The position numbers and the translations under genes were made by a program. This document shows, piece after piece, positions 1 to 64,000 of a stretch of DNA of 64,000 nucleotides. The notes below the pieces were generated by a model that saw nothing but the letters and a program-made list of their open reading frames with translations, searched no databases and was not told where the DNA came from. The stretch is taken from the NCBI GenBank assembly GCA_024614665.1, contig GCA_024614665.1_4861.1; one strand, written 5' to 3'. How positions within the stretch are numbered: the first letter of the stretch is position 1; every line of letters starts with the position of its first letter. Origin of the DNA: a phage.

Positions 1-174
1 CAAATCGATTCGCCGATACCGGCAGCCACCTTTAGGTTATCCAGTTCATCGACACCTGCTGAGATCCTGCCGAGTGTGACGTAATACTTTACCAACTGAC
101 GCTCAGTCGCTTTCTGTTGGTAGATATCCGTCTTGCGAAACCACTCTTCGACTGCCTGAACTTGCTGAATGATG

Positions 175-597
175 CTAGGCACAGACTTCTTCCTCCCGAT
201 ACGCGTAGCAGATTGCAAAGTTAAGCTGGCCGGTTGCGCGAGAAACCACAACGGCGATAGTCTGGTCTTCTACACCCGACATCGGTGTGCCCTGGTTAAC
301 CATCTGGCCAGCGGCTTTACTTACCGGACCCAACAAACGCCAGCTGTACAGACGACTACGTAACGCCGCGTTTTGTAAGAAAGCGGAACCGCAATCATAG
401 TCGACGTTAAACGCTGCAAACATTGGACCACAGTCCGCCATCGTGCCGTTAAACGGCAGCTCGCTCGTTACCACAATCTTCACAGGCTTGTCTTTGAGAC
501 GTTGCGCTAACGCTTCCCAGTTAGCGTTATTAGTGCCAGCGACGATGGTGTTGTTCAGAAGTAACCCAACGCCTTTTTCAAACGCGATATTGTTCAT
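175..597 (-). CDS. hypothetical protein (140 aa)
   Basis: Intact ORF in co-directional minus-strand block; no motif recognised. Confidence 0.45.
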   Translation of the reverse strand: MNNIAFEKGVGLLLNNTIVAGTNNANWEALAQRLKDKPVKIVVTSELPFNGTMADCGPMFAAFNVDYDCGSAFLQNAALRSRLYSWRLLGPVSKAAGQMVNQGTPMSGVEDQTIAVVVSRATGQLNFAICYAYREEEVCA

Positions 598-645
598 TAT
601 AGTTCTCCTTGAGGTCTTTTACATACGTACAGCCGTGGCCGTAAA

Positions 646-1008
646 TTATCGAAGAATAAGAATTTGGCTACTGTCGTGCACATTGTACGTATTCATCCTG
701 GGCTTGCTAGGCGGATTGAATCCCATCAATAATTCGCTCAATACACGACCAGGCTGCCCACTGAAGATAACCAGGTGTGTGGTGTCTTCGCCGTCTCCAA
801 GTCGGGAGAAAGCCACGCGTGGCGACGCAGCTTGCGTGTAGAGTTGCAATAGTTGAAACTTACCTTCTGCGAAGGGAGCAAGTTTCTCTTTCCACTCGAC
901 CATAGATGATTCGTCGAGTTCTAACGTGCGTACACGTCTCCCGTCGCTATCCGCAACCCCACAAACAAACACGATTCCGTGACGATTAAAGAAAAAACCG
1001 ATTTGCAT
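646..1008 (-). CDS. hypothetical protein (120 aa)
   Basis: Intact ORF, same strand as neighbours; no motif recognised. Confidence 0.4.
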   Translation of the reverse strand: MQIGFFFNRHGIVFVCGVADSDGRRVRTLELDESSMVEWKEKLAPFAEGKFQLLQLYTQAASPRVAFSRLGDGEDTTHLVIFSGQPGRVLSELLMGFNPPSKPRMNTYNVHDSSQILILR

Positions 1009-1025
1009 TTACATACTCCTTAAGA

Positions 1026-1060
1026 TAAAAAATGAAGATACCCTCCCCCGAAGGAGAGGG
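1026..1060 (-). terminator. hairpin + T-run (imperfect stem)
   Basis: ccctccccc-gaa-ggagaggg inverted repeat followed on minus strand by T-rich run. Confidence 0.35.
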
Positions 1061-1066
1061 TACGAC

Positions 1067-1729
1067 TTAGATGCGGGTTTCATTATCCCAGTAGTCCCGA
1101 ATGACTTCTTGGTCATCGGGGTTAGAAGGATTGCCTGGAATAGCGTCTTCTACTGCAAACGGCAATACGTCCTTGATAGACGTCAGCTCAAATCGCTCAA
1201 CTTCCAGTTCGACTTTTACCCACTCGCCGAATGTAGTGGAGTCGCGCAGTTCGTTGACAAGGTCTTCAAACCCCGCTTGCGATTCGATAACCGGATGACC
1301 TGCCAGTTTAAAGAACAGGTCGATATCCCAATGTTTCGCACCTTGCTCTGCCAGCTCGCCTGGCTCGAGTTTGATACGACGCACGAGATGCGCAAGATTG
1401 CCATCTTCGTAGAAGGTCAGACCGGAAGCAAACCCGATATCCGAGTTCTCTTCGATACGACCATCAGATGCTTGCCTTTTTAACGTCAGTACCGCGGTTT
1501 TATCGGTGGACAACCGCACCCGGCGTTTGCCGTTAACGACCGGCATAATCACATCCAGGAAGGTTTCGCCTGTCTGACCAAACAGCCATTGCCAACCTTC
1601 TTCAGTGGGCTTAACCCACATGCAATACTCACGTTCCTTCTCCGTAGAGATAGACTCACGCGCAACAGTAATGACTTCTTTTTCCTGCTGCTCGTCTAAG
1701 TTTTTGAGAATATCAAATAGTCCCATCAT
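1067..1729 (-). CDS. hypothetical acidic protein (220 aa)
   Basis: Long ORF followed downstream by hairpin+T-run; no motif recognised. Confidence 0.5.
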   Translation of the reverse strand: MMGLFDILKNLDEQQEKEVITVARESISTEKEREYCMWVKPTEEGWQWLFGQTGETFLDVIMPVVNGKRRVRLSTDKTAVLTLKRQASDGRIEENSDIGFASGLTFYEDGNLAHLVRRIKLEPGELAEQGAKHWDIDLFFKLAGHPVIESQAGFEDLVNELRDSTTFGEWVKVELEVERFELTSIKDVLPFAVEDAIPGNPSNPDDQEVIRDYWDNETRI

Positions 1730-2564
1730 CGATTCCTAGTTTCTTCAAAAGTTCGGTTCGATCAAACGTACTGTCCTCAGGATCGATATGTTCAGCTATC
1801 ATCTCAATCAGATTTGGTAGCCAGTCCCAGTGTGCTGGGAATATCTTACGCCCTTGCATCATGTAATAATGCTTAAGCGGGATACGTGCTCGCAGAATCT
1901 CTGCAAATACATTACCTAACGATGTCCCGTCGACCGACAGTATAAAGAGTTTATTTACCAGCGCATGGATAAAACGGCTTTCTGTAACCGGGGTAAATGA
2001 ACCGGGCTTATAACTGGTTCCTCCGTAGATTTCCGCTTTCAGATTACGACCTAGCCGGATACAGTCGGTGCCATCTAGTGCACGCAACTTCTCAATATCA
2101 GGCCAGGTGTTCACTGCCTGTCGCATGATATCAAATTCCATCACCAGAGTGCGGTCATCAATCTCACGCATCAGGTAATCCAGAATACGCAGATAGTGGT
2201 AATAACCCTCGAGCGTTCGGAAAGGCCCGTGGGGGGTAACAAAATACTCACCAGGGCGAGCATAGAAGTTACTCGCCATCCGACCTATCTCAGTTCGACC
2301 CTGCGAATAGATGTTGAAGTGATTCAGACCGTCTGTAGACGGCGTGATATCCACCAAGGTACTCTGGTAACCCATACGCAGTAAATAGCGTACAAAGGCT
2401 TCCTTTTCTTCTGGTGGGAGGATGGGACGTAAAACAGGATATGTGGCTTCTACCGAGGCGGGCAACGTAAACCCAAAAGCAGCCGCCAAAGCATCCACCG
2501 ATGCACCATCGACACGTAGACGTTCCAACGCACTACGCAAAAACTTACCTTCATCTTTCGACAT
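1713..2564 (-). CDS. hypothetical protein (283 aa)
   Basis: Long ORF, 17-nt overlap with downstream gene. Confidence 0.5.
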   Translation of the reverse strand: MSKDEGKFLRSALERLRVDGASVDALAAAFGFTLPASVEATYPVLRPILPPEEKEAFVRYLLRMGYQSTLVDITPSTDGLNHFNIYSQGRTEIGRMASNFYARPGEYFVTPHGPFRTLEGYYHYLRILDYLMREIDDRTLVMEFDIMRQAVNTWPDIEKLRALDGTDCIRLGRNLKAEIYGGTSYKPGSFTPVTESRFIHALVNKLFILSVDGTSLGNVFAEILRARIPLKHYYMMQGRKIFPAHWDWLPNLIEMIAEHIDPEDSTFDRTELLKKLGIDDGTI

Positions 2565-2573
2565 AGAGGTACC

Positions 2574-3848
2574 TTACAAGGCGAAATAGCTCTGCACCAG
2601 CGTACTGGCAGACTGATATTGGACACTACCACCGGCGATAACGTACGGACGTTTCTCGGTGGTCAGGAGTGCTTGAATCGCATTACTGTTGGCGTACGTG
2701 TAAAGCTTAAGCTCAACCATTCCAGGATTCGTTTTAGAGATATCCCAGTTCGGATTAAGCGCTTTAAACAACGTCAACAGTCGTTGGCCGTAGGTGCTGT
2801 AACCCACACCCGGCTCAACGTTAAGGTTCATCAGAAGATTCTGAATAACAGTATCTGCAATCTCAGCACCTTGACCTGGCTGTAGTTTAGGCAAGTAATA
2901 CTCAACAGAATTGAGATTGCCCGAAGCCGCAGCCTGTATCATCAGTTCGCCGTACAACGCTTGTTGTGCAACAGGATCGGTGATAGCCTGAATCATCGGA
3001 TCGATGCGATTCGGCAGACCGTATTGATTGAGCTTCGTGGACATACCGTATATCAACGCAGACGAGGTGTTGATATCCAGCGAGGAGAAATTCCCACTCC
3101 CGCCCGTAAAGCTATCAATGATCCCGTCGATAGACAAGAAGTCGTCCAGGTCCTTAAAGCTATCGAACGTGTGTGTAACATCGTCAATCAGTGCAGTGAC
3201 TTGCCATTTGGCGCTATTGGCCATGTCGACGTAGTTACCGATTTCACGTTGCACCTCACCAGGCAGTTTGGCAAGCTGTCCCGCGATGTTCATCGTGGAC
3301 TCCAGGCGAGCTTTCACCGACGCATAATCTGTCCCGACCGCGCTTAAAGCGCTATCGCGAAGATCAGTCAGCGTATCCCATCCCTTACTTAACAGGCTAC
3401 CTGCGCCACCCGGTGAGAGATAGCTCAGTGCAGTTTTCCCTTCCTGGTTTACCTTCTGAAAGGGTTCGGACACATCGCGCTTCTGCGGATCGATAACCGG
3501 CAGCGCTTCTTTCGTGTTGGAAGCAAAAGTAGGCACACGTTGTGGCGGCGATACTCCGGAAGCCGCTGAACCTGCTGCCTTTTTACCGCCTACCGTGACT
3601 TGGTCACCACCACCGAACACGTTACCAAATTTCTCACTTATCGTGTTGCCAATGTTGGAGATCTTGTCGAACGTCTCTCCGGCTTTAGCAGTTGCGTTAT
3701 TGTACAAATTTTGAGCACTTTCAATACCGCGCTCGGCATTACCAATCGTTGACTGGACACGGTTTTGAACATCGTTAACTTTGTTCTCTATTGCGCCCGT
3801 TGTGCTGCTTATCTGGTTGGTAATCCCATCAAGGTTGTTCAGTTTCAT
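2574..3848 (-). CDS. hypothetical protein with Gly/Ser-rich N-terminal third (424 aa)
   Basis: Long ORF; low-complexity Gly-rich segment (GNVFGGGDQVTVGGKKAAGSAASG); function unknown. Confidence 0.5.
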   Translation of the reverse strand: MKLNNLDGITNQISSTTGAIENKVNDVQNRVQSTIGNAERGIESAQNLYNNATAKAGETFDKISNIGNTISEKFGNVFGGGDQVTVGGKKAAGSAASGVSPPQRVPTFASNTKEALPVIDPQKRDVSEPFQKVNQEGKTALSYLSPGGAGSLLSKGWDTLTDLRDSALSAVGTDYASVKARLESTMNIAGQLAKLPGEVQREIGNYVDMANSAKWQVTALIDDVTHTFDSFKDLDDFLSIDGIIDSFTGGSGNFSSLDINTSSALIYGMSTKLNQYGLPNRIDPMIQAITDPVAQQALYGELMIQAAASGNLNSVEYYLPKLQPGQGAEIADTVIQNLLMNLNVEPGVGYSTYGQRLLTLFKALNPNWDISKTNPGMVELKLYTYANSNAIQALLTTEKRPYVIAGGSVQYQSASTLVQSYFAL

Positions 3849-4707
3849 TGGAACTCCAGAATCTATACGTCGCTAACGGAACGTTGTCGCTGACCTCATA
3901 TTCTCTACCACTGCGATGGCGAACTTTGAAAGTGATTTCGAACTCACGTACGTCCAGCGCTTGTAAGATTATTAGAAACCAACGCCAGGTGATTGCCTCG
4001 GTGTGACGCATCGCCTGTTTCATGTTGTTTCGTCTGTCCCCACGTTTGGATGATGTGCCTGGGCACAACTTAGGGTTGTTGACGTAGTTCGTCGTCCACC
4101 GTTCCAGTTTATCGCCATCGATTTTATACCCACGAATAACTTTGTAGATTAGACGCAGGAGAATATGCTTCATCACATGTTCGATGGTGTGGTCGATGTT
4201 CGCAACATACTCGTTAACGTCGTGAGATGCAGGATGCTCGAAACGCTCTTTACGTTTCTTCCTGTTCTCATTACGTAAGTTCTTAATGAAGTCCTCACGC
4301 ACAAACGTACTGTCGAATACAAAACACTTCGTGTCAAAGCTTCCCCGCTTAGTCAGCAGGGTGACTGTTAGCGTTTGCATCTCCAGGATAACTAATCCCT
4401 CGATGAAACGTTTCCACGTAAAATCGACTGTCAGGTTACGTACTGAACCACCCGTAAGTGAGGTGTTCAGCCGGTTAACGCGGTCGGTCATCGTGGTCAG
4501 TTTGCTGTCGCGAAACTGTTTCAGATACTCCGGGTCGTTGACATGTTGACGGATAAGGTTTTTCCATATCCCGTCGCTAATACCCATCAACTTAACCAGA
4601 TTCCAATAAGCTTTCCTTAACGGGTAGCTGGAATCTGACGCCGGTGGCGTACCGTGCCAAATTTGCTCGCGTGTGCTATTCAGCGGCGGCTTTTTCTCAT
4701 CATCCAT
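3829..4707 (-). CDS. hypothetical basic (Lys/Arg-rich) protein (292 aa)
   Basis: Long ORF; KR-rich stretches (RNENRKKRKERF); no catalytic motif recognised. Confidence 0.45.
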   Translation of the reverse strand: MDDEKKPPLNSTREQIWHGTPPASDSSYPLRKAYWNLVKLMGISDGIWKNLIRQHVNDPEYLKQFRDSKLTTMTDRVNRLNTSLTGGSVRNLTVDFTWKRFIEGLVILEMQTLTVTLLTKRGSFDTKCFVFDSTFVREDFIKNLRNENRKKRKERFEHPASHDVNEYVANIDHTIEHVMKHILLRLIYKVIRGYKIDGDKLERWTTNYVNNPKLCPGTSSKRGDRRNNMKQAMRHTEAITWRWFLIILQALDVREFEITFKVRHRSGREYEVSDNVPLATYRFWSSNETEQP

Positions 4708-4740
4708 ACATCACCTTGTTACAAGGGAATAGATTAAAAG

Positions 4741-5271
4741 TTAGAGATAGTGTTCCACTATCACTTCTAACTCGCGGAAGATATGTGCGGTTTGATTAAA
4801 CAGCGTATCCTGTTCGGGTGTTTGTTTATCAAATGCACGCTGATACTGTTCTAACATAGCGAAGACCGTGCGCAGTTTTTCGCGCGCGACTTCAGGATCG
4901 GATGCACCGAAATAGTGATCAAGCCATCGTGGTTCTGAACTCTCTCCTTTTCTATCGATTGCCTCAGGCAACTCTAACCAACGTTGATTGGGAATGTTGC
5001 TACTGGATACACGGTTATACTCAGAAATGAAGAATTCCAATCGCTCCACCAACGTGTCAAAATCTCGAATACGTAATTCGAGTTGTCCACGCAATGAAAA
5101 AGGAAGGTATTCTTTCCCATTATATTCCAGAGGCTCTGTAATGAGTTCTAAGCCCACCATCACTCTGTGCAGGGTGTTATGGGTATTCTTATGAAACTCA
5201 GCCTCCAAAGAGCGTCTGCGAGCTTCTACAGCCTTACGACGCAGGAGTGTTGAAAGCCATTTAAAAAGCAT
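4741..5271 (-). CDS. hypothetical protein (176 aa)
   Basis: Intact ORF preceded by divergent intergenic region with AGATAATATCT motif. Confidence 0.45.
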   Translation of the reverse strand: MLFKWLSTLLRRKAVEARRRSLEAEFHKNTHNTLHRVMVGLELITEPLEYNGKEYLPFSLRGQLELRIRDFDTLVERLEFFISEYNRVSSSNIPNQRWLELPEAIDRKGESSEPRWLDHYFGASDPEVAREKLRTVFAMLEQYQRAFDKQTPEQDTLFNQTAHIFRELEVIVEHYL

Positions 5272-5304
5272 AGGTGTTATCCTATTATGAGATGTTGTCT
5301 CGGA

Positions 5305-5318
5305 TAGATAATATCTGT
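5305..5318. promoter_or_regulatory. palindromic AGATAATATCT motif in divergent intergenic region
   Basis: Near-palindrome containing TAATAT/ATATTA hexamers 30-45 nt from both flanking start codons. Confidence 0.3.
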
Positions 5319-5347
5319 CTGAGTTCTTTTTGAGATGAGGTTATCCC

Positions 5348-5818
5348 ATGAGCGAAGAAGTGAAATACCAAGCGTTCGACGGAGATGTGGACAACGAAGA
5401 TTCGCTTCTCCGCCAAACACAACAGCTACGCGTTAAGCTCGTCACAGATATGGTTAACGACGGTGAAGTACACAAAGACTTAAAAGCCGTCGACCGAATC
5501 GAGCGCCTAATCAACGGCATCGACAAACAGGTCATGACGAAGCGGAAAATTAAAGCTGCTGAGAAAGGCGCTGAGGCGACTCAAGATTTGGCCAACAGTT
5601 TAAACGGCTTCTTAATGACCCGTGCAGGCGTTGGTATCAAACGTCACGACGATGAAGAAGATTTAAATAACGGATACCAACCCACCGTCCCACAGATTGC
5701 CGCAGTACGGCCTCCGAAAGAAGGTGAGTTGGCACCAGTAGGCGAAAAGATTGACGTTGACCAGATCATGGCATCTGCGTTTGCGAGTCGTCGTCCTGCT
5801 GATGACGACGAAGACTAA
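5348..5818 (+). CDS. hypothetical protein with acidic C-terminus (156 aa)
   Basis: ATG preceded by GAGG; ends PADDDED; convergent 53-nt overlap with next minus gene so one end may be mis-set. Confidence 0.4.
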   Translation: MSEEVKYQAFDGDVDNEDSLLRQTQQLRVKLVTDMVNDGEVHKDLKAVDRIERLINGIDKQVMTKRKIKAAEKGAEATQDLANSLNGFLMTRAGVGIKRHDDEEDLNNGYQPTVPQIAAVRPPKEGELAPVGEKIDVDQIMASAFASRRPADDDED

Positions 5819-6494
5819 ACAGCGCAGTGTCCTTTACGTCAGTACCGACGTATTGGGCAAGAAAACGGGTGGACTCCTTAAAGGGGTTCACCTTATCTCT
5901 TTTTATTTGCGCGATTGCTTCTTCCGTTAATTCGCTGGTCAGCATACTCGGTCGGGTAATCGTAAAATCCGGAATCGGTTTCTGGAAATGGCTCGCGTGT
6001 TGTTCTATCCACGGATACCAATCGTACATTATCCAACCATCCCATGCAGAAGCAAGTCGTCCTGGTGTAAGATCGCTGTGAGGAATAACAACGACGTCTA
6101 CTTGCACTTCGTTGTAGTAGTAGCGCAGTTCTTCCAAAAACGCATGACGTTCTTCATCATCGAGATCGGCGTATGGCCACAGGTTAAACGTTAAGACAGG
6201 TCGCTCGATAGGAGCGTGCATCTGTATCGTCATTAACATTGCCTGTACTTCGTTCTTTAGCGTAAGCAACATTTCTGTTGGCTGCGCGTTCTGCAACGCG
6301 CGTTTATCACGCTCCGCGAACTTTTTATTCCAGTCCTGAATTCCTACCACTTCGGCCCACGCATCCGTGAACCGCATCCGATACACTTCTAAATCAAGCT
6401 TCTCTAATACATCAGGCTGCAACACTTTCGCCCAACCAATTCGTGTATCGAAGATTGTGTCGATATCGACTAAGAAACGGCGTCCTAATCTCAT
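5766..6494 (-). CDS. hypothetical protein (242 aa)
   Basis: Long ORF; ATGA-type overlap with upstream gene. Confidence 0.45.
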   Translation of the reverse strand: MRLGRRFLVDIDTIFDTRIGWAKVLQPDVLEKLDLEVYRMRFTDAWAEVVGIQDWNKKFAERDKRALQNAQPTEMLLTLKNEVQAMLMTIQMHAPIERPVLTFNLWPYADLDDEERHAFLEELRYYYNEVQVDVVVIPHSDLTPGRLASAWDGWIMYDWYPWIEQHASHFQKPIPDFTITRPSMLTSELTEEAIAQIKRDKVNPFKESTRFLAQYVGTDVKDTALFSLRRHQQDDDSQTQMP

Positions 6495-7159
6495 TCCGGG
6501 CGTCCTAAGTTGTTACCGATGTGCATTGCTTTAAAGTACGAAGACCATGTACGCGGTGCTTTTGAACTGGTCCGCTCAGCCCCTTCCAGGTTGATGCGAC
6601 CTTTACCGGTTTGCCGTAGCGATTGATAGAACGCACGTTGTAACGTATCGTTACCACCACGCGCCCACAGGAACTCCTGGAGCGTTGAGTCGTGTCCATC
6701 CGAGTACATGATGTACGCTTCTGGAAACGAAACACCTGAAGCTTTGGAAGGCCCTACTACCTGACCTGAGAGTTTATCGCGGACTTTATCGTTCTTCGCC
6801 ACCGCCATTTTCTTCTCTTGCATCTGCGTCTGGCGACGTGCAGGTAAACGGAAGACTAAATGGGGGTAACGGGTACGCTGCAGGATACCGGTTTTCGGTT
6901 CCGTGAGCCACAGGCGCTGACACAAGTTCAGTCCCATCGCTTCGCAAATTTTAATATTGCGCATATGGTCAATTTTGACCTTGCCACCAGTTGGGTTGTA
7001 AACAGGCAACCCTTCGCGCAGACGATTGAACTCTTCGTCAGACATTCGCGAGAAAGCGCGCTTGGCAGCTTCCGCGTTAATCCCGGTCGGGTCAACTAAG
7101 TTCAGTAACTGTAAAGCATAAGCTTCTGCTTTTTTTCGCCGTGCCGGGTCTAATCTCAT
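6491..7159 (-). CDS. hypothetical protein (222 aa)
   Basis: Long ORF in operon-like array. Confidence 0.45.
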   Translation of the reverse strand: MRLDPARRKKAEAYALQLLNLVDPTGINAEAAKRAFSRMSDEEFNRLREGLPVYNPTGGKVKIDHMRNIKICEAMGLNLCQRLWLTEPKTGILQRTRYPHLVFRLPARRQTQMQEKKMAVAKNDKVRDKLSGQVVGPSKASGVSFPEAYIMYSDGHDSTLQEFLWARGGNDTLQRAFYQSLRQTGKGRINLEGAERTSSKAPRTWSSYFKAMHIGNNLGRPE

Positions 7160-7431
7160 TTTTTCATCCTCTCACGGAGCACTGGAAGAACCACACGTTC
7201 CAGGTCTTCAATCCAGTACGGGATATCTTCATTGTGTTCAGGCACACCGACCGCATCAACCTTCGGTTTATCATTAATCAGGTTGCCGTAGTGGGCATTT
7301 ACCTGATGACTAAATTCAGACAGTGCATGTCGCGGTGCTGAGAACTCGTTATGGAACGCAGTGCTAAGCTCCTGGCTAATGCCAGCGAGGCCCAGACAGA
7401 GACGCTCTACAATATCTTTCTGATAACGCAT
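7156..7431 (-). CDS. hypothetical protein (91 aa)
   Basis: Small ORF with 4-nt overlap to downstream gene. Confidence 0.35.
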   Translation of the reverse strand: MRYQKDIVERLCLGLAGISQELSTAFHNEFSAPRHALSEFSHQVNAHYGNLINDKPKVDAVGVPEHNEDIPYWIEDLERVVLPVLRERMKK

Positions 7432-7474
7432 CGCTAATCCTCAGGGGAAAACAGGCGGGTTGCCCCGCCCATGC

Positions 7475-8968
7475 TTATTTCTTCTTAGTCAAGAACTTCG
7501 GTTCCAGACCATCCACGGCCATCGCTAGTAATGACATTGCTGTTAAACAACGCTTACCACCTTTGACTTCCTGATCCTTGAACATCCAGTATTCCACCGT
7601 ATTGTCCAGAATTTCATTCCAGTCCCACTTTTCGTCGATAACCTTATAAAGCTCCGCCGGTGAGAGATGATATTTCATTTCCAGTCGGTGGTAGTTGTTC
7701 TGCATATACGCTAACGCAGCAGTGATTTCCAATGCCCTACGTAAACGCGGATTGCTGTCACACATGTCGCGAATCGTGGTACGCATGAAAGATGTACCAG
7801 GTAACAAATCGAGGGTATAATTAGCACCACTACGTTTGTAGCCCCATTCATCTTTCAGTGTGTCGCTCAGGTAATGCCACAGAGAGAGGTGATAAAGCAG
7901 ACCCATCTCCTGTGAGAAGACCATTTTGAACTTAACGCCTGTGTGACCACCTTTCGCACGGTACTGCGTGAAGACGATTTCTTTCAGGTCGTTTACCGAA
8001 GCATTCATCGCTTTTGAACGCGCAGTCGGGTATTTCTCTTCGTTTACACCGGTCTTCGCGTTGTAAGTCTGATCCTGCTTCAACTCACCAGACTTGGTTG
8101 CAACCAGCAGGGAGTTAGTTAAGAACGACAACTGACGACGCGGAATACCCGCAAACTTCAAATCATCGCCAGCATCGTCTAGCAGTTTACCGTTCGCTTT
8201 CGGTCCACCGCGACCGCCGGCAGCCATCGCCTTACCAGCATCGTCGGCCAGTTGAGCAACAAAGCCCATGTAGAAACCGCCACGCGCGAATGCAGATGGC
8301 CAACGACTCATCATGTTAGACTTTTGCAGCGCGTCGTGGGCGTTCAGGATGTTCTGTTCGGAGTCACCGACTTCTGATTTGGCATGTTTCTCTTCCAGAG
8401 AAGAGGTGTGCCATTCAGACAGGGAGTCAATCGAGTACAACCACGGGTCGAGAATCTTTTTCGCAGAGCGGCGAATTGGGTCCGGGAACGGCGTTTCGCG
8501 CGCTTTACCAGCCATATACTCTTTGAAACGTTTTTCGACTTCATCACGAATATAGGCAGAGTAATATTCTTCACCTGCCATGATATCCGAGCCAACCATG
8601 TTGTAACGACCTTCGTGGATCAGGTCCAGCACGCCGCCTGTTGGTGATACTTCTAATCCGTTTGCTTTCGCAGCGGAGATGTACCCCGTTTCCAGACGAC
8701 TTAATGCTGCCGTAACTTCGGTATCGTATTTCGATCCCCAGGCTGCATTATAACGTTGCAGAATCATGAAAATGCAGAAGTCTAATAAGGTAGACTTAAA
8801 AGTGTTCCCACGACCTGCGAAGCCCATGATGTGGGCAAAACCACCGTTGAGGTAGTACAAACCATCTTCCCCGCGCTCGTAGTTACCGAGAGCGTGGTCC
8901 ATGATGGTATATACGTTAAAACGAGGGCGAATTACTTCACCCATGACTTGTTTAGCTGGACCTGCCAT
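7475..8968 (-). CDS. putative RecA/UvsX-family recombinase-like ATPase (497 aa)
   Basis: N-terminal P-loop-like segment GFAGRGNTFKSTLLDFCIFMILQRY, which I recall resembles the T4 UvsX Walker A region (AGPSKSFKS...YMRQY); rest unassigned. Confidence 0.4.
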   Translation of the reverse strand: MAGPAKQVMGEVIRPRFNVYTIMDHALGNYERGEDGLYYLNGGFAHIMGFAGRGNTFKSTLLDFCIFMILQRYNAAWGSKYDTEVTAALSRLETGYISAAKANGLEVSPTGGVLDLIHEGRYNMVGSDIMAGEEYYSAYIRDEVEKRFKEYMAGKARETPFPDPIRRSAKKILDPWLYSIDSLSEWHTSSLEEKHAKSEVGDSEQNILNAHDALQKSNMMSRWPSAFARGGFYMGFVAQLADDAGKAMAAGGRGGPKANGKLLDDAGDDLKFAGIPRRQLSFLTNSLLVATKSGELKQDQTYNAKTGVNEEKYPTARSKAMNASVNDLKEIVFTQYRAKGGHTGVKFKMVFSQEMGLLYHLSLWHYLSDTLKDEWGYKRSGANYTLDLLPGTSFMRTTIRDMCDSNPRLRRALEITAALAYMQNNYHRLEMKYHLSPAELYKVIDEKWDWNEILDNTVEYWMFKDQEVKGGKRCLTAMSLLAMAVDGLEPKFLTKKK

Positions 8969-8983
8969 TTAGCGCTCCGTCAA

Positions 8984-9283
8984 TTAGCGTTTTTTCAGTG
9001 GGAGTAACAGACGACGTTTATGCCAAACTTCGAAATGCATTTCTGCCCACTCGGTGACTTGATTGTCATCCTTAGGATTGATGTTAGAAATGCTTTTGAA
9101 GCGGTTACGGTTACGTTCGTCGATTTCGATTTCTAGAACGCGCTTACCATCAGCACGAGTGGTCACGTTCAGGATTTTACCAACCACGATAGGACTACCA
9201 TCGGCATTCTTCTTCGTCGGGGTGGTGTAAATCTCAGGTTCGATACGAGAGGTTAAAGCACGAGTCAGTAATTTGATTCTCAT
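8984..9283 (-). CDS. hypothetical protein (99 aa)
   Basis: Small ORF directly upstream of the RecA-like gene on same strand. Confidence 0.4.
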   Translation of the reverse strand: MRIKLLTRALTSRIEPEIYTTPTKKNADGSPIVVGKILNVTTRADGKRVLEIEIDERNRNRFKSISNINPKDDNQVTEWAEMHFEVWHKRRLLLPLKKR

Positions 9284-9381
9284 CAGGTGTTACCTTTTTG
9301 CAGTTCTCGTACATAAGGTTTGGGTGATACGTAAAAGACTTACTATGTAGCCCAATCCCTTATATATTCGAGGTTGATAGA

Positions 9382-10137
9382 ATGAATGTTAATCCACTTG
9401 CAGCGTTGTCGGGCTTTGTTGCCAAAGCATCCACGATTCTGCCTAAAGCCTTTAGCGGCTCTCAACAGGAACTCGCGCTGACCACCTATGACGACATGTC
9501 TGATGTGTCCAAGTGGATGCAGCAAGAGAAGTTTTTAAACTTTACCGGAATGCTTGTACCCGTACCTCCGGGCTTCAACACGTATGTGATGGACCACATA
9601 GAACGGTTGGAATCTGTATGGGCTGTGCTCCAGAAGATTCAGGAAGGGGTTTTAACACCCATCGATAAACGTTTCGGTGCGATGACCCATGACCTGGGCA
9701 TGTTAACTCTGCCGATTGGGTTTAAGTTCAAAGACCTGAACTACCCGCTGAAAAATATCAATCCAAAAGATCTGGTTGAGAAACTGGCGAAGTCGTATAC
9801 CAACAACGTCATTGACCAGCGTCCGATTGAAAAGACCTACCACAGCGCAGGCGAGATCGATGTTGCATTTAATCGTGCCAAAGCGCTGAACCTGGAAGTG
9901 ACTAAGAAACTTCAGAAAAGTATTGACCGTACAGTTGAAAGCATCAATGTCTCTGTGGATATTATCTCTAATTCACAAGTCCATCCTAATGTGGCGGCAG
10001 AGTTAGTGAAAATGGCTGACATGGGTGCTGACTGGGTTGAGCTGTTCGGACTTTTTATGAAACAGATTAACGAACTGACAGAATGTCTGAACGTAACTGG
10101 TGATCGCCTCAAGACCCTGAAAGCAAACAAAAAATAA
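9382..10137 (+). CDS. hypothetical protein (251 aa)
   Basis: ATG start; followed by strong hairpin terminator at 10147-10188. Confidence 0.5.
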   Translation: MNVNPLAALSGFVAKASTILPKAFSGSQQELALTTYDDMSDVSKWMQQEKFLNFTGMLVPVPPGFNTYVMDHIERLESVWAVLQKIQEGVLTPIDKRFGAMTHDLGMLTLPIGFKFKDLNYPLKNINPKDLVEKLAKSYTNNVIDQRPIEKTYHSAGEIDVAFNRAKALNLEVTKKLQKSIDRTVESINVSVDIISNSQVHPNVAAELVKMADMGADWVELFGLFMKQINELTECLNVTGDRLKTLKANKK

Positions 10138-10146
10138 AACGTGATA

Positions 10147-10188
10147 CCTCCCACCTACCGTAACTGGTAGGTGGGAGGGTTTTATTTT
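10147..10188 (+). terminator. intrinsic terminator
   Basis: 13-bp GC-rich stem cctcccacctacc/ggtaggtgggagg then TTTTATTTT. Confidence 0.6.
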
Positions 10189-11110
10189 AAACGGTAAGGA
10201 AACCACGAACGAGCGTTGGTGGAATCCATCTTACGACTTTCTGGCGTACGCCATCGCGCGGACCTTTCCAGAAAGTGTGCCAATGTGCACGCCGCATATG
10301 TGCTTTACGACCACCTTCTCTTAATCCGCTCGTGGTTGTTCCGTACTGATTGAGATAGCGTTCCTGTTCGTTTATGGTTGAAATAACAATTGGCTTAGAT
10401 CGTGGCTGGACATGATAATCCGGCATCGTTTTTCTTTTCTTCCTTTTTGGGTATACCGTAGGTTCGGGATAACGCGGGATGAGAGAACAGGTAAAGAGCA
10501 TTGCAGTGACTAGCCGATGGGGTGCCTCTGTCCATTCATCGAACACCCCACTAAGTTTAACAAAGCCGTTCCCCACATCTACGATTTCTGCGGCATCAAC
10601 CTGTACACAATCGACCGCGTTACGAAAAATACTTAGAATCAAACAGTCTTTTCCTTGAATCCACCGCCTGGAGATATAATAAACCAATTCCAGTTTTTCA
10701 CCAGTCTGCTGTATGATCTCTAGGGGGAATTCTACGGTCCATCCTGGGATTTTATCAAACCAGTCACGCGGCAATTCATCGAGAAGATCGGAGCCTATCA
10801 TCTGTTCAAACACAAAAGAGTCACCGATAAGTAACACACCACCATAACGGTAACCGTGTGCGATAGTGGCGTAAAGATTTTGAACTTCAAGGTTTTTCGG
10901 AGTAGACGATAAGAAATATTCCGGTGGAATGAACCGCTGACCTATGCACCCCTCGTGCTCAGACGCATATTTCTCAACCAAGTTGATGCCCCTGGAACGT
11001 TCATTTGCTTTACTCAACATGACAAGGAAATCACCATCGGTTTTCACTCTATCAGCATCAATACCCAGCAATTTTAATGCTACTTTATCACTTTCACTAA
11101 TGTTAAACAT
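10187..11110 (-). CDS. hypothetical protein (307 aa)
   Basis: Long ORF; upstream has terminator hairpin, AATCGACTAT motif, AAGGTG RBS. Confidence 0.5.
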   Translation of the reverse strand: MFNISESDKVALKLLGIDADRVKTDGDFLVMLSKANERSRGINLVEKYASEHEGCIGQRFIPPEYFLSSTPKNLEVQNLYATIAHGYRYGGVLLIGDSFVFEQMIGSDLLDELPRDWFDKIPGWTVEFPLEIIQQTGEKLELVYYISRRWIQGKDCLILSIFRNAVDCVQVDAAEIVDVGNGFVKLSGVFDEWTEAPHRLVTAMLFTCSLIPRYPEPTVYPKRKKRKTMPDYHVQPRSKPIVISTINEQERYLNQYGTTTSGLREGGRKAHMRRAHWHTFWKGPRDGVRQKVVRWIPPTLVRGFLTV

Positions 11111-11130
11111 TTTAATACACCTTACGTAAA

Positions 11131-11142
11131 TAGTCGATTAAA
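11131..11142 (-). promoter_or_regulatory. conserved upstream motif AATCGACTAT (candidate promoter element)
   Basis: TTAATCGACTATTTACGTAAGG about 20 nt upstream of ATG at 11110; same motif recurs at three other gene starts. Confidence 0.3.
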
Positions 11143-11175
11143 AAATAAAACTGCGGACACCCCGAAGAGTGTCCG
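11140..11175 (-). terminator. intrinsic terminator
   Basis: cggacac/gtgtccg stem followed on minus strand by T-run. Confidence 0.45.
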
Positions 11176-11180
11176 TTTAA

Positions 11181-11723
11181 TTAGAAGTTGCCAATAGCGA
11201 TAGGCTGCATTGGCTCGACCACAATCAGTATTTCTTTCAGACGCGAAACGATATGCTCCCAGACTTGTGCTTCGAGGTGACGTAACATGGTGGTGAACTC
11301 GCCCATGTACATCTCTTTAAACTCGTCGCGATTGAGATGTTCCCACGCTTCTTTCAATGGGCCTGCTTCTGGACCAGACATCTTGATCATCATTTCGATG
11401 TCTTTCATCTCATCAAACGCCTTGCCGACTTTATCAATAACCTCGTCGGTCTTGAGTTCGAGTGAGAAACGACCCATCTTAGACTGCAGGAAGCCATCTT
11501 CAATATCTTCGTCGTTGTATTCGAAACACGCAATACGTTGCGCGAGTTGATGAACTTCATTTACCGCGATGTTGACGTACGCCGCAGAAATAAGTCCAGC
11601 GAGGTGCTGACGATCGATATTCTTTGGTATCAGATAGTCTTCACACTTACGCTTAAACTCGAACAACGCCGCTGGAAATATTTCACGAAATTCGTCATCG
11701 AGTAAATCAATGAATATTTTCAT
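11181..11723 (-). CDS. hypothetical protein (180 aa)
   Basis: Intact ORF; 4-nt overlap with upstream gene. Confidence 0.45.
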   Translation of the reverse strand: MKIFIDLLDDEFREIFPAALFEFKRKCEDYLIPKNIDRQHLAGLISAAYVNIAVNEVHQLAQRIACFEYNDEDIEDGFLQSKMGRFSLELKTDEVIDKVGKAFDEMKDIEMMIKMSGPEAGPLKEAWEHLNRDEFKEMYMGEFTTMLRHLEAQVWEHIVSRLKEILIVVEPMQPIAIGNF

Positions 11724-12259
11724 TCAACAGGTTTCCCATATTTCTCGCCGAGATACAGCAGTTCACGACGACAGATAGCCAGCACTTTCATTTCCGCTTC
11801 ACGATACAGCTTGGTGATTTTGTCAATGATTGGCTGGTCAACGATATCAGACCAAGTTACCGTATCCGTAACGTTCGATGATTGCCCGTTAATGACCACA
11901 GCAACGTATGTCTCGCCCAGGTTCTCTTGATGTAACCCCGCCAGAGATTCACCAACCTTATCAAAGGCTTCACTCAATAAGTCGGTGATTTGGTCCGTCC
12001 CTTCTACCAGTTCAAAACGATGGGGATAGTTCAGAATGTTACGCAGCCGCGTGAACATGCGTTCAATAAGCTGATTTACCATATCCTCAGTGTCACAGAT
12101 AGCCACATCTACGCCCGAACCTATTTCGTCAGACAAACGATTTTCGTGGACGACCAACGCGTCGTGAAGTTCAAATTCCACGTCTCGTTTTAATCCTAAC
12201 AGAATTTCATCTAGCTGACGTCTCGACTCCGACAGAGCGAAGTCTATTACGATTTGCAT
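11720..12259 (-). CDS. hypothetical protein (179 aa)
   Basis: Intact ORF in array. Confidence 0.45.
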   Translation of the reverse strand: MQIVIDFALSESRRQLDEILLGLKRDVEFELHDALVVHENRLSDEIGSGVDVAICDTEDMVNQLIERMFTRLRNILNYPHRFELVEGTDQITDLLSEAFDKVGESLAGLHQENLGETYVAVVINGQSSNVTDTVTWSDIVDQPIIDKITKLYREAEMKVLAICRRELLYLGEKYGKPVE

Positions 12260-12269
12260 CTAATACTCC

Positions 12270-12677
12270 TTAGAAGTTACTTACCTCGGGCTGCGTATAC
12301 CAGTATCTACACGCTACGAGATCCACAACGTTATATTTCAGTTGTCCGCCGTGCTGTGACGTATCTGCTAGTTCATGTGCAAGCTTGTACGCCAAATCTT
12401 CACGGTTGTCGAGGATAAGCAACACAACACGCTGCACCTCATTGAAGATATCTGGTTCACGTAAACAACTGTAGCGGTCGCCAAGATGCTTAATAACGCC
12501 TTTATAAACATCTCCTGGTACAGCAGTGCCATTTTCTGCCGCGTGGAATGAAACAAGCACGATTTTAATTAAAATCTCGACAACCATGGAGTATATCATT
12601 CCACGGTTGCCGTTAATTTCCACGTGCTTTAGATACTCTTGCAAATCCATCAGTGACTCGCTATACACCTTTAACAT
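12270..12677 (-). CDS. hypothetical protein (135 aa)
   Basis: Intact ORF in array. Confidence 0.4.
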   Translation of the reverse strand: MLKVYSESLMDLQEYLKHVEINGNRGMIYSMVVEILIKIVLVSFHAAENGTAVPGDVYKGVIKHLGDRYSCLREPDIFNEVQRVVLLILDNREDLAYKLAHELADTSQHGGQLKYNVVDLVACRYWYTQPEVSNF

Positions 12678-12687
12678 AGCGACCTCG

Positions 12688-13059
12688 CTATTTGTTCGCT
12701 GGCCATACCCCCGGTGAAGGTATTGCCGTTAATCCTCGCCACTTCTTGACGGTTATTTGATCCTGTCCAGCCACGCCGAATATGTCGAACCCCACAGTTG
12801 CCACCACATCGACTTCACGGTCAAGTGACGATTCGCTAAAGGGAGAGATATGCACAAACGACACCAGTTTGCCGCCGTTGATGGCCGTGTCGCGAACAAG
12901 ACGTGCCATCTTACGCAACTCTACGGTCACATCGCCGCGGATAGCCGTGCTTGCGGTAGTGGGATTTAACCATTGTTCATGGCCAGGTGCCACAATATAC
13001 AGAATAGCACCTTCTTTGTAATACTGTTTTACCATTGTTTCAAATTCATCTTGCGTCAT
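12688..13059 (-). CDS. hypothetical protein (123 aa)
   Basis: Intact ORF in array. Confidence 0.4.
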   Translation of the reverse strand: MTQDEFETMVKQYYKEGAILYIVAPGHEQWLNPTTASTAIRGDVTVELRKMARLVRDTAINGGKLVSFVHISPFSESSLDREVDVVATVGFDIFGVAGQDQITVKKWRGLTAIPSPGVWPANK

Positions 13060-13072
13060 GTTAAATACTCCT

Positions 13073-13807
13073 TCAGTAGTTTAGCTTCTCAGAGACTTCT
13101 TTACGGATGCGACACATCACCACCATCGCACCATTCGGAATTTGGCTCACGCAGTTATCCGTGTAAAACTTACCTTCACACAGATAAAAGTCCAGACACA
13201 TGGCATCGGTCAGCTCGTGCCACAGGGTGCCGAAACCATACTGCCAAGGGCCGGAATGAACGACATCGTAATCGCCATCAGTTATGCCAAATGCGGCAGT
13301 AGCGGAAGACCACAGTGTTGAGGAGGTGGTATAAGTGTCATACCAGTAACCGAGCAGTCGATGGTTACGACGTATCTCAGCTAACCGCTCGTACATTGGG
13401 ATGAATACGTCCTCCACTTGCGTGACAAAATCAGCCAGCATCAACTTTTCCGTGAACCACTCGATCCACGCAAAGATTTGTTCTTCAACGTCTTGCTGGC
13501 TTAACCCCGTGGCAGTAATGCCTTCTTCGTAGGAGTAACCTTCGTAGACGTCAACAACATTAATCTCTACATGTTCTAGCGTGAACAACCGTTCGGTGTT
13601 GATGCAGTCGTACATCTCTTGTAACCACGCAGTGAAGACTTCTATACAGACGTTGATGGCTGTATACTTGAACTCGTCACGCAGAGGATACCACTGTGGG
13701 TTATCCTTTAGTTCGTTCTTCGCGAACGCGGGCCAATGCTTTTCGAACAACGCTTCAAAGAACTGGGGCGTGAGGTTTAAAAGCACTGGCACTTCGACTT
13801 TAAGCAT
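13073..13807 (-). CDS. hypothetical protein (244 aa)
   Basis: AAGGAG RBS before ATG; AGATATTATCT motif about 40 nt upstream. Confidence 0.5.
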   Translation of the reverse strand: MLKVEVPVLLNLTPQFFEALFEKHWPAFAKNELKDNPQWYPLRDEFKYTAINVCIEVFTAWLQEMYDCINTERLFTLEHVEINVVDVYEGYSYEEGITATGLSQQDVEEQIFAWIEWFTEKLMLADFVTQVEDVFIPMYERLAEIRRNHRLLGYWYDTYTTSSTLWSSATAAFGITDGDYDVVHSGPWQYGFGTLWHELTDAMCLDFYLCEGKFYTDNCVSQIPNGAMVVMCRIRKEVSEKLNY

Positions 13808-13840
13808 CGTGAATAAATTCTCCTTAAGGTTACGTCCCTG

Positions 13841-13855
13841 TAGATAATATCTATC
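13841..13855 (-). promoter_or_regulatory. AGATATTATCT motif upstream of gene 13073..13807
   Basis: Same motif as at 5305, about 40 nt upstream of ATG. Confidence 0.3.
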
Positions 13856-13860
13856 TCAGA

Positions 13861-14601
13861 TTACTTTAAGAGATGCAAGAAGCGTGCTGCCTGTTCTGTA
13901 AAGTGAAAATACTCGATGGTATCAGGTTCGTCCGAGTGAATGTCATCCGGGTCCAGCAGGTAGCCCGAGATATCATCCGTTAAAACCCAAGCGTCCCCTT
14001 GCAGGAAAATACCCATCGGTTTTTCTACCACGGGCATCACTAAGTCCGAATAAGAGTTACCTTCTGCTACCCTTACAATGTCTACACACGGGTCAACAAT
14101 ATACAGGTTGCAGAGACTGCGATCTTTAAGACTGCGATGAAACATCGCTCGATCGTACCAAATAACCTGAGAACAATTATCTTCGTCACCCGCCACATCG
14201 ACCAACTCTGTCCAGAAACGATGTAAGAACCAGTTCAACGCACCGGTTATTAGCTCGTTCGGTTTCAGCATTCTAACGTGTTCGTCGTACAACTCTTCCA
14301 TTGTCCAGATTCGACACTGCTCACGATCGATTGTCGGTAGGGGAGGTATTTGCGGCGGGACTTGTTTAGGCATCGGTTCATCACATCTTGCATTGTAACG
14401 CGCAATTGTTTCGGTAACCAGCTCTGCCACAACATCACAAGCCGCTTCAAATCCCCACTTGTACAACACGTCGTAATCTTCCATGGGCGCAGCACCGAAC
14501 TCACGGTTCGTTGCCATCCACGACATCCATCCGTATTGCTCCACACAGTTAATCAGACTTTGTGTGTGGAGCGTGAGCGATTCACTCACGACTCGCAACA
14601 T
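13861..14601 (-). CDS. hypothetical protein (about 246 aa)
   Basis: Start moved to the ATG at 14601, directly after the stop of the upstream RNase H gene; the longer track ORF would overlap it. Confidence 0.45.
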   Translation of the reverse strand: MLRVVSESLTLHTQSLINCVEQYGWMSWMATNREFGAAPMEDYDVLYKWGFEAACDVVAELVTETIARYNARCDEPMPKQVPPQIPPLPTIDREQCRIWTMEELYDEHVRMLKPNELITGALNWFLHRFWTELVDVAGDEDNCSQVIWYDRAMFHRSLKDRSLCNLYIVDPCVDIVRVAEGNSYSDLVMPVVEKPMGIFLQGDAWVLTDDISGYLLDPDDIHSDEPDTIEYFHFTEQAARFLHLLK

Positions 14602-14602
14602 G

Positions 14603-16117
14603 TTACACCTCTTCTTCTCGCAGTATGCGACGGTTTGCGTAATACGCACACCACAACCCATGATACTCTTTACCGATATAGATTAAGAAGTAACGGATGT
14701 AGTATTTTTCAGGACGACACACCGCGATGTAATAACGGCCTTCCGGTTCTTTAATACGGTTGATTTCCGTACGCGATGGAATATCGATGCCGCGAGTCAA
14801 AATAACCGAGACAGGTCGTTTACCCATCGGAAAGTCAATCTTTAACGTTATTGACTTATCGACGCTACGGTAGTATTCCTTGACAGGTTTACCTTTGTCG
14901 TCGAATAGCAAGTCGGTAATGTCGTTTAAGACATAACCCTTTTCCTGATGCAGAACATCTCGCAACGTTGTAGCGAGTTCGTCACGAATATCCAGCGCAC
15001 GGTACGACAATAAGGGCGGGCGAAGCATTCTGGAGATGGCCAGGTCTTCAAAGAACCAGACATTGGAATCTTCTCCACTGAAATGCATCTTGTCTGCCGG
15101 TAATCCATCACCTGCCACATCAACGAACTTCTTACGTTTAACGAACTCATTGTTAACAACACCGATTGGATCATACTGCCGCATCTTCGGTGTATCTTTC
15201 CATGCCAGGGCGGCGTGGGTGTTTACAATCGTGTAGATGTTATCCCACGGTTGTTTAGTGAACATTACGGAAAAGTGTGCATCAGGAATCATTTTCCCAA
15301 TAAACACCAAGTCGTCCTTGTTCTTTGCATGGTTACCACCAAACATGTAATAGAAAGTTTCATCTTTCACTTTTACAGTAGGATGGTCCTCGTTCACCAA
15401 CGGATAGCAATATTTAACCGTACAAATCGGCGGATATGCCGCAAGGTTCATCCCAGCGGCGATGGGCTCGGGTTCCGCGGATGCAGGCAACTCATCTTTC
15501 GACCAGTACGGCTGATATGGAACGCCGTCGTTGGTCGCAGTGATAGCTGAACCTTTTCTAGCCAATTCGTCCGCCCGGTCGTTACCGTAGTGGCCGGAGT
15601 GTCCTTTGATTTTGATAACCTTAACACCCCGTCCTTCTTTTTTCATCTGCTGTTTGATTTCCCAGATACGAACAATAAGTTCTTTGTTCGCCAGCGGAGT
15701 ACCGTCAGCACGAACCCAACCACGTTTATGCCAGCCGTCTATCCACTCGTTAAAAGTGTTTACAACGTAACTGGCATCCACGTAGATGATATAGTTCTTC
15801 GCGCGGAAGGGTGCGTTCTCAAACAACGTGATGAAGGCGATTAACTCGCCCACATCTGAGTAGAACTCTTTCGGAACGGGAATAACGGCGTCGACAAATT
15901 GAACGGTGTCCGGCAACTCCGGACACTTCACATCCTGCGGCACTTTTTTGTATCCAACAGTGGTAATCCGTTCTGAAACACCCGGATGGCTATAAGCCTG
16001 ACTGTCTTCCAAATCTCCGTTGTTGAATAAATAACCATGAATACCAGCCCCCGAACCTTTCGGGGACTCAGTATGACTACCATCGGTATAAATAACCGCT
16101 ACGTCGACGTCTTTCAT
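14603..16117 (-). CDS. RNase H (type 1) domain protein with about 320-aa C-terminal extension
   Basis: N-terminal VIYTDGS and KIKGHSGHYGNDRADELARKG match RNase HI catalytic motifs; C-terminal two thirds have no recognisable motif. Confidence 0.65.
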   Translation of the reverse strand: MKDVDVAVIYTDGSHTESPKGSGAGIHGYLFNNGDLEDSQAYSHPGVSERITTVGYKKVPQDVKCPELPDTVQFVDAVIPVPKEFYSDVGELIAFITLFENAPFRAKNYIIYVDASYVVNTFNEWIDGWHKRGWVRADGTPLANKELIVRIWEIKQQMKKEGRGVKVIKIKGHSGHYGNDRADELARKGSAITATNDGVPYQPYWSKDELPASAEPEPIAAGMNLAAYPPICTVKYCYPLVNEDHPTVKVKDETFYYMFGGNHAKNKDDLVFIGKMIPDAHFSVMFTKQPWDNIYTIVNTHAALAWKDTPKMRQYDPIGVVNNEFVKRKKFVDVAGDGLPADKMHFSGEDSNVWFFEDLAISRMLRPPLLSYRALDIRDELATTLRDVLHQEKGYVLNDITDLLFDDKGKPVKEYYRSVDKSITLKIDFPMGKRPVSVILTRGIDIPSRTEINRIKEPEGRYYIAVCRPEKYYIRYFLIYIGKEYHGLWCAYYANRRILREEEV

Positions 16118-16836
16118 TATTCTCCTCGCAACTGCGGTGGAATGTATTCACCTGTGCACATTTCGCGGTGGGCTTCTAACATGCGCTCGAAGCCGTACGT
16201 ACGCGCGACCAGGGCCAAATGATAGATGCGTGCCGTAGAATACGCTTCCTTCGCAGCATCAAAGCTAGCGTTATGCTCGTACGCTTCTTTGCCACGGGTC
16301 CAATGGTGCGCTTCTGCGTGCCAGTTAGGTTCCAGGCCAAACGCATATGCAATACGCTCTGCAGTCCGGTCAGAGTCCAATATAGAAAACTTGCGGTACT
16401 TGCCCGGCGGGATATCGCACTGCGCGAACGCGTTCATCAGAATTGGAGCATCGAAATCGGGACCGCGCATGGTGATAACCATTTTCACGTTGCCCAGATC
16501 ATCCAACCATTTTTTGGCCGCCCACAGTGCTTCTGGCAGTGGCGTGGTCCCAGAAAACGCTTCAACACGTGCTTTCTCGCTCGGTGCGTATTCGGGGTCG
16601 CCTTTACCTTCCCAATAGCCGACCGTTTGTGGATCGATGTAGAAGATTTCTTTTGCTTTTGCATCGTTAGGGTCGATTTTGTGGTAACACGAACCGATCA
16701 TTTTCATTGTCGGAACATCGAATGCCACGTTTGCCAACGTTAAGATGTAGGCATCTGGACGTAAAGCCAGGGTCTCTAAGTCTGTACCAACAACCACGGT
16801 TGGTGTTAAAACAGGCAGAATTTTAGGATAGGTCAT
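16117..16836 (-). CDS. DEDDh-type 3'-5' exonuclease (DnaQ-like fold)
   Basis: VVGTDLETLAL (Exo I D-x-E) and HNASFDAAKEAY (H-x4-D Exo III) motifs; 1-nt overlap with RNase H gene. Confidence 0.55.
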   Translation of the reverse strand: MTYPKILPVLTPTVVVGTDLETLALRPDAYILTLANVAFDVPTMKMIGSCYHKIDPNDAKAKEIFYIDPQTVGYWEGKGDPEYAPSEKARVEAFSGTTPLPEALWAAKKWLDDLGNVKMVITMRGPDFDAPILMNAFAQCDIPPGKYRKFSILDSDRTAERIAYAFGLEPNWHAEAHHWTRGKEAYEHNASFDAAKEAYSTARIYHLALVARTYGFERMLEAHREMCTGEYIPPQLRGE

Positions 16837-16881
16837 TTCAACTCTCCACGAGATTATATATCACACTATTAACTATTAACG

Positions 16882-16918
16882 TAAAAAAGGAAATCCCTCT
16901 TACCCGAAGGTAAGAGGG
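16882..16918 (-). terminator. intrinsic terminator
   Basis: ccctcttacc-cgaa-ggtaagaggg stem followed on minus strand by T-run. Confidence 0.55.
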
Positions 16919-16924
16919 GAATTT

Positions 16925-17404
16925 TCATTGCACAAGGCAACTACTTCTGTGCCGTTCGTAGGCACGATTAAAAGACACTCTGTCTTCGCGATAGCCGCGA
17001 ATGAGAGACTTAATCTGTCGTGACAAATCACGACTAATGTCTTGAGGGCTACGAGAACCAGGGTCGAGATATATCCCAGTGGGTATATCATGAAGAGTGG
17101 GGCGAATAAACTCTTCACAAAGCGGTGCGGCCATCGGGGTGCGCCACCCCTTAGCTTCTGCGTAATTGTTCAACGACTTAGCGTACAGATAAACGTAATA
17201 AGCATAAGCGTTCACATCCGCAACAAACATTTTCCCTGCCAGCTTTTTCGCCTCAGGACTGTTCCCACCGACATAAACTGGTGGGTGTTCTAAAGGACGA
17301 AAAGGCCAATCTCCGGTTGAGGAGTAATCTGGGTCTACGTGACGGATGACCCCAGGGCATCCTGTCAACAATAGCACCAATATCGCCGCCAAAAATAACT
17401 TCAT
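16925..17404 (-). CDS. putative lipoprotein (159 aa)
   Basis: N-terminus MKLFLAAILVLLLTGC = signal peptide with lipobox LTGC; terminator hairpin downstream. Confidence 0.5.
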   Translation of the reverse strand: MKLFLAAILVLLLTGCPGVIRHVDPDYSSTGDWPFRPLEHPPVYVGGNSPEAKKLAGKMFVADVNAYAYYVYLYAKSLNNYAEAKGWRTPMAAPLCEEFIRPTLHDIPTGIYLDPGSRSPQDISRDLSRQIKSLIRGYREDRVSFNRAYERHRSSCLVQ

Positions 17405-17413
17405 GTATGCTCC

Positions 17414-17929
17414 TCATGGATTATTAAGCGTACTGATAATCTCCTGTCGGAAATCATTTGCCTCCTGCGACCCTACCGGGCGAGAAGCGGCCTGGTGTTT
17501 CTTGGCAGGTGGGCTAGACGGATTTAACGGTGCCGGCGGTGTTACCGGCTTGGGTTCTACAGGCGGAACCGCGGCCCCAGTGCCTGTTCCTGTTGGAGAT
17601 TTGGTACCATCATATGGCGGTCGAGAACCCAGGCACGTGAAGAGACGATCGTACAACTTATTGTTCTCCACTTCGCCGTGATCGGACTTCTCTTTTAGCT
17701 CCTTATAGGATATCTCCAGATACTGAGTACGCGATTGAACGCTAACCAGTGTGTGGTATTGAACAATATAGGCATATGAGACAAATGCAGAGAACGCGAT
17801 CAGTGCCACTATCACTAGTGTCACTATTTTCCCGGCTCGTGTTACTTTCTCCCCCTCGCCCGGTTTAAATGCTTCCCACAGTATCTGTAAGAATGGAAGC
17901 AGTTTGAAAACTGATGCTATCATGCTCAC
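17414..17929 (-). CDS. membrane protein with Pro-rich periplasmic/cytoplasmic tail (171 aa)
   Basis: Hydrophobic segments (KIVTLVIVALIAFSAFVSYAYIV); Pro-rich PVEPKPVTPPAPLNPSSPP. Confidence 0.45.
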   Translation of the reverse strand: MSMIASVFKLLPFLQILWEAFKPGEGEKVTRAGKIVTLVIVALIAFSAFVSYAYIVQYHTLVSVQSRTQYLEISYKELKEKSDHGEVENNKLYDRLFTCLGSRPPYDGTKSPTGTGTGAAVPPVEPKPVTPPAPLNPSSPPAKKHQAASRPVGSQEANDFRQEIISTLNNP

Positions 17930-17947
17930 CTCGGAGAGTTTTTAATT

Positions 17948-19327
17948 ATGTATGATTTACAAGGCTTTATTCAAATAGCGGCTCTGATTGATAATGGCCC
18001 TGGCAACACCGCTCCGGTAGGTGAGTTGTCTGAGCTGTCATATTCGTTCGCTAAAAGCAAGCAGTATTTTACTAAAGAAAATCTGCAGGTGGAACTGGTT
18101 GCTTTTACTTCTAAACGTGACGAGTTGCCTATTAAGACCCCGGCCGTCTTTAGCGACCACGTTCTTACTGTTTCCCAATGGATCTACCAACAGTCTATCC
18201 TTGGCAACTTAAGAAACGACGAAGTTGAATTCCAGCGTTTGCTGTTGGGGCAATTTAATAGTGTCATCAGCGGTGTTCAGTCTGGCGCGATGATTCAGAC
18301 TAACAGTAACTGGTTCCCACGTTGGGTCAGTTGGAAACTTGAAACCACAGCAGATAAAGTCGAAGACCCATCTGATGTGAATAACCAGATTATTCTCTGG
18401 TTTGCTGATGAAGATTTCAATCAGGACTATACCGGATTTGAAATTGAAGTCCAAATGCCGATATTACCGGTTGATACTTTCTTGGCTGTGAAATCTGTAG
18501 TCGAAAAGGCAATGGAAGGGTTCAACCTTCCGGATCACCATAATAAGATTAACGAATTAGCTGACGGTTATCCGTACACTAGCCTGATTACTAACATCTA
18601 TACTTGGCACGACCAGGAAGACTTTGATTCCACCCTACCGATACCGATGTCGGCTATCATCTACGGACGCGCGGGTCGTAACCCGAGCAGAATTAAACAA
18701 GCGTTACGTGATTACATTTTGGCAAACTCCAGTTTTACTGTGGCGTTGGGTGTCAAGGTGTTCCCAGAAATCTTTACGACCACCAAGTTCACAATTGTTC
18801 CCGGTTGGTCAATTCGTGGGATTCCAAATGAGGAAGATGTTGCGGCATTATACTCGCCGATTCTCCCATATGATTTCTGGGTCAAAGCAATCTCCCGATT
18901 TGGGGAGTGGACTGTTCAAACCATTACGGAAAAAAATAGTGGAGCAATCTCAACTCCAACTACCGATGTAACGGATTTACCGTCCATCTATAAATCACTA
19001 AACGCTGTAGTTATCGCAGGCCCTGAAAACGATTCACGCAAAACGACCCTGCACGATACGATTCCCGACTACGCATTAATCGGCACTAACAATGCAGATA
19101 TTGCGAGAATGTCGAAGAAAACCACCGAGTGGCTGGACCTGTTCTTCCAGGCGTTAATCGCAGCGGAAGAGTATCACCCACATTCCACCCCGCTGGATAT
19201 CGTGAAGCTCGTAGACGACGTTGATCCTAATGTTTACTTCTACGTCTTCGAATTCGATAACGTGGAGTATCGTGTCTTGGCCCGCAAAGCTGTTTGGGAT
19301 GTCCCTGCGGTAGAGCCAGAAGCCTAA
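17948..19327 (+). CDS. hypothetical protein (459 aa)
   Basis: Plus-strand island inside minus-strand block; function unknown. Confidence 0.5.
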   Translation: MYDLQGFIQIAALIDNGPGNTAPVGELSELSYSFAKSKQYFTKENLQVELVAFTSKRDELPIKTPAVFSDHVLTVSQWIYQQSILGNLRNDEVEFQRLLLGQFNSVISGVQSGAMIQTNSNWFPRWVSWKLETTADKVEDPSDVNNQIILWFADEDFNQDYTGFEIEVQMPILPVDTFLAVKSVVEKAMEGFNLPDHHNKINELADGYPYTSLITNIYTWHDQEDFDSTLPIPMSAIIYGRAGRNPSRIKQALRDYILANSSFTVALGVKVFPEIFTTTKFTIVPGWSIRGIPNEEDVAALYSPILPYDFWVKAISRFGEWTVQTITEKNSGAISTPTTDVTDLPSIYKSLNAVVIAGPENDSRKTTLHDTIPDYALIGTNNADIARMSKKTTEWLDLFFQALIAAEEYHPHSTPLDIVKLVDDVDPNVYFYVFEFDNVEYRVLARKAVWDVPAVEPEA

Positions 19328-19337
19328 GGAGGGTTAA

Positions 19338-19961
19338 ATGGCACAACTGTTGCCTAATACGCCTCAGGTTAACCTTGAGGGGTTGTTCAAGGTTAAGGCA
19401 CCTTATACGTTGCCAGATAAAGTGATTTACCGTGTTGACGCGGTACAGAACTTTCCGAAGCTCCAACGTAATAATATTGACGTTTATAGCAAGTATTATA
19501 AACCCGTCGGCCTAACTCGTGACGACTATATCAGCGACGCTAATGTCGAAGCTTCGATTGTAACATTAAAGTCGAGGGACGGTCAAGTCTACGAGTTGCC
19601 TGATACGTACATTGAGACGTATCCCGGACTGAACGGGTTAAATTATAGACGCAATGTTGTGGTTATTGACCTGGCATTAATACCCGAATACGTCGACGTC
19701 ACACTGCTAACGAACGACCTGAAAAGCATTTTAGAACGCGGTTTAGGAATCGATGCACGTGTGGACATCACATCGATGGATTACGAAGGGACGGTGACGG
19801 AAGAAGAACACTTGCAAATGGAAGCGGTGCGTAAAGCCAAAATCCGTGAGCAGGTTCCTCTGACAGAACAAGTTGCAACACTCACTAAGCAGAATCAAGA
19901 ACTGCAGGCGTTGAATGATGCGATGTTGAAAATCCTGAAAGATAACGGGTTAACAAATTAA
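19338..19961 (+). CDS. hypothetical protein with C-terminal coiled-coil-like region (207 aa)
   Basis: AAGGAGGG RBS; followed by bidirectional terminator. Confidence 0.5.
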   Translation: MAQLLPNTPQVNLEGLFKVKAPYTLPDKVIYRVDAVQNFPKLQRNNIDVYSKYYKPVGLTRDDYISDANVEASIVTLKSRDGQVYELPDTYIETYPGLNGLNYRRNVVVIDLALIPEYVDVTLLTNDLKSILERGLGIDARVDITSMDYEGTVTEEEHLQMEAVRKAKIREQVPLTEQVATLTKQNQELQALNDAMLKILKDNGLTN

Positions 19962-20011
19962 AGAAAAAAAGAACTACCTACTCCCTTGGGAGTAGGTAGG
20001 CTTTTATTTTT
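19962..20011. terminator. bidirectional intrinsic terminator
   Basis: A-run, stem ctacctactcc/ggagtaggtag, T-run; sits between convergent genes. Confidence 0.6.
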
Positions 20012-20018
20012 TATCGCA

Positions 20019-21176
20019 TTATTTACCGACGATGTCGCGGACCATTGCTTTGATTGTGGCAGCAGTACGTTTCTTTTTCGGCAGCTTGCGGATTTCCGCG
20101 TACAGTTTATCCAGGTTCAGAGTTTTCTGTACCTGAGCAACAATCTGCATTTGCTCTTCGTCGATTTTCACTTCGACGGTCTGCTCCTGCATTTTGCCCA
20201 GTTCCTGAATCACACTGGCAACCGACACCGGATAAGCTGTTGATTTTGGACGTTCGATACCGAGGGTAACAAAGATTTCGTCGTCAATAAACACATTTTC
20301 GATATCAGCCAAGTTTTCCAGAATGATTTCATCGTGGTCTTCATCTTCTGACGCATTCGGATATGGACGTTTGTAGGTGTAATCCCACACGTCATAGCCG
20401 AGTTTATCTGCGAGTTGTACGAAACCTTCCCAGGTTACTTCGCCGGGGTTGATAGTCTGACCACGGAAACCAGGGTTGGCCGTAAAGACTTTCACCCAGT
20501 CGATGTTTGCGATGCTGCGACACTCTTCCAGCGGCGCGTAACGATCTCCCACTTCGTCATTGTCAGACTCTTCAACATGCTCTGCTTCACAACGCTCGAA
20601 AGTAACTGAGTGTGGTTTACCGTCACCGAAGATAACGGAGGCAGAACGCCAGTCTTCGATAGTCCACTGGACATGAGTCAAATCAATGTAACAATGCCCA
20701 ACTTTAACACGACCTCGTGGGGCACTTACTGGTTTAATCAGTTCACCTGGTTCGAAGAAGAATTCGTCAGAATGTGCAATGGCATACCAGACACCATCAA
20801 CACCTTCAACGAGAATAGACCAGTTATACGGCGCATGGCAACTTTGGAAAGCTACGCCCAGCATACTTCCCCAACGGTCATCTGGCGAATATTTCAGCGG
20901 CGGTAGGTTATCAAACTGAAGAGTTTGAGAAGAAAGGCACAACTTATTACGCAGGTGCGGCAGCGGCAGATAAGCCTCCACATTGTTATCGAACAGCGCA
21001 TTGTAAAGATCCGGGTTGATAACACCGGTGCCAGTGACGTGTTGTGCAATCAGAGCTTCGGAATATGCACGAAAACCTTCGTAGCTAAGCACATACGCAC
21101 GGTTACGTACTACACGAGCCATATCTTCGATTACGGAAATTGGAAATTGCATGTTAATAGTCCTTATAAAAGTCAA
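20019..21176 (-). CDS. hypothetical protein (385 aa)
   Basis: Long ORF; start may be the internal ATG 24 nt downstream. Confidence 0.5.
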   Translation of the reverse strand: MTFIRTINMQFPISVIEDMARVVRNRAYVLSYEGFRAYSEALIAQHVTGTGVINPDLYNALFDNNVEAYLPLPHLRNKLCLSSQTLQFDNLPPLKYSPDDRWGSMLGVAFQSCHAPYNWSILVEGVDGVWYAIAHSDEFFFEPGELIKPVSAPRGRVKVGHCYIDLTHVQWTIEDWRSASVIFGDGKPHSVTFERCEAEHVEESDNDEVGDRYAPLEECRSIANIDWVKVFTANPGFRGQTINPGEVTWEGFVQLADKLGYDVWDYTYKRPYPNASEDEDHDEIILENLADIENVFIDDEIFVTLGIERPKSTAYPVSVASVIQELGKMQEQTVEVKIDEEQMQIVAQVQKTLNLDKLYAEIRKLPKKKRTAATIKAMVRDIVGK

Positions 21177-21211
21177 TGGTATTTTCAGATGATTAGTTAC
21201 TGCTGTAAAAA

Positions 21212-21478
21212 CTAGTTACGGTCGGAATTAAAGACGTGCCAGGTACTACGCCAGCGAAAGAATCGGGTCATGAAACCACGCACGTGGTAGCCTGAGAACA
21301 ACATCCAGATCGTGAGAAAAAGCTGCGCCCATGGAGTGGTGAGTTCCATCAAATGTGCGACTATCGCACCAACTATCAACATTACCGTGGAGAATAACAA
21401 ACCATACATCATCGGAATGTTGTGGCTATAGTGTTTCTCCATCCAGTAGAGAAAATTTATTAAACGTTTCACGAACAC
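21212..21478 (-). CDS. small membrane protein (88 aa)
   Basis: Two hydrophobic helices (LLFSTVMLIVGAIVAHL, LFLTIWMLFSGY). Confidence 0.4.
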   Translation of the reverse strand: MFVKRLINFLYWMEKHYSHNIPMMYGLLFSTVMLIVGAIVAHLMELTTPWAQLFLTIWMLFSGYHVRGFMTRFFRWRSTWHVFNSDRN

Positions 21479-21490
21479 ACATCCAAGAAT

Positions 21491-21525
21491 TAAATAAAAG
21501 GTGGTCAGACCCGAAGGTCTGACCG
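21491..21525 (-). terminator. intrinsic terminator
   Basis: ggtcagacc-cgaa-ggtctgacc followed on minus strand by T-run. Confidence 0.5.
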
Positions 21526-21529
21526 TTAA

Positions 21530-22123
21530 TTACGCATCGGCCTCAAAGAACGGCTGGTTTGGTACCACTGCGTATTCGAGCACGAACAGATGTTCTGGGG
21601 CATCTTCTGCTCGCCACAGTTTGTGACACGTTGCCAGTTTTTCCAGGATGGTCAGCCAGCTGAGTTGGCAAAACGCACGATCGCCGAAGAACAGTTTCTG
21701 CAGTGCAATTGACACATCCATATACGCCTGTTTGAAGTCGAGCCCTTTATCGTAACCTGCCGACTGTCGCCAGGTCAGCACGAAACCTGCTTCGGTTTCG
21801 TTAATTGCTGGACGTAAACCACAAATCCACATCAGTGCCAGATTAACGTTCCAGTCGAATTCGATACCTTCGTCTTCGTCATCACCAAACGCCGCGTTTA
21901 ACGCGTCGTAGAAACCGTGGTTCTCTGCGAACCATTCGCCGTACTCAACGTAGACCGGTGCTTCGACAGCCTCCCCATCGACTTCACCGATAGGGCGCTC
22001 TACATAGTTCGGGTTGGTTTGAACGTGTTCCGCACCCGCGCGAATCAGTTCGTAGACATCTTTGGCGGTGATTTGTGCGGCTGTTTTAAGACCTGGATAC
22101 CAGGGGCGTGTTACGAGTGTCAA
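21530..22123 (-). CDS. hypothetical protein (197 aa)
   Basis: Intact ORF; terminator hairpin downstream. Confidence 0.45.
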   Translation of the reverse strand: MTLVTRPWYPGLKTAAQITAKDVYELIRAGAEHVQTNPNYVERPIGEVDGEAVEAPVYVEYGEWFAENHGFYDALNAAFGDDEDEGIEFDWNVNLALMWICGLRPAINETEAGFVLTWRQSAGYDKGLDFKQAYMDVSIALQKLFFGDRAFCQLSWLTILEKLATCHKLWRAEDAPEHLFVLEYAVVPNQPFFEADA

Positions 22124-22881
22124 AGCAGTGCTCCTTTCATGATGGTGTTATTTGCCAGTAATGTACCGGCCGCAGGTGATATTTTGGTGTACAGCGTATC
22201 CCAGATTTTCTGAAGTTCAGCGACGCGTTGGTCGTGGTCTTCCTTCGCAAAAGCAAGCTGACGTGTTTCAGCTTTCGGTGGCGTCATTTTCGCACCGTAG
22301 AATGCTGCGTCTTTTCGGTAACTGGCCATCCAGCGTTTCCCGACCGGTGATTTCTTTTTAATCATCGCAACAGCAGCACTCTCACCGAAGCGGTAGCCTA
22401 ATGCGATTTCGGCTGTGCTCGGCTTGCGTTTGAGTTGTTTCGTCAGATGATCCTCGATGTGTTTCATGTAAACAGCAGCAAGCTGTACAGCATATTTCGG
22501 TTTATTAAGGTCTGCGTTCTTTGGGATGTTAAGTTGTTTCCCATACAGACGTATCATGGAGCGTTTAGTGCCTGTCGTCATTTGGACAACACTACTAGCA
22601 CTGCTCGATTTATTCTTACCCACGTTTTTATTAAAACGGGATTCACGGTAAATAGTGGTCGCAAGCATCCCGGCGTGTACACCTTGCTTTTGAGATGCGG
22701 AGACGATGAGAGGTTTAATCTCATTGAACTGGTCCTGGATAAGGACAAATTCTTTTTGATGTTTGTTACTGGTGGACTGGTAAGAAGCGTTGCTGTTGAA
22801 TGTGGTCACTGCTACCAGAAGAAATAAAATGGTGCGAAACATGGATGTTCTCCAAATGGATTTATACTTTTCCGTTCCCAA
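22120..22881 (-). CDS. putative exported lytic transglycosylase-like (SLT-like) protein
   Basis: N-terminal hydrophobic signal (MFRTILFLLVAVTTF from internal ATG); ESRFN...SSVVQMT...GYRFG resembles SLT catalytic Glu-Ser region; start uncertain. Confidence 0.4.
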   Translation of the reverse strand: MGTEKYKSIWRTSMFRTILFLLVAVTTFNSNASYQSTSNKHQKEFVLIQDQFNEIKPLIVSASQKQGVHAGMLATTIYRESRFNKNVGKNKSSSASSVVQMTTGTKRSMIRLYGKQLNIPKNADLNKPKYAVQLAAVYMKHIEDHLTKQLKRKPSTAEIALGYRFGESAAVAMIKKKSPVGKRWMASYRKDAAFYGAKMTPPKAETRQLAFAKEDHDQRVAELQKIWDTLYTKISPAAGTLLANNTIMKGALL

Positions 22882-22929
22882 TCCGGGAAGACGGCGCGGA
22901 CGGCATTGTGCTCCTTTGTAATGTGCCCT

Positions 22930-22944
22930 GATAATAATATCTAT
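22930..22944 (-). promoter_or_regulatory. AGATATTATTATC motif upstream of gene 22120..22881
   Basis: Related motif about 50 nt upstream of start. Confidence 0.25.
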
Positions 22945-23441
22945 TTGAAACTTTTTGGGATGATTTTCTCTGCTTCCCTCAGCAGGGTGTCTGGTAAATA
23001 GAATCGATAAGTCTGCTCCGTGTGCTGTAGTCGTTTCTGTAAGTGTATAAAGATTTCCAATCGCTCATGGTAACGTAACCAACCGTTAGCCATCCCTAGG
23101 GGCGGTATCGCAATCCCTCCTTCTAAGTCTTCCCCTAGTCGCGCCAGCGCATCAATGCCGGACGTGACATAGTAAATCTGCGATTTATAGCGAAAATGGG
23201 TTTTAGTAGGAAGGAGTATTACCCCTTCCTCAGGATAACAATAGACCTCACCGATAACGATTTGCTCTTTACGACATTTCTGGCGATAGTCGTTATAAAG
23301 CGATGGGAAGCGTTCTCGGCACGCCAAGGCAATGCCCCTTCCCATCGCACCAACACAGTTAACTGTAACGACCTTGAAGCGCTCAGGCGCGTTAAACAGG
23401 TCGTGGGAGATAATAGCCTCGTCGATCAGTTCGAGTGACAT
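22941..23441 (-). CDS. macrodomain protein, TARG1/DarG-like (166 aa)
   Basis: KVVTVNCVGAMGRGIALACRERFP and IAIPPLGMANGWL match the NCxGxMGxGIA / GxxNG pattern I recall for TARG1/DarG-type macrodomains. Confidence 0.5.
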   Translation of the reverse strand: MSLELIDEAIISHDLFNAPERFKVVTVNCVGAMGRGIALACRERFPSLYNDYRQKCRKEQIVIGEVYCYPEEGVILLPTKTHFRYKSQIYYVTSGIDALARLGEDLEGGIAIPPLGMANGWLRYHERLEIFIHLQKRLQHTEQTYRFYLPDTLLREAEKIIPKSFK

Positions 23442-23640
23442 CTATTGCCATACCCCATTGTGAAATAACCGGAGACTGAAGCAGCGATTCCAGCTCAGTA
23501 AGAACTCTGGCTTTTGCTTCTTCGCGCAACTTACGGACTTCCGGATCAGGTTTGCCTGCGCCCAAATATTGGGGTTCTGTCTGCGGGGTAGGGAAACCAC
23601 AGAAAGAACTAACCATTATTCCGATGATTGTTTTTTGCAT
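23392..23640 (-). CDS. hypothetical small protein with hydrophobic N-terminus (82 aa)
   Basis: ORF overlapping the macrodomain gene start by 50 nt; N-terminus MQKTIIGIMVSSFCGF. Confidence 0.3.
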   Translation of the reverse strand: MQKTIIGIMVSSFCGFPTPQTEPQYLGAGKPDPEVRKLREEAKARVLTELESLLQSPVISQWGMAIDVTRTDRRGYYLPRPV

Positions 23641-24063
23641 TTAGCTATTCCTTTTCGCCCAGGCATGTACCGCTGACTCGAAACCTTCGTGTTCGATACC
23701 GAGCCGTTTCATTGCCAACATAGTGTTGAGGCTATTCGTAATTTCTTCACGGTAGCGATGGTCATCCATCTTACGCCAACACTTCTCCGGGTCAACGCCT
23801 AAACGCTGGAGTAGATACGCCTCACGCACCATACCAGGCCGCCAGAATTTAGGGCGGGTAATCGCGATTTCAATCATGGGCGTCATGTCCAACGTGTGGG
23901 CGAGAATACTAACCGGCGTTTCCCCAACTTTATCACGTAGCGCTAAACGTAACCACCACTGAACATTTGCTTTGGTTTCAGGTAACAGGTCGTAGAATAA
24001 GGCTGTTTCTTCTTCTGATAAATGATCGTATAGTGATTTTGTTTCGCGAATAGCGGTAACCAT
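23641..24063 (-). CDS. hypothetical protein (140 aa)
   Basis: Intact ORF. Confidence 0.4.
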   Translation of the reverse strand: MVTAIRETKSLYDHLSEEETALFYDLLPETKANVQWWLRLALRDKVGETPVSILAHTLDMTPMIEIAITRPKFWRPGMVREAYLLQRLGVDPEKCWRKMDDHRYREEITNSLNTMLAMKRLGIEHEGFESAVHAWAKRNS

Positions 24064-24074
24064 TTTAATGCTCC

Positions 24075-24338
24075 TTAGGGTAAAGTTGCCTCCCAGTCGT
24101 AACGGTGAGGCTCAGGCAGCGTACCAAGCGCTGCTTTAATACACGTACTCAGCGGAGTATCATCGAACGCAACACGCCCGATAGTACCCACGTTGATGTG
24201 TTTTGGATTTACGGGTAAGAACTCCTTCACCCGCTCGTACTCAGCCCAACAGATATCGGTGTTTAAAGCTGAAAACCCAGGACGGTGAAACATAAATAGC
24301 ACTCCTCGCGTAAAAATACCCCACTCATAGTGAGGCAT
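24075..24338 (-). CDS. hypothetical protein (87 aa)
   Basis: Intact ORF. Confidence 0.35.
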   Translation of the reverse strand: MPHYEWGIFTRGVLFMFHRPGFSALNTDICWAEYERVKEFLPVNPKHINVGTIGRVAFDDTPLSTCIKAALGTLPEPHRYDWEATLP

Positions 24339-24363
24339 AATCGTAAGGAGTGCTAAAACAGGA

Positions 24364-24852
24364 CTATGCTACCGCAGTCCTTAAAGGTTCATCTGCTTCC
24401 GCAGGAACCTGCTTCGTAAATTCAAGCCATTGTCCGTCTGTAGAGACGGTCTTGCCAAAGCCGCGAGCGGTAAAGAACGCAATACCAGCTTCCTGGCAAG
24501 CGTATATTCCCCCATGCGCACTGGTGAACCGTTCATTCACATCAAGCGCATCAAAAATCTGCGTCATCGTTTTGCGACGGCGTGCCATTTCGGACACGAA
24601 CATCGTACGAATCTTCAGAACCCCGGCGATTACGCGATAGAGACAGTAACCAATAGGGGTGCCCCCTTCCAGAGCAACGCAAGCACGGTTCCCCGCCAAC
24701 AGTTTCTCCAGAGTGAGGTTCGGAATCTCACCTTTTTCGATATGGAGTATGGTACGTTGGTGGTTCAGAAATTTATAATGCAGCCCCAACAGCTGTTTAT
24801 TTTGTGCTTCCGTTAAATCTGAGGATGAGGTAAGAATGACAATTTCGGCCAT
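24364..24852 (-). CDS. hypothetical protein (about 162 aa)
   Basis: Start set at internal ATG (MAEIVILT) preceded by AGGAA; the longer track ORF begins at a TTG. Confidence 0.4.
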   Translation of the reverse strand: MAEIVILTSSSDLTEAQNKQLLGLHYKFLNHQRTILHIEKGEIPNLTLEKLLAGNRACVALEGGTPIGYCLYRVIAGVLKIRTMFVSEMARRRKTMTQIFDALDVNERFTSAHGGIYACQEAGIAFFTARGFGKTVSTDGQWLEFTKQVPAEADEPLRTAVA

Positions 24853-25013
24853 GAGCTGAATTCCTAAGTGAGCTTTCACCTGCAATGAAAGCGTGTGACG
24901 AAGAATTGCGTTTGTGTTTTCTTAAGTTTACCGGTAAAGCTTAGCGGTGTATACCGCCACAGATGAAGACCAGTTCTCTATCGGAACTATGTCTTTAATC
25001 AGCAACGACGTTT

Positions 25014-25277
25014 TCAACGTCGTGATGCTGAGGTAACCTTCCGTCGCCACATTCGCTCATGGCGCTTCTGATTACCACGCCAGTCTTCCCCGACTGTACG
25101 TGAAACTGCAAAATCATCCGGCCCGCAGACTTCCGCGATGTCTGCTAAAAGGTTCTTTGAAGACCCTATAGCCATCCCCACGCTAGAAAGAACGATACGC
25201 CGGGTTGGCTCGGCCGCCCCTAAACCCACGACCACGGGATCAGAGACTGTTTCACTGCTACATGTTGTTTCTCCCAC
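25014..25277 (-). CDS. hypothetical protein (87 aa)
   Basis: Intact ORF. Confidence 0.3.
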   Translation of the reverse strand: MGETTCSSETVSDPVVVGLGAAEPTRRIVLSSVGMAIGSSKNLLADIAEVCGPDDFAVSRTVGEDWRGNQKRHERMWRRKVTSASRR

Positions 25278-25390
25278 TTCGTAATTACCCTCCTGTTAAA
25301 ACCAACCTTGCGTCAATGCAAGGATTGCGCCTAGGGCGTATGCGCCTGCTCCTAGTATCAGGCTACAGACGATACACCCAATCCATTTCA

Positions 25391-25522
25391 CTAAAATAGC
25401 CACGTTACTACAAACGCTCCGATTGCGCAAACGATAAACGTGATACCAACATCTGTCCAGGTGGCACCGTCATACGCACCCGTTGCAATCATCGCCGCGT
25501 TGACACTATTCACGACTGTCAT
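25391..25522 (-). CDS. small hydrophobic peptide (43 aa)
   Basis: Not in the ORF track (below its length cut-off); ATG...TAG; translation MTVVNSVNAAMIATGAYDGATWTDVGITFIVCAIGAFVVTWLF. Confidence 0.25.
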   Translation of the reverse strand: MTVVNSVNAAMIATGAYDGATWTDVGITFIVCAIGAFVVTWLF

Positions 25523-25709
25523 AAGCCGGGTCCCTTAAACGTGGGGGCTTGCTCCACAGATTACCGAAGTAAACCCCTTCTAAGAACACCAAAACAACTA
25601 ATCCCCAAAAGGCAGGCGTGGCACGAGACAAGAAAATACCCAGCAGCACCGCAGTGTGCATTACCACAACTGCCCAAAACTTTAAACGTCGCGGTTTACG
25701 TGTTGCCAT
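25506..25709 (-). CDS. small membrane protein (about 67 aa)
   Basis: Start at internal ATG (MATRKPRRLKFWAVVVMHTAVLLGIF) with AAAGGA upstream; one TM helix. Confidence 0.35.
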   Translation of the reverse strand: MATRKPRRLKFWAVVVMHTAVLLGIFLSRATPAFWGLVVLVFLEGVYFGNLWSKPPRLRDPAYDSRE

Positions 25710-25796
25710 GGAATGCCCATCCTTTCGTGCGGATAATCCAATCCCAGGCACCACGAATTAACCACAGCGCAATACCGGTTAGTACAATACCTTCGA

Positions 25797-25988
25797 TCAT
25801 GACCGTTCCCCTACATCTCGCCACTCACAACGTGTGTCGAACAGACGTTCTTTAAGAGCAGCAGCTAAATAAACAACCGCAGCGATAACCACTACGGTTG
25901 CACAAAAGGAGAGGTACAGTACCATCACAACAAACTGAAGGAACTGAAAACCCCACCAAGCCCATAAGCGCCAACCTTTATGATGCAT
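25797..25988 (-). CDS. small membrane protein (63 aa)
   Basis: Trp-rich hydrophobic N-terminus and second helix VVVIAAVVYLAAAL. Confidence 0.35.
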   Translation of the reverse strand: MHHKGWRLWAWWGFQFLQFVVMVLYLSFCATVVVIAAVVYLAAALKERLFDTRCEWRDVGERS

Positions 25989-28488
25989 ATTTGATTATTA
26001 CCCCTTCGTTATAAACCGGTGGAAGCGTTACACCTTCTGGCTCGACGACACAGTAGGTGGCTTCGTTAAGTTTAGAATGAACTTCCGCTTCATGCGAAAC
26101 GACCAGTAATTGAGAAAACTCTCCCGACAACGCCAACGATTTAATGAAGTTAACTAATCGGTTTTTGTGTTCTTCATCCATGCCTTCAGATGGTTCATCC
26201 AATAACAAAGGATAGTTTTGTAAACCAAGCGCTTTATACGCCGTTAAACGAAACATCATGTTAAAGATAATACGCTGTGCTTTTGAACCTTTCTTCACAT
26301 CCGGTACCAGTTCTACATGGTCTTTTAATCGCACAGGGAACGTGTAGTCCAGATCCCCGTCGGTTAGATCGCACGGAATAACCTGCATCGGATATGCCCA
26401 CACCATTTCGATATACCGATTCATTAAATCCATGATGCGGGTAATCGCAGCGTAGAAGTAACGTCTCAGTAAACCTTTTTCAGGAGAAACCGCATTAATA
26501 ATCAGTCTGGCATGGTGGTGTTCTTTGAGCAACTCAGCTTGCTCTTTTTCCAGTTCCGCTAAACGTGCAATAGCCCCTTCCATTTGACGAAACCGTTCAC
26601 GAGCTGAAGTATACGCATCGAGCTTCGCTTCGCGGCGGTTTAACAACTCACGAACTACGACGTTGTTAACGGAGATGTTCATTTCCGATACCAGATGTTC
26701 GTAGCCCTTTTGGAAACGTTCGATTGCTTCTTTGGTTTGTTGCAGTTGGGTGGTTTCGCGTTCCAGCTCATTGGCTTGTCTGCGGTATTCTATCAGTCGA
26801 CGGTTAGCCCCGTCTAGTTGTGAACGGATATGTTCAATTTTCTGGCTCAGAGCACCATCAACATTACCTACTGCGGCAACAGCCTCTTGCCATTCCCGTT
26901 CCGCTGTTGCAAGCTTCGCTGATTGACGCAGATACATCATGGCCGAATCTAACTCTTCGGTAAAGGCACGTGCAATGGCACCATATCGATCCCGCGCCGT
27001 GGTGAAGATATCCAGCTCCTGTAGTTTACGGAAAAACAAACCGACAACGGGATGATTGGAATACGACATGACAATTTCGCGAATCGTACGTAGGCTACGG
27101 ACGTCCTCTTCAATCTCTTTGCGGTCACGCAAAAGACTATCCATTTCGTCTTTCAGCTGTTTTTTCCAACCTTCATTATCGTTGATGGCCTTTTCAATTT
27201 CAGGTAACGACTTACGAATCCCAGGACGGAAACGGTGGTTACACTGTGGACAATCAACTTCTGCAGTTTCTAAGAAGTGTTGACGGTCGTGGTATAAACC
27301 GTGTAGCACATTCTCACAACGTTGCAACTTTTCAGATAGACCCGCAGAGGTTAAATCCATACCCTGTAAACGCTTCTCTAACGCTCCTAGGCGCTCTGTT
27401 GTCTTTAACTGGTCCAGATGCATGGACAACGGTAAATTCCAGTTACAGGCGTCGTTTAACGCGTTCTGAATGCTATCCACGTCGATGCGGGTACCTTCAA
27501 ACAGAGCCGGGAACATCCAGTTCTGTTGGAACGTTGCCAGTTCCTGTTTTAAGCTGTCGATTGTTTGTTTTAGACCGGTATGGTTACGCATCAGATACGC
27601 TTGACGCGACTCCTCATCCAGTAGCTGTGACAACTCTTTATTGTACATGTTGCATTCAGTTTCAGCGGAGGCAGCTTGCTCACGCCAGGCAACCACACGA
27701 CTTTGAAACTCGTTAATCAGTTCGTCAGAAGGCAGAACGCCATAACGTTCCATAATGAGTTTTACAGCCGGTTGCAACGAAGCAATGCGTTTCCGGATAC
27801 TGTCAACCGAAACAGCGTTATCTAAACCGGGCCTTGCTTCAATTGTGCGGTTTAATTCTTGAAGCTCAGCATCGAGTTCTTTCAAACGAACTTCTAAACG
27901 TGCACGATCTTCTTCATCGTCAACGACGCGCATTTTTGCTTCGCCGATTTTTCGTCCGGTGTGTTCGATGGCCCCGCTTAAACTGGAAGCGAGTTTACGC
28001 AAACGTCGATAGCAGCCAACAACGTACGTCAGATCAGATTCTGACATTAACGTAAACCATTTACGACGAACTTCGGTAGTGGCGTCAGTTAATAAGGTCT
28101 CACCATTAATTAACTCTTTGATTTCTTTGGTGATTCCGGTTAATTGCTCCACCATGGAGTTGTAAACTTTGGCGTTTACCGAGTCCACAATGGGGACGCC
28201 TTTGGTGATATTGAAAATACTACAAGACAAAGAAGACCCACGTCGCAGGACTTCAAACTTAAGACGGTCGTCCCCGACTAACGCGTAGTTAGTGTAAGAA
28301 CCACCTTCACGGAATTCAGATTTTGCTGGAGCTAAGGGGAGAAAAACAGATAGGAGGCTTGTTTTACCGCAACCATTCCCACCAAGGATAATGGTAACGG
28401 TTGATTTAAGGGTGAAATCAAACGTTTCGATTTCATGTAACCCCATGCCGGTAAATCCTTTCAAAATGATACGTTCGACCTTGAGCAT
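25978..28488 (-). CDS. SbcC/Rad50-like recombination ATPase (836 aa)
   Basis: N-terminal Walker A GGNGCGKTS; long central coiled coil with CPQC hook-like motif; C-terminal LLLDEPSEGMD Walker B and VVSHE. Confidence 0.7.
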   Translation of the reverse strand: MLKVERIILKGFTGMGLHEIETFDFTLKSTVTIILGGNGCGKTSLLSVFLPLAPAKSEFREGGSYTNYALVGDDRLKFEVLRRGSSLSCSIFNITKGVPIVDSVNAKVYNSMVEQLTGITKEIKELINGETLLTDATTEVRRKWFTLMSESDLTYVVGCYRRLRKLASSLSGAIEHTGRKIGEAKMRVVDDEEDRARLEVRLKELDAELQELNRTIEARPGLDNAVSVDSIRKRIASLQPAVKLIMERYGVLPSDELINEFQSRVVAWREQAASAETECNMYNKELSQLLDEESRQAYLMRNHTGLKQTIDSLKQELATFQQNWMFPALFEGTRIDVDSIQNALNDACNWNLPLSMHLDQLKTTERLGALEKRLQGMDLTSAGLSEKLQRCENVLHGLYHDRQHFLETAEVDCPQCNHRFRPGIRKSLPEIEKAINDNEGWKKQLKDEMDSLLRDRKEIEEDVRSLRTIREIVMSYSNHPVVGLFFRKLQELDIFTTARDRYGAIARAFTEELDSAMMYLRQSAKLATAEREWQEAVAAVGNVDGALSQKIEHIRSQLDGANRRLIEYRRQANELERETTQLQQTKEAIERFQKGYEHLVSEMNISVNNVVVRELLNRREAKLDAYTSARERFRQMEGAIARLAELEKEQAELLKEHHHARLIINAVSPEKGLLRRYFYAAITRIMDLMNRYIEMVWAYPMQVIPCDLTDGDLDYTFPVRLKDHVELVPDVKKGSKAQRIIFNMMFRLTAYKALGLQNYPLLLDEPSEGMDEEHKNRLVNFIKSLALSGEFSQLLVVSHEAEVHSKLNEATYCVVEPEGVTLPPVYNEGVIIKYAS

Positions 28489-28541
28489 GTTTGCCTTCTA
28501 ATGAGAAAGTATTAGTCGTTCATATCCAAAAGGTCATGCGT

Positions 28542-28573
28542 AAAAAAGAAGAAATGGAACCCCGAAGGGTTCC
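28542..28573 (-). terminator. intrinsic terminator
   Basis: ggaaccc-cgaa-gggttcc followed on minus strand by T-run. Confidence 0.5.
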
Positions 28574-28584
28574 AGAGAGGAGAG

Positions 28585-29211
28585 TTATTGCGGAATAAAC
28601 TTACGGTGTCCGAGTGATTCCCAAAAACTATCGGTGCGCTCTTTGGTTAATTCATACCACGCACGCCCGGCATCAGAATCGACAACCTTTAACGTTTCAG
28701 TAAGCAGGAATTTGAACAGTTCAGCGCTACGACCGGGTGCTACACCGTCGAGATATATCGGAATTAAATAACCGGTTTTGATTTCTTCGTACGGTTGCGA
28801 TTGGTGCTGACCAACAACCCAGGCGTCAGCCGCGCTACCGACCAAAGTGGTGTTTACAGTTAACTCATCAGAAATCCAGTTAACGGTATCAGCCATTATT
28901 GAATCGCCATTGACGTAGAAGAAAACTAAACGTTTAGGTTGCTCCACCGAACCGGCCAAATCTAATGCAGTAGTTCCGGTGAAGATCGTATTATTGGGAT
29001 TACGTTCTGCAATAGGTAGAGCAAACCACGCTTCGAGCTGTTCCCAGCTACGCGGCAGTGCTTCTTTAAACCACTTCACCAATCGCGGGTATTCCAGAAA
29101 CCCTTCTACCTCTTCTTCCATCAGATTGATACGCAGTTTGGTATCCTGACGATTCGCTTTCTGACATGTCACCATGTCATCGATGAAACGAATCAGGGTA
29201 ATTTCGTTCAT
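28585..29211 (-). CDS. hypothetical protein (208 aa)
   Basis: Intact ORF followed by terminator hairpin; no phosphoesterase motifs. Confidence 0.45.
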   Translation of the reverse strand: MNEITLIRFIDDMVTCQKANRQDTKLRINLMEEEVEGFLEYPRLVKWFKEALPRSWEQLEAWFALPIAERNPNNTIFTGTTALDLAGSVEQPKRLVFFYVNGDSIMADTVNWISDELTVNTTLVGSAADAWVVGQHQSQPYEEIKTGYLIPIYLDGVAPGRSAELFKFLLTETLKVVDSDAGRAWYELTKERTDSFWESLGHRKFIPQ

Positions 29212-29228
29212 GTTTAATCCTTCTTCAA

Positions 29229-29256
29229 CAAAAAAAGAAGGTAGCCCGTAGGCTAC
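29229..29256 (-). terminator. intrinsic terminator
   Basis: ggtagcc-cgta-ggctacc followed on minus strand by T-run. Confidence 0.5.
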
Positions 29257-29265
29257 CTCTCGTAT

Positions 29266-29766
29266 TTACAGCCCCATATGCATAAGGGAAATGATAGGGA
29301 CTTTTCGGCCACGTATCATTGCATACGGTTCGTACATTTGTGCGTTAGTTTCGAATAACTCACAGGCCGGAATACGATCGCCGGTAGAGAGTTGTAAGAC
29401 TTCGATTTGGTCGCCCCAGAAGTTATTCACTAATACGTGGTCGACAGTGTTGTCTTCACGACCTTCAGGGGTTTTGCAATAAGTGGCGGCATCGTACCAA
29501 CCTTTGCGGTATACTTCATAACCCGCGTGAAGCATCCGGTAGTACGGACGCAGTTGTGGGGCATTCAACGCAGCATCTAGCCACTCGCTGTGAATGCTGT
29601 TAATCAACACGGTCGCTTCTTCTGGCCACTCGCTGCGGTTTAGGGTTAACTCGCCTAACAGCTTTAACTTCCAGCCAGTGGAAAGAATAGCGCGGGTACG
29701 TTCTGGATTGACGTTCATCTGAGTAAAGAAAGTAGAACGAGTATCGTCAAGAATGTTCATGTTCAT
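29266..29766 (-). CDS. hypothetical protein (about 166 aa)
   Basis: Start at ATG (MNMNILDD) with AAGGA RBS, preceded by AATCGACTAT motif and hairpin. Confidence 0.45.
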   Translation of the reverse strand: MNMNILDDTRSTFFTQMNVNPERTRAILSTGWKLKLLGELTLNRSEWPEEATVLINSIHSEWLDAALNAPQLRPYYRMLHAGYEVYRKGWYDAATYCKTPEGREDNTVDHVLVNNFWGDQIEVLQLSTGDRIPACELFETNAQMYEPYAMIRGRKVPIISLMHMGL

Positions 29767-29785
29767 TTGCTTAGTCCTTACGAGT

Positions 29786-29796
29786 AATAGTCGATT
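29786..29796 (-). promoter_or_regulatory. conserved upstream motif AATCGACTAT (candidate promoter element)
   Basis: TTAATCGACTATTACTCGTAAGG upstream of ATG at 29766, nearly identical to the 11131 copy. Confidence 0.3.
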
Positions 29797-29895
29797 AAAA
29801 AGGACCCTGCGGCTATGTGTTGGGGATATCACCGCAGGGCCAAAGTGAGATGGGTCGTCATCTCACGTTATAACATCTGTCTGAAAACTTTTCGG

Positions 29896-30279
29896 TTACT
29901 GGTCGAGCGCTACTGAACCACGCACCACTCCTTGCTGTTCAATAACCAGGAGGCGTTGTTTGGTTTTCGTATTGTAAGCGAGCGACGCGCGAAGCGTCGG
30001 GTCGCACGTTATTGTCTCTACTGGCACAATCTCTTGTGCCTTTGAGTTCAACAAAAAGTAGTAACCTGCCGGACAAGTTTCCTCGCCCTTTGCGTGGACC
30101 AGGATGTACTCGTCGTGCCGGCTGACTTCTTCACATCTACCATCATCCCCAGTACAGACTTCGAACGAAGGCGGGTTGTACTGATACGGTGTGCCTGGTA
30201 GTAAATCTTCTACGCTAGTTGTAGCTGAAGCAGAAGCGGTAAAGAACACCGCCACGATAATACCCATAAATCCACGCAT
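29896..30279 (-). CDS. secreted small protein with conserved Cys (127 aa)
   Basis: Signal peptide MRGFMGIIVAVFFTASASA; 4 Cys in mature part. Confidence 0.45.
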   Translation of the reverse strand: MRGFMGIIVAVFFTASASATTSVEDLLPGTPYQYNPPSFEVCTGDDGRCEEVSRHDEYILVHAKGEETCPAGYYFLLNSKAQEIVPVETITCDPTLRASLAYNTKTKQRLLVIEQQGVVRGSVALDQ

Positions 30280-30292
30280 GTTGTTTCCTTAC

Positions 30293-30703
30293 TTAAAAGT
30301 CGAGTTTATTGATGCCTACGTTTTTCTTAATCGTAGGGTCATACATGATAACCGTCAGGGCATTATCACCTGGGTCGCGAGTAAACTCAGCAACGGCTTC
30401 ACCACTGCAGGCCTGGTTATCATTATAGTTCATGGTTTCGGCTTGCCCGGTTGCCATGTTAATAACCCCGTATTCCGGGTCGCCACATGCGACGCCGCCC
30501 ATCGTTTTCACTAACAGGTAACGGTTGTTATCGGACATCGCAACGATCTGGCAGCTACCGCCTTGTACGTCAGAGTTCTGGCACCAGAACTGGCCGCCGT
30601 ATTCGTGATCGTTAACAACTTTTGGTAACTCGATACTTCCAGCACGAGCGAAGAAGCTAATGGCCAGAGTAGCAAGTAAAACTGGTAATAAAAAATGTTT
30701 CAT
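30293..30703 (-). CDS. secreted small protein with conserved Cys (136 aa)
   Basis: Signal peptide MKHFLLPVLLATLAISFFARA; about 5 Cys in mature part. Confidence 0.45.
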   Translation of the reverse strand: MKHFLLPVLLATLAISFFARAGSIELPKVVNDHEYGGQFWCQNSDVQGGSCQIVAMSDNNRYLLVKTMGGVACGDPEYGVINMATGQAETMNYNDNQACSGEAVAEFTRDPGDNALTVIMYDPTIKKNVGINKLDF

Positions 30704-30725
30704 AATAGCACCTCAATTTTTTGAG

Positions 30726-31217
30726 TTATTCTGAATAGTCGATTGTTTTGATAGTTTCCATACCGTAGTACATAGCGATGGAGGCCAGAGTTTTGGTATC
30801 CGGTCGCTGTACAAAACCGGCCCTGAAATCTTTGCTGCAAATTTTCTCCACTGATAGTTCATCACGATTAGGGATAAGCCATAACGCGTCACCGTTGTGA
30901 CGGTCGACTGCACCCCACCAACCACCTGGGCAATCTTTATCGCCCGGACGGTGTACGATAGCGACACGTCCGTTGAAGGATATGTCAACTACACGACACT
31001 GTTTCTTAAGCAGCTTACGCGCATTGCACCAGAACGGCTTATCATTAAGATTGATGGTGCGGGTATATGCTGGAATGCTGCCGTTAATACTGCCCTGGAA
31101 CCCGCTGAATTCGTCAGCGCGTGCCTTAGAAATCCGTAGCCCAACAACAAGTGCCATCAACAGCACAGTAAAAAGCACCACTTTGGCCAAGTGGCGATTA
31201 ACGTTATTGCATTTCAT
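30726..31217 (-). CDS. secreted or membrane-anchored small protein (about 163 aa)
   Basis: Start at ATG with GGAG RBS; hydrophobic N-terminus HLAKVVLFTVLLMALVVGL; 4 Cys. Confidence 0.4.
   Translation of the reverse strand: MKCNNVNRHLAKVVLFTVLLMALVVGLRISKARADEFSGFQGSINGSIPAYTRTINLNDKPFWCNARKLLKKQCRVVDISFNGRVAIVHRPGDKDCPGGWWGAVDRHNGDALWLIPNRDELSVEKICSKDFRAGFVQRPDTKTLASIAMYYGMETIKTIDYSE
30734..30744 (-). promoter_or_regulatory. conserved upstream motif AATCGACTAT (candidate promoter element)
   Basis: CAATCGACTATTCAG about 30 nt upstream of ATG at 30703, inside 3' end of upstream gene. Confidence 0.25.
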
Positions 31218-31605
31218 TTTTAATATCTCCACGATTAAGGGTGATGCGACCGACGAGCACATCGTTGTGATAAAAACTCACAGCAACCAGATCTGGCAAT
31301 TCCAACGGCGATACACTGACCGAGGTGACTTTTGGTTGATTGCACGATATGTCGATTAATCGCTGATACATTTTCAATTTCTTATCAGCGATAACCAGCC
31401 CTGTGCAGTTCTTACCGTCCGTCAGTCTGTAGATTTGTAACTGTTCGACCTCACGCATCAGTTCCGGTTTTTCATTCGGTGCAATGGCATAATCCGAATC
31501 AGCTGATGTGTATTCAGTCACGTCTGGCTTATCGAAAGCATAAGTTGCTGCAATACCACATGCGGCCAGAACTACTACTGCTTGTAAGAACTTCTTGATA
31601 GTCAT
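31204..31605 (-). CDS. putative lipoprotein (133 aa)
   Basis: MTIKKFLQAVVVLAACG = signal peptide + lipobox LAAC; AATCGACTAT motif 12 nt upstream. Confidence 0.45.
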   Translation of the reverse strand: MTIKKFLQAVVVLAACGIAATYAFDKPDVTEYTSADSDYAIAPNEKPELMREVEQLQIYRLTDGKNCTGLVIADKKLKMYQRLIDISCNQPKVTSVSVSPLELPDLVAVSFYHNDVLVGRITLNRGDIKNEMQ

Positions 31606-31614
31606 GTTTTGCTC

Positions 31615-31625
31615 TATAGTCGATT
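31615..31625 (-). promoter_or_regulatory. conserved upstream motif AATCGACTAT (candidate promoter element)
   Basis: CCAATCGACTATAGAG 12 nt upstream of ATG at 31605, just after terminator hairpin. Confidence 0.25.
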
Positions 31626-31630
31626 GGTTT

Positions 31631-31659
31631 AAAAAAGAATAGGCTACCCGAGGGTAGCC
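31631..31659 (-). terminator. intrinsic terminator
   Basis: ggctaccc-gag-ggtagcc followed on minus strand by T-run, then AATCGACTAT motif and gene start. Confidence 0.55.
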
Positions 31660-31710
31660 AGTTGAGTTAATCTCTTAACTCTCACCTAGGTAATATATAT
31701 CTGAGATATT

Positions 31711-32298
31711 TTACAATGTGAAGGTTGTGTTAAGAATACGAAAACCCAATGCTCGCTTAGCGATTTGCATATTTGCAGGCGTGAAGTCCACCAGTTTGAT
31801 TTGAACGATCGATAAATCGTAAAGCTTGTGAAGCACTTCGATTTTGTGCCGCCAATCTGTTTTTTGGTGCAGCTCTATCGTCGTTGGTATCTCGCCTAGT
31901 CTCGGCAACTGTGCCCCAAGTAAACGATGATGGACTTTACCGTTTATAGTTGGGGTACCTTCCGTAACCATCAGTCGTGCATCGATGTAGTTATTTCGCT
32001 TAGCGTACTCCATAAAAGTTTTGACATTTATCTTTTCCTCGTATAGAATGCTGCGAAAGTATTCGTAAATGATGTGTCCTGCCTCCCTACCGCTTTCCGA
32101 GTCTGGAATAACCTTATCGATGAAAATCGCAGAGACCACTTCGCTCCGACGCGAATGCATTGTAATGACCCTATCCCCGTGCTGTGCGGCAGTTAATAAT
32201 CCACTCACATCAAGCCCCACCGGAAACAAGCCACGACTACGCATTACGTGCAGGTCTTCTAACTTGTTCTCTTGCAGTCGTAAAATACGTTCTGTCAT
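31711..32298 (-). CDS. hypothetical protein (about 195 aa)
   Basis: Start at ATG (MTERIL) with GAGGTG RBS; the track ORF begins at an upstream GTG. Confidence 0.45.
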   Translation of the reverse strand: MTERILRLQENKLEDLHVMRSRGLFPVGLDVSGLLTAAQHGDRVITMHSRRSEVVSAIFIDKVIPDSESGREAGHIIYEYFRSILYEEKINVKTFMEYAKRNNYIDARLMVTEGTPTINGKVHHRLLGAQLPRLGEIPTTIELHQKTDWRHKIEVLHKLYDLSIVQIKLVDFTPANMQIAKRALGFRILNTTFTL

Positions 32299-32331
32299 AT
32301 ACCACACCTCAAATTAATTTGAGTTAAGTGT

Positions 32332-32372
32332 AAAAAATAAGAGGACTCCAGTAACCCTCGTGGTTACTGGAG
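32332..32372 (-). terminator. intrinsic terminator
   Basis: ctccagtaacc-ctcg-tggttactggag followed on minus strand by T-run. Confidence 0.55.
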
Positions 32373-32377
32373 ATAAA

Positions 32378-32905
32378 CTACACACTCAACGTTTCAATGA
32401 ATTTGATGCGCGCTGGGTGAAATGTGTGATAAACAGTTACCGGCGTGTGCGCGCCTTCTGCTGCGTGTATTGCACCATCGTATCCGTTCAGCAATAGATG
32501 GTCGTATATCGTACTGCAGTTATACGCCACCGATGCCCACAGAGGTAACTTGTCAAACTCTTTAGGGTGTTGGTGGTAAACCTCCATCAAACCCTTTTCA
32601 GGATGACGCTCTCGGATACGCTCCCACTCATTTGTTTCAATGAGCAAGTTCCCTTTCTTCTGTGCAACAGTCTGGTATTGGTGCGGGGAGAGAATCTCGC
32701 GGAAATTACCGATATCGACGAACGGGTCAGTAGGATCGTTGATAAACGGATTGGTGATTTCCAAAGAAACGTGGTTGATTAGCCAGCTGGGATTCGCTTT
32801 AACAATTTCAGCAGGGACATCGATGTCTTTATAGACAACTTGAGAACGTGAAAGGTTAGCCTCAACAAACGGCTTATCAGTAACAATATAACCTTCGAGT
32901 TTCAT
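32378..32905 (-). CDS. hypothetical protein (175 aa)
   Basis: Intact ORF; terminator downstream. Confidence 0.45.
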   Translation of the reverse strand: MKLEGYIVTDKPFVEANLSRSQVVYKDIDVPAEIVKANPSWLINHVSLEITNPFINDPTDPFVDIGNFREILSPHQYQTVAQKKGNLLIETNEWERIRERHPEKGLMEVYHQHPKEFDKLPLWASVAYNCSTIYDHLLLNGYDGAIHAAEGAHTPVTVYHTFHPARIKFIETLSV

Positions 32906-33468
32906 TATAAGGCTCCTTTAAAGTGGTATGTCATGCTTTCCACGAGGTGAGAAGTCTGGCTTTCAAAGAAGTGTAAAACGGGTTCGAGCGGTACACCACC
33001 GAGATTATAAATAGTGACGTCCTGCTTTAATCCCGCATTAATTTCACTAAGAAAAGACTCGATTGCCTGTTCGCTGTTCGTTGTGGAGAGGGTGATCGTT
33101 GTTTCACCCTCTTCGCTAAAGCCTGACGCATCTTGTAAACGTAAAACAGTTGGCACAGTTTTACTAATACGGATGTCTGGCGGAAGGATGACCTCCAATT
33201 GTGGCGTACGTACTTTACGCGCAAGGTAATTAACAAACAGATTGACATCAAGCTCACTGACTCCGCAGCAAATGCAGTTTAGAACCGTTGCCAAATTCGT
33301 TGTCTTCCGTTCAAAAATTCCCTTGATCTGTTTAGCTTTATCGCTGTAAAGGAACACCAGTAGTTGGTCGGGATTATCTGGTAAATCCTTTTCCACTCCC
33401 TCCCATTCCGGATCGTCGCGGACATGTTCTTGCCAGATATCGTTACGTATTTCTAACAAGCGGAACAT
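32905..33468 (-). CDS. hypothetical protein (187 aa)
   Basis: Intact ORF; 1-nt overlap with downstream gene. Confidence 0.45.
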   Translation of the reverse strand: MFRLLEIRNDIWQEHVRDDPEWEGVEKDLPDNPDQLLVFLYSDKAKQIKGIFERKTTNLATVLNCICCGVSELDVNLFVNYLARKVRTPQLEVILPPDIRISKTVPTVLRLQDASGFSEEGETTITLSTTNSEQAIESFLSEINAGLKQDVTIYNLGGVPLEPVLHFFESQTSHLVESMTYHFKGAL

Positions 33469-33477
33469 ATACCCTCC

Positions 33478-34059
33478 TTACGCAACGTAAACCGCGCGAT
33501 GGTTGCGGAAGCCGTGTTCTTCGGTAAGGTAGCGGGCGTAGGTGTGTTCAATAGACGGAGTATAACAAAGCAGATGCAGTTCCTGCCCTTCAGCTAGGCC
33601 AGGCAACATCACACTCAACCAGTCCATTCCACCGTTCTGTTGAAGCATGTCTTGAGTTAGCGTTAGCGGTTGAACAATATGTTCCGGACTGCTATCGTCT
33701 TCACTTTTTGTAAAACGAAGAATTCCCGGACGAGAACCCTCCACCAGTACCGTGCGCGGTAAGTCAAACGCGACCACTTTCGCTTTCTGTTCGTAGGACG
33801 ACTTATAACGACGTAGTAGTCCAATATCGGTATCCAGTACGGTAGCCATCACGTTATACAACATCACAAGACGGCCGTCGTTGTCGTTAGTGACATGTTT
33901 TACGAACACCAACATCGGAATACCTTCGCGTTGGAATACCACGAAGTCTGCTTCTTTGTATTTCTCGCAACCTTCTACTACCTGTGGGGCTTTCACGCGA
34001 TAGCGGCGGGTCAGTTCTTCGTAGTTCATTTCATGTTGTTCAATAATTGGTTGTGGCAT
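33478..34059 (-). CDS. hypothetical protein (193 aa)
   Basis: Intact ORF. Confidence 0.45.
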   Translation of the reverse strand: MPQPIIEQHEMNYEELTRRYRVKAPQVVEGCEKYKEADFVVFQREGIPMLVFVKHVTNDNDGRLVMLYNVMATVLDTDIGLLRRYKSSYEQKAKVVAFDLPRTVLVEGSRPGILRFTKSEDDSSPEHIVQPLTLTQDMLQQNGGMDWLSVMLPGLAEGQELHLLCYTPSIEHTYARYLTEEHGFRNHRAVYVA

Positions 34060-34080
34060 GGTTATATACTCTTTACGGTT

Positions 34081-34110
34081 AAAAAATAAGAAGGGGGTAC
34101 AAGACCCCCG
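34081..34110 (-). terminator. intrinsic terminator
   Basis: gggggt-acaaga-ccccc followed on minus strand by T-run. Confidence 0.45.
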
Positions 34111-34119
34111 ATGACGAGA

Positions 34120-35358
34120 TTACAGTAAACGCAAATCTGCGACAAACAACAGTTGACGGCCGTACTTAGTCACTTCTTTCCAGCCATTGTTAACACCCCA
34201 TTTGATGATAGCGTCGTAATGCCACTGTTTCAGTTCGCTGGTACCCCACGCATCCCGTACCGCCTTCGCCGACATCAAATAAGCAGGTTCGGCAACGGAG
34301 CGCATTTCAGAATCTGGCAGGCGAGAAACAACGGAACTGTTCACGCGCCGCAGCGTTCCTGACACTTGTATCCAGAACGCAGGCGATATTGTATTTGTCG
34401 GTCGACAGTCAAATACCCACGCCGTGTCATTTTCACTGGCCGGGGTCTTGCGTTTATAGATGCTTAACAGTATTTCTGACTGGATAACTTCGCGGAAAAC
34501 AGCAAGAAGAGCGACGACTTTCTCATTAACCACCTCACCCTTTTCGACCTTATAGTAATCTTTAAGGTTTCCTGGCTCTGTTATCGGCATTACTGACCAA
34601 ACATCGGCGTCTAACATCTCACCGAAATAATGGTTAGCGTTTTCATCAGATGTCCAGAACATCGTATTACCGTCATTGGCAGTGGTGACTAGATCACGCA
34701 GTGCTTCCTTGGTGTCTTCGTCAATTTCCACAGGTTTGGCTGCTTCACGCGGTGCGTTTTTCGTGTAGAATCTGCGCTTGCTTACCGCTCTATTCCATAC
34801 GGTAGTAATTTGGTACGCAGTGAATTCGGGGAACTGCTGCACCAACACTTCCGCATCAACATCGAGTCGCTCTGAATTAAAGTTTTGTAATTTCTCATTA
34901 AACCCTGTATTCAGCTCTCCGCCAGTCCACCAGTTGCTGTCGCTTAGTGCAGGCATGTCAGGTGTTAACTCGAACACCGGTTTACCGGTCAGCAGAGTAA
35001 GAATGTAGTGCACCCACATTGTGTTACCCTCAGCAATGGCGCGTCCGATGTTTTGATTACCCGATAGGTAAGTTACTCGCGAATCCCCTTCGAACGTCAT
35101 GGTTAACTCAACCCACGGCGCTAAGTCGGAGACGTGGTGGCCTAAACGGCACTTTACTTCCCCTTTGTCAAGCAGACGCTTTTCAACAACGGTTGAGAGC
35201 TTTTGTGGCAGGCACGCACAATCCTGCCACGTTACGTCGCTGTAAGCCATACTCCGAATATTGAACTGCATTCCCAACAGTACAATTGAGTTAGTAATTA
35301 CTGCATTAAAGAATGCTTCTTTCGGTGTCTGGTAAACTAATTCGTATTCGTTATACAT
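34120..35358 (-). CDS. hypothetical protein (412 aa)
   Basis: Long ORF; terminator hairpin downstream. Confidence 0.5.
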   Translation of the reverse strand: MYNEYELVYQTPKEAFFNAVITNSIVLLGMQFNIRSMAYSDVTWQDCACLPQKLSTVVEKRLLDKGEVKCRLGHHVSDLAPWVELTMTFEGDSRVTYLSGNQNIGRAIAEGNTMWVHYILTLLTGKPVFELTPDMPALSDSNWWTGGELNTGFNEKLQNFNSERLDVDAEVLVQQFPEFTAYQITTVWNRAVSKRRFYTKNAPREAAKPVEIDEDTKEALRDLVTTANDGNTMFWTSDENANHYFGEMLDADVWSVMPITEPGNLKDYYKVEKGEVVNEKVVALLAVFREVIQSEILLSIYKRKTPASENDTAWVFDCRPTNTISPAFWIQVSGTLRRVNSSVVSRLPDSEMRSVAEPAYLMSAKAVRDAWGTSELKQWHYDAIIKWGVNNGWKEVTKYGRQLLFVADLRLL

Positions 35359-35478
35359 TTGGTATTTCCTTTAAAGTACACTAAAGTGACCAAAAACTGT
35401 TACTAAAGAACAGTTGGTGTTTAAGCGACTGTGGGTTTATACACAATGCTCACTAAGATGACATCTATCTGTAAAAAC

Positions 35479-35796
35479 TTAGTATACGACCAGGACGACG
35501 CAGTCATCGATAGCCAGATTCAGTAATGAGTAGTCGTTACTTAACCGCTGGTAACGCATCCCTTTTTCAAACTGACTTAATTGTTCAGTCGGCATGGCGT
35601 ATACCGCGCTTTGCACTACTCCCGTAAACAGTTCGTCGTAGAACTGGTCTACTTCCCCGACTTTGTAAAAGCGCATTCTTTGATTGTTAGCAAAGACGCT
35701 GTCTAGCTTCCCGTTACTGGCTTTCTGTAACGCAGTAAAGGCACTGTCTGCATCATTACGCTCTAATGCACTTTTAATGGTTTGAAATAAAGACAT
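35479..35796 (-). CDS. hypothetical protein (105 aa)
   Basis: Intact ORF facing divergent intergenic region. Confidence 0.4.
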   Translation of the reverse strand: MSLFQTIKSALERNDADSAFTALQKASNGKLDSVFANNQRMRFYKVGEVDQFYDELFTGVVQSAVYAMPTEQLSQFEKGMRYQRLSNDYSLLNLAIDDCVVLVVY

Positions 35797-35976
35797 GGTA
35801 CTGCACTCCTCGTTAGGTTAAAAGTCAAGGTCAACTACAAAAAGGATGTCGGTATCCTACGGATACCTCCGTTTATGTTCGCATCCAATACATAAACCCC
35901 CTTACCCCCGTACTCTCCTCGATTGTCAAACGATGAGATCGAAACGTAAAAAAGTGTAGTATGAGAGGAGGGTGGT

Positions 35977-36909
35977 ATGAACAAATCTAAGTCAGGGTTG
36001 CACATCTTCTCGATAGGTATCGTCGCGGAAGATAAACCTCGTGGTGCCACTCGAGTTAAAGTCATCCCTATCGAAGTTAACTTTATTAATCCAACAGCTG
36101 TCGATGCAACAGAGACGCCTGTAGAGAAGCAACACAACAGTTTAAGTGGTACTGACAACCTTACTGTAAAGCAAGGTAATGCCATCACTGCAAAATGGAT
36201 GAAGTCCAATAGCAACCGGGTTAACCCTCCGGATGTGAAAAAAGAAGACTATGTAAGAATCTGGCGTATCGGTGAAACCGATATGTACTTCTGGGAAGAT
36301 TTAAACAACAGTAACGTTAAGCGACTGGAAGATGGGGTATATGCCTGGTCTGCTGACCCAGTAAACCAGATGGCCGATGACCTCTCTAACGCCTACGTAC
36401 TGAATATCTCCCCGATGGATGGTCACATTACCTTACGTACCAGTATGACCAACGGTGAGAAAAATGCGTATTTGCTCCAGCTGAATACCCGTGACGGACT
36501 TTGCCAGTTAGTGGATGACGAAGGGCGTAAGTTCTACCTCAATTCTCCGGAGGATGACTTAGGGTTTGAAAACGCCTGCCGGTCGAAGATTAATATCAAT
36601 AAAGAGGACGCTTTCATTTATGCTAAACGTTCTATTAATCTCGAGACAAAGACGATTAACGAGAAGTGCGAAACTCGCAACTCTACAGCGTCGAAAAACA
36701 TGGCATGGACGACTGAAGACTGGAAGACCACATGCCCAACGAATCTATTTACCGGTAACCTGGAAGTAGGTAAGGATTTCCTCTATAACGGCAAGGGTGA
36801 GGGTAAGGGCACATTCACAGTTACCGAATCGGTTATCGGCGGCATCACCTTTACTCTTCACGTACATACTGGCCATGGTCCGGGCAACGACACCAGTACA
36901 CCTCACTAA
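35977..36909 (+). CDS. hypothetical protein, possibly virion-associated (310 aa)
   Basis: GAGGAGGG RBS; first gene of plus-strand module; function unknown. Confidence 0.5.
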   Translation: MNKSKSGLHIFSIGIVAEDKPRGATRVKVIPIEVNFINPTAVDATETPVEKQHNSLSGTDNLTVKQGNAITAKWMKSNSNRVNPPDVKKEDYVRIWRIGETDMYFWEDLNNSNVKRLEDGVYAWSADPVNQMADDLSNAYVLNISPMDGHITLRTSMTNGEKNAYLLQLNTRDGLCQLVDDEGRKFYLNSPEDDLGFENACRSKININKEDAFIYAKRSINLETKTINEKCETRNSTASKNMAWTTEDWKTTCPTNLFTGNLEVGKDFLYNGKGEGKGTFTVTESVIGGITFTLHVHTGHGPGNDTSTPH

Positions 36910-36910
36910 G

Positions 36911-36934
36911 TTATTTACGTGTGTGGGGTATAAT
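36911..36934 (+). promoter_or_regulatory. candidate sigma70-like promoter (perfect TATAAT)
   Basis: TTATTTACGTGTGTGGGGTATAAT; -10 hexamer TATAAT at 36929-36934; about 180 nt upstream of DUF1471-like gene. Confidence 0.3.
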
Positions 36935-37116
36935 GTGACAATAAACCCCTAACTGTAACGATAACCCGAATCGCTTGTACACAGTTAGCCACTTTTTTCG
37001 CACAAAAGCCGGTTTATTGTCAACTAACTTACGAGTCGGGGCAGTTAATATGCCTCGTAGTACAAGTAGTTGAACATAGGGTTCTTCTGCTATCATTTGT
37101 TAATGGAGATAAGTAA

Positions 37117-37326
37117 ATGAGCATTCGTGAAATCACCGCAGGCAGCGACGTTTCTGGTCTGGTAGAAGCAGGCACCGTTCAGGTTTCTGGACTGAGCACC
37201 GTTACCGAAGTTACCGAAGCGCTGGCTAAAAAAGCCGAAGCTGAAGGCGGCGTAGCATTCAAAGTTACCGCTTGTGGCGGCAACAACAAAATGTTCGGCA
37301 ACGCGATCTATTACGTAAACGCGTAA
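37117..37326 (+). CDS. DUF1471 (YdgH/BhsA/McbA-like) domain protein without signal peptide (69 aa)
   Basis: LAKKAEAEGGVAFKVTACGGNNKMFGNAIYY closely resembles the BhsA-type C-terminal region as I recall it (LAQKADEMGAKSFRITSVTGPNTLHGTAVIY); in-frame stop directly upstream of ATG; GGAG RBS. Confidence 0.5.
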   Translation: MSIREITAGSDVSGLVEAGTVQVSGLSTVTEVTEALAKKAEAEGGVAFKVTACGGNNKMFGNAIYYVNA

Positions 37327-37339
37327 TCAGCCTGCAGGC

Positions 37340-37397
37340 AAAAAAAGATATAGGTACCCTACTCCCAACGGGAGTAGGGTTTACCTTTTATTTTTTT
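37340..37397. terminator. bidirectional intrinsic terminator
   Basis: A-run, stem ccctactcc/ggagtaggg, long T-run; between convergent genes. Confidence 0.6.
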
Positions 37398-38650
37398 CTT
37401 GCTTTGTAGCGATGCATTTCAACAAACGGCTTACCCCAAGCCCCGAAAGGCCCGACGATTGCCTGCGCGTCGTTTACCAAATTCTGGTTATACCAACGTG
37501 CGTTCCCCAACAAAAAGTTTTCCCGGTCGAAGAATGTGGTATTGAAAACCCACTCCCCTTCTTCCCAGGTCGGCCAGTACCCTACACATTTACCAATACG
37601 GTTAAAGATAGGACCTAGCGTTTTCTTCCCATCTGGGTCAGTTGGGTCTTTTAAATAGAACCGGCCCCAGATAGCGTTGTGGCTTATTCCGTGAATCTCT
37701 TTTTCGAGATACGGGTTGTCTATCGTAAAGATAAACGAGGATTCGTGCGTCAGCAACGCTTTTAACGTTTCTGAGTTACGAATACGTTGAACGGACGTAG
37801 GCGTACTTAAATCACCTACACCGATGGCGTCCCAATCGTAATAGCGACGGGTTTCCAATACAATCTTCGCCACGCTAAGGTTTGGCAGACTCAGCATAAT
37901 CGCACGGTCGCTGAAATAGCCCTGCGGTGGCAACCAATGCAGAATACCCCCGATGACGAACCCAACGGTTTTCCCTGTAATGGAATCGGGTAAGGTCAAC
38001 ATTAACGAAGAATAGTAATCTCGCGTAGTATCGAGTTTGTTCATCGTTAAACCGGATATGGGGTAGGTCTTTACTTTACCGATGTTTGCCATCACCAGAC
38101 AGCCGATGTCAGGTGTATTGGCACGCCGCACGATGTTACCAGCGCCAGTTAAGCGAACACCCACTGGGTCAGATTGGTGAGGTACCCATTGACCGTTGAT
38201 GTTGTACAGTACCCCGGTACGGTATTTCTCTTTCCACTCATCGTCGCAGACTACAACAACGTCATGTGCATCATCAGGATTGAAGTCCTGAGTGTAATGG
38301 TACCCAGGAGGGCATAGGTGCGTTTCTACGGGCACATCTGCATTAATAGACTGGTAGTGTGCCTCAACGAATTCGAGCTTCGGTAGGCCCTTCCCAAGCG
38401 TTGGAATCGCGATTCCTGACTTGGTGTTTAACCAATCTTGCAACGTGTCCGTACGGTTTTGTAAATCTGCCAGGTGATACTGGCTATAGAAGGTATATTC
38501 AGCACCTAGTGCTTCTAGTCCTACTTCGAAAAAGTGGTAGTTAGCACAAAGGGTATTTAAGGGCTGCGTGACATCGATGGTTCCCCAAGTTCGGGTGTCT
38601 CGAGAGAAGCCAAAAGCGCTGTCGGCCCGCACTTGATAAGCAGTAGTCAC
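37388..38650 (-). CDS. hypothetical protein (420 aa)
   Basis: Long minus-strand ORF between plus-strand structural genes. Confidence 0.5.
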   Translation of the reverse strand: MTTAYQVRADSAFGFSRDTRTWGTIDVTQPLNTLCANYHFFEVGLEALGAEYTFYSQYHLADLQNRTDTLQDWLNTKSGIAIPTLGKGLPKLEFVEAHYQSINADVPVETHLCPPGYHYTQDFNPDDAHDVVVVCDDEWKEKYRTGVLYNINGQWVPHQSDPVGVRLTGAGNIVRRANTPDIGCLVMANIGKVKTYPISGLTMNKLDTTRDYYSSLMLTLPDSITGKTVGFVIGGILHWLPPQGYFSDRAIMLSLPNLSVAKIVLETRRYYDWDAIGVGDLSTPTSVQRIRNSETLKALLTHESSFIFTIDNPYLEKEIHGISHNAIWGRFYLKDPTDPDGKKTLGPIFNRIGKCVGYWPTWEEGEWVFNTTFFDRENFLLGNARWYNQNLVNDAQAIVGPFGAWGKPFVEMHRYKARKK

Positions 38651-38717
38651 TGGCTGTTTCCTCTAAGGATTCGGGTCATAGTATGAACTCGACGCCCTCA
38701 GAGAAAAGGAGTGTAAA

Positions 38718-41700
38718 ATGGCTGTCGTCCCTGACCCGCACTATCAAGAACCGGGGAATATGCAGACCGGTGAAGCGGTAACGCCGATCGGTACTAAGTA
38801 CCGGATGCTGTTCCCCGCACACGCCCCCTTTTATACCACATCCCTGGTGGTCAAGAGTGGCGGCAAGAAATTAACATTAGGTGATGATTACGTCATCACC
38901 CATGCGTACGTTACGGGCATGGCCCGCACTGGTCATGTTTGTCACGGCGGCGTGTGGATTACCAACCCGAAATATCAGAGTGGCTTTACACTCGATTACC
39001 ATGCAATTGGTATCGGTGAAGCCACTGCAGAAATGATCGCCGCAGAACGAGAAGCGAATAAAGATCGCTATCCTGTAGACTGCCAATGGGATAACGTCAT
39101 TGGGGATTTATATTTCCCACCGGTCGATATTAAGTTCGACTGGGAAAACTGGCGTGGTGAATCCGAACTGATGGAAGCGATTGCCGAGATCGGACAGAAG
39201 ATCGCGACATTACCACCGATACCCGATCCGATGGCAAATAACACCGCAAAATACGTTGATAACGATTTAGTTGAACCGAACTTTACGTACGATAACGCCG
39301 GTGGCTTCGTTACTAATACGAACAAAGCTGACCAGTATAGCACCTTAGGGTCAAGGACGTATTCTCTTGGTGACTATAAGTTCCAGGCAACGTATACATT
39401 ACCAAGTTACTACTCGACAACCACTACGCCGTACTGGTGGTTCACGCTAATCGGGTACTGGGGATCGCCTTTCCGCAAGGCAACGCTTGAACTTGTTAAC
39501 GGTAACACTTTCCGCTTCCTAATTACCTACGACTCGTTTGACAAAAAAGAAACGTTCGTCTGGGCAACTTTGCCGGTTGGGATTGATTTCTTCAAGAAGC
39601 CTTTTACAGTTACCATTGACCGTAAACGTGCGGCCCGCACCATCGAATTGACTATTACGCAGGATTCGAAGGTCGTTTTACACTCGCTGATGGATATGAA
39701 TAATCCACCGGCAGAGTTTGCGACCAGGTTTACACAACTGGGTATTGCGTCGACGCTGGATCGCAATACGGACTTCCGTTTCCGTCACATCAGCAGCATC
39801 GGCGATAAAGTGTCTTTTAGGGCTCTTCCAGGCGCAGTCATTGAGGCCCCTGATGGCTCAGATGTACTATCGATACTCAAAAAGTATCACGCATTAGTTG
39901 ACCAACTGTACCGAGGCGCGCCAGCGCACGCGCACGTGCCGCGCAAGGATAACCCACATCGCGATTCGTGGGGTGCAATCCGTGCTTTGGAAAATAACGG
40001 TATTGCTTCGGACGCGACACTGGTATACGGAAAAACGCAACCGCAGCTGACAGATTACGTTAACAATCTGTTGCCGAAACTGTCAACGCTGGCGAATAAG
40101 CTTTTGCGTTTACCGGCGGCTGCACAGTCTATCAGCGGCACGTTCGGCATGAAGCCTGGCCTGACTTCGATAACGTCAGCAGTGGGTACCGATGAGTCTG
40201 AAGGCGTGGGTGCGCAATTCACGGTTGACCCGAGGGTTATCCGTTTTATTGGACGCGATTCGCAAACCGTTAACGCCGGGAACAACCCGATCACATGGCA
40301 AGGCGGTGCTAACCAACTCATCCTTTATCCGGATTCCCGTGGATTGGAGTTCAACGGTAAGAAACTGTTGGACCCTACTACGGTCGGGCCGTATTTGCCG
40401 GGTAACGAGTCAGGTGGCGATGGACTGTTTTACGGAACTTCCACAGCTACTGTAACCATTAACGGTAACGGTATTCAGTCTGTTCCGTTTATTTGTACCT
40501 TTGTTCCACCGGAGTCCGATGACCTTGGCCTGATGGCTGTCCGTTTGTTGGCTACTGAATTCGGCGATCGTGAGGACTTGGCCGCAACGCCGGCACTCAT
40601 CAAGAAATTGGATCAGCAGTTTACGGGCAAGTTGGTTGCCGTTAAATCGTACATCAACGACATGCCACTGACGAGTTCTATTTACATCGATAAAACTAAC
40701 TTTGGCTTATCGAACGTACAGAACGTCCCAGATGTACAATTGCCGATTTCCCCGCTCCAACAAGCTGAGCTGGACAAGTATGCAGTCGTCGGTCACAAAC
40801 ACACTTCTGCTGCGTTCGGGATTAAGCGTGCAACAACGACGGAGTTCGGTTTAGTACAGTTCGGCACCGCGGTTGACGATGCCACGCTGGCATTAGACGG
40901 CGGTGTGGTCATCCGACAGGCGGACGCCATCACAGAGATAGAGAAGGTTGCGAAGACGGTCGACTCTGGTGCTGCAATCGACATTATTCGTTACGGTTTA
41001 CCCGGCACAGATATCATTGAAAACGGCATCACTTACACCGACTGGATGGTTACTATTAAAGCGAACGATTATTTCGTTGGTCGCGAGTACAAAGTACCTC
41101 TTTCCACATTTAACTTGGCGGAGCTATTCCCAGCAACGCACGAGGATGCTGAGTTTGGCGTGTATGTTGACGTGGCAGGCAACGATGCTAAGTATATTAT
41201 CTACGAAAATCCAAATACGGCAGAAACTGAGACGATGACCAAAATAGGTTCCATCATCACCAGTGAAACCGGTGTGGTGTTTGTAGAAATCCGCAACGTG
41301 ACGCGTTTAGGTGAGTTCCGTGAATTAGGCGAGCATATCGAGGATGATAACGCCCATATTCGTCGGGGTATGACGCAAGCTGAATTCGGATTTACTTACG
41401 GTACGGGCGGGCCTGTGTGGTCCACGGGTGCACCGGGTACAAAACGTATAGATGCTGATTGGCGTTACGCGCAGGCTAACAGCTATACGCCTATGTTGGA
41501 AGCGGACTACGATCCGGCTGCTGACAAATGGACGTTTAAAACAACCAGTTTATCTGTAGCCGATTATCGTTTTGTCCACAACACATTCCCGATGTTCCAG
41601 AATAACGGCATTACCGCGACGTGGACACCTTTAACCGCAACAGCGGACAGTGTGCTAGAAACGGTAATTGGGTGTTGCCATCACTCGGCCACGTTCATGC

Positions 41701-42422
41701 ACCGTATTTCTGTACTCGTCGCACGCACCGCAGGGCGTATTACCACTCCAGGCGGCGTGAGCACGTATGCGGGAATCGCGGTTAACTACGGACGTGCTGC
41801 ACAGGTTGTTATTGGCCTGAATGGTGTCACTGGTTCTGGCCGAGACTGGACGGCACTTAATCCATCGGTGCGTTTCAGCCACACGCGAACAGCGGACGGT
41901 ATTTCGTTCGAGGGAACGATTAACATCGATTCCAAAACGATTAACTTTGAGTTGACGCTAACCGCGACAACAAAGACGCTGAAATACACCTTGCAGTCGA
42001 CCGGCGAGTCGTGGACTGAAGATTTGTCTACCCGTCTCCGTCCTGACTATATTGACTTGACGAAACTGATTACCGATCCGAGTACGCCGATTTATCACGG
42101 CATGGGTGGTTTGTTTAGTTCCGACACAGAAGTGCGTTTGACCTACGCTAACCTGAACACGATGCCGACAAAGAATCGTTATTACGCCACGTTCCTTGAT
42201 TATGCGATTAACTATTCCGGCTTAAACCGCGCAAGATTCTTTACTGGCGTGGTGGAAGCAGGTTCAACGATTAATGAGATGAACAGCGAGATGTGCAACT
42301 ATTCATACAGTTCGTTCCGACCAGTGGATACAGGTAAAATTCCGCCGGCGGCACACCCATCCAAGATGATGACGTTCAATCCGCAAAACACGTCAGGTCG
42401 AACACTTATTATTCGTGATTAA
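38718..42422 (+). CDS. large tail fibre / receptor-binding-like structural protein 1 (1234 aa)
   Basis: Very large ORF with AAAGGAG RBS; N-terminal domain shared with next three proteins (APFY...LGDDYVI...GVWITNPK); fibre role is inferred from size and arrangement. Confidence 0.55.
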   Translation: MAVVPDPHYQEPGNMQTGEAVTPIGTKYRMLFPAHAPFYTTSLVVKSGGKKLTLGDDYVITHAYVTGMARTGHVCHGGVWITNPKYQSGFTLDYHAIGIGEATAEMIAAEREANKDRYPVDCQWDNVIGDLYFPPVDIKFDWENWRGESELMEAIAEIGQKIATLPPIPDPMANNTAKYVDNDLVEPNFTYDNAGGFVTNTNKADQYSTLGSRTYSLGDYKFQATYTLPSYYSTTTTPYWWFTLIGYWGSPFRKATLELVNGNTFRFLITYDSFDKKETFVWATLPVGIDFFKKPFTVTIDRKRAARTIELTITQDSKVVLHSLMDMNNPPAEFATRFTQLGIASTLDRNTDFRFRHISSIGDKVSFRALPGAVIEAPDGSDVLSILKKYHALVDQLYRGAPAHAHVPRKDNPHRDSWGAIRALENNGIASDATLVYGKTQPQLTDYVNNLLPKLSTLANKLLRLPAAAQSISGTFGMKPGLTSITSAVGTDESEGVGAQFTVDPRVIRFIGRDSQTVNAGNNPITWQGGANQLILYPDSRGLEFNGKKLLDPTTVGPYLPGNESGGDGLFYGTSTATVTINGNGIQSVPFICTFVPPESDDLGLMAVRLLATEFGDREDLAATPALIKKLDQQFTGKLVAVKSYINDMPLTSSIYIDKTNFGLSNVQNVPDVQLPISPLQQAELDKYAVVGHKHTSAAFGIKRATTTEFGLVQFGTAVDDATLALDGGVVIRQADAITEIEKVAKTVDSGAAIDIIRYGLPGTDIIENGITYTDWMVTIKANDYFVGREYKVPLSTFNLAELFPATHEDAEFGVYVDVAGNDAKYIIYENPNTAETETMTKIGSIITSETGVVFVEIRNVTRLGEFRELGEHIEDDNAHIRRGMTQAEFGFTYGTGGPVWSTGAPGTKRIDADWRYAQANSYTPMLEADYDPAADKWTFKTTSLSVADYRFVHNTFPMFQNNGITATWTPLTATADSVLETVIGCCHHSATFMHRISVLVARTAGRITTPGGVSTYAGIAVNYGRAAQVVIGLNGVTGSGRDWTALNPSVRFSHTRTADGISFEGTINIDSKTINFELTLTATTKTLKYTLQSTGESWTEDLSTRLRPDYIDLTKLITDPSTPIYHGMGGLFSSDTEVRLTYANLNTMPTKNRYYATFLDYAINYSGLNRARFFTGVVEAGSTINEMNSEMCNYSYSSFRPVDTGKIPPAAHPSKMMTFNPQNTSGRTLIIRD

Positions 42423-42434
42423 GGAGATTTTTGA

Positions 42435-45400
42435 ATGAAAACGTATCCTTACGATCCTCGGGGTGTAAATCCCGAGTGTCACTTCATCGAGGAACGTATC
42501 ATCGACTCCGACAATCCTAACGATCGGGTGGTGATGCTAGATCATCGCCCGTTTTTCGAAGGATTGGTGGTAACGCTCGCCGGCTCGTCCATACCGCTTA
42601 CCCGCGGGACGGACTATGAGCTGGAGTATGCTTTAACACCGTTGGACGACTCGGTGACGACCCCGGTGTTCTGTGGGGTGCATCTTATTAACCCTAAACT
42701 GCGTGGTGCAGTGGTCTTTGAAGGCCAGATGCTCGGGGGTACGTTTTACAGTGGTCTGATTGAGATGTTGGATGAGCTAATTAAGGCTCTCAACAATCCA
42801 ACGGCTGCAGATTGGCTGCTTTTAGGTAATCGACCTTCCCTGTACCCAGCCACCCCTGCAGCGGTAGCTTGGTCAGACATGCTGAATAAAAAGTATGTTG
42901 CCTCTGCAGTGCATGATGTGGAGTTAGATGCCGGGGCGGCCAACGAGCAGATTCGTGAAAAGCTTACCGAGCTGAAAGATACGGTTCTGGCCTTAGGAAC
43001 TGAAATCGCCACATTTAACTACCCCGGACACATTGCGTCCACTAACCCTCATGGGACTACCGCGGCGCAGGCCGGTGCGCATCCTGTCAACCTGAAAACG
43101 CCAGATACTTTCCTGGCGTACGGAAAGACGTTGCGTCAGTTAACCAGCGAGGTCCGTGCACTGGGTCTGCAGCAATCGGATATCGACAAGTACATTTCTA
43201 AATGGGTATCGAAAGAATCCAAAGGGGTGTTTAATGCGACGATATCTGGTACTCGTGCCCTGTTCCGTTCTCCTGCTGGCGAATCTGAAATTGTGTTCTC
43301 TGCTGAGGCTTTCACTCTTAAATCTAATGGCTCTGTTGTGTTGGCGTGTGGGTATGCCGATACTACTGGAACCGTCCGGTTTATGGAGTGGAAAGCAGGC
43401 ATCAATACATTACGTATTGAGTCGACTGGCAGTGCCTTGGGGATGGATAAGCTGACGCTTAACGGAACAACGTTGCTGACCACCACCGCTCTCATGGGCT
43501 ATCAACAAGACCCTGGTGCCGGCGGTGGTACCGGCGGTGGTACCGTTGACCCGGATGACAATAAACTGTACATTAGCGGGGTGAACGGCATTACTTTCAC
43601 GGGTAAAGGGTCAAAAGCCGATCCCGTCGCCGGGAAGGTCACAGCCAAGCCAGCGACGACCTCTGAACCCGGCGTTGTGACGCTAACTGATAAGCCGAGC
43701 GATGTAGTCAAAGGACAAGCAGCCACCCCAGCTTCGCTCTTACCGTACGAGGGTGATCTGTCTTCGTACGTCAGGAAGACAACACTGCTGAATAACCAGC
43801 CGATGGACACTGGTAGCCGAACGCTAACGAAAAAGGATTTGGGTCTGGACTTGGCTGATAACACAGCTGACGTCGATAAACCACTTTCTGATTCGTTGGC
43901 AGAAGCAGTTACTGGTCTTAGTGATAAAGGCCACCATCACAACTTCGCCGATTTACAGATCCCAACGGCTTCTCAAACAGTTCCCGGTATCGCTCGATAT
44001 TCTACCAACCTAAATAGCTTGTCGGATAATCGCGGCGTTACCCCGAACGTACTGAACGATTTGTCAAAACGTTTAGACGTAGTTGCAGCTGCGCTAGCAA
44101 ACGCGAAAGAGGACACCGTGACCGATTTTGCCGCTGTGCGCGGTAAGACTTGGACTGTGGGGTCTTCACGTACCACCCTCGCCGTAACGGATTTGAATTA
44201 TTTCTATCTGTTAAATGGTGCACGTAAAGAGGGGACGGTATCCGGTTCGATAGACCTGCAAACCACGCCGATGTTCCAGTGGTTCTCTCCAGATAACCGT
44301 ATGGAAAGAACGTGGCAGAACGCGGTAATCAATACCGGTGCCGGTATTGATTTTAGTGGGTTTGAGGTTGCCGTCCCGGAAACGGACTACGGTGCCCAGA
44401 TTGGTTTAACGACAACCGGAATGGGTGATTTGTCGGTCGTTAACCTCTTGGCGAAAACGTGGGTTCGTTGCGACTCTGGTAAGCTGCGGATTTGGGTTCG
44501 TGGCGGTGGTGCTGTTTCTGTTTATCTAGACGGTGAAATTATCGCTGCGGGTATTACAGAAGCGGGGTATCTGGAGGCGACTGTCAAGGAGGGGTGGAAG
44601 CAACACTGCTTAGCATTCCGTGCCGAGTGTAACGATAGCGCTAAAGCAGCCGCAATTCGTTTCACAATTTACGACGGTGACTTTGCGGTTGGGGCCTCGG
44701 ATAAAAACACCAAAGTTGCCCGCCTGCAGGAGTTTGTTAAGACACCGAATGGTTTAAGGCATTACCTCTATGTGAACATGATAACCGATGCGTTATATTC
44801 GCGCGCCGAACCTATTGTGGACACGGATGGTATTAACCTGGAGCGCGGGTACATTGGTTACATTGATGTGCCCGAGACGGGATTGGTTGCAGGTACGACT
44901 TACGAGTTTGAAACGACGTTTGATTTTGGCATGGCGTCCGAACTTAAACGGCACTTCGAAACACGTCTGGCGCACGGAGTGAGTAATACCGACTGGTCGT
45001 TGACGGATAACCCGAAAATGCTGCCGTTGAATAAGGTTGATCCGTTACCTAAACAATGGCTGTACGCGTATCCAACTAACCCGTCAGTTTCTGGGGATAA
45101 CCTCGTTCGTTTAGATCGTGGGTTATTTGATTATAAATTCGTAAGTGCCACCTCGCTCACGATTCTTCTTGCGGCGGTTGTTTCCACTGAAAACGCGTCC
45201 CCGTATTGCTGGTTTACACCAAGCAACCCGAAAGAAAATGGAATGGCGACATTCGAGGGTTCGGTGGTAATCGACACTGATTATCCTGAAGTCCCAAAAA
45301 CCTCGGACGTCGAAGTTTCATTAAACTTCATGGCCCCTTCTGCTGATGGGAAAGGTAAAACCAGAGTTCTGCAGTGGAGTAATTCCAAGACCAGTTTAAA

Positions 45401-46577
45401 CTGTGGCTTTATTGCTGCGCCGTACGATAAACCAACCGGAAGAATTGCCAGCACACAATCCAGCGTTACTAATACGCTGGTTGATGCTCCTCGTGTAATC
45501 AAGAGCGTGGAAGTTCAGTCGCCTGACTGTTTAGACTATCTCCCGGTTTCAATCGCTAGCGAGTTCGCAGCCATTGGTTCACGCTGGCTTATTCGTTATC
45601 GCTATATTGTTGATACGCAGATACTGCGAATATCGACGATTAGTAAGATAGGTGGCCAGGCTTCGGCAACTGTTCGTGAGATAGAATACGACATTCCGTT
45701 TGACGCGATTGATTATTTTAAAGGTGGCGCTTTATCGATTAGTGTTACTGGCATCGAAACTGGTGAAGGCGTCACAATCAACCACGGTTTGATGGACCCC
45801 TCCACAACAGAAGTAGATTTAAATCGTTTCCATTATCTACGCTCATTATTTGAGTCGTATATTGAGCGTTCTCCAGACACCCAGTCTTCTGGGCATGAGG
45901 AGATGTCGATATCAACCGTCACGTTCGCGAACTTTGGAGATAACGTCGATAACCCGGTTACGGAATACATCACGTTGTCTGCTGCAGGCGAGGGTTATCC
46001 GGAACTTGCACCGAATGGTAAACTCCCTGCACCGTTTTACAAAGGACTGCAGAAACGTGGTGCTCCGCTACTTGAGTCGGCTCCTACAGACTATACGTCT
46101 AACGGTGGTGAATGGAAGTACGGCTTTATGCGGGCTTATCGCCCAACTCAAAATGAGCGTTTTGTGTCGGTAAATGGGACAATGCTCTCTAACTACCCTG
46201 GATACATCATCGTGGGTAGTGAGAAAATTCCGGGTAATGTTATACCTTTCAGTGCATCGACAACAGCTGTTCAGATATCTGGGACTCTTGCCCGCACGAA
46301 ACCGATGCAGCCAATTCACATCGTGTTCGTGCCTCCGGAAGGTTCTGTGCCGCCACTGCAAGCGAAGTTCACTATTAATGGTGTGGGCAGTAGTGGTAAT
46401 CCGTTGTTCGTGATTACTGAAACGACACCGGTGGAACTTCGCACAGGTGGCGAGACGGTCCTCATTGAGAAGCGTAATCCATTCCACATCCCCACCAGGA
46501 CATGGGATTGGATTTTACAAACGTTGGATACTGAACGTAGAAACGAAGGCAACAACTCGGGTGAGTGGGCCTCTTAG
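42435..46577 (+). CDS. large tail fibre / receptor-binding-like structural protein 2 (1380 aa)
   Basis: AAGGAG RBS; N-terminus RPFFEGLVV...GTDYELEYA...GVHLINPK; Gly-rich linker GGGTGGGT. Confidence 0.55.
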   Translation: MKTYPYDPRGVNPECHFIEERIIDSDNPNDRVVMLDHRPFFEGLVVTLAGSSIPLTRGTDYELEYALTPLDDSVTTPVFCGVHLINPKLRGAVVFEGQMLGGTFYSGLIEMLDELIKALNNPTAADWLLLGNRPSLYPATPAAVAWSDMLNKKYVASAVHDVELDAGAANEQIREKLTELKDTVLALGTEIATFNYPGHIASTNPHGTTAAQAGAHPVNLKTPDTFLAYGKTLRQLTSEVRALGLQQSDIDKYISKWVSKESKGVFNATISGTRALFRSPAGESEIVFSAEAFTLKSNGSVVLACGYADTTGTVRFMEWKAGINTLRIESTGSALGMDKLTLNGTTLLTTTALMGYQQDPGAGGGTGGGTVDPDDNKLYISGVNGITFTGKGSKADPVAGKVTAKPATTSEPGVVTLTDKPSDVVKGQAATPASLLPYEGDLSSYVRKTTLLNNQPMDTGSRTLTKKDLGLDLADNTADVDKPLSDSLAEAVTGLSDKGHHHNFADLQIPTASQTVPGIARYSTNLNSLSDNRGVTPNVLNDLSKRLDVVAAALANAKEDTVTDFAAVRGKTWTVGSSRTTLAVTDLNYFYLLNGARKEGTVSGSIDLQTTPMFQWFSPDNRMERTWQNAVINTGAGIDFSGFEVAVPETDYGAQIGLTTTGMGDLSVVNLLAKTWVRCDSGKLRIWVRGGGAVSVYLDGEIIAAGITEAGYLEATVKEGWKQHCLAFRAECNDSAKAAAIRFTIYDGDFAVGASDKNTKVARLQEFVKTPNGLRHYLYVNMITDALYSRAEPIVDTDGINLERGYIGYIDVPETGLVAGTTYEFETTFDFGMASELKRHFETRLAHGVSNTDWSLTDNPKMLPLNKVDPLPKQWLYAYPTNPSVSGDNLVRLDRGLFDYKFVSATSLTILLAAVVSTENASPYCWFTPSNPKENGMATFEGSVVIDTDYPEVPKTSDVEVSLNFMAPSADGKGKTRVLQWSNSKTSLNCGFIAAPYDKPTGRIASTQSSVTNTLVDAPRVIKSVEVQSPDCLDYLPVSIASEFAAIGSRWLIRYRYIVDTQILRISTISKIGGQASATVREIEYDIPFDAIDYFKGGALSISVTGIETGEGVTINHGLMDPSTTEVDLNRFHYLRSLFESYIERSPDTQSSGHEEMSISTVTFANFGDNVDNPVTEYITLSAAGEGYPELAPNGKLPAPFYKGLQKRGAPLLESAPTDYTSNGGEWKYGFMRAYRPTQNERFVSVNGTMLSNYPGYIIVGSEKIPGNVIPFSASTTAVQISGTLARTKPMQPIHIVFVPPEGSVPPLQAKFTINGVGSSGNPLFVITETTPVELRTGGETVLIEKRNPFHIPTRTWDWILQTLDTERRNEGNNSGEWAS

Positions 46578-46578
46578 G

Positions 46579-46652
46579 ACGGACTGCCTACGGGCGGGTA
46601 GTCCGTAGGTAAACCGCCCTTCCGTTATTGGGAGGGCGGTCTCCGTTTTATT
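46579..46652 (+). terminator. tandem hairpins + T-run between fibre genes (terminator/attenuator)
   Basis: acggact...agtccgt stem then accgccct/agggcggt stem followed by CTCCGTTTTATT. Confidence 0.4.
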
Positions 46653-46672
46653 ACAGATTAGGAGTGTTTGCA

Positions 46673-49600
46673 ATGCCGAGAGAAGATGCGGCGCAGTTTA
46701 ACGGTACGCTCAGTACCGCTACTTACCCGAACCGTTATTCGGCGGTCATTCCCGTCGAAGCACCGTTCTATCGCATCGGGTTAACGTTAACCGTTACCGA
46801 TAAAACAACCGGAACCAAACGCAAGTTAATAGAAGGTCTTGATTATTTCTTAGGACATTACTTCCAGGAATTAGCCGAGGCTGAGAACGATGCAATATAC
46901 GGCAGCATAATGCTGCTGAACGCCACAGAGGTAGAATACGAGTTGTTGTCGGTTGGTCGACAGTATCGCATCCCTGCTTCTGAAATCGGCAAGTATCTGG
47001 TTAAGACAGATATGAAAGACCCGCGTAACTGCGATTGGTCTGAGCTGATGAAATATCCGCCGATTATCTCGCCAATCGACCCGCCAAAAGACCTCGAAGA
47101 AGCGATTCTTCGCGATGAAATCGTAAAGGCGTTGGAAGATATCCGTCTGGGTATTTTAGAGCGCGCCCACGAGCTGGATGAGGCTTTTGCCGAAGTTACC
47201 GATTTGATTTATCAGAACGGTAAGCAGGTGTTTGAAGATGAGATGTATCAGCACCACCTGGTTAAAAACGCACACGGTTACACCTGCGGTGATATTGGCG
47301 CTCTCCCGGTACTCGGCAAAGCCGTAGATGCGACTAAGGCATTCGGACGTACCCTGGCAGAGCTAGTGACGTTAATGTCTACCAGCGGCATCCAACAGAA
47401 ACACGTTGACATGCTTCTGGATAATACCCTGGGTGATTTACTGGGCCGTATGCGTGTTCTGAATAACGACGCGATTACGTTCCAAACAACGTCTGGTCAC
47501 GTTATCAGCATGAAGGGTGAGAAGTTCATCATCACCTCGACAAAACCGCTGGTATTAAAAGCTGACCAGGATAACAACGAACCGGGTATCGCTACGGAGT
47601 TCAGTGCTGGTCTGAACACGCTTTGGGTTCACTCGGGTAAAGCAGGTGACAAGTGGGGCGATTATGATGCGGGTGTGCTTGCACCTGTGTATAATAGCGT
47701 GTATCTCGTTACACCGGATATGGTTAAGATGTACTTGACCTCGGTGAAGATACTTCCAGCAAACGCCTACTTCAAGTCCAGCGACACGTTGAAGATTTAT
47801 GGCTCTGGTAAAGAAACAAACAAAGTTTACATGAATGCGGAGCTGCCTGCAGCAACCACAACTGTGCAGGGTTTGTTTGCGATTACTAACCTTTCGGCGT
47901 CCGCTGCATCGTCCACAGCGATTTCCCAAAAAGCTGTTACTGACTTGAAGAACAAACTCGACGGATATGTGGACGACACGTATACGGTCAACGGCAAAGG
48001 GTTTGTGTTAGACGAAAACGGTCAAATGCATTTAACCTTAACCGCGTCGGATTTCGGTATTGAGAAGATGAACAATACCGGGCCGCTGGAGAAACCGGTT
48101 ACTAATGCGTTGCGCACCGTGCTATCAGGCAAGGCACTCTCAACACACACCCACACCATTGCTGATCTCGATGACGTGCCGTACGCATCCACATCTGTTA
48201 CAGGTTTGGCTAAACTGTGGGATGCTATTGACACCACAACAGATAAGATGGTTACTGCCCGCCAGGGTTTCTTGCTCGAACAGAAGATCGGTACACTGAA
48301 CGACAAGATTGCTACGTTGTTGCCAGCATGGACCGTTGGCGGATCGTCGTACGGTAACAATAACTTCTTGCCTATACCTGTCCAGGGGAACTACGAAGGG
48401 TACACCAAAAACCAAACTTGGCAAAAAGGACTGGCGCGTTACGAGGCTGGTAAGGTTTACTCGTTGCGTAATGGTTCCAACGGTAACGCCCCTGCTGACT
48501 GGGCTATCTATTACGCCTATGCTGATGTGTCGCCAAGCAATACGCTGGAAAATATGCAGCAGACGTCCGTACGTTATCACCCCGCTGGAATGTCGGCGTA
48601 TCCTGGGGTGAATCTGGTTGCTATTCTGATTACCGGTACAGATGCAATGATCTGCTTAGGCAGTGACGGTGCGTATTACCTGGTCATCTTTGACGGCACC
48701 ATTGACCATGCAAAACATCATCGTGTTGTTAAAGTTTACTTGGGCGATTACCGAAATGGTAACGCGGCCGGTGTGATTACAACCGCACCATGGGTTGCCG
48801 ATCCATCAACAAACGATTTGATCGTTTGCAACGATCGGGTTTATCTGCTCCGTACTGTGCTTACCTCCGGTGACTATTTCGTGAGTATGCGTAGCATCGC
48901 ACTCGACGAACTTAATCTGGGTGGTAGCAACACGTTTGTGGCGGATGTGTTAACGGGTGGGATGTTAACGTCGGGAGATAATATCTACTTGCGTCAGGGT
49001 CAGAAACGTTCTGATACAGATGTGTTGGTAGCGCCAGTAACACAAATCTACGCAGACGCATCGGCGAAGTGGAATAGTGCGCGAAATTTCGTCCATGGTC
49101 CGGAATGTAATCACGCGATTGCTGTGGATGGGCTGAACTTTCGTGTTGGTTTAACGCCAACAGTCTGGTTTGCTTCTACTACAGGGCAAACTATTAACTT
49201 TAAACAATGGGTGTCAAGCTTTGTTGTTGATTGCAGTTCAATGACGGTAACGCTGGAAGGGGCTGATCGATTCCCTATTGTGGCTGATCTTACCGCGGTT
49301 CGTTATAACGGTGGTGCTGAGATTGGGATTCCGAGCTGGAAGTGGGGCGAAGGTCAAGCTAATAACCGAACCTTTGCAACATCGCAAGACAAGTATATTG
49401 TTTCGCAAGGACTTTCAGGCGATCGCGACCTAATGCCTTATGTCAGGATTACAACGTTAGATGACGGTGTGAGTTGGTACGAGTACCTGTCGTGCGACTA
49501 CAACTTCACTGCCAGAAGTTTTAGTGCGGTAATGTTAAACCAAGGACGTGGTTCTATCTACGAGCTGGGTATGGCGTATCCGCTGACTCTGGGAGCGAAT

Positions 49601-51856
49601 TCCAGACTTATCTGGTTGTCACAACCGCGTACCCGTTTGGCAATTGAAGTTGAGTTTGATCCGAACACCACTTACTCAGGTAAGGCGGGGTATGGCCCAA
49701 CTAACAATCGTCGTGTAGTAGATTCTATCACGTATGAGAATCTGTCGCAGATGTGCCACATTGTTACACCGGCGTCGCCTGGTACAGAGTTAAACGGCTG
49801 GTATTGCACAGGACCAGAAACATTCCCTTACCACAACGTTTCCGGCACTTTCACGATTCATGCCGATCGATTGACGCTGTCACAAGCTGAATGGAATAAG
49901 ATGAAGCAGATGATCATCGACGGAGCACCGGCAGGCGCTGCGAATGGTTATGCTTCGGAATTTATCCTTGCTGCAAATAACGCAGGAAAGGCATTGTTTT
50001 CCGTTTGGTTCATCGGCATCGGAACGGCCACACCGCTCACATTAGCACAAGTAGCATGTACACGTACTGTGAACAATGTTAACGTGTTAGATATCTACTA
50101 CTTTACACTGAAACCAACAATCAGCAACGGGCAGGTAACATTCCCCGCAGCGATATTGGCACTGTTTGACTTCTATAACAACCTCGTCTATGGCTTGAAC
50201 TATGCTACGTTGGGAGAGATAACGGGAGGAAAAACACGCCGGCCGGGACAACCTACCATGGTGTCGGTAGATGGTACGCAGTTCGGGTTGTATCTTCCAC
50301 ACACGTTAACCTTGCGCCAAATTGGCGACTTGGGTGCGCTTAACTACGGTGTCGGTCTTACGCTGTCTAATGGTACCTGGACGCGTTCTTCTGCCCCGCG
50401 CGGCATTGGACGCATGGCACCATCACACACTCCAGTCAGCCCAGCTTATCTGGCTCATCGTGATCAGGTGATGCTACACAACTCATCTCTCGACTACGTC
50501 TATTGTGGTGGTATCGCAATGTCGTCGAGTGATTTTGTCGCGGCTCCTAATTTTAGTGGCCCGACTGAATCGGTCGTCATTGCTGGTGTGGAAACAGCCG
50601 AAGGTTGGCTGGTATATGTGACTGAGGAAGTTAACCTGCGTTTCGGCTCGAGCACTTATAAGCTGCCTACGTGGTATATTGACCTCAGCGCAGCGTTTCC
50701 AACAAACCATCAGAACCGGACATTCTACCTGCACGCCAAGGTAGAAAATGGTACACCGAAGTACGTAATGGACGTGATTCAACATCCAGACACTGAAACG
50801 GAACTCTATATCGGGTATGTTAAAACGGGCTCGTCGCGAGTCGTCGAGACTAATGTCGAACATGTTAAGCGCTTGGGTGCGGTGAAACAGCTGTTGGAAC
50901 ACGCAGCAGTTGAGAATAAGCACGATGTGGAAGTGGGAAGGGATGCAGCAACGGGCAGACTGGCACCATTACGTAAAGAAGCGATGGGTCCTTTGTCTAT
51001 CGATGGCAAGAAAGGCTATCTGGATAGTCAGTTGCTTTATACCGTATCTGACGCACAGCGTCGCGGTAAAGCGATGGTGTCCAAACGTTTCGAAGGCTTG
51101 AAAACCTTGCCGGTGTTTACTCAGGCAAACAAGTCGGGGGCGTTTTGGAAACATCCTACAACAATTGCGACGGTAACGGCCGATGAGAACGGTGAAGCGG
51201 CATCGTTGGGAATGGAGTGGGTAGGTATTCCAACGCCCGCCTTCTCTCCGACCACAACATACGCGATGGTGATGATACAAAGTAAATTCGTCGTCCCAGG
51301 TACACCTGGAGTGGAAACAACCTTTAATGTCAACATCGCCCCATGGGAGACGGTAGAAATGTTTTTCTACAACGTCGAGGCGGAAGGTAAGGATGTTAAC
51401 ATTGATGAAAGTTCAGAACTGTTAACGCCGAGACCACATACCGTGTATCACGAACAGCACTCTCTGCCCGCAGGCGTGCCATGTACGTTTACTTTCGTTG
51501 GTGTGTTGAGTTCCTCAGCGCTTGAGATGGCCAACCAGCATATTTGCTCTTGGCTTTTCACGGACGCGGGGGGACTACCAATCACCACCGATCTTTCGGA
51601 TAGTAAGATTCAAATCTTTCCAGCGGCGGGAGAGACCAACGGCACACCAGTTGTTTTTAACAGCCGTAGCTACACGTTTGTGGATGTGGCGGGTGCAATT
51701 CCGGTTGTTACCACGGGCGCTCAGGGTTTATACCCACCACCGATCGTGGCGTGGGATGGCGATGATCTTACGTTAACGATTGCGCACGATTGGGTGAACG
51801 AGAGAGGATGGCAACAGGCTAATGTTATCCAGGTCAATCTTATGTTCCGTACCTAA
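46673..51856 (+). CDS. large tail fibre / receptor-binding-like structural protein 3 (about 1727 aa)
   Basis: Start at ATG with AGGAG RBS (track ORF begins at upstream TTG); N-terminus APFYRIGLTLTV...LIEGLDYFLGHY. Confidence 0.55.
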   Translation: MPREDAAQFNGTLSTATYPNRYSAVIPVEAPFYRIGLTLTVTDKTTGTKRKLIEGLDYFLGHYFQELAEAENDAIYGSIMLLNATEVEYELLSVGRQYRIPASEIGKYLVKTDMKDPRNCDWSELMKYPPIISPIDPPKDLEEAILRDEIVKALEDIRLGILERAHELDEAFAEVTDLIYQNGKQVFEDEMYQHHLVKNAHGYTCGDIGALPVLGKAVDATKAFGRTLAELVTLMSTSGIQQKHVDMLLDNTLGDLLGRMRVLNNDAITFQTTSGHVISMKGEKFIITSTKPLVLKADQDNNEPGIATEFSAGLNTLWVHSGKAGDKWGDYDAGVLAPVYNSVYLVTPDMVKMYLTSVKILPANAYFKSSDTLKIYGSGKETNKVYMNAELPAATTTVQGLFAITNLSASAASSTAISQKAVTDLKNKLDGYVDDTYTVNGKGFVLDENGQMHLTLTASDFGIEKMNNTGPLEKPVTNALRTVLSGKALSTHTHTIADLDDVPYASTSVTGLAKLWDAIDTTTDKMVTARQGFLLEQKIGTLNDKIATLLPAWTVGGSSYGNNNFLPIPVQGNYEGYTKNQTWQKGLARYEAGKVYSLRNGSNGNAPADWAIYYAYADVSPSNTLENMQQTSVRYHPAGMSAYPGVNLVAILITGTDAMICLGSDGAYYLVIFDGTIDHAKHHRVVKVYLGDYRNGNAAGVITTAPWVADPSTNDLIVCNDRVYLLRTVLTSGDYFVSMRSIALDELNLGGSNTFVADVLTGGMLTSGDNIYLRQGQKRSDTDVLVAPVTQIYADASAKWNSARNFVHGPECNHAIAVDGLNFRVGLTPTVWFASTTGQTINFKQWVSSFVVDCSSMTVTLEGADRFPIVADLTAVRYNGGAEIGIPSWKWGEGQANNRTFATSQDKYIVSQGLSGDRDLMPYVRITTLDDGVSWYEYLSCDYNFTARSFSAVMLNQGRGSIYELGMAYPLTLGANSRLIWLSQPRTRLAIEVEFDPNTTYSGKAGYGPTNNRRVVDSITYENLSQMCHIVTPASPGTELNGWYCTGPETFPYHNVSGTFTIHADRLTLSQAEWNKMKQMIIDGAPAGAANGYASEFILAANNAGKALFSVWFIGIGTATPLTLAQVACTRTVNNVNVLDIYYFTLKPTISNGQVTFPAAILALFDFYNNLVYGLNYATLGEITGGKTRRPGQPTMVSVDGTQFGLYLPHTLTLRQIGDLGALNYGVGLTLSNGTWTRSSAPRGIGRMAPSHTPVSPAYLAHRDQVMLHNSSLDYVYCGGIAMSSSDFVAAPNFSGPTESVVIAGVETAEGWLVYVTEEVNLRFGSSTYKLPTWYIDLSAAFPTNHQNRTFYLHAKVENGTPKYVMDVIQHPDTETELYIGYVKTGSSRVVETNVEHVKRLGAVKQLLEHAAVENKHDVEVGRDAATGRLAPLRKEAMGPLSIDGKKGYLDSQLLYTVSDAQRRGKAMVSKRFEGLKTLPVFTQANKSGAFWKHPTTIATVTADENGEAASLGMEWVGIPTPAFSPTTTYAMVMIQSKFVVPGTPGVETTFNVNIAPWETVEMFFYNVEAEGKDVNIDESSELLTPRPHTVYHEQHSLPAGVPCTFTFVGVLSSSALEMANQHICSWLFTDAGGLPITTDLSDSKIQIFPAAGETNGTPVVFNSRSYTFVDVAGAIPVVTTGAQGLYPPPIVAWDGDDLTLTIAHDWVNERGWQQANVIQVNLMFRT

Positions 51857-51903
51857 CAGATAGCGCTATGGGGCAAGGAAGCCCCAATCAAAGGAGTTTG
51901 GCA

Positions 51904-53106
51904 ATGGCCGAAATCATTTATCAGTACCCGCTCGACCTTACCGGGACATTAACGTCGAACGCCGTTACGCGGCGTATTACGTTAGGTTCTGGTAAAGTTA
52001 ACCGGGCTTTTGCATTTCCTGACGGAGCTTTCTACGCGGATACTTTCCGCTTAGCGGCTGCGAACAAACCGGGTGTCTACCCGTACAAACGTGGTACAGA
52101 CTACGAGCTGATTTTTGCACATACTGCATATCAGAAAATGACCAAGAACCGCGAAGTGGTCATGGGTGTGGTGGTAACTAACTCGGCCATTCCTACAGAT
52201 ATCGAAGTCTCTGCGCAAGTCGTTGGTGGTTTTCAGTCTGCGAACGTCGAAGGCATCCGACAAGCGATTGCGTCGTTGAAAATTGAAGACCGCGTGGTGG
52301 ACTTCAAGGATCTTCGGAACGTACCCGATACGTTCCCGTCCGCACCGACGTATAAAGACCTTGGCGATATCTACGGTTTTGAGTACATCATTACCGTGCT
52401 CGCGGGGATTAAAGATGCGATTAACTCCGGCTCTGCAGTACAGCTGGAAGAAATTAAAGGTATTCTGGACGGTCTGAAAAACGACTTCCTCGATGCCTTA
52501 AATACCCACATCAACGCCGAAGGTAACGTACACAATCTCGACATTCATCAGGTTAATGGCCTGACGGAGACGGAGATTCGTGCTCTGATTCAAAGTGTAC
52601 AGACTGCCATTGACGCCACTATCAGAGATATCGGCGACTTAAGAGCAGCAGACACGGCGTTGGGGCAACGCATCGATGCAGTTGTGGCTTCGTTAGCCGC
52701 GTGGAACGACCAGCTTAATGTAGTTGCTCAAAATTACCAGAAAATGTCGTTAGCATTAGCTAACCTTAATTCTCTGGTGTTGCAATTACAGAAGAAGGTT
52801 AATGATCTTCAGTCTGCGCTGAATGAAACAAATCAGCGTGTCACGGATCTTGAGAATCAAGGCAAAGACTTCCAACAGCAAATTGATAACCTGCAAGGAC
52901 AAATCAACAGTCTTAAAACTCAGGTTGTAAACAACACCAACGCAATTTCGCAGGCAAACCAGAATCTGGCGAACCATGCGGCTGCGGATAACCCACACCC
53001 GAATTACCTCCATAAACAGTATGGCGGTGTTGTGCAGGCTGCTGTTCACGTCAACAACAACCTCACCTCGCGCGACGATGTTCAAGCTGAAGCGGGTACT
53101 AAGTAA
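51904..53106 (+). CDS. fibre-like protein with shared N-terminal domain and C-terminal coiled coil (about 400 aa)
   Basis: Start at ATG with AAAGGAG RBS; N-terminus GAFYADTF...KRGTDYELIFAH; heptad-like Q/N/L-rich C-terminus. Confidence 0.5.
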   Translation: MAEIIYQYPLDLTGTLTSNAVTRRITLGSGKVNRAFAFPDGAFYADTFRLAAANKPGVYPYKRGTDYELIFAHTAYQKMTKNREVVMGVVVTNSAIPTDIEVSAQVVGGFQSANVEGIRQAIASLKIEDRVVDFKDLRNVPDTFPSAPTYKDLGDIYGFEYIITVLAGIKDAINSGSAVQLEEIKGILDGLKNDFLDALNTHINAEGNVHNLDIHQVNGLTETEIRALIQSVQTAIDATIRDIGDLRAADTALGQRIDAVVASLAAWNDQLNVVAQNYQKMSLALANLNSLVLQLQKKVNDLQSALNETNQRVTDLENQGKDFQQQIDNLQGQINSLKTQVVNNTNAISQANQNLANHAAADNPHPNYLHKQYGGVVQAAVHVNNNLTSRDDVQAEAGTK

Positions 53107-53113
53107 CTTGTTT

Positions 53114-53160
53114 ACGAGCCGGACTATGTTTATGGACATAGTCCGCTCGTTCTACTTTTT
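53114..53160 (+). terminator. intrinsic terminator separating fibre module from Cys-peptide cassette
   Basis: cggactatgt/acatagtccg stem, then TCTACTTTTT. Confidence 0.5.
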
Positions 53161-53171
53161 AAGGAAGCGTA

Positions 53172-53564
53172 ATGGCGATATCTATTAAAGACGTCAGAAA
53201 CCGCGTCCAGATAGTCGAAGCTAACATGGCGACAGGCCCCCGTATCGACGCGCAAGTGGCCTCTAAAGCCCATAACGCGGCAGACCGATTTGGGGGTTGG
53301 ACGAAAACACAGCTAGATTGCGGCGGGACATGTTCTTGGACGTGCTCTAACGGTTGCTCGCATGGCTGTTCGAGCTGTTCAGGAAGCTGTTCTGCTTCTT
53401 GTATCGGTAGCTGTTCTTCGACGTGTGGCGGTAACTGTTCTGGTTGCTCTGGTTGTTCTGGTGGTTGCAGTAGTAGCTGTACCGGTAACTGCACAGGTGG
53501 TTGCGGTGGCTCTTGTTCCGCAAACTGCTCCGGGGCCTGCTCCGGCGGCTGTTCAGGTCGCTAA
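53172..53564 (+). CDS. Cys-rich leader+core peptide A (130 aa), candidate RiPP precursor
   Basis: AAGGAAG RBS; leader-like N-terminus (ISIKDVRNRVQIVEAN); core has about 21 Cys at Cxxx spacing. Confidence 0.6.
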   Translation: MAISIKDVRNRVQIVEANMATGPRIDAQVASKAHNAADRFGGWTKTQLDCGGTCSWTCSNGCSHGCSSCSGSCSASCIGSCSSTCGGNCSGCSGCSGGCSSSCTGNCTGGCGGSCSANCSGACSGGCSGR

Positions 53565-53574
53565 GGGGGATTAA

Positions 53575-53979
53575 ATGGCAATTGGATTAAAAGAACTGAA
53601 TAACCGATTAAACACGATCGATGCAAACGCTCTAAAGAATACCACGAATGTGCAAAACTACATTCGCAATAAAGCTACGAATAACGCCGACTTGTTCGCA
53701 GGTCAAGGCCGTTCGCACTATGACTGTGGTGGCACATGCTCTTTTAGTTGCTCGAGTTGTTCTGGCGGATGTACTGGGTCTGCGACAGGTGGTTGTGGGT
53801 CGACTTGTTCGGCAAACTGTGTATCAGGCTGTAGCAGCAGCTGCACGGGCTGTAGCTCTTCGTGCTCTGGTGGTTGTAGCGGCACGTGCACAGGCAGCTG
53901 TTCTGGGGGTTGTGGTAAATCCTGCTCCGCAAACTGCTCAGGTGCGTGCTCTGGTGGTTGTTCAGGTCCTAACTCCTAA
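53575..53979 (+). CDS. Cys-rich leader+core peptide B (134 aa), candidate RiPP precursor
   Basis: AAGGGGGA RBS; leader (IGLKELNNRLNTIDAN); core about 20 Cys; C-terminus near-identical to peptide A (SCSANCSGACSGGCSG). Confidence 0.6.
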   Translation: MAIGLKELNNRLNTIDANALKNTTNVQNYIRNKATNNADLFAGQGRSHYDCGGTCSFSCSSCSGGCTGSATGGCGSTCSANCVSGCSSSCTGCSSSCSGGCSGTCTGSCSGGCGKSCSANCSGACSGGCSGPNS

Positions 53980-53994
53980 CTGACGGAGGCTTAT

Positions 53995-54201
53995 GTGATC
54001 AGTCTCAAGACTATTCGAAACCGTCTCGTTACGGCAGAAGGCTACATTACAACCGCGCAGGCAAACAACTATATCGCTAACCAGGGCACCGTGTCAACCA
54101 CGAACAACCTGGCTGGTTTACCGCTTTCTCACTATAACTGTAATGGTGGGTGTAGCTGGTCCTGCAGCGGAAGCTGTAGCCGTGGAGCGGGGAATCGATA
54201 A
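53995..54201 (+). CDS. short Cys-containing leader+core peptide C (68 aa), candidate RiPP precursor
   Basis: GTG start 5 nt after GACGGAGG; leader (ISLKTIRNRLVTAEGY); short core CNGGCSWSCSGSCS. Confidence 0.45.
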   Translation: MISLKTIRNRLVTAEGYITTAQANNYIANQGTVSTTNNLAGLPLSHYNCNGGCSWSCSGSCSRGAGNR

Positions 54202-54223
54202 CAGAAAACGTTCGGAGTATTAA

Positions 54224-55111
54224 ATGAAAAACGATTTGCATCTTGCGTATAAAACCACATTCAACCACCCGCTGCATCTATCTTCCCCAGATTCGGTGCG
54301 TGCACACCTCGCTGACAAAGTCAGACTGATTGCACAGATTCCTGGTGAGTGGCCAAAGGTTCGTGGTCGCTTCTTGACCGACAAGAAGAACTACACCGTA
54401 GAAAATACGTTTAAGATCCGTGATATGGTTGCAGAGGCCATCGTTATCTTTAACGGCGATGGTAACTCTCGCGGCGTGTTGGTTGACGGTAAGTATTTCT
54501 TCAGTGAAGGGATTCTGAACAACAGTGTCGATTTAGAACTGATGTTTACACCGTTTGACGAACTCGAAGCAAAACCGATGGCGCGCCGTTGGTGGAGTCC
54601 GGACTATCTGGGCTCGTTCCCTTACTACTTTGTACTGGTACCTGCCGATACGGAAACGTATTTCGACACCGAACCGTACATCGATATCGAGGGATATAAA
54701 GAACTCGGCATCACCCGTTTAGCGGACATGATGGCGTATAGCTATAAGTTCGTGTGGGATAAAAAGCGTTCTGTCTGGTATGCGCTGACTGACGATTTTG
54801 AAATCACCAAACGTATTCGTAAGCCGTGGATGCAACACCTGGTTCAAACCCGATATGGGGATTACCCGGCGACAGAAGCGGATTTGAGTAAGCTGGTAAG
54901 CTTCCTCTTAACGAAGGTGGATTTAACGAAAGAAGAAGCAGAAGCTGTTTCTGAGATTCGTAGTCGTTCGGTTACGTTGGCCGATTTGAAACGCTTGAAC
55001 GAAAGACATGCCGACCTGAACAAAATTTTAGCTGCCTATCACGACCCGATGTTACTGGTGCCTGGCGCTAATGTAGACGAAGATCCTTTATTCGCCATTG
55101 ATTATATTTAA
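54224..55111 (+). CDS. hypothetical protein in Cys-peptide/radical SAM cassette (295 aa)
   Basis: Between the peptide genes and the radical SAM genes; no motif recognised. Confidence 0.5.
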   Translation: MKNDLHLAYKTTFNHPLHLSSPDSVRAHLADKVRLIAQIPGEWPKVRGRFLTDKKNYTVENTFKIRDMVAEAIVIFNGDGNSRGVLVDGKYFFSEGILNNSVDLELMFTPFDELEAKPMARRWWSPDYLGSFPYYFVLVPADTETYFDTEPYIDIEGYKELGITRLADMMAYSYKFVWDKKRSVWYALTDDFEITKRIRKPWMQHLVQTRYGDYPATEADLSKLVSFLLTKVDLTKEEAEAVSEIRSRSVTLADLKRLNERHADLNKILAAYHDPMLLVPGANVDEDPLFAIDYI

Positions 55112-55133
55112 AAATATACTGGAGCAACCTGCA

Positions 55134-56048
55134 ATGACAGATCAAGTAGAATCCAGGATCTCGTCTGAACTGTACGACAAACCGTCAATTCTGTCGGTTG
55201 TCGCAACTTCTAAGTGTAACTTAGACTGTAGCTTCTGTGGAGGGGCTTATTACATGGATAGAGAAGATACTTCTCGTGAGTTTCAACGTGAAGAGATTCT
55301 CTCGATTTTAGAGAAGAATCCGGATATCGGTGAAATTCATTGGACGGGCGGTGAGCCGCTGTTAGCGCAGCGCAAGATTGAAGACTTCGTGAACGAGTTG
55401 AAGGAGTCTCATCCGAACCTCCGTCATCACATGTACACCAACGGTTTAAAGATGCGTAAATCACATCTGCCGTTGCTGAAACAGTTCGACCTTATCTTTG
55501 TGTCCATTGACGGCTACAAGAAGTCGGAACGTCCGTTTATGAACTTTGTAAACGGTGGTAATCACGAAGCGCTGGAAGTGCTGTACGAGCTGGACAACTA
55601 TTACACCTGGGGTGTGATGACGCGTGACCAGTTAGGTGATAAACGCTGGTACGAAGATTTCATCGAGCTGCACCGAGCAATCTATCATTACCGTCCAGGT
55701 GGTATGTCGTTGCTGTTTGATGCGATGATGCCGAAACCGTTATCGCCAGACCACGTCATGAACTTCATGTACGGGTATTGGAAAATACTCGACAATATCG
55801 AACGCCTTAACATGCAGAACGATTCTGAGTGTGGGCTTGCGATCAGTAAAATGTTCGATACTGAGTGCAACACGTGCAGTGAAGTGCTGTGGCTTAACGC
55901 CGACGGTACGCAGGAGCAAATTCAGAACGCCCCAGAGATATTGGAAGTCGGCTGTAATCGCCTGGCGCGTTCTATCGGCGTTGATGCGTATAACTACATC
56001 AACCGTGTAATTTCTGCTAAGCGTAAACGGGCGGCGAACAATGAGTAA
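55134..56048 (+). CDS. radical SAM enzyme 1 (about 304 aa)
   Basis: CNLDCSFC (CxxxCxxC) near N-terminus and IHWTGGEPLL; extra C-terminal Cys; ATG with GGAG RBS (track ORF begins at upstream TTG). Confidence 0.7.
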   Translation: MTDQVESRISSELYDKPSILSVVATSKCNLDCSFCGGAYYMDREDTSREFQREEILSILEKNPDIGEIHWTGGEPLLAQRKIEDFVNELKESHPNLRHHMYTNGLKMRKSHLPLLKQFDLIFVSIDGYKKSERPFMNFVNGGNHEALEVLYELDNYYTWGVMTRDQLGDKRWYEDFIELHRAIYHYRPGGMSLLFDAMMPKPLSPDHVMNFMYGYWKILDNIERLNMQNDSECGLAISKMFDTECNTCSEVLWLNADGTQEQIQNAPEILEVGCNRLARSIGVDAYNYINRVISAKRKRAANNE

Positions 56049-57369
56049 CAGCGAACAGCAAATCCAGTACACACCACGCACGTATCAGGTTGTGACTAAC
56101 CTGTCATGTAATCTGGACTGCGAATACTGCTACGAGCGTAAATATCCTCGTAACAACAAAGTAGCAGACGTGATTGATTTTATCCACGCTTGTTTCGAGC
56201 GTGATAAAGATATCCCGAACGTTGAGGTCATCATCGATATCATCGGTGGTGAGCCGTTCATGCAGCCTAAACTTCTTTTGGCGGCCTTTGAAACCGCAGA
56301 GAAGTTATGCGCAGAACACAATCGCCCGTATATGTTCAGTATCTCCACGAACGGTACACTTCTGGACCGTCCGCTGAACAAAGAAATTATCGAGCGCTGG
56401 AAAGACAAACTGTCTATTGGGGTCTCCATCGATGGTTTACCTGAAGTCCATGACAAATATCGTATCTTTACCACGACGCGTGAAGGGTCGTACGAAGCTG
56501 CGGTACGCGGTTACAATTATCTGAAGAGTGTTGGCATCGCTGAATTAGGCGTAAAGGCGACGTTTACGATCGATACATTGCCGCACTATGCCGCCAGCAT
56601 GAAATCGTTAATTGACATGTCCGGCGGTGGTACCATTTCTGGTAACGTAACGTACGAAGATATCCTGCCGCGCCATATGGCGTTGGATATCGCGAACCAG
56701 ATGATGGACGTGATGGACTACTGGATTGAGAAGGGTCTGCACACCAACCCGCGTAACACGATTACACACATCATCCCGGATGGCCTGAACTTTATGGCAA
56801 CTTGGGACCCGGATTGGCGTGACAAACTCTTACATGACGACTCTGTTCGTCTCGACCCAGAACGCCTGAAACCGTACTGCGGTACGTTGACGCACATGAC
56901 CTGTCTCGGCTTTGATCGCAAGATTTACGGTTGTAACCGTTTCATGTCCACGGTAACTTCCCGTTCTGCTGTAGCAGAACTGGTCGGTCGTGAGTTTGTG
57001 AGCCTGGACGGTGGTAAGTTGTTAGAAGAGATTCAAACACAGTACACCAACTACCCAGAAACCTGTTTAGGGTGTCCGATGAAACACAGTTGCGGTAGCT
57101 GCGCAGCAGCATCGTACGAAAACGGTGAAGGTACACTGGAAGACCGTAAAGCGTATCACGCCGAGCGTCGTCAGTGTGGTTGGACTACTGCGAAGCTGAT
57201 GGCGGCGGAATATTGGTATCAGAAAACTGGTACGACCCGCGCATCAGATTTGCATGATAAATCCATGTGCTATTGTTCACGTTGTGTACGCCAACGTGCT
57301 GAAGCAGAAAAATTACAAAACGGAGCCCAGAATGAAGTCAATACTGATTCACAATTTTACGAAGCGTAA
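56041..57369 (+). CDS. radical SAM enzyme 2 with SPASM-like C-terminal Cys cluster (442 aa)
   Basis: CNLDCEYC and IIGGEPFMQP; C-terminal CGTLTHMTC...CLGCPMKHSCGSC...CYCSRC; ATGAGTAA overlap with enzyme 1. Confidence 0.7.
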   Translation: MSNSEQQIQYTPRTYQVVTNLSCNLDCEYCYERKYPRNNKVADVIDFIHACFERDKDIPNVEVIIDIIGGEPFMQPKLLLAAFETAEKLCAEHNRPYMFSISTNGTLLDRPLNKEIIERWKDKLSIGVSIDGLPEVHDKYRIFTTTREGSYEAAVRGYNYLKSVGIAELGVKATFTIDTLPHYAASMKSLIDMSGGGTISGNVTYEDILPRHMALDIANQMMDVMDYWIEKGLHTNPRNTITHIIPDGLNFMATWDPDWRDKLLHDDSVRLDPERLKPYCGTLTHMTCLGFDRKIYGCNRFMSTVTSRSAVAELVGREFVSLDGGKLLEEIQTQYTNYPETCLGCPMKHSCGSCAAASYENGEGTLEDRKAYHAERRQCGWTTAKLMAAEYWYQKTGTTRASDLHDKSMCYCSRCVRQRAEAEKLQNGAQNEVNTDSQFYEA

Positions 57370-57898
57370 ACTGCACTTGGTCGATCGCTTCCTGCGCAAA
57401 AGCAAGCTGTACAATGTGCACGCAATTGTGGCAGGGGAAGACTTCACTGATGAAATCCAAAGCCTGTTGATTAAATACGGGCTGAATGTGATGATCCCGG
57501 TCTACTGCGTTGAGAAAGGACACGAGTCTGTCGCGGAAATCGAAAAGCGCAACCCCGGCTTTGAGAAGCGACTGCTTGCATACCCACGCCACAAAATCGA
57601 ACTGCTACGTCACTCTATTGATGAAGCCAGTCCTGAAAGTTTAGTGGCTTTGGGCTTGTCTTTCCCGCGGATGCGTATTCGTAACTTACGCTCCAATAAC
57701 CCGGTTGACGCTTATTACACAGAGCGTCAAATCTTCGAAGAACACCTGCTCCCGCAGTTGGAAGAAGAAGAGCAACACAACATTTCTCTGTTGTGGGCCG
57801 GTAACCTCGATCAGGACTTCCAGATGCTGGACTTCGGTTTGTTGTTAGAACTTGGCCTGATTGAGGAGGACGAATGTCTGTTACTGACAAAAGCTTAA
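57332..57898 (+). CDS. hypothetical protein in cassette (about 188 aa)
   Basis: Start at ATG with GGAG RBS (MKSILIHNF); overlaps end of radical SAM 2. Confidence 0.45.
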   Translation: MKSILIHNFTKRKLHLVDRFLRKSKLYNVHAIVAGEDFTDEIQSLLIKYGLNVMIPVYCVEKGHESVAEIEKRNPGFEKRLLAYPRHKIELLRHSIDEASPESLVALGLSFPRMRIRNLRSNNPVDAYYTERQIFEEHLLPQLEEEEQHNISLLWAGNLDQDFQMLDFGLLLELGLIEEDECLLLTKA

Positions 57899-58545
57899 CG
57901 AACGAAGAGATCCGCGCCCGTTATTTCCAGCGTGATTTGCCGATTGATCGTCACGGTAATTTCATGGAACGAATCGGTGCGCAGGATCAGGGCCGTACAG
58001 GCTTTTGCGCTCTGCTCCATTATCATCTCATCGAAGGGATGTCTGATAAAGAAGCCCTGGCACGCATGAAGCTGTATGAGATGTCGGAGATTGAAGCTAA
58101 CTTCACATTGAAACGCACGAAAGAGTTTATTGCTAATGTGCTGGAGATTGACCTCGACGAAATTCGCGGGAATCTGAAATCTACCGCACGTTACATTTAC
58201 GAAGACGTGCAGAAGATGCTGTTGGAGCTTGACCACCGCTACGAAGATGAGCGTCATGGTTATATCGAGTTTGAAGGTAGTCACTTTCAAGCCGATGAAT
58301 CGTCGCGTACCATCCTCGGTCAATACATTCAGGCAGATACCGCACCAGAATACTGGCTCGATACGCTGAATACTAAGCACAGTCCGTTTACAGTAGCCCA
58401 ATGTAAAGCGTTGCTGGCCGCTATTGTTGCACGTGACCAAGTGTTGCACTCAGCAATGGCAGATAACAAACGCCATATCCGTGAGTTAGCTGAAAAGCGC
58501 GATTACACTGGATTAAAAACATTGTCCGAATCTCTCGGCATTTAA
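57874..58545 (+). CDS. hypothetical protein in cassette (223 aa)
   Basis: GGAGGA RBS; followed by bidirectional terminator. Confidence 0.45.
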   Translation: MSVTDKSLTNEEIRARYFQRDLPIDRHGNFMERIGAQDQGRTGFCALLHYHLIEGMSDKEALARMKLYEMSEIEANFTLKRTKEFIANVLEIDLDEIRGNLKSTARYIYEDVQKMLLELDHRYEDERHGYIEFEGSHFQADESSRTILGQYIQADTAPEYWLDTLNTKHSPFTVAQCKALLAAIVARDQVLHSAMADNKRHIRELAEKRDYTGLKTLSESLGI

Positions 58546-58547
58546 GC

Positions 58548-58602
58548 AAAGAAAATAAAGGCCCTACCTCCCTTCGGGGAGGTAGGTACCTTATTTTATT
58601 TC
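58548..58602. terminator. bidirectional intrinsic terminator
   Basis: A-rich run, stem cctacctccc/gggaggtagg, T-run CCTTATTTTATTTC. Confidence 0.6.
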
Positions 58603-58625
58603 TTAGAAACTACTAAGTTGTTTTG

Positions 58626-59153
58626 TTAAACGAATCCGTCCAGTTCACCGTTGGTGGTGCTCAGGTCAGTTTTAACGATTGGCTGCGTTACAGTATAAAC
58701 TGCAGGGCTGCCAGGTCGGTATTTAATGTGGCCTGATTTCACCTTAACAGTGATGACTTTCTCACCACTGCTGCCGTCCACGCGTTTAATGATGAGTTCA
58801 GACAATGCAAACGCATCTTCCGTTTTACCGGCGGCAATTAGATCTGCGTTGACAAAAGCAAGCACTTCTTCATCGGTATCCCATTCTGCCTGGTCAGCGG
58901 TAACTGCCTTCTCACCGATGATGTCCGATAAATTGAGGCGGGTATAATGCAGCTCTTTCACGCCAGTAAAGTTAGCGGATTCCGCGGTGGCGGTGATGGT
59001 GAGATTGGTGTTGCGAGTGTCTCCAGAATCTGCTGGTGAATAGTCAGCAACAGCGCCGAATGTAACGTCAGCAGCAGTTAACGGACTAGGCAGTCCGCTG
59101 TTTGCAGCATTAAACAGCGCGACGAGTTGGTCTTTTGCAGAGATGACTGCCAT
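58626..59153 (-). CDS. hypothetical protein, possibly structural (175 aa)
   Basis: Intact ORF; Thr/Ala/Val-rich composition; function unknown. Confidence 0.45.
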   Translation of the reverse strand: MAVISAKDQLVALFNAANSGLPSPLTAADVTFGAVADYSPADSGDTRNTNLTITATAESANFTGVKELHYTRLNLSDIIGEKAVTADQAEWDTDEEVLAFVNADLIAAGKTEDAFALSELIIKRVDGSSGEKVITVKVKSGHIKYRPGSPAVYTVTQPIVKTDLSTTNGELDGFV

Positions 59154-59280
59154 GGTTGTTTCCTTATAGTAGGTTTGTGGTGCATACTAAATCGTTCTAA
59201 AAAAAATACATAGTGGGCTTAATATGACAGTAAAGTTGACTGTTAAACGAGAAAATTATTTACCACTGAAAGGATACCTT

Positions 59281-59772
59281 ATGAAACGTCTATTTATCGT
59301 ATTCGCGATTATAAACCTGTTGGCCGGTTGTGTTCAGTCGCCAAGCAACATAGGGCAATTTAGCGCCACACCGGTAAAGAATCACGACTTGGTGATTTAT
59401 ACATGCACAGGGACGCAGGAGAAGTTTGTAGACTACCGTCCGGTTCTGGACAACCTACAAATGATGCCGCGGTCAGTAACAGTATTGGATGTGGGTGCAA
59501 ACTGGGTAGCAACGTGGGACGGCGGCAAACTAGAGTCGCCGATGATGTTTAAAGACATGATCGGCAAAATCGACGGGAATGTTAACACCACCACGGGCGA
59601 GCGTTATTACCGTATTAATAAAACCGTAAACGATGGCCCCACTTATTCTTTTTCGGATGTGAACCCGCATACCGGGGAAGGTAAAGGGATGACGTTCTTT
59701 CGCTGCAATGGCGGCCTTATTGACGAAGTTCCTACCCCGATTACGATTGTTCCGTTAGAAGAAAATAAATAG
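59281..59772 (+). CDS. putative lipoprotein (about 163 aa)
   Basis: ATG with AAAGGA RBS; MKRLFIVFAIINLLAGC = signal peptide + lipobox LAGC; own terminator. Confidence 0.5.
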   Translation: MKRLFIVFAIINLLAGCVQSPSNIGQFSATPVKNHDLVIYTCTGTQEKFVDYRPVLDNLQMMPRSVTVLDVGANWVATWDGGKLESPMMFKDMIGKIDGNVNTTTGERYYRINKTVNDGPTYSFSDVNPHTGEGKGMTFFRCNGGLIDEVPTPITIVPLEENK

Positions 59773-59774
59773 TG

Positions 59775-59818
59775 CTTACCCACTCCCGTAAGGGGAGTGG
59801 GTAAGGGCTTTATTTACC
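59775..59818 (+). terminator. intrinsic terminator
   Basis: cttacccactccc-gtaa-ggggagtgggtaag then GGCTTTATTT. Confidence 0.55.
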
Positions 59819-59897
59819 CTCTAAAACGCTCTGTAACGCTCTCTAAAAGCGCTAAACGTATTAGATGATAAATTATATTACTTTTGATTAAAGTAGC

Positions 59898-60413
59898 TTA
59901 GATTTTAACTAGCTTGCTCCAATCGATGGGTTGTTGTTTTACCACTTTAACGGTACCACGCGTTGGTGACCAGAAGGTGATATCAGGCTGGTTGCGTACG
60001 TCAACATGCAGCCAGGTAATATCGCACTCGATAAAGTGAATAAACGGAAACTCGTTAGGGTTCGCGGCAATATAGTCGTGTACTTTCTGCAACGGAGTAT
60101 CAAGCATTGTTGCATCAAACGCATTACCGAATTTATGCATACTGCCTGATTCCGCGTACAGTTTGTTTGCACGAGTTTGCCAATCGCCACCCTTTGGTTT
60201 CTCTTGATTAATAAAGAACTGCAGGGTACGCAGACTACGCTGTTGCTGGGAACTGGTTAAAATCACCATCCGCCCAAAACGATTACGAATCTGTTGGAGC
60301 GAGATTAGCAGTAACGGATTAAGGAAACGAATAGCGCCTTCACCGTATTTCGCGATGTACTCCTGCGGCATCAACTCTTTTAACGCGAAGTTGGCAGGAT
60401 TCGGATGAAACAT
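59898..60413 (-). CDS. LAS-type metallopeptidase (peptidase M15-like) cell-wall hydrolase
   Basis: SMHKFGNAFD (H-x6-D) and WLHVDV motifs as in M15/VanY-type zinc peptidases. Confidence 0.5.
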   Translation of the reverse strand: MFHPNPANFALKELMPQEYIAKYGEGAIRFLNPLLLISLQQIRNRFGRMVILTSSQQQRSLRTLQFFINQEKPKGGDWQTRANKLYAESGSMHKFGNAFDATMLDTPLQKVHDYIAANPNEFPFIHFIECDITWLHVDVRNQPDITFWSPTRGTVKVVKQQPIDWSKLVKI

Positions 60414-60422
60414 TTTCTCTCC

Positions 60423-61064
60423 TTAAGGGGCAGTCAGGAACGCACGTTTGATATTCAAATACTGCACGTTTACCGGTTGCCCATTAGTGATGTCAACACG
60501 TTCGTGTTCAGGAATCGCTAACGTATGCGACGTTCTAAAGAACAGGTAGTTGCGATTATAGGACAGCGTCTTTTCTACCGGCCGACTATAAACCACCTTA
60601 GAGTTATCGTCTACATAGGACGGCCAACCAAACTCGTGAACGGCACGGTAGAAGGACTTACGAATAAAAGTGTCAACGCCTAATGCCTCCATGATGCGTA
60701 AGAACATCAGGTCAGCGAATGTTTTGTCGCAAGCACGAGATAGATTACCTTCAGCGGTGTCAGGGTAAAAGCCTACCGATGAACGTTTCTGGTAAAACAA
60801 ATCATGCACACAAGCGGCAGCAGCCCAAGGGCCATCCGGATGCAGGATAGGACGTAACGCTTCTGGAATACTTGCCAGGTCCGTTACAAATCCTTTCGGC
60901 ACCGTTACCCATAACGGAGTATCCGGATGTACACCTGATAATGCTACCATCGCATCCATTCCGGTGTGTTCACGATACAAGCTGCGCAACGTAAACTCGA
61001 AATGGAAATCATCCGTGAGAATAAACCACGGCTTCTCTAACAACTTATACTTAAGTGCTTCCAT
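60423..61064 (-). CDS. DUF1353-like protein (213 aa)
   Basis: VPKGFVTDLASIP ... CVHDLFY matches the DUF1353 FxTDxASIP...HDxxY pattern as I recall it. Confidence 0.45.
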   Translation of the reverse strand: MEALKYKLLEKPWFILTDDFHFEFTLRSLYREHTGMDAMVALSGVHPDTPLWVTVPKGFVTDLASIPEALRPILHPDGPWAAAACVHDLFYQKRSSVGFYPDTAEGNLSRACDKTFADLMFLRIMEALGVDTFIRKSFYRAVHEFGWPSYVDDNSKVVYSRPVEKTLSYNRNYLFFRTSHTLAIPEHERVDITNGQPVNVQYLNIKRAFLTAP

Positions 61065-61352
61065 ACTGGCCTCACGTCATATAACGCACGAGCATCGTGA
61101 GCGCCATCAATCCCAGTAAAATGGGTATTAAGCCTTTCGGCCAGTCGTCGTTGTCGTATTGCATGGCTTTACCCTCCGACAGAAGATCGCACGTAATAGT
61201 TTGAAGAACCCAGAATCGTAATACGTTTCCGGAACGGTTCGTACTTCAGGGAACATAGGCGGAGTTGGACGGTGGGTCATTACGTTTTCTCCTTGCGGCA
61301 AACACAAGGGCACGCCAGATAGCTTTCATTAAGGTAGCAAACCAATTCTGTT

Positions 61353-61970
61353 TCATTTGCACATCCCCAACTTAGCCGCGTAGTCTGGCATTTCCTGATA
61401 GACGCGCCCATACCAGCCGTAAGTAAACTCTTCGTTATCCTCACGCCTTTCACTGATTTCCGTGTAGTACGCTACCTGATGACAGGTTAAAGCGAACATC
61501 AGTCGATTCAGGCCCTCTTCCCCACGAGCTTTGATAAAGCCTTCTAACGCTGTTAACGTACGTGGACCAATACCGCCATCTGCTTCGATGTCGTCGTACA
61601 GTTTACCCTGACGGTTTAATACGTTCAGAATACGCTGCAGGGACTTGATACAGTTGCCACGACCTGCGTTGATGCCGAAATCAAACATCCGGTCAGCTAG
61701 CAGGACATTCATTTTCATAATCTGGTCTAAGCGCATCCGCTGCCACCAGAGCTTGTTGTAAATGTCTAACGCGGTTTCTAGGCTCAGGTCACGCATATCC
61801 CCTTTATAGCCATATTCACGCGCCGTGAGTTCGGTGACACCACGGTTCGTTGCTTTACCCAAATCTTTCGGGTTATTAACGTAACCGGCTTCGATGTTTA
61901 CTTTGGCACGAATAATGCCCTCTTTACTCCAACGATCGACCACGATAACCTCCTGAGTTGATAGGGTCAT
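61353..61970 (-). CDS. endolysin-like: GH108-type muramidase with PG_binding_3-like C-terminal domain
   Basis: IEAGYVNNPKDLGKATNRGVT resembles GH108 EGGYVNDP...GIT; DGGIGPRTLTAL resembles peptidoglycan-binding motif; start at internal ATG (MTLSTQ), since the longer track ORF runs through a terminator hairpin. Confidence 0.55.
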   Translation of the reverse strand: MTLSTQEVIVVDRWSKEGIIRAKVNIEAGYVNNPKDLGKATNRGVTELTAREYGYKGDMRDLSLETALDIYNKLWWQRMRLDQIMKMNVLLADRMFDFGINAGRGNCIKSLQRILNVLNRQGKLYDDIEADGGIGPRTLTALEGFIKARGEEGLNRLMFALTCHQVAYYTEISERREDNEEFTYGWYGRVYQEMPDYAAKLGMCK

Positions 61971-62002
61971 AAAAAGAAAGCCTCTTCCCCGTGGGGAAGA
62001 GG
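61971..62002 (-). terminator. intrinsic terminator abutting endolysin start
   Basis: cctcttcc/ggaagagg stem followed on minus strand by CTTTCTTTTT then ATG. Confidence 0.45.
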
Positions 62003-62048
62003 GCATGGGTTATCCTCAGGCTTTAACCCCGTCAAGTTCCTCGTTAAA

Positions 62049-63998
62049 TTATGATAACGATTTCTTTGGCCGCTCCCACGGTTTAGGGGCGGATTTGGTA
62101 TACGGATTACATTCCATCATCTTGCCGAGATACGCATCGTAATACACGAAGCGATCGACATAGAACCTCTCCACCGGTGCACTACTGGTAGCCGATTTCA
62201 CCCGGTTGCGTTCCACAGCGAGGTTAATCGTCCCGGTAGGCGCGGGTTTTAGCGTGAACATCACCGCACGGTTGTAACGCCAAGTGTCGTGCACAATATC
62301 AAACTCCGATACACTGTGTGCCATGATACCAAACAATGTGGTGCTCGGTAAATTGGCTACAGCATCACCGTATGGTGTTCCCACCAAACCGCCGGGTAAG
62401 TTTTGCTTTTTGAACAGCGTACCTGAAATAATCGTACCTAAGAACTCCACAACTACAGGCTTGGTTGGGTCGGTGACTTTATCTATCCCATCCGCACTGG
62501 CCAATCTGTTGGCATCTAAATCTGCGAGGTAGTCGAGGAACTCTTGGTACTCGTCGGTGACATTCGGTTTCACCGTTCCGACGGATACCCAGTTGACGAT
62601 ACTTTTATTCCCACCGACAGCTTCGCCTGCCATCCCAGGGCGAGTCCATGACATCCCGTCTTCACGACCGTAGACATAGACTGGCGAGCCGGTAGCCGGG
62701 GTGTTCCATTGCTCGAACGCTGTATATCGTCCCGGCTGGCCCCAATCCCCACCCGGACCGCCATAGTAGCGACTCTGGTAGCCGGTAAATTGTGCGACGA
62801 CTAACTGGGTAGCACCGCCTTTGTCACGGGACCCAGCTAAGCCGTTACGGTTATTGGTGCCACTGGGTACCGCCGCGCCTGGCCCGAGTGGCGCACCACC
62901 AGCTCCACCGATCTTGGTGGTGCTAAACGCATAGTAGTCGCCCCCACCCCCACCACCGGCGATGGTGCCGTAGTTTTCGATGGTGACTTTGCCACGGAAG
63001 GTATCGCTAATGTGGATTGCGTCAGCTCCGTCCGCTGATGTGTTCGCAGGCAGTGAATAGACCATGCCCGAACCACCGCGACCAAGAATGGTTCCCCGGT
63101 TAACGAAGTTCCAAACCACCTCGCCAATTTGCGGCAATTCATCGATAACGAACGTCGGTTTCAGGTTGCTGTCGCGATAAACGAAAGCCCCCGCATCTAC
63201 GGTCACGTTAACAAACAAACGCCCGCACGCCGCATGGTTGGTCAACGTCGTGGCCCAGTAGCTGTCCGAAACTTGCGACGTAGTTGTGTAGTTCAGGTTA
63301 AGGGTTTGCTCGTTATCTTGATAGCGTGCCACATTCAACGTGGCGTTGCCCATGACTTTGTACGAACCCTCTACGGGTGCCAATTGCACTTGTCTTGGCC
63401 ACTCGCCTTCCAGGTTCTCTACAGGAGCAATTTCGTTTACATCAAAAACACCCCGAATGCCGAGTGTCTCGATGGCCAGAGCATCGTGCAGGCTACCGGT
63501 GAAATCATCCGGGACGTATGTGGTTTTGCCTGCATATGTCTCGAGTTTGTTACGTGAGAAGAACACATACTTCGTTCCAAACATCCCGCTCCCCGGTCTA
63601 GCGGTCAAAGCTACGACGCTGTTATACGCAGAGGTTTGGCCTATATCCTCCGGGGACATCGGGGCACTGACATCGACTTTATCAAGATCCACGATCCGTT
63701 TGGTTGCATTAGAGTAGAAGTTAATCCACTGCTGTTTATTCGCAGCCTTTAGCGTGAGAATGATGTTGGTAACAGTGTAGACGGTGTTGATATCCACGTC
63801 ACCGTTTATCACATCTAGCGTTTGGCTGCCGTACCAGATAAGACTTGTCTGTTTCGCCTGGAACGTGATGCGCGCAGCATTGTTTGTCCAAGTGATGGGC
63901 AGGTCTTCAAAGTCGTCGGTTAAAAAGGTAATCCCTAGTAGAGTGTCTAAATGCGGCAACAGTTCGTGGATGGACGCACAAGTGGGAATGGCATCCAA
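62049..63998 (-). CDS. structural (tail/fibre-like) protein with Gly-rich segments, N-terminus possibly beyond window end
   Basis: Long ORF reaching window edge; Gly-rich stretches (GTIAGGGGGGDYY, GGAGGAPLGPG); function inferred only from composition and context. Confidence 0.45.
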   Translation of the reverse strand: MDAIPTCASIHELLPHLDTLLGITFLTDDFEDLPITWTNNAARITFQAKQTSLIWYGSQTLDVINGDVDINTVYTVTNIILTLKAANKQQWINFYSNATKRIVDLDKVDVSAPMSPEDIGQTSAYNSVVALTARPGSGMFGTKYVFFSRNKLETYAGKTTYVPDDFTGSLHDALAIETLGIRGVFDVNEIAPVENLEGEWPRQVQLAPVEGSYKVMGNATLNVARYQDNEQTLNLNYTTTSQVSDSYWATTLTNHAACGRLFVNVTVDAGAFVYRDSNLKPTFVIDELPQIGEVVWNFVNRGTILGRGGSGMVYSLPANTSADGADAIHISDTFRGKVTIENYGTIAGGGGGGDYYAFSTTKIGGAGGAPLGPGAAVPSGTNNRNGLAGSRDKGGATQLVVAQFTGYQSRYYGGPGGDWGQPGRYTAFEQWNTPATGSPVYVYGREDGMSWTRPGMAGEAVGGNKSIVNWVSVGTVKPNVTDEYQEFLDYLADLDANRLASADGIDKVTDPTKPVVVEFLGTIISGTLFKKQNLPGGLVGTPYGDAVANLPSTTLFGIMAHSVSEFDIVHDTWRYNRAVMFTLKPAPTGTINLAVERNRVKSATSSAPVERFYVDRFVYYDAYLGKMMECNPYTKSAPKPWERPKKSLS

Positions 63999-64000
63999 CT

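What the first reader, a model, noticed from the sequence alone, without database searches (positions are those of the whole stretch)
53172..58545. Phage-encoded RiPP-like cassette: three Cys-rich leader+core peptides followed by two radical SAM enzymes
Seen in sequence: three consecutive small ORFs (130, 134, 68 aa) with similar N-terminal about 45-aa regions, whose C-terminal cores have Cys recurring every about 4 residues (about 21, 20 and 4 Cys; e.g. CSWTCSNGCSHGCSSCSGSC). After one unknown ORF come two ORFs with CxxxCxxC (CNLDCSFC; CNLDCEYC) and GGEP motifs; the second adds a C-terminal Cys cluster. The unit is bracketed by terminators at 53114-53160 and 58548-58602. Established knowledge: CxxxCxxC plus GGEP is the radical SAM core, and C-terminal Cys-rich extensions are typical of SPASM/twitch peptide-modifying radical SAM enzymes (sactipeptide/ranthipeptide synthases, anSME). 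Inference: a self-contained cassette making heavily crosslinked Cys-rich peptides in a lytic phage late region, directly after the tail-fibre genes. Role unknown: virion decoration, host-envelope or competitor-targeting peptide, or metal-binding protein. I know of no described equivalent in a virulent coliphage-like genome, but cannot check databases.
Basis: partly seen in the sequence, partly recalled or inferred. Interest (0 to 1): 0.92.

Follow-up and report, generated by a model that had tools for sequence, protein, structure and literature searches.

The report
Radical-SAM-matured Cys-rich tail-fibre module
A giant Salmonella phage encodes three small proteins with a cysteine at every fourth residue next to two radical SAM enzymes; the same module forms the end of tail-fibre proteins in many other phages, which suggests that phages enzymatically modify part of their host-attachment apparatus.

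Summary
The window is a SPN3US-like jumbo phage (99% identity). Three ORFs (130, 134 and 68 aa; 21, 20 and 4 Cys, mostly spaced 4 apart) are genuine genes. Substitutions concentrate at codon position 3, and 19-20 Cys columns are invariant across nine genomes of five genera. GenBank records miss them or put them in the wrong frame or strand. Both downstream enzymes are radical SAM proteins. The larger has a full 7-Cys SPASM pattern. Its best family match is the 'CXXX-repeat target' maturase TIGR04115, but below that model's cut-off. Its model best resembles CteB and anSME.

The 'RiPP' reading is only partly right. The cores belong to a catalogued but uncharacterised family (TIGR04114/PF27846). 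In phages that module usually lies at the C-terminus of tail-fibre proteins. 75 of 79 viral loci with a maturase relative carry a CXXX protein beside it. Their N-terminal parts match tail-fibre families. Podophage and lambda-like prophage cassettes place the gene in the tail-fibre slot.

Most likely the three proteins are tail-fibre or baseplate subunits whose Cys-rich rods are cross-linked, probably by thioethers, by the two enzymes and a conserved orphan-fold partner. Virion presence and chemistry are untested. This is a new variant of a known kind and of high interest.

The parts
51904..53106 (+). Context: gp167-like virion (non-head) coiled-coil protein, immediately upstream of the cassette. 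The gp168-like 1742-aa baseplate/tail-fibre candidate lies before it (46628-51856).
   Evidence: SPN3US_0167, 'putative virion structural protein 20'. Detected in purified SPN3US virions and not flagged as a head protein; gp168-170 are called baseplate/tail-fibre candidates there (PMC5694885 Supplementary Table 1). gp168 is a tail protein similar to phiKZ gp131 (PMC5105663).
53114..53150 (+). Stable hairpin followed by a U-rich tract (terminator-like) between gp167 and P1.
   Evidence: -23.7 kcal/mol, z -5.4, matched by none of 200 shuffles. Sequence shown.
53172..53564 (+). P1: 130-aa CXXX-repeat protein with 21 Cys. N-terminal 49 aa, then the junction motif DCGGTCSWTC, then an 81-aa core of C/S/G.
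   Evidence: phrog_6085 at E 9e-40. TIGR04114 at 18.5 bits against a cut-off of 20. Unannotated in SPN3US.
53575..53979 (+). P2: 134-aa CXXX-repeat paralogue with 20 Cys.
   Evidence: phrog_6085 at E 3e-41. SPN3US_0166 (window 53648-53983) is annotated in a different frame over this gene and matches no PHROG.
53995..54201 (+). P3: 68-aa short paralogue with 4 Cys. It keeps the N-terminal segment and the junction motif NCNGGCSWSC only.
   Evidence: Orthologues in all related genera have 2-4 Cys. In a related 222-kb phage it is fused to an extra ~155-aa domain.
54224..55111 (+). gp165-like 295-aa accessory protein, conserved in phage CXXX cassettes, with an orphan fold.
55134..56048 (+). Small radical SAM enzyme (rSAM1, 304 aa from ATG 55134; the mechanical ORF starts at TTG 55098). 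It has CNLDCSFC, GGEP and a small C-terminal Cys group.
   Evidence: Pfam Radical_SAM 58.6 bits. Same PHROG as the large enzyme, phrog_1802. Orthologous small rSAMs occur in podophage and prophage cassettes. GGAG lies upstream of ATG 55134. The SPN3US_0164 annotated start, equivalent to window 55253/55254, lies after the Cys motif.
56041..57369 (+). Large radical SAM/SPASM maturase (rSAM2, 442 aa), overlapping rSAM1 by 8 nt.
   Evidence: Best NCBIfam hit TIGR04115 at 125.6 bits (cut-off 350); PapB 113.6 bits over its full length. Ten invariant Cys: C23/27/30 plus C280, C298, C342, C345, C351, C354 and C379, shared with a genuine TIGR04115 protein. AF2 pLDDT 90.8. Best PDB matches: CteB 5WGG at E 1.5e-16, then ChlB, anSME, TigE and SuiB.
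57332..57898 (+). gp162-like 188-aa ORF of unknown function, overlapping both neighbours. Syntenic in all jumbo relatives.
   Evidence: phrog_7988 aligns to residues 27-213 of the long ORF. Synteny. No counterpart found in podophage or prophage cassettes.
57874..58545 (+). gp161-like DUF4376 protein (223 aa), the last gene of the unit.
   Evidence: Pfam DUF4376 at 36.3 bits, above its cut-off of 25. Weak match to phrog_2837 'tail protein'. Not in the virion proteome.
58563..58586 (.). Strong bidirectional intrinsic terminator closing the unit.
   Evidence: 10-bp stem with 7 GC pairs and T runs on both strands. -25.5 kcal/mol, z -4.3.

Best explanation
This is a phage, tail-fibre-linked version of the 'CXXX-repeat' radical SAM protein-modification system.

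Shown: P1, P2 and P3 are real, conserved late genes in the tail-fibre/baseplate gene cluster. Their Cys-rich cores are homologous to the CXXX-repeat radical SAM target family. The adjacent large enzyme is a SPASM radical SAM maturase of the lineage that accompanies that family. The same four parts recur in unrelated phage lineages: a CXXX-domain protein, a gp165-like protein, a small rSAM and a large rSAM/SPASM. In those lineages the CXXX domain forms the C-terminal part of tail-fibre proteins.

Inferred: after translation in the cytoplasm, the large enzyme recognises the conserved junction motif (C-x-G-x-C-S-W-x-C) or the repeats themselves. Using its radical SAM cluster and two auxiliary clusters, it converts the Cys thiols into covalent cross-links. 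Thioethers to neighbouring residues are most likely, as in its relatives PapB, CteB and QhpD. The small rSAM and the orphan-fold gp165-like protein assist, either by a second modification or by presenting the substrate.

The result would be a thin, rigid, redox-insensitive Cys/Ser/Gly rod. P1, P2 and P3 would join the fibre/baseplate apparatus through their short N-terminal segments, next to gp167-gp170. Since fibres are trimers, they may form a two-long-plus-one-short heterotrimer. The rod could act as a distal fibre element in host attachment or as a stabiliser. The enzymes themselves do not enter the virion.
For: Real genes: codon-position test and invariant Cys, Shine-Dalgarno sites, and conservation of the trio in Seoulvirus, Erskinevirus, Machinavirus, Derbicusvirus (including CR5), Wellingtonvirus and a more distant large phage.

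Family link: a profile of P1-P3 retrieves PF27846 (tSAM_targ_Cxxx_rpt) proteins. A canonical bacterial locus scores 625 bits on TIGR04115 and also has TIGR04119, TIGR04116, TatA and TatC. rSAM2's top hit is TIGR04115, and it shares all ten Cys with that protein.

Structure: the best matches are the SPASM enzymes CteB, ChlB, anSME, TigE and SuiB.

Co-occurrence: at least 464 viral contigs encode a maturase relative. 75 of 79 fetched loci have a CXXX-run ORF beside it, and the rest of the window has none.

Tail-fibre link:
- Podophage contigs place the CXXX protein after a T7-tail-fibre N-terminal adaptor or a collagen-like fibre protein.
- Lambda-like contexts place it after gpJ.
- The Deferribacter prophage protein combines HxHDxRYYTE repeats with a CXXX tail.
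- The N-terminal parts of viral CXXX proteins hit PHROG tail-fibre families at E 1e-10 to 1e-54 and annotated tail-fibre proteins of cultured phages.

In SPN3US, gp167-173 are virion proteins not flagged as head, with gp168-170 called baseplate/tail-fibre candidates. gp161-166, which include the enzymes, are absent from virions (PMC5694885).
Against: - No direct evidence that P1-P3 are in the virion. Published SPN3US proteomes could not detect them because they were not in the annotation.
- In the jumbo phages the proteins are small (68-134 aa) and lack any recognised fibre-attachment domain.
- The bacterial relatives are small Tat-exported proteins, not structural fibres, so the CXXX domain's generic role could be something else, such as metal binding or adhesion.
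- P1-P3 score just below the TIGR04114 cut-off, and rSAM2 scores far below the TIGR04115 cut-off.
- The chemistry of this family has never been determined, as far as I could find. Thioether formation is an extrapolation from related enzymes.
- The role of the second rSAM is unknown.
Confidence: 0.6

Rival explanations
1. Classical diffusible RiPP. The ~45-aa N-terminal regions are leaders that guide the radical SAM enzymes. The modified cores are then cleaved off and released at lysis as a toxin, signal or metal-binding peptide acting on competitors or on the host envelope.
For: The ORFs in this phage are small. The enzymes are SPASM-type RiPP-like maturases. The bacterial relatives are small exported proteins with their own Tat genes. 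The enzymes are non-virion.
Against: - The terminator-bounded unit has no protease, exporter or immunity gene.
- The maturase has no RRE domain: its CxxxCxxC starts at residue 23, whereas CteB aligns only from its residue 106.
- The 'leader' carries the junction motif found in complete tail-fibre proteins.
- In 58 of the 75 viral loci with a target, the largest CXXX-run protein is 185-937 aa, and several match tail-fibre families.
- Three paralogues with fixed Cys counts are conserved across five genera, which is unlike fast-diversifying antagonistic peptides.
Confidence: 0.15
2. Non-virion assembly or metal-handling factors. The Cys-rich proteins bind Fe-S clusters or metals, or act as transient scaffolds or chaperones for fibre assembly, and are not part of the finished particle. 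The rSAM enzymes mature them for that role.
For: The core is about 25% Cys with regular spacing. It sits beside DUF4376 and other non-virion ORFs in a tail-fibre cluster, where assembly chaperones are usually encoded. Tat export of the bacterial relatives would fit a protein that is folded or cofactor-loaded before export.
Against: In other phages the CXXX domain is covalently part of the fibre protein itself. It would have to be cleaved off to be a mere chaperone, and no protease is evident. Nothing here tests metal binding.
Confidence: 0.15
3. Coincidental neighbours. The Cys-rich proteins are unmodified, disulfide- or metal-stabilised structural proteins, and the two rSAM enzymes act on another substrate such as a nucleotide, a cofactor or another protein.
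For: rSAM1 has only generic rSAM-core similarity (MoaA, viperin, QueE, NrdG at 39-45 bits). Some genome papers ascribe phage rSAM genes to DNA repair or metabolism (PMC8541153).
Against: Co-occurrence in 75 of 79 loci across unrelated phage lineages. rSAM2's top family is the CXXX-target maturase. The genes form a tightly overlapping operon.
Confidence: 0.05
4. The Cys-rich ORFs are not genes but frame artefacts of a GC-rich repeat. The real gene would be the alternative frame annotated as SPN3US_0166, or the opposite strand.
For: GenBank records annotate other frames or strands here: SPN3US_0166, CR5_157, PHOBOS_167/168, KWAN_183. Alternative frames are partly open.
Against: Substitutions are in excess at the third position of the Cys frame. 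The Cys frame is intact and ATG-initiated in every genome, while the alternative frames vary. The Cys frame hits phrog_6085 and the alternative frame hits nothing. Homologues exist in unrelated phages and in bacteria.
Confidence: 0.02

Closest known systems
CXXX-repeat peptide modification system (NCBIfam/TIGRFAM TIGR04114/TIGR04117 targets, TIGR04115 rSAM maturase, TIGR04119 CXXX_matur, TIGR04116 associated protein; Pfam PF27846)
   Same: The target has Cys at every fourth residue in a Ser/Gly/Thr matrix. The repeats start with the same motif (D-C-N-G-S-C-S-W-G-C in bacteria, D-C-G-G-T-C-S-W-T-C here). The adjacent SPASM rSAM enzyme shares all ten Cys and about 25% identity over its full length.
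   Different: - The phage cassettes lack TIGR04119, TIGR04116, the Tat signal and TatA/TatC.
- They have instead a second, small rSAM and a gp165-like orphan-fold protein.
- The targets are linked to tail-fibre sequences rather than to a signal peptide.
- rSAM2 scores 125.6 bits against the 350-bit cut-off.
- I found no experimental characterisation of the bacterial system.
Ranthipeptide/sactipeptide-type thioether-forming SPASM maturases (PapB, CteB/SCIFF maturase, QhpD)
   Same: Full-length sequence match to PapB (113.6 bits). Best solved-structure match is CteB (5WGG, E 1.5e-16, about 400 aligned columns). The substrates are Cys-rich.
   Different: There is no N-terminal RRE domain and the substrate has no CxxxD/E/T acceptor pattern. 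Scores are far below each family's cut-off. The substrates are much larger, with about 20 Cys each, and are probably retained as proteins rather than released as peptides. The chemistry is not tested.
Anaerobic sulfatase-maturating enzyme (anSME), a SPASM rSAM that modifies a Cys or Ser in a folded-protein substrate
   Same: A SPASM enzyme that acts on a protein rather than a leader-guided peptide and lacks an RRE. Structural match 4K36 at E 2.5e-13.
   Different: The anSME recognition motif, C/S-x-P/A-x-R as I recall it, is absent from P1-P3. The sulfatase_rSAM model scores 57 bits against a cut-off of 349.
Phage tail-fibre assembly modules (distal fibre gene followed by dedicated chaperones, e.g. 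Tfa or gp38/gp57-type)
   Same: The gene order is fibre protein, then dedicated non-virion maturation genes. It sits at the end of the tail-fibre cluster with a DUF4376 protein.
   Different: To my knowledge, known fibre chaperones assist folding or trimerisation and are not radical enzymes. The gp165-like protein resembles none of them.

Membership tests
Radical SAM superfamily (PF04055) | CxxxCxxC cluster motif, a GGE/GGEP SAM-binding motif, and an HMM score above the gathering threshold | tested here: met
   Both enzymes: CNLDCSFC and CNLDCEYC, GGEP, 58.6 and 55.6 bits against 29.5. The motifs are conserved in orthologues.
SPASM-domain radical SAM enzymes | C-terminal 7-Cys motif (C-x9-15-G-x4-C ... 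C-x2-C-x5-C-x3-C ... C) binding two auxiliary 4Fe-4S clusters | tested here: met
   rSAM2 has C280, C298, C342-x2-C345-x5-C351-x2-C354 and C379, invariant in 7 of 7 aligned enzymes including a genuine TIGR04115 protein. Its full-length model matches the SPASM enzymes CteB, anSME and SuiB. Caveats: Pfam PF13186 gave no hit at E<=0.1, the spacing is x2 rather than x3, and cluster binding itself cannot be tested here.
SPASM/twitch domain in the small enzyme (rSAM1) | Conserved C-terminal Cys ligands for an auxiliary cluster | tested here: inconclusive
   Of the C-terminal Cys columns, only one (the second Cys of the C-x2-C pair) is invariant. The other two are present in 4 or more of 7 sequences, and one podophage enzyme lacks them. 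HMM matches cover the N-terminal core only.
CXXX-repeat rSAM maturase (TIGR04115, equivalog domain) | Score at or above the curated cut-off of 350 bits | tested here: not met
   125.6 bits. It is the top hit but below the cut-off. The podophage orthologue scores 154.6 bits over the full model, and the bacterial control scores 625 bits. rSAM2 is therefore a related lineage, not an equivalog.
CXXX-repeat rSAM target (TIGR04114 repeat / PF27846) | Tandem C-x-x-x repeats scoring above the cut-off (20 bits) | tested here: inconclusive
   18.5, 17.1 and 13.7 bits for P1, P2 and P3. The repeat itself is plain in the sequence. A profile of P1-P3 retrieves many PF27846 proteins. A podophage homologue scores 24.6 bits. 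PF27846 is not in the Pfam copy available.
CXXX-repeat peptide modification system (complete bacterial system) | Presence of the TIGR04119 (CXXX_matur) and TIGR04116 partner proteins | tested here: not met
   No ORF of the cassette matches either model. Both are present in the bacterial control locus.
CXXX-repeat peptide modification system (complete bacterial system) | Twin-arginine signal on the target and linked TatA/TatC genes | tested here: not met
   P1-P3 start MAISIK, MAIGLK and MISLK with no RR motif. There are no Tat genes in the unit. The bacterial locus has SRREFFK and TatA/TatC.
Classical RiPP (leader-guided, leader removed) | An RRE/PqqD-like leader-binding domain in or beside the maturase | tested here: not met
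   rSAM2's cluster motif begins at residue 23, and CteB aligns only from its residue 106, after its RRE. No PqqD-like hit in any cassette ORF. gp165-like has an orphan fold, so a non-canonical recognition role is not excluded.
Classical RiPP (leader-guided, leader removed) | Leader peptidase and/or exporter, and release of a processed core | tested here: not met
   No gene in the terminator-bounded unit matches a protease or transporter family. Whether processing occurs cannot be tested with these tools.
Ranthipeptide/sactipeptide | Enzyme-installed Cys-S to carbon thioether cross-links | not testable with these tools
   This needs mass spectrometry or NMR of the co-expressed substrate. Only similarity to PapB and CteB supports it.
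Phage tail-fibre component | Gene lies in the tail-fibre module, and homologous modules are parts of recognised fibre proteins | tested here: met
   The cassette lies directly after gp167-170. Homologous CXXX modules are fused to domains that hit PHROG tail-fibre families and sit after the T7 fibre adaptor or gpJ.
Phage tail-fibre component | Physical presence in the virion | not tested
   Published SPN3US virion proteomes used an annotation that lacks P1-P3. The raw spectra would have to be searched again.

The most novel reading that the evidence does not exclude
Phages of several unrelated lineages use a dedicated pair of radical SAM enzymes to install a ladder of covalent (thioether-type) cross-links in a Cys-every-fourth-residue domain at the end of their tail fibres. 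As far as I know, this would be the first radical-enzyme post-translational modification of a virion structural protein. In SPN3US-like jumbo phages the domain has been split off into three small subunits, two long and one short, that assemble as a heterotrimeric stapled rod on the baseplate-fibre apparatus and contribute to host attachment.
Probability: 0.4. Interest if true: 0.9.

Novelty: new variant of a known kind. Interest (0 to 1): 0.8.

Why it matters
- It would link two fields that have not met: radical SAM/RiPP enzymology and phage host-recognition structures.
- It gives the catalogued but uncharacterised CXXX-repeat system a tractable model. SPN3US has an amber-mutant genetic system, published virion proteomes and an E. 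coli/Salmonella host.
- It offers an explanation for the radical SAM genes that genome papers have noted inside structural clusters of giant phages.
- It exposes a systematic annotation gap: P1 and P2 are missing or mis-framed in most of the GenBank records I examined.
- If the modification stiffens or protects the fibre tip, it bears on phage stability, host range and the engineering of therapeutic Salmonella, Erwinia and Cronobacter phages.
- A genetically encoded, enzyme-stapled Cys/Ser/Gly rod could also interest protein engineers.

Tried and rejected
- Pfam on P1-P3 and on bacterial or podophage homologues gave no hits, because PF27846 is newer than the local copy.
- Literature searches returned nothing relevant: CXXX-repeat, TIGR04115, jumbo phage + RiPP, tail fiber + radical SAM + cysteine-rich, tail fiber + SPASM. 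A broader search found only genome notes that mention rSAM genes.
- The library does not hold the paper I recall as first describing these TIGRFAMs (Haft and Basu 2011) or the SPN3US infection-proteome paper (Weintraub 2019). Expression timing could therefore not be checked.
- tblastn of the Deferribacter fibre N-terminus against cultured phages gave only three short hits in archaeal viruses, all annotated hypothetical.
- The cultured podophages that share the N-terminal fibre domain (HTVC041P, CRP-114) lack the rSAM cassette.
- Recent DNA slippage was considered and rejected as the origin of the repeats: only weak, short tandem arrays exist at the DNA level.
- QueE, NrdG-activase, MoaA and viperin identities were considered and rejected for the large enzyme: each matches the N-terminal core only, at 40-55 bits or less.
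I did not run the 1.84-billion-protein representative search.

Full report
IDENTITY OF THE WINDOW. The region is 99% identical to the Salmonella jumbo phages SaP7, SEGD1 and SPN3US (Seoulvirus, about 240 kb, phiKZ-related). In SPN3US numbering the finding spans the unannotated space after gene 167 through gene 161. It is therefore a giant phage, not a small virulent coliphage.

- The three ORFs are at 53172-53564 (P1, 130 aa), 53575-53979 (P2, 134 aa) and 53995-54201 (P3, 68 aa).
- They contain 21, 20 and 4 Cys. 17 of 20, 16 of 19 and 3 of 3 successive Cys-Cys distances are exactly four residues. No shuffle of 20,000 reached this for P1 or P2.
- The cores are essentially C, S and G, with some T, N and A. 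The units read C-[S/T/G]-[G/S/A]-[G/S/T/N].
- The N-terminal ~45-50 residues are homologous, and all three proteins fall in phrog_6085.
- At the DNA level there are only weak, short tandem arrays, so the repeat is maintained at the protein level.

ARE THEY GENES? The question matters because SPN3US annotates a different frame over P2 (SPN3US_0166). Related records annotate other frames or the opposite strand.
- I extracted the orthologous ORFs from nine genomes of five genera. The Cys frame is always intact and ATG-initiated. P1 always has exactly 21 Cys and P2 has 20-23.
- In codon alignments, differences fall at positions 1/2/3 as 729/618/1624 in the P1 core and 747/594/1829 in the P2 core. 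The leaders show the same bias. 19-20 Cys columns are invariant.
- Each ORF has a Shine-Dalgarno site at the correct spacing.
- The alternative frame matches no PHROG.
- The Cys frame is therefore the gene. Cronobacter phage CR5 and a much more distant large phage (L022) keep the same arrangement of two long proteins and one short one.

THE ENZYMES.
- Both pass the Pfam Radical_SAM threshold.
- The large enzyme (56041-57369) has TIGR04115, 'radical SAM peptide maturase, CXXX-repeat target family', as its best NCBIfam hit. The score is 125.6 bits, below the equivalog cut-off of 350.
- Next come a full-length match to the ranthipeptide maturase PapB (113.6 bits) and other Cys-peptide maturases.
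- I aligned it with its jumbo, podophage and prophage orthologues and with a genuine TIGR04115 protein. Ten Cys are invariant: the CxxxCxxC triad plus seven in the SPASM pattern.
- Its AlphaFold model (pLDDT 90.8) matches the SPASM enzymes CteB, ChlB, anSME, TigE and SuiB over about 400 columns.
- It has no N-terminal RRE domain.
- The jumbo-phage enzymes add a C-terminal CxCxxC.
- The small enzyme has an intact CxxxCxxC and GGEP, and a small, poorly conserved C-terminal Cys group. Only its N-terminal core matches known families.
- Its real start is most likely ATG 55134. The SPN3US annotation starts after the cluster motif.

WHAT THE Cys-RICH PROTEINS ARE RELATED TO. P1-P3 score just below the cut-off of TIGR04114, the CXXX-repeat rSAM target. 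A profile of P1-P3 orthologues found 277 proteins. The 120 listed fall into these classes:
a. Jumbo-phage orthologues.
b. Small bacterial proteins with a twin-arginine signal followed directly by 'DCNGSCSWGC' and CXXX repeats. These carry PF27846 (tSAM_targ_Cxxx_rpt).
c. Proteins of about 200-250 aa in which a non-Cys N-terminal domain precedes the same junction and repeats.

The bacterial locus is the canonical system: target, TIGR04115 (625 bits), TIGR04119, TIGR04116, TatA and TatC. The family is therefore catalogued. I found no paper that characterises it.

THE PHAGE CONTEXTS CHANGE THE INTERPRETATION.
- In T7-like podophage contigs the CXXX protein follows a T7-tail-fibre N-terminal adaptor or a collagen-like fibre protein. 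It is followed by a small rSAM, a gp165-like ORF and a large rSAM.
- In a Deferribacter abyssi lambda-like prophage the order is gpK, gpJ, two ORFs, then a 302-aa protein. That protein has repeated HxHDxRYYTE motifs and ends in '...NADQLGGQAGSYYRCSDCSWTC' plus 29 Cys. It is followed by gp165-like, small rSAM and large rSAM genes.
- Another siphophage contig has the CXXX protein directly after the gpJ-like gene.
- All phage versions share the junction consensus L-x-G-x5-Y-x-C-x-G-x-C-S-W-x-C.
- A systematic scan found at least 464 IMG/VR contigs that encode a maturase relative. In 75 of the 79 fetched loci a CXXX-run ORF lies beside it. In 58 of those 75 the largest such protein is 185-937 aa. 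The rest of the 64-kb window has none.
- With the Cys domains removed, the N-terminal parts of a sample hit PHROG tail-fibre families: E 2e-54 and 1e-51 for L047, 2e-32 for L053, and 2e-10 ('long tail fiber protein distal subunit') for L046. They also hit annotated tail-fibre proteins of cultured phages.
- In a related 222-kb jumbo phage, P3 carries an extra ~155-aa C-terminal domain.

LOCAL CONTEXT IN SPN3US. gp167-gp173 are detected in purified virions and are not flagged as head proteins. gp168-170 are called baseplate/tail-fibre candidates, and gp168 resembles phiKZ gp131 at the baseplate periphery. gp161-166, which include both enzymes and gp165, were not detected (PMC5694885 Supplementary Table 1 and PMC5105663). 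P1-P3 could not have been detected, because they were not in the annotation. The unit is bracketed by two stable hairpins, and its genes overlap or are 10-22 nt apart.

THE ACCESSORY PROTEIN. The 295-aa gp165-like protein is homologous to the ORFs found in the prophage and podophage cassettes (E 1e-9 and 1e-7). It models confidently (pLDDT 90.5) but has no structural analogue in the PDB or BFVD. gp162-like and the DUF4376 protein are syntenic only within the jumbo clade.

MECHANISM.
Shown:
- The genes are real.
- The core is homologous to CXXX-repeat targets.
- The large enzyme is a SPASM maturase of the matching lineage.
- Targets and enzymes strictly co-occur.
- The module is linked to tail fibres in several phage lineages.

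Inferred:
- The large enzyme cross-links the Cys residues, most probably as thioethers, by analogy with PapB, CteB and QhpD.
- The small rSAM and gp165-like protein assist.
- The products are thin, covalently stapled rods that belong to the fibre/baseplate apparatus.
- The conserved trio suggests a heterotrimer.

Not shown: virion presence, any mass change, and the chemistry.

COMPARISON AND NOVELTY. It works like a SPASM-rSAM Cys-peptide maturation system and is a relative of the CXXX-repeat system. It fails that system's membership tests for TIGR04119, TIGR04116, the Tat signal and the TIGR04115 cut-off. It also fails the classical RiPP tests for an RRE, a protease and an exporter. Giant-phage papers have remarked on unexplained rSAM genes in structural clusters (PMC12390700), or ascribed them to DNA repair and metabolism (PMC8541153). 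One automatic annotation labels the two enzymes 'AlbA' and 'MoaA'. I found no report that links them to Cys-rich targets or to tail fibres. I therefore rate this a new variant of a known kind, of high interest. The main uncertainty is whether P1-P3 are in the virion.

Noticed in passing
window 53172-53979; SPN3US_0166 = window 53648-53983; also CR5_157, PHOBOS_167/168, KWAN_183/184, ASESINO_184-186, pEaSNUABM29_00267/268: P1 and P2 are unannotated, mis-framed or placed on the opposite strand in most GenBank records of this phage clade that I examined. Only a few records, such as EARLPHILLIPIV_162 and pSALSNUABM04_167, call the Cys frame.
   Followed up: yes
window 55098-55254: SPN3US_0164, 'radical SAM superfamily protein 2', is annotated from the Met at about 55253/55254. 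That lies after the CNLDCSFC cluster motif. The likely true start is ATG 55134, which has GGAG upstream. Erwinia phage records use the longer form.
   Followed up: yes
rSAM2, window 56041-57369 (protein cluster P0170 and neighbours): The identical protein occurs on about 240-kb contigs in many assemblies labelled Salmonella enterica, E. coli or even Curtobacterium (598 contigs for one sequence). The whole phage genome is therefore carried along in bacterial isolate assemblies, through a carrier state, pseudolysogeny or contamination.
   Followed up: no
window 57268-57285 (rSAM2 residues 410-415): A C-terminal extension found only in the jumbo-phage enzymes carries a conserved CxCxxC (CYCSRC, CNCYQC or CNCYEC). 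It is absent from the podophage, prophage and bacterial enzymes. It may be an extra metal site.
   Followed up: partly
L020 9001-9681 (222-kb metagenomic jumbo phage); P0019, P0032: The P3 orthologue is extended by a ~140-155-aa C-terminal domain after the CSW junction. Two different extension sequences were seen. This looks like modular exchange of a distal domain.
   Followed up: partly
L014-L016 (bacterial CXXX system): The canonical Tat-linked CXXX system sits directly beside a phage-type integrase, P22-portal-like genes and a very large LPD23 protein. It may therefore ride on a mobile element.
   Followed up: no
L061/L062 4756-6198; L083; L085/L088; L096: Some viral CXXX proteins are extreme: 480 aa with 92 Cys, or 364 aa with 81 Cys. 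One 937-aa protein has the CXXX domain in the middle, followed by a repeat-rich domain (DGTGTGTGPF repeats). Several loci carry two or three CXXX proteins.
   Followed up: no
rows H27-H30 (Salmonella phages SPFM10, 12, 14 and 6) and proteins P0148-P0163, P0250-P0253: Several SPFM phage records match the region only as about 40 short pieces covering 43%, and their proteins appear frameshifted. This suggests error-rich assemblies rather than real divergence.
   Followed up: no
window 58626-59153 (- strand): The ORF just after the terminator is the homologue of SPN3US gp160. That paper reports gp160 as a very abundant head protein (more than 300 copies, paralogue family B). In related phages the neighbouring genes carry DUF7941.
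   Followed up: no
L022 3651-4835: The distant large phage that keeps the trio cassette has a third radical SAM gene (394 aa) about 5 kb upstream. PMC12390700 reports eight rSAM genes in the structural cluster of Aeromonas phage 332-Vera, and PMC8541153 reports six in pPa_SNUABM_DT01. Expanded rSAM sets may mark further fibre-modification systems.
   Followed up: no

What the first reader, a model, noticed from the sequence alone, without database searches (positions are those of the whole stretch)
53172..54201. Leader/core architecture and tandem duplication of the Cys-rich peptide genes
Seen: peptides A and B share a conserved leader-like N-terminus (I-x-[IL]K-[DE]-[VL]-[RN]NR...AN), a DCGGTCS core entry and near-identical C-termini (SCSANCSGACSGGCSG), yet differ in the middle of the core; peptide C has the same leader type with a short core (CNGGCSWSCSGSCS) and a GTG start. 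Cores are almost only Cys/Ser/Gly/Thr. Inference: a multi-precursor family evolving by tandem duplication with core diversification and a conserved recognition leader, as in many RiPP loci. The Cxxx periodicity suggests regularly spaced crosslinks (thioether or disulfide ladder).
Basis: partly seen in the sequence, partly recalled or inferred. Interest (0 to 1): 0.8.

Follow-up and report, generated by a model that had tools for sequence, protein, structure and literature searches.

The report
Radical-SAM-targeted cysteine-repeat tail-fibre tip proteins
Three small, unannotated cysteine-repeat proteins of a giant Salmonella phage are real genes that probably form enzyme-crosslinked tips of a tail fibre rather than a secreted peptide, and the same module occurs in many unrelated phages.

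Summary
Three adjacent genes (A 53172-53564, B 53575-53979, C 53995-54201) encode paralogous proteins. Each has a helical N-terminus of about 50 residues, a conserved C-x-G-x-C-S-W entry motif and, in A and B, about 20 Cys spaced every fourth residue. Substitutions between related phages fall almost only on third codon positions of this frame. The ORF annotated here in phage SPN3US (gp166) is therefore a wrong-frame artefact.

The window is an SPN3US-like jumbo phage. The genes lie between a virion fibre gene (gp167) and a cassette of gp165 (unknown fold), a small radical SAM enzyme (gp164) and a SPASM radical SAM enzyme (gp163). The best family match of gp163 is the "CXXX-repeat target" maturase.

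The leader/core RiPP reading is only partly supported:
- The A/B/C triad is ancient and stable across five phage genera.
- The Cys array is at least as constrained as the "leader".
- In unrelated phages of several tail types, the same junction plus Cys array is the C-terminus of true tail-fibre proteins, next to the same cassette.

Most likely A/B/C are fibre-tip subunits crosslinked by the radical SAM pair. The chemistry and virion location are untested.

The parts
51904..53106 (+). gp167, a 400-aa virion fibre protein. Its N-terminal domain is shared with the large fibre/baseplate paralogues gp168-170, followed by a long coiled coil and no distal domain. It is the proposed shaft that carries A/B/C.
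   Evidence: phrog_2163 'virion structural protein' at E 8e-109, with coiled-coil hits. Translation. Detected in purified SPN3US virions at spectral count per mass (SC/M) 1.90 (PMC5694885 Suppl. Table 1). The shaft role is inference.
53114..53150 (+). Conserved hairpin followed by a T-rich tract (to about 53161) between gp167 and peptide A. It resembles a terminator or RNA-stability element.
   Evidence: Free energy -24.1 kcal/mol, z -3.7, 0 of 200 shuffles as stable. A hairpin plus T tract sits at the same position in 9 phages of 4 genera, with different stem sequences that still pair.
53172..53564 (+). Peptide A (130 aa): N-terminal helical region of about 49 aa, the entry motif DCGGTCSW, and a (C-[ST]-G-x) array with 21 Cys.
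   Evidence: Not annotated in SPN3US GenBank or RefSeq.
53575..53979 (+). Peptide B (134 aa): a paralogue of A with 20 Cys and the junction KATNNADLFAGQGRSHYDCGGTCSF.
   Evidence: AF2 predicts helices at residues 5-21 and 23-34 (pLDDT about 74), and the core is unpredicted (pLDDT about 40). The wrong-frame annotated ORF gp166 (53648-53983) overlaps it.
53995..54201 (+). Peptide C (68 aa, GTG start): the same N-terminal type and entry motif NCNGGCSWSCSGSCS, but no long array.
   Evidence: Orthologues in Derbicusvirus and Wellingtonvirus keep only C-x-G-x-C-S-W.
54224..55111 (+). gp165 (295 aa), a conserved cassette partner of unknown fold and function. It was not detected in virions.
55134..56048 (+). 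gp164, the small radical SAM enzyme (304 aa from ATG 55134; an upstream TTG at 55098 is also open). It has the CNLDCSFC cluster motif and four C-terminal Cys, and no SPASM match.
   Evidence: PF04055 at 58.6 bits. Weak match to the HxsC paired-rSAM family at 45 bits. Homologues lie in the cassettes of L007-L011. It is fused to the SPASM enzyme in L018 (668 aa).
56041..57369 (+). gp163, the SPASM-type radical SAM enzyme (442 aa) and proposed maturase of the Cys arrays.
   Evidence: Best NCBIfam match is TIGR04115 at 125.6 bits (cut-off 350); PapB scores 113.6. The closest solved structure is CteB 5wgg at E 3e-10. Across 23 homologues C27, C30, C280, C298, C342, C345, C351, C354 and C379 are invariant, and C23 and C288 are kept in at least 90%.
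57332..57898 (+). gp162 (188 aa), a co-oriented downstream gene of unknown function and a possible accessory.
   Evidence: phrog_7988. A homologue directly follows the SPASM enzyme in L008. Translation. Not in the virion list.
57874..58545 (+). gp161 (223 aa), a DUF4376 protein and the last gene before the terminator. Its membership of the system is uncertain.
   Evidence: PF14301 at 36.3 bits. phrog_8169. No homologue was found in the other cassettes.
58563..58586 (.). Strong bidirectional terminator-like hairpin that closes the + strand gene block.
   Evidence: 10-bp stem with 7 G-C pairs and T tracts on both strands.

Best explanation
A, B and C are small structural subunits associated with a tail fibre, not precursors of a free peptide.

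Each has three parts:
- a short N-terminal helical segment with heptad-like hydrophobic spacing, which would attach or oligomerise;
- a conserved junction, N-A-x-x-L-x-G-x(5)-[YL]-x-C-x-G-x-C-S-W;
- in A and B, a (C-[ST]-G-x) array of about 20 units.

The array is the substrate of a dedicated maturation cassette encoded immediately downstream. The cassette comprises gp165 (unknown fold, possibly a substrate-presenting partner), gp164 (small radical SAM enzyme) and gp163 (SPASM radical SAM enzyme with two auxiliary clusters).

By analogy with the nearest characterised relatives (CteB, PapB, QhpD), the enzymes most likely install intramolecular Cys-S-to-carbon (thioether) links. This would turn a flexible Cys/Ser/Gly chain into a rigid, protease-resistant rod or knot. 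The modified protein stays intact and forms the distal tip of a fibre whose shaft is probably gp167.

What is shown:
- The genes are real and under strong purifying selection.
- The cassette is conserved.
- In other phages the same domain is the C-terminus of true tail-fibre proteins.

What is inferred:
- That modification occurs at all.
- Its chemistry.
- Absence of cleavage.
- Virion incorporation.
- The partnership with gp167.
For: 1. Homologues of gp163 at 30-47% identity lie in tail-fibre modules of unrelated phages, next to fused fibre proteins that end in the same junction plus array:
- L007, a Deferribacter prophage: GpJ-type tail protein, then a 302-aa fibre with HxH repeats ending KATNADQLGGQAGSYYRCSDCSWTCSS... 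(29 Cys), then a gp165-like protein and two rSAM enzymes.
- L009: a 258-aa fibre.
- L010: a T4-like phage with a 568-aa fibre carrying precomputed Pfam PF27846.
- L011: a 271-aa protein with the Pfam Phage_tail_fib N-domain, a coiled coil and an array.
- L018: a T7-like phage with a Phage_T7_tail gene, a 206-aa Cxxx protein, a partner and fused double rSAM.
- L019: a siphovirus-type prophage.
2. PHROG scans support the fusion. The L058 451-aa protein matches tail-fibre PHROGs in its N-terminal part (E 2.7e-32). Its C-terminal part matches phrog_6085, the family of A/B/C, covering profile positions 36-124. The L053 protein follows a 'central tail fiber J' gene and matches phrog_6085 positions 18-91.
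3. In IMG/VR, 482 or more stretches encode relatives of gp163. Of 65 non-jumbo loci, 61 have a Cys-array ORF within 7 kb. The arrays are mostly C-terminal, in proteins of 168-937 aa.
4. The array is strongly constrained in sequence and length.
5. gp167 is a virion protein, while gp161-166 were not detected in virions, as expected of assembly or maturation factors (PMC5694885).
6. gp163 has a complete SPASM Cys signature, and its nearest solved relative is the thioether-forming CteB.
7. Fusion of the two rSAM enzymes in L018 argues that they act together.
Against: - No experiment shows that A/B/C are modified or present in virions. The SPN3US proteome searches could not find them, because the ORFs were not in the annotation.
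- In the jumbo phages the proteins are short and lack any recognisable fibre domain, so a free-peptide fate is not excluded.
- AF2 gives no confident structure for the array.
- The family scores of gp163 and of the peptides are below the curated cut-offs, so the chemistry cannot be transferred.
- The core lacks the Asp acceptors of PapB substrates.
- gp165's function is unknown, and it could be a protease of a novel fold.
- Bacterial CXXX-repeat proteins carry Tat export signals, which shows that the domain can also work as an exported product.
Confidence: 0.52

Rival explanations
1. Classical RiPP. A/B/C are precursors whose N-terminal 50 residues are a recognition leader. The radical SAM enzymes crosslink the core, the leader is removed, and the product is released at lysis as an antimicrobial, signalling or anti-defence peptide.
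For: - Short ORFs in several copies sit directly upstream of two radical SAM enzymes.
- They resemble the CXXX-repeat target and maturase families.
- The N-termini of the paralogues are similar.
- Bacterial relatives are small exported proteins.
Against: - No protease, exporter or RRE-type domain was detected.
- The core is not diversifying.
- The 'leader' is homologous to an internal segment of tail-fibre proteins.
- The cassette sits in tail-fibre modules in every phage type examined.
- The triad and the array lengths are fixed across five genera.
Confidence: 0.17
2. A/B/C are non-virion assembly factors. They would act as transient scaffolds or chaperones for fibre trimerisation, with or without modification, and would be discarded after assembly like other tail-fibre chaperones.
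For: - The neighbours gp161-166 were not detected in virions.
- Phage fibres commonly need dedicated chaperones.
- The genes lie in the fibre module, next to a gene annotated as a tail assembly chaperone.
Against: - In other phages the array is covalently part of the fibre protein at its distal end, which is not a typical chaperone position unless it is auto-cleaved.
- Very strong sequence constraint on a low-complexity array is unusual for a chaperone.
Confidence: 0.13
3. The Cys arrays are not radical SAM substrates. They bind metal ions or form disulfide ladders on their own, as tail fibres do with His-bound iron, and the radical SAM enzymes act on another target.
For: - Fused homologues also carry HxH repeats. 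Such repeats are known from solved T4 fibre structures to bind metal (own knowledge).
- High Cys density is typical of metal-binding proteins.
- No modification has been demonstrated.
Against: - Arrays and SPASM enzymes co-occur tightly across very different phages: 61 of 65 IMG/VR loci, on the same strand and usually adjacent.
- Independent curators defined the array as a radical SAM target (TIGR04114; PF27846).
Confidence: 0.1
4. The ORFs are not genes. They would be chance open frames in a repetitive GC-rich stretch, and the annotated Ala/Val-frame ORF (gp166) would be the real gene.
For: Public SPN3US, SaP7 and several Erwinia phage records annotate other frames or the opposite strand.
Against: - Substitutions are concentrated at third positions of the Cys frame, for example 3/1/44 and 0/0/20.
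- Shine-Dalgarno sequences are conserved.
- The non-repetitive N-termini are conserved in frame.
- The family is recognised as phrog_6085.
Confidence: 0.01

Closest known systems
CXXX-repeat radical SAM target/maturase system (NCBIfam TIGR04114 'tSAM_targ_Cxxx', TIGR04117, TIGR04115 'rSAM_Cxxx_rpt'; Pfam PF27846). It is defined bioinformatically, and I know of no published chemistry (own knowledge).
   Same: - Cys at every fourth residue in a Ser/Gly/Thr-rich array.
- An adjacent SPASM radical SAM enzyme, for which TIGR04115 is the best-scoring family.
- An entry motif such as DCNGSCSW also occurs in bacterial members, for example P0273.
   Different: - All scores are below the curated cut-offs: 125.6 against 350 for the enzyme, and 18.5 or less against 20 for the peptides.
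- Bacterial members are about 100-140 aa with twin-arginine signal peptides, and some have their own TatA/TatC genes.
- The phage version has no signal peptide.
- The phage version adds a second radical SAM enzyme and the gp165-like partner.
- It lies in tail-fibre modules and is often fused to fibre proteins.
Ranthipeptide and SCIFF (six cysteines in forty-five residues) maturases PapB, CteB and Tte1186, with their peptides freyrasin and thermocellin
   Same: - SPASM radical SAM enzymes act on Cys-rich repeats.
- PapB makes six Cys-to-Asp C-beta thioethers in CX3D motifs (PMC10177961).
- CteB is the closest solved structure to gp163.
- PapB is gp163's second-best family.
   Different: - gp163 starts directly with the radical SAM core, whereas the match begins at CteB residue 106.
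- The phage cores have no Asp acceptors and only 5-7 Thr.
- Scores are far below cut-off (113.6 against 340; 53.9 against 425).
- The substrates are 130 aa or whole fibre proteins, not peptides of 45 aa or less.
QhpD/QhpC of quinohemoprotein amine dehydrogenase (own knowledge of the system; family match)
   Same: - A SPASM radical SAM enzyme installs Cys thioether crosslinks in a protein subunit that stays part of a larger assembly rather than becoming a free natural product.
- This is the closest functional precedent for modifying a structural protein.
   Different: - Only a distant family match (TIGR03906 at 55.5 bits against a cut-off of 453).
- QhpC is not a repeat array.
- There is no phage or fibre context.
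His-Xaa-Ser repeat system with paired radical SAM enzymes HxsB and HxsC
   Same: - A short-period repeat target sits next to a pair of enzymes, one SPASM-type and one smaller radical SAM.
- gp163 matches HxsB (75 bits) and gp164 matches HxsC (45 bits).
   Different: - A different repeat (HxS, not Cxxx).
- Scores are far below the cut-offs (370 and 268).
- No phage context is known to me.
Metal-stabilised tail-fibre tips, for example the T4 gp37 and gp12 HxH iron or zinc sites (own knowledge)
   Same: - Periodic metal-ligand or crosslinking residues stiffen a thin distal fibre domain.
- Fused homologues (L007, L009) carry HxH repeats upstream of the Cys array.
   Different: - Those fibres need no radical SAM enzymes.
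- Their ligands are His, not Cys.
- No sequence similarity.

Membership tests
TIGR04114 / PF27846 CXXX-repeat radical SAM target | Score at or above the curated HMM cut-off (20 bits) | tested here: not met
   A scores 18.5, B 17.1 and C 13.7 bits. PF27846 is absent from the local Pfam copy: the L010 protein that carries the precomputed hit gave no hit locally.
TIGR04114 / PF27846 CXXX-repeat radical SAM target | Tandem array with Cys at every fourth residue | tested here: met
   Spacing of 4 in 17 of 20 gaps in A and 16 of 19 in B. C has only 4 Cys.
TIGR04114 / PF27846 CXXX-repeat radical SAM target | Encoded next to a SPASM radical SAM enzyme of the TIGR04115 type | tested here: met
   gp163 lies 1.8 kb downstream on the same strand, and TIGR04115 is its top family. 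The co-occurrence recurs in 61 of 65 viral loci.
TIGR04115 CXXX-repeat-target radical SAM maturase | Score at or above the curated cut-off (350 bits) | tested here: not met
   125.6 bits, with the best stretch covering residues 18-235 of the protein.
SPASM-domain radical SAM enzymes | A CxxxCxxC cluster motif plus the seven-Cys auxiliary-cluster signature | tested here: met
   CNLDCEYC is at residues 23-30. Across 23 homologues C280, C298, C342, C345, C351, C354 and C379 are invariant, and C288 is kept in at least 90%. The Pfam SPASM model itself did not hit.
RiPP precursor (leader-core logic) | A leader recognised by an RRE or dedicated binding domain of the maturase | tested here: inconclusive
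   The gp163 match begins at CteB residue 106, so gp163 has no N-terminal extension. No PqqD/RRE family was detected in the cassette. gp165 has an unknown fold and could bind the substrate.
RiPP precursor (leader-core logic) | Leader removal by a protease, with export of the core | tested here: not met
   No peptidase or transporter family was found in genes 54224-58545. Actual cleavage cannot be tested with these tools.
RiPP precursor (leader-core logic) | In multi-precursor families, a conserved leader with a variable core | tested here: not met
   Core pN is at or below N-terminal pN in Seoulvirus and Erskinevirus. The result is mixed in Wellingtonvirus, and the Derbicusvirus pair is not cleanly alignable.
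Ranthipeptide (PapB-type) | NF047865 score at or above 340 bits, and CX3D (Cys...Asp) acceptor motifs in the substrate | tested here: not met
   113.6 bits. The A and B arrays contain no Asp after the entry motif.
Phage tail-fibre protein | A recognisable fibre domain in the protein itself | tested here: not met
   A/B/C hit only phrog_6085, of unknown function, and no Pfam fibre family.
Phage tail-fibre protein | A homologous domain found as part of annotated fibre proteins, and location in a fibre gene module | tested here: met
   L058 combines tail-fibre PHROGs with phrog_6085. L011 has Pfam Phage_tail_fib above its cut-off. L053 lies downstream of a tail fiber J gene. The window genes lie between gp167-170 and a gene annotated as a tail assembly chaperone.
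Phage tail-fibre protein | Presence in purified virions | not testable with these tools
   The published SPN3US virion proteome used an annotation that lacks A/B/C.

The most novel reading that the evidence does not exclude
Phages of many lineages (jumbo myoviruses and T4-like, lambda-J-type and T7-like phages, plus a Firmicute-type siphovirus prophage) build the distal tips of tail fibres from a Cys-Xaa3 repeat domain. A dedicated radical SAM pair, with a novel-fold partner, crosslinks this domain inside the infected cell. RiPP-type radical chemistry would thus be installed on a virion structural or receptor-binding protein, a class of phage protein maturation not described in any source I could search. 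In SPN3US-like phages the tip would be split off as three small subunits (A, B, C), possibly forming a heterotrimer on the gp167 shaft.
Probability: 0.4. Interest if true: 0.85.

Novelty: new variant of a known kind. Interest (0 to 1): 0.72.

Why it matters
If correct, this links two fields that have not met: radical SAM peptide chemistry and phage host-recognition machinery.

- It would give the first function and biological context for the uncharacterised CXXX-repeat radical SAM target family.
- It would add a new kind of post-translational maturation to tail-fibre assembly. This matters for engineering phage host range and stability.
- It would explain why several jumbo phages used as models (SPN3US, phiEaH2, CR5) carry two radical SAM genes in their tail module.
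- It corrects the annotation of SPN3US. gp166 is a wrong-frame call, and three conserved genes are missing, so they have been invisible to the published virion proteomics.
- The system is directly testable, because SPN3US has an amber-mutant genetic system and established virion mass spectrometry.

Tried and rejected
- **Literature.** Ten full-text searches found no description of this system. They covered SPN3US with radical SAM; CXXX-repeat; TIGR04115; jumbo phage with RiPP; tail fiber or fibre with radical SAM, thioether or cysteine-rich; and RiPP with prophage and tail. Hits checked were irrelevant. The paper on radical SAM target peptides that I expected to describe this family was not held under the PMC id I tried.
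- **Pfam on the peptides.** Nothing was found, and PF27846 is not in the local copy.
- **AF2 of peptide B.** Only the N-terminal helices are modelled, and the array has pLDDT of about 40, so it is uninformative.
- **Promoter scan.** No sigma-70-type promoter lies upstream of A. This says little, because these phages use their own RNA polymerases (vRNAP subunits are listed in PMC5694885).
- **The search for related loci with the gp165 profile.** It reached only jumbo phages. The gp163 profile was needed to reach further.
- **Double-glycine leader idea.** The F-G-G or A-G motif lies 8-10 residues before the first Cys. I rejected this reading because no C39 peptidase or ABC exporter is present and the same motif is internal in fused fibre proteins.
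- **Recent gene conversion between the A and B 3' ends.** Support is weak. Same-phage A-B tail identity is 0.78, against 0.66-0.68 across genera, and the shared DNA segment is only 74% identical.
- **Alternative reading frames.** Rejected by the codon-position test.
Full report
**What the window is.** Bases 51800-56000 are 99.2% identical to Salmonella phage SaP7 and 98.5% to SPN3US (Seoulvirus, 240-kb jumbo myovirus). In SPN3US numbering the + strand block reads as follows:
- gp170, gp169 and gp168, the large 'baseplate/tail fiber candidate' paralogues;
- gp167, a 400-aa virion protein;
- the finding;
- gp165 (295 aa);
- gp164, the small radical SAM enzyme;
- gp163, the 442-aa radical SAM enzyme;
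- gp162;
- gp161 (DUF4376).

A strong bidirectional terminator at 58563-58586 closes the block.

**Observation.** The three ORFs are exactly as described. Each has its own Shine-Dalgarno sequence, and the gaps between them are only 10 and 15 nt. A and B are 47% identical over their whole length (E 2e-13). The cores consist of Cys, Ser, Gly and Thr, with Cys spaced every 4 residues in 17 of 20 and 16 of 19 gaps. The repeat unit is C-[ST]-G-x.

The repetitive DNA is open in several frames, and public records annotate other frames. SPN3US gp166 is the Ala/Val frame at window 53648-53983, and A and C are missing. I therefore tested the frame with diverged orthologues:
- In the A core, window versus STsAS has 48 differences, distributed 3/1/44 over codon positions of the Cys frame (pS 0.75, pN 0.022).
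- EaH2 versus Asesino has 20 differences, all at third positions.
- B and C behave the same way.

The Cys frame is the gene, and gp166 is an artefact. All three proteins match phrog_6085, a family of unknown function.

**Evolution of the triad.** tblastn finds the N-terminal 56 residues in 73 phage records, down to 35% identity. I extracted A, B and C from 11 phages of Seoulvirus, Erskinevirus, Machinavirus, Derbicusvirus and Wellingtonvirus.
- N-terminal identity is 0.54-0.58 within a type and 0.28-0.33 between types. The triplication therefore predates these genera and has been kept as a fixed set.
- Lengths are nearly constant: A 127-130 aa, B 132-142 aa, C 68-69 aa.
- The array is at least as constrained as the N-terminus. 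For A in Seoulvirus, pN is 0.02-0.05 against 0.13-0.19. For A in Erskinevirus it is 0.000 against 0.082. Wellingtonvirus is mixed, and the Derbicusvirus pair has indels that spoil the comparison.
- C in Derbicusvirus and Wellingtonvirus keeps only C-x-G-x-C-S-W and no further Cys. Across all homologues aligned, the two Cys and the Ser of C-x3-C-S are invariant, and the following Trp is kept in at least 90%.

This is not the 'conserved leader, diversifying core' pattern.

**The enzymes.**
- gp163 has the CNLDCEYC motif and a complete seven-Cys SPASM signature conserved across 23 homologues.
- Its best NCBIfam match is TIGR04115, 'radical SAM peptide maturase, CXXX-repeat target family' (125.6 bits, cut-off 350). 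PapB follows at 113.6 bits, and weaker matches include HxsB, SCIFF, QhpD and anSME.
- Its closest solved structure is the thioether-forming CteB (5wgg, E 3e-10). The alignment starts at gp163 residue 22 and CteB residue 106, so gp163 lacks an N-terminal extension.
- gp164 is a shorter radical SAM protein with CNLDCSFC and four C-terminal Cys. It resembles HxsC-type 'paired' enzymes only weakly.
- The peptides score 18.5, 17.1 and 13.7 bits on TIGR04114 (cut-off 20).
- The gp165 family is rare: 50 clusters among 1.84 billion representative proteins.

**The decisive context.** Homologues of gp163 outside the jumbo phages sit in tail-fibre modules, and there the Cys array is the C-terminus of a long fibre protein.

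| Locus | Phage type | Array-bearing protein and its neighbours |
|---|---|---|
| L007 | Deferribacter abyssi prophage | GpJ-type tail protein; 302-aa protein with HxH..RYYTExE fibre repeats ending KATNADQLGGQAGSYYRCSDCSWTCSSSCTGSC... (29 Cys); gp165-like protein; two rSAM enzymes |
| L009 | GpJ-type tail module | 258-aa fibre ending YYRCSGCSWTC...; partner; three rSAM enzymes |
| L010 | T4-like, next to a gp13 neck gene | 568-aa fibre ending FYTCGGSCSWSC... (30 Cys; precomputed PF27846) |
| L011 | not assigned | 271-aa protein: Pfam Phage_tail_fib N-domain (above cut-off), coiled coil, Cys array; partner; two rSAM enzymes |
| L018 | T7-like | Phage_T7_tail adaptor; 206-aa Cxxx protein; partner; the two rSAM enzymes fused (668 aa) |
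| L019 | siphovirus-type prophage | tape measure protein, Dit, Tal, collagen fibre; 226-aa Cxxx protein; rSAM; holin |
| L008 | not assigned | short peptides like A, B and C, beside Peptidase_S74 fibre proteins and a gp167-like protein |

Further support:
- The gp165 profile detects the partner in L007, L008, L009, L011, L018 and IMG/VR loci L053-L059.
- Of 65 non-jumbo loci, 61 carry a Cys-array ORF within 7 kb. Nearly all are on the enzyme's strand, mostly upstream, and mostly with the array at the C-terminus of proteins of 168-937 aa. One array has 103 Cys.
- PHROG scans tie this to fibres. The L058 451-aa protein matches tail-fibre PHROGs in its N-terminal part (E 2.7e-32), and its C-terminal part matches phrog_6085 at profile positions 36-124.
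- The L053 protein follows a 'central tail fiber J' gene and matches phrog_6085 at positions 18-91.

Most of the so-called leader of A/B/C is therefore homologous to an internal shaft-to-tip segment of fibre proteins (alignment).

**Interpretation.** It is found in distant phages, though not in the close relatives.

I conclude that A/B/C are best read as fibre-tip subunits whose arrays are matured by gp163 and gp164 with gp165. gp167 has the N-terminal domain of the gp168-170 fibre paralogues and a long coiled coil, but no distal domain. L011 has these elements and the array in one chain. SPN3US may therefore split shaft (gp167) and tip (A/B/C). This last point is inference.

The published virion proteome detects gp167-173 but not gp161-166 (PMC5694885 Suppl. 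Table 1). That fits non-structural maturation factors. It says nothing about A/B/C, which were not in the annotation.

The chemistry is unknown. Thioether links are the best guess from the CteB, PapB and QhpD kinship (PMC10177961). However, the arrays lack PapB's Asp acceptors, and every family score is below its cut-off.

AF2 models only the N-terminal helices of B (residues 5-21 and 23-34). It leaves the array unstructured, as expected if folding needs crosslinks, partners or oligomerisation.

**Rivals.** I rate the alternatives as follows:
- a true leader-cleaved RiPP released at lysis, 0.17;
- a discarded assembly factor, 0.13;
- an unmodified metal- or disulfide-binding domain, 0.10;
- 'not genes', refuted.

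**Relation to known systems.** This works like the CXXX-repeat radical SAM target system, but it fails the curated membership thresholds and differs in several ways:
- it has no Tat signal, whereas bacterial members have one, and L020 even encodes TatA/TatC;
- it has a second radical SAM enzyme and a novel-fold partner;
- it lies in tail-fibre modules.

I found no publication describing this in ten searches of the held library. That library is incomplete.

**Verdict.** The RiPP-style leader/core reading is partly supported, and the tandem-duplication/diversification reading is not. The most likely identity is a phage tail-fibre-associated, radical-SAM-matured Cys-repeat domain, which is a new variant of a known but uncharacterised kind.

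Noticed in passing
window 53648-53983 (+): The ORF annotated in SPN3US GenBank and RefSeq as gp166 (SPN3US_0166 / ACQ60_gp100, 111 aa, Ala/Val-rich) is the wrong reading frame of peptide B. Several related phage records annotate wrong-frame or opposite-strand ORFs here, and A and C are often missing.
   Followed up: yes
window 53114-53161 (+): A stable hairpin (-24 kcal/mol, z -3.7) followed by a T tract lies between gp167 and peptide A. A hairpin is kept at this position in four genera with different, still-pairing stem sequences. It may set the expression ratio of the fibre gene to the peptide/maturation genes.
   Followed up: partly
L020:5001-8809 (ENA ERZ28593662): A bacterial CXXX-repeat target (97 aa, with a twin-arginine signal and the entry LDCNGSCSW) is followed by a radical SAM enzyme, two unknown genes, and its own TatA and TatC. 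This suggests export of an already crosslinked or folded product.
   Followed up: no
L080:2932-4434; L018:8330-10336: An IMG/VR phage protein of 500 aa carries an uninterrupted run of 103 Cys at 2-5 residue spacing. In a T7-like phage the two radical SAM enzymes are fused into one 668-aa protein.
   Followed up: no
window 54224-55111 (+): gp165 yields a confident AF2 model (pLDDT 89, pTM 0.85) with no structural match in PDB or BFVD. Its family has only about 50 clusters in 1.84 billion representative proteins. It may be a new fold tied to this cassette.
   Followed up: partly
window 38718-53106 (+): Three large paralogous fibre/baseplate proteins (gp170, gp169, gp168) and gp167 share an N-terminal domain (phrog_2163). 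Three large paralogues alongside three small Cys proteins may or may not be a coincidence.
   Followed up: no
L019 and IMG/VR loci L061-L115: A large class of prophage proteins of about 170-500 aa has a conserved N-domain of about 115 aa (motif LKxxVxxExxRR) followed by very long Cys arrays, next to more distant SPASM enzymes. In L019 such a gene sits between a collagen-like fibre gene and the lysis genes.
   Followed up: partly
public records LR535901, LR535904, LR535907, LR535912 and others (Salmonella phages SPFM1, 7, 9, 14...): These records match the region only as 40 broken pieces covering 58% of the query, and their predicted proteins are frameshifted. The assemblies are probably rich in sequencing errors.
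   Followed up: no
window 58563-58586: A perfect 10-bp G+C-rich hairpin has T tracts on both strands. It separates the + strand fibre/maturation block from the convergent gp160 gene and acts as a bidirectional terminator-like site.
   Followed up: no

What the first reader, a model, noticed from the sequence alone, without database searches (positions are those of the whole stretch)
54224..58545. Three unknown ORFs inside the cassette and no recognisable protease or exporter
Seen: one 295-aa ORF lies between the precursor and enzyme genes and two ORFs (about 188 and 223 aa) lie after them, all co-directional and within the same terminator-bounded unit. None shows a peptidase, ABC-transporter Walker motif or obvious membrane helix. 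Inference: they may be leader-recognition or scaffold proteins; absence of an exporter hints the product stays intracellular or is released on lysis or incorporated into virions.
Basis: inference. Interest (0 to 1): 0.45.

Follow-up and report, generated by a model that had tools for sequence, protein, structure and literature searches.

The report
Phage Cys-repeat cassette accessory proteins
Three helper genes beside two radical-SAM enzymes in a giant Salmonella phage are a tail-fibre-type folding chaperone, a radical-SAM-like fold with no iron-sulfur motif, and a protein with no known relatives, which hints that the cysteine-repeat proteins they serve are assembled into the phage rather than cut and exported like an antibiotic peptide.

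Summary
The window is a SPN3US-like jumbo phage (Seoulvirus, 99% identity). The three ORFs are real genes: gp165 (54224-55111), gp162 (57332-57898) and gp161 (57874-58545). With three CXXX-repeat proteins and two radical-SAM genes they keep the same order in 19/19 related loci. Each of the three occurs in 73 phage records with the same genus breakdown. Published proteomics found gp162 and gp165 only in crude preparations, never in purified virions.

No peptidase, ABC exporter, membrane helix or RRE/PqqD fold was found. A distantly related faecal contig has both a peptidase and an exporter, so the methods can see them.

The ORFs are not all unknown:
- gp161 carries Pfam DUF4376 and is homologous to Alteromonas phage V22 gp27, a proven tail-fibre chaperone (BLASTP 2e-7; hhalign 94%).
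- gp162 folds as a (beta/alpha)6 partial barrel closest to radical-SAM cores, but lacks CX3CX2C.
- gp165 gives a confident model with no structural relative.

gp164-gp161 overlap, and gp161's divergence tracks the cassette, not fibre gp168.

Best reading (about 0.45): a late morphogenetic module that cross-links and oligomerises (CXXX)~21 proteins, probably for the tail-fibre apparatus. The chemistry and the destination are inferred, not shown.

The parts
46673..51856 (+). gp168, large baseplate/tail-fibre protein. Context: first gene after the strong terminator at 46613-46640.
   Evidence: SPN3US annotation. Tail protein by MS in Thomas 2016 Table S4. Terminator scan.
51868..53106 (+). gp167, coiled-coil tail virion protein (context).
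   Evidence: phrog_2163 virion structural protein, 7.8e-109. Present in tailed virions and absent from tailless heads.
53114..53150 (+). Conserved hairpin between gp167 and CysA, with TATG in the loop. Possible terminator and/or phiKZ-type late promoter.
   Evidence: Folding z-score -4.1 here. A hairpin at the same place in 4 other loci, z -2.4 to -5.3, each with TATG in the loop. phiKZ late-promoter consensus is TATG (PMC4666361).
53172..53564 (+). CysA: 49-aa N-terminal domain plus a (CXXX) core with 21 Cys.
   Evidence: phrog_6085. Weak TIGR04114 hit, 18.5 vs 20 bits.
53575..53979 (+). CysB: 50-aa N-terminal domain plus a (CXXX) core with 20 Cys. SPN3US gp166 is annotated in the wrong frame over it.
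53995..54201 (+). CysC: short paralogue of 68 aa with the same N-terminal domain and only 4 Cys.
   Evidence: Orthologues of 67-69 aa are found across the clade.
54224..55111 (+). gp165 (295 aa): clade-specific alpha+beta protein with a helical C-terminal part and no known fold relative. Candidate substrate-handling factor (inferred).
55134..56048 (+). gp164: radical-SAM enzyme with CNLDCSFC and three conserved C-terminal Cys. The start is corrected relative to the SPN3US annotation.
   Evidence: Pfam Radical_SAM 1.1e-15. Start and motif. Conserved Cys.
56041..57369 (+). gp163: radical-SAM enzyme with a Cys-rich, SPASM-like C-terminal region. Closest families are the CXXX-repeat-target and PapB maturases.
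   Evidence: TIGR04115 3e-36 and PapB 1.1e-32, both below the curated cut-offs. Conserved Cys set.
57332..57898 (+). gp162 (188 aa): (beta/alpha)6 partial barrel resembling the radical-SAM core but without the CX3CX2C cluster motif.
57874..58545 (+). gp161 (223 aa): clade-specific N-terminal domain plus a C-terminal DUF4376 domain. Tail-fibre-chaperone homologue.
   Evidence: PF14301 8.6e-9, 36.3 bits vs cut-off 25. BLASTP vs V22 gp27 2e-7. hhalign 93.7%.
58563..58586 (.). Strong bidirectional intrinsic terminator that closes the unit.
   Evidence: 10-bp stem with 7 GC pairs and T tracts on both strands. Folding -25.7 kcal/mol.

Best explanation
The three ORFs are dedicated, non-virion accessory proteins of a module specific to the SPN3US clade. 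The module matures three CXXX-repeat proteins, and it is more likely morphogenetic than antibiotic-producing.

Shown here:
- gp161 is a DUF4376 protein homologous to a proven tail-fibre chaperone.
- gp162 has a radical-SAM-like (beta/alpha)6 fold without the cluster motif.
- gp165 is a well-folded protein with no known structural relative.
- There is no peptidase, exporter, membrane helix or RRE-like fold.
- The genes are strictly syntenic, overlap one another and co-occur.
- The proteins are absent from purified virions.

Inferred:
- gp163 and gp164 install cross-links, probably thioethers, along the (CXXX)~21 cores.
- gp165 and/or gp162 hold or present the substrate, or partner the enzymes.
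- gp161 trimerises and caps the modified proteins as Tfa/IMC-type chaperones do, then leaves.
- The uncleaved products join the neighbouring gp167/gp168 fibre apparatus.
For: gp161 as a chaperone homologue:
- Pfam DUF4376 above the gathering score.
- BLASTP 2e-7 over 172 aa and hhalign 93.7% to V22 gp27.
- V22 gp27 is required for a functional fibre and resembles trimeric intramolecular chaperone domains (PMC7289586, PMC10579305).

Linkage to the cassette:
- gp164/163, 163/162 and 162/161 overlap by 8, 38 and 25 nt.
- The gene order is identical in 19/19 loci.
- Each ORF occurs in 73 phage records with the same genus breakdown.
- phiKZ has gp167/168 homologues but none of gp161-165.
- gp161 identity across loci correlates with CysA/B/C, gp165, gp164 and gp163 at r 0.85-0.96, but with gp168 at only about 0.3.

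Structural flavour of the substrates:
- The core is almost only C/S/G/T, with Cys every 4 residues.
- Type A has 21 Cys and the same spacing pattern in all five loci examined from different genera.
- The C-terminal ends are similar.

No cleavage or export machinery:
- None was found here.
- A cluster whose rSAM genes have the same best families does have a ClpP-like peptidase and an ABC exporter.

Setting:
- The cassette sits between tail genes (gp167-171) and head/lysis genes.
- A TATG-bearing hairpin upstream is consistent with a phiKZ-type late promoter.
- gp162, gp164 and gp165 peptides were seen only in crude prohead/tail/debris preparations and were zero in purified virions.
Against: - No direct evidence places the Cys-repeat proteins in virions. 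Published virion proteomes list nothing between gp160 and gp167, and CysA and CysC are not annotated and gp166 is in the wrong frame over CysB in SPN3US, so they were probably not searchable.
- The N-terminal domain of the Cys proteins occurs only in this clade and is never fused to a recognisable fibre protein. It could equally be a leader peptide.
- gp161 is not immediately downstream of a classical fibre gene.
- The N-terminal half of gp161 has no known homologue, and gp161 was not modelled.
- No biochemical role can be assigned to gp165.
- The rate correlation is confounded by shared phylogeny.
Confidence: 0.45

Rival explanations
1. Classical RiPP natural product. CysA/B/C are leader-core precursors. 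gp165, gp162 and gp161 are leader-recognition or scaffold proteins. The product is trimmed by host proteases and released at lysis to act on competing bacteria or on the host.
For: - gp163's best families are RiPP maturases: TIGR04115 3e-36 and PapB 1e-32.
- The precursors have a conserved ~48-aa N-terminal part followed by a repetitive Cys core.
- Neither rSAM enzyme has an N-terminal RRE-size extension, so a trans factor is plausible.
- The Cys proteins are not listed in published virion proteomes.
Against: - No RRE fold or family was found in gp165 or gp162.
- gp161 is a fibre-chaperone homologue.
- There is no peptidase or exporter here, whereas the related cluster L015 has both and lacks any gp165/162/161-like gene.
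- Repeat number, paralogue set and position next to tail genes are fixed across genera. That is unusual for an antibiotic under diversifying selection.
Confidence: 0.25
2. The cassette makes an intracellular product, such as a metal- or redox-active Cys protein or an anti-defence factor, that works inside the infected cell. The three ORFs are its cofactors.
For: - There is no export or cleavage machinery.
- All three ORFs are non-virion.
- gp162 has invariant polar residues (K72 R73 N74 E78 K88 R120 D167) that could form an active or binding site.
Against: - There is no PADLOC or other family hit.
- A DUF4376 chaperone has no evident role in such a scheme.
- The late-operon position beside tail genes and the TATG hairpin point to morphogenesis.
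Confidence: 0.15
3. The three ORFs are ordinary tail-assembly factors for gp167/gp168 that only happen to flank the rSAM genes, and have nothing to do with the Cys-repeat proteins.
For: - gp161 carries DUF4376.
- The ORFs lie in the tail-gene region.
- gp167-gp171 are tail proteins.
Against: - The genes overlap the rSAM genes.
- They co-occur with the cassette and are absent from phiKZ, which has gp167/168 homologues.
- gp161 divergence follows the cassette (r 0.85-0.96) and not gp168 (r about 0.3).
Confidence: 0.1

Closest known systems
DUF4376 tail-fibre chaperones (Alteromonas phage V22 gp27, A5 gp9; Campylobacter CJIE1 H-fibre chaperone)
   Same: gp161 has the same size class (about 200 aa) and the same two-part architecture, with a variable N-terminal part and a C-terminal DUF4376. 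It shows significant sequence homology to V22 gp27. It is non-virion and sits at the 3' end of a fibre-gene region.
   Different: Its immediate upstream neighbours are two radical-SAM genes and gp162, with overlapping reading frames, not a fibre gene. Its client is unknown and may be the CXXX-repeat proteins. Its N-terminal 120 aa have no homologue outside the clade.
CXXX-repeat peptide / radical-SAM maturase system (NCBIfam TIGR04114 and TIGR04115) and PapB-type ranthipeptide maturases
   Same: gp163's best hits are these two families. The substrates are long runs of Cys every fourth residue. As in L015, two rSAM genes accompany a Cys-rich substrate.
   Different: Scores are far below the curated cut-offs (125.6 vs 350; 113.6 vs 340). 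The system is phage-encoded and embedded in a tail-gene region. It has three fixed paralogous substrates of 68-134 aa. It lacks a peptidase and exporter and instead has gp165, gp162 and a DUF4376 protein. No hit to any other CXXX-system family appeared.
His-Xaa-Ser repeat system with paired rSAM enzymes (HxsB/HxsC)
   Same: A SPASM-type and a non-SPASM rSAM enzyme are paired next to a tandem-repeat peptide. gp163 hits HxsB at 4.8e-21 and gp164 hits HxsC at 6e-12. The cassette layout of that system is from my own knowledge.
   Different: Both hits are far below the cut-offs. The repeat chemistry differs (Cys rather than His-Xaa-Ser). None of the three ORFs matched an Hxs family.
RRE / PqqD-like leader-recognition domains of RiPP pathways
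   Same: Only the genomic logic. The rSAM enzymes lack an N-terminal recognition domain, and small accessory proteins are present.
Radical-SAM core fold, including cluster-less 'pseudo-SAM' relatives
   Different: There is no CX3CX2C motif and no Pfam PF04055 hit. Profile similarity to gp163 and gp164 is absent. Generic TIM-like barrels score almost as well.

Membership tests
DUF4376 tail-fibre chaperone family (gp161) | Pfam PF14301 match above the gathering score | tested here: met
   36.3 bits vs cut-off 25, E 8.6e-9, residues 121-204. Two of three distant orthologues tested also pass (L003 41.8 bits, L007 45.8 bits); the Wellington orthologue (L008) gave no DUF4376 hit at E <= 0.01.
DUF4376 tail-fibre chaperone family (gp161) | Homology to an experimentally characterised member (V22 gp27) | tested here: met
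   BLASTP 27% identity over 172 aa, E 2e-7. hhalign of the 17-sequence family profile vs gp27: probability 93.7%, E 2e-7.
DUF4376 tail-fibre chaperone family (gp161) | Gene directly downstream of its client fibre gene | tested here: inconclusive
   gp161 is the last gene of the unit that follows gp168/gp167. It is separated from them by the Cys genes, gp165, two rSAM genes and gp162.
DUF4376 tail-fibre chaperone family (gp161) | Required for folding or trimerisation of a fibre, and absent from or only transiently on the virion | not testable with these tools
   Only the absence from published virion proteomes is known.
RRE / PqqD leader-recognition element (gp165, gp162, gp161) | PqqD/RRE family hit, or a winged-helix fold with a three-stranded sheet | tested here: not met
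RiPP leader peptidase / ABC exporter | Peptidase or ABC-transporter domain, or transmembrane helices | tested here: not met
   No hits in Pfam, NCBIfam, PHROGs or PADLOC. Hydropathy maximum is 1.35 or less. Positive control L015 gives a ClpP-like hit at 4e-17 and ABC hits down to 7e-66.
Radical-SAM superfamily (gp162) | CX3CX2C [4Fe-4S] motif | tested here: not met
   The only invariant Cys is C182, near the C-terminus.
Radical-SAM superfamily (gp162) | Partial (beta/alpha)6 TIM-barrel core | tested here: met
Radical-SAM superfamily (gp162) | Sequence-profile membership (PF04055) | tested here: not met
   No Pfam hit at E <= 0.1. hhalign vs gp164 and gp163 profiles gives probabilities of 3% and 0.1%.
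CXXX-repeat rSAM system (TIGR04114 / TIGR04115) | Maturase scores above the TIGR04115 cut-off | tested here: not met
   It is the best hit, but at 125.6 bits vs a cut-off of 350.
CXXX-repeat rSAM system (TIGR04114 / TIGR04115) | Adjacent small protein with many CXXX repeats | tested here: met
   20-23 Cys, nearly all spaced by 4, in CysA and CysB and their orthologues. The TIGR04114 hit is just below its cut-off, 18.5 vs 20.
CXXX-repeat rSAM system (TIGR04114 / TIGR04115) | Third, system-specific accessory protein of the bacterial cassettes (recalled from TIGRFAMs, not verified here) | tested here: not met
   gp165, gp162 and gp161 give no NCBIfam hit better than E 0.05, and none of those hits is to a CXXX-system family.

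The most novel reading that the evidence does not exclude
A clade of jumbo phages uses RiPP-type radical-SAM chemistry to staple (CXXX)~21 repeat proteins into cross-linked rods or filaments. A Tfa/IMC-like DUF4376 chaperone (gp161) then assembles them onto the tail-fibre apparatus, with a cluster-less rSAM-fold protein (gp162) and a new-fold protein (gp165) as substrate handlers. That would be a thioether-cross-linked virion structural component made by RiPP-type radical-SAM maturases; the paper searches run here found no such case described.
Probability: 0.3. Interest if true: 0.85.

Novelty: new variant of a known kind. Interest (0 to 1): 0.55.

Why it matters
Radical-SAM/SPASM maturases are known for making small, cleaved, exported peptides. 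Here a related enzyme pair is fixed inside the tail-gene region of a whole clade of jumbo phages. The peptidase and exporter are missing, and a fibre-type chaperone and two unclassifiable proteins sit beside the enzymes.

If the products are structural, RiPP chemistry would extend to virus morphogenesis. That would explain how a Cys-rich protein made in the reducing cytoplasm could be stabilised without disulfides.

There is also a practical result. The SPN3US reference annotation lacks CysA and CysC, has CysB in the wrong frame, and truncates the cluster motif of gp164. Existing proteomic datasets therefore probably could not have detected these proteins, and could be re-searched at no experimental cost.

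Tried and rejected
- RRE/PqqD, peptidase, ABC transporter and defence-system assignments for the three ORFs: no hits in Pfam, NCBIfam, PHROGs or PADLOC.
- Sequence searches of the PDB with single sequences and with profiles of all three families: nothing significant.
- gp162 as a diverged paralogue of gp163 or gp164: profile-profile comparison was negative.
- Looking for the Cys-protein N-terminal domain fused to fibre proteins elsewhere: it was found only in this clade, mostly as the short CysC type.
- Looking for bacterial counterparts of the cassette with a gp163 profile in species-representative genomes: only distant CPR (Saccharibacteria, Omnitrophota) rSAM genes with no CXXX neighbour.
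- Literature on phage CXXX or rSAM-modified fibres: nothing found. The cyanophage paper found was irrelevant.
- The infected-cell proteome paper of Weintraub et al. 2019 is not held.
- A resemblance of the 'NNADxLxG...SxY' stretch of the Cys proteins to fibre motifs is from memory only and was not testable, so it carries no weight.

Full report
**Identity of the window.** Region 53100-58700 is 99.0-99.3% identical to Salmonella jumbo phages SaP7, SEGD1 and SPN3US (Seoulvirus). In SPN3US numbering the finding covers gp165, gp164, gp163, gp162 and gp161. Upstream lie gp168, a 1727-aa baseplate/fibre protein, and gp167, a coiled-coil tail protein.

- The three ORFs are at 54224-55111 (295 aa), 57332-57898 (188 aa) and 57874-58545 (223 aa), all on the + strand.
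- The gp162 start at 57332 is fixed by the conserved MKS of 21 homologues.
- They are real genes. gp165 has 49 homologue clusters down to 40% identity, gp162 has 31, and gp161 has 27 representatives at the 50% level.
- Local HMM searches of 19 loci from isolates and metagenomes find the same order everywhere: gp168-gp167-CysA-CysB-CysC-gp165-gp164-gp163-gp162-gp161.
- tblastn finds each of the three in 73 phage records with an identical genus breakdown.
- Thomas et al. 2016 list homologues of gp161-165 in PhiEaH2 and CR5 but none in phiKZ, which does have a gp167 homologue.
- Reilly et al. 2020, Table S2, reports a few spectra for gp162, gp164 and gp165. They appear only in crude or prohead/tail preparations of protease mutants and are zero in purified wild-type or tailed virions. 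gp161 and gp163 were never seen.
- The virion list of Thomas et al. jumps from gp160 to gp167.

**Boundaries of the unit.**
- A strong bidirectional terminator follows gp161 at 58563-58586.
- Upstream, the consensus scan finds a strong terminator only at 46613-46640, before gp168.
- Folding shows a stable hairpin at 53114-53150 between gp167 and CysA (z -4.1). Hairpins sit at the same place in four other genera (z -2.4 to -5.3).
- All five loops contain TATG, the consensus of phiKZ late promoters, in which the G is the start site (PMC4666361). This is a lead, not a demonstration.
- Within the unit, gp164/163, 163/162 and 162/161 overlap by 8, 38 and 25 nt.

**The stated absences hold.**
- No peptidase, ABC transporter or defence family matches any of the three ORFs.
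- No 19-residue window exceeds a mean hydropathy of 1.35.
- There is a useful control. Locus L015 is a faecal 'Bacteriophage sp.' contig found through weak similarity to gp163. It carries two rSAM/SPASM genes with the same best NCBIfam families as gp163, a 62-aa precursor ending in CKGTCRGTCGGSCNGR, a ClpP-like peptidase (4e-17) and an ABC exporter (down to 7e-66).
- So a canonical layout exists among relatives, and the tools detect it.

**gp161.**
- Pfam DUF4376 matches residues 121-204 at 36.3 bits, above the cut-off of 25.
- DUF4376 is the conserved C-terminal domain of Alteromonas phage V22 gp27, which must be co-expressed for the fibre gp26 to bind cells (PMC7289586).
- It is also the domain of A5 gp9. 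Both were modelled as trimeric caps resembling the intramolecular chaperone domains of the T5 fibre and the K1F tailspike (PMC10579305).
- It is also present in the protein needed for the Campylobacter CJIE1 H-fibre (PMC7882524).
- I fetched V22 gp27. BLASTP against gp161 gives 27% identity over 172 aa with E 2e-7. A 17-sequence gp161 profile aligns to it with 93.7% probability.

**gp162.**
- The AlphaFold2 model is confident (pLDDT 89.4) and shows seven strands alternating with helices.
- Designed and ordinary TIM-like barrels come close behind.
- The family has no CX3CX2C motif. Its only invariant Cys is C182.
- It has no PF04055 hit and no profile similarity to gp163 or gp164.
- I read it as a cluster-less protein of radical-SAM-like fold. 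Its invariant polar residues (K72 R73 N74 E78 K88 R120 D167) leave open whether it binds something or catalyses something.

**gp165.**
- The model is confident (pLDDT 89.6, pTM 0.84).
- Foldseek against viral models finds only the Erwinia phage orthologue, TM 0.93.
- There is no RRE-like, protease-like or other recognisable fold, and no catalytic-looking invariant motif beyond many aromatic and basic residues and a C-terminal DPLF.

**The substrates and enzymes.**
- CysA, CysB and CysC share a 46-50-aa N-terminal domain.
- In A and B this is followed by 20-23 Cys at a spacing of 4, in a core made almost only of C, S, G and T.
- Type A has 21 Cys and the same spacing string in all five loci examined, which come from different genera.
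- Type C is always 67-69 aa with 4 Cys.
- gp163's best families are the CXXX-repeat-target maturase (3e-36) and PapB (1e-32), both far below their cut-offs.
- gp164 is a second rSAM enzyme. Its cluster motif is cut off by the SPN3US and CR5 annotations, and the true start is 55134.
- gp163 residue ~20 aligns to positions 83-121 of RRE-bearing maturase profiles, so it has no fused recognition domain.
- The same is true of the L015 enzymes, which have no gp165-like partner. A trans recognition factor is therefore possible but not required.

**Which client does gp161 serve?**
- Across 17 loci, gp161 identity to the window correlates with CysA/B/C, gp165, gp164 and gp163 at r 0.85-0.96.
- It correlates with gp167 at 0.76 and with gp168 or its C-terminal 500 aa at about 0.3.
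- gp168 is uniformly divergent, as expected for a receptor-binding protein that recombines. gp161 does not follow it.
- This is confounded by phylogeny. Together with the overlapping reading frames and the co-occurrence, it ties gp161 to the cassette rather than to gp168.

**Interpretation.**
- The best-supported reading is a late, morphogenetic maturation module. The enzymes cross-link the CXXX cores. gp165 and/or gp162 handle the substrate or partner the enzymes. gp161 oligomerises or caps the products. The products are neither cleaved nor exported and probably join the neighbouring fibre apparatus.
- Shown: the homology and fold assignments, the absences, the linkage, and the non-virion status of the accessory proteins.
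- Inferred: the thioether chemistry, the roles of gp165 and gp162, the client of gp161, and the destination of the products.
- Main rival: a conventional RiPP released at lysis.
- Weaker rivals: an intracellular product, or tail-assembly factors that are adjacent only by coincidence.

**Novelty.**
- No paper in the searchable library describes this cassette, CXXX systems in phages, or rSAM-modified fibres.
- gp161 is a new member of a known chaperone family.
- The combination of paired rSAM enzymes, CXXX-repeat proteins, a fibre-type chaperone, a cluster-less rSAM-fold protein and an orphan-fold protein, with no peptidase or exporter, is a new variant of a known kind of system.
- I score interest at 0.55. 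The ORFs themselves are only partly explained. They do shift the reading of the cassette in a direction that can be tested with existing proteomic data.

Noticed in passing
window 53172-54201 and 55134-55254: The SPN3US reference annotation misses CysA and CysC. It annotates gp166 (53648-53983) in the wrong frame over CysB. It starts gp164 at 55254, which cuts off the CNLDCSFC iron-sulfur motif. CR5 has the same gp164 truncation. Proteomic searches based on these annotations probably could not detect the Cys proteins.
   Followed up: yes
window 53114-53150; L003, L005, L007, L008 at the same intergenic position: A conserved hairpin lies between gp167 and CysA, and its loop contains TATG in all five loci. 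TATG is the phiKZ late-promoter consensus with the G as the start site. The hairpin could combine termination of gp167 transcripts with a late start for the cassette.
   Followed up: partly
L021 4278-5198 and L022 4270-5190: Two IMG/VR jumbo-phage contigs carry a third radical-SAM gene, gp164-like, inserted between CysA and CysB (Pfam Radical_SAM 1.8e-13).
   Followed up: partly
L015 (MT836223.1) 615-5923: A faecal 'Bacteriophage sp.' contig holds a textbook RiPP cluster: rSAM/SPASM, a 62-aa Cys-rich precursor, a 150-aa protein, a second rSAM/SPASM, a ClpP-like peptidase and an ABC exporter. An integrase-like fragment at its start suggests a mobile element rather than a phage structural region.
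   Followed up: partly
window 59224-59772 (+): gp159 has an internal start followed by a lipoprotein-type signal (MKRLFIVFAIINLLAGC) and no Pfam hit. It lies between the head protein gp160 (DUF7941) and the lysis-region genes gp157 (DUF1353) and gp156 (GH108 endolysin).
   Followed up: no
phage records LR535901, LR535905-08, LR535911-13 (SPFM1, 6, 9, 10, 12, 14, 15 and others): In several SPFM phage assemblies the cassette genes come back as 4-7 broken tblastn pieces with lowered identity. Their sister records are 98-99% identical and intact. This looks like assembly or sequencing error.
   Followed up: no
window 46673-51856 versus the other loci: gp168 is only 24-48% identical to its counterparts, even in phages whose neighbouring genes are 70-90% identical. 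This is the pattern expected of a recombining receptor-binding protein.
   Followed up: partly
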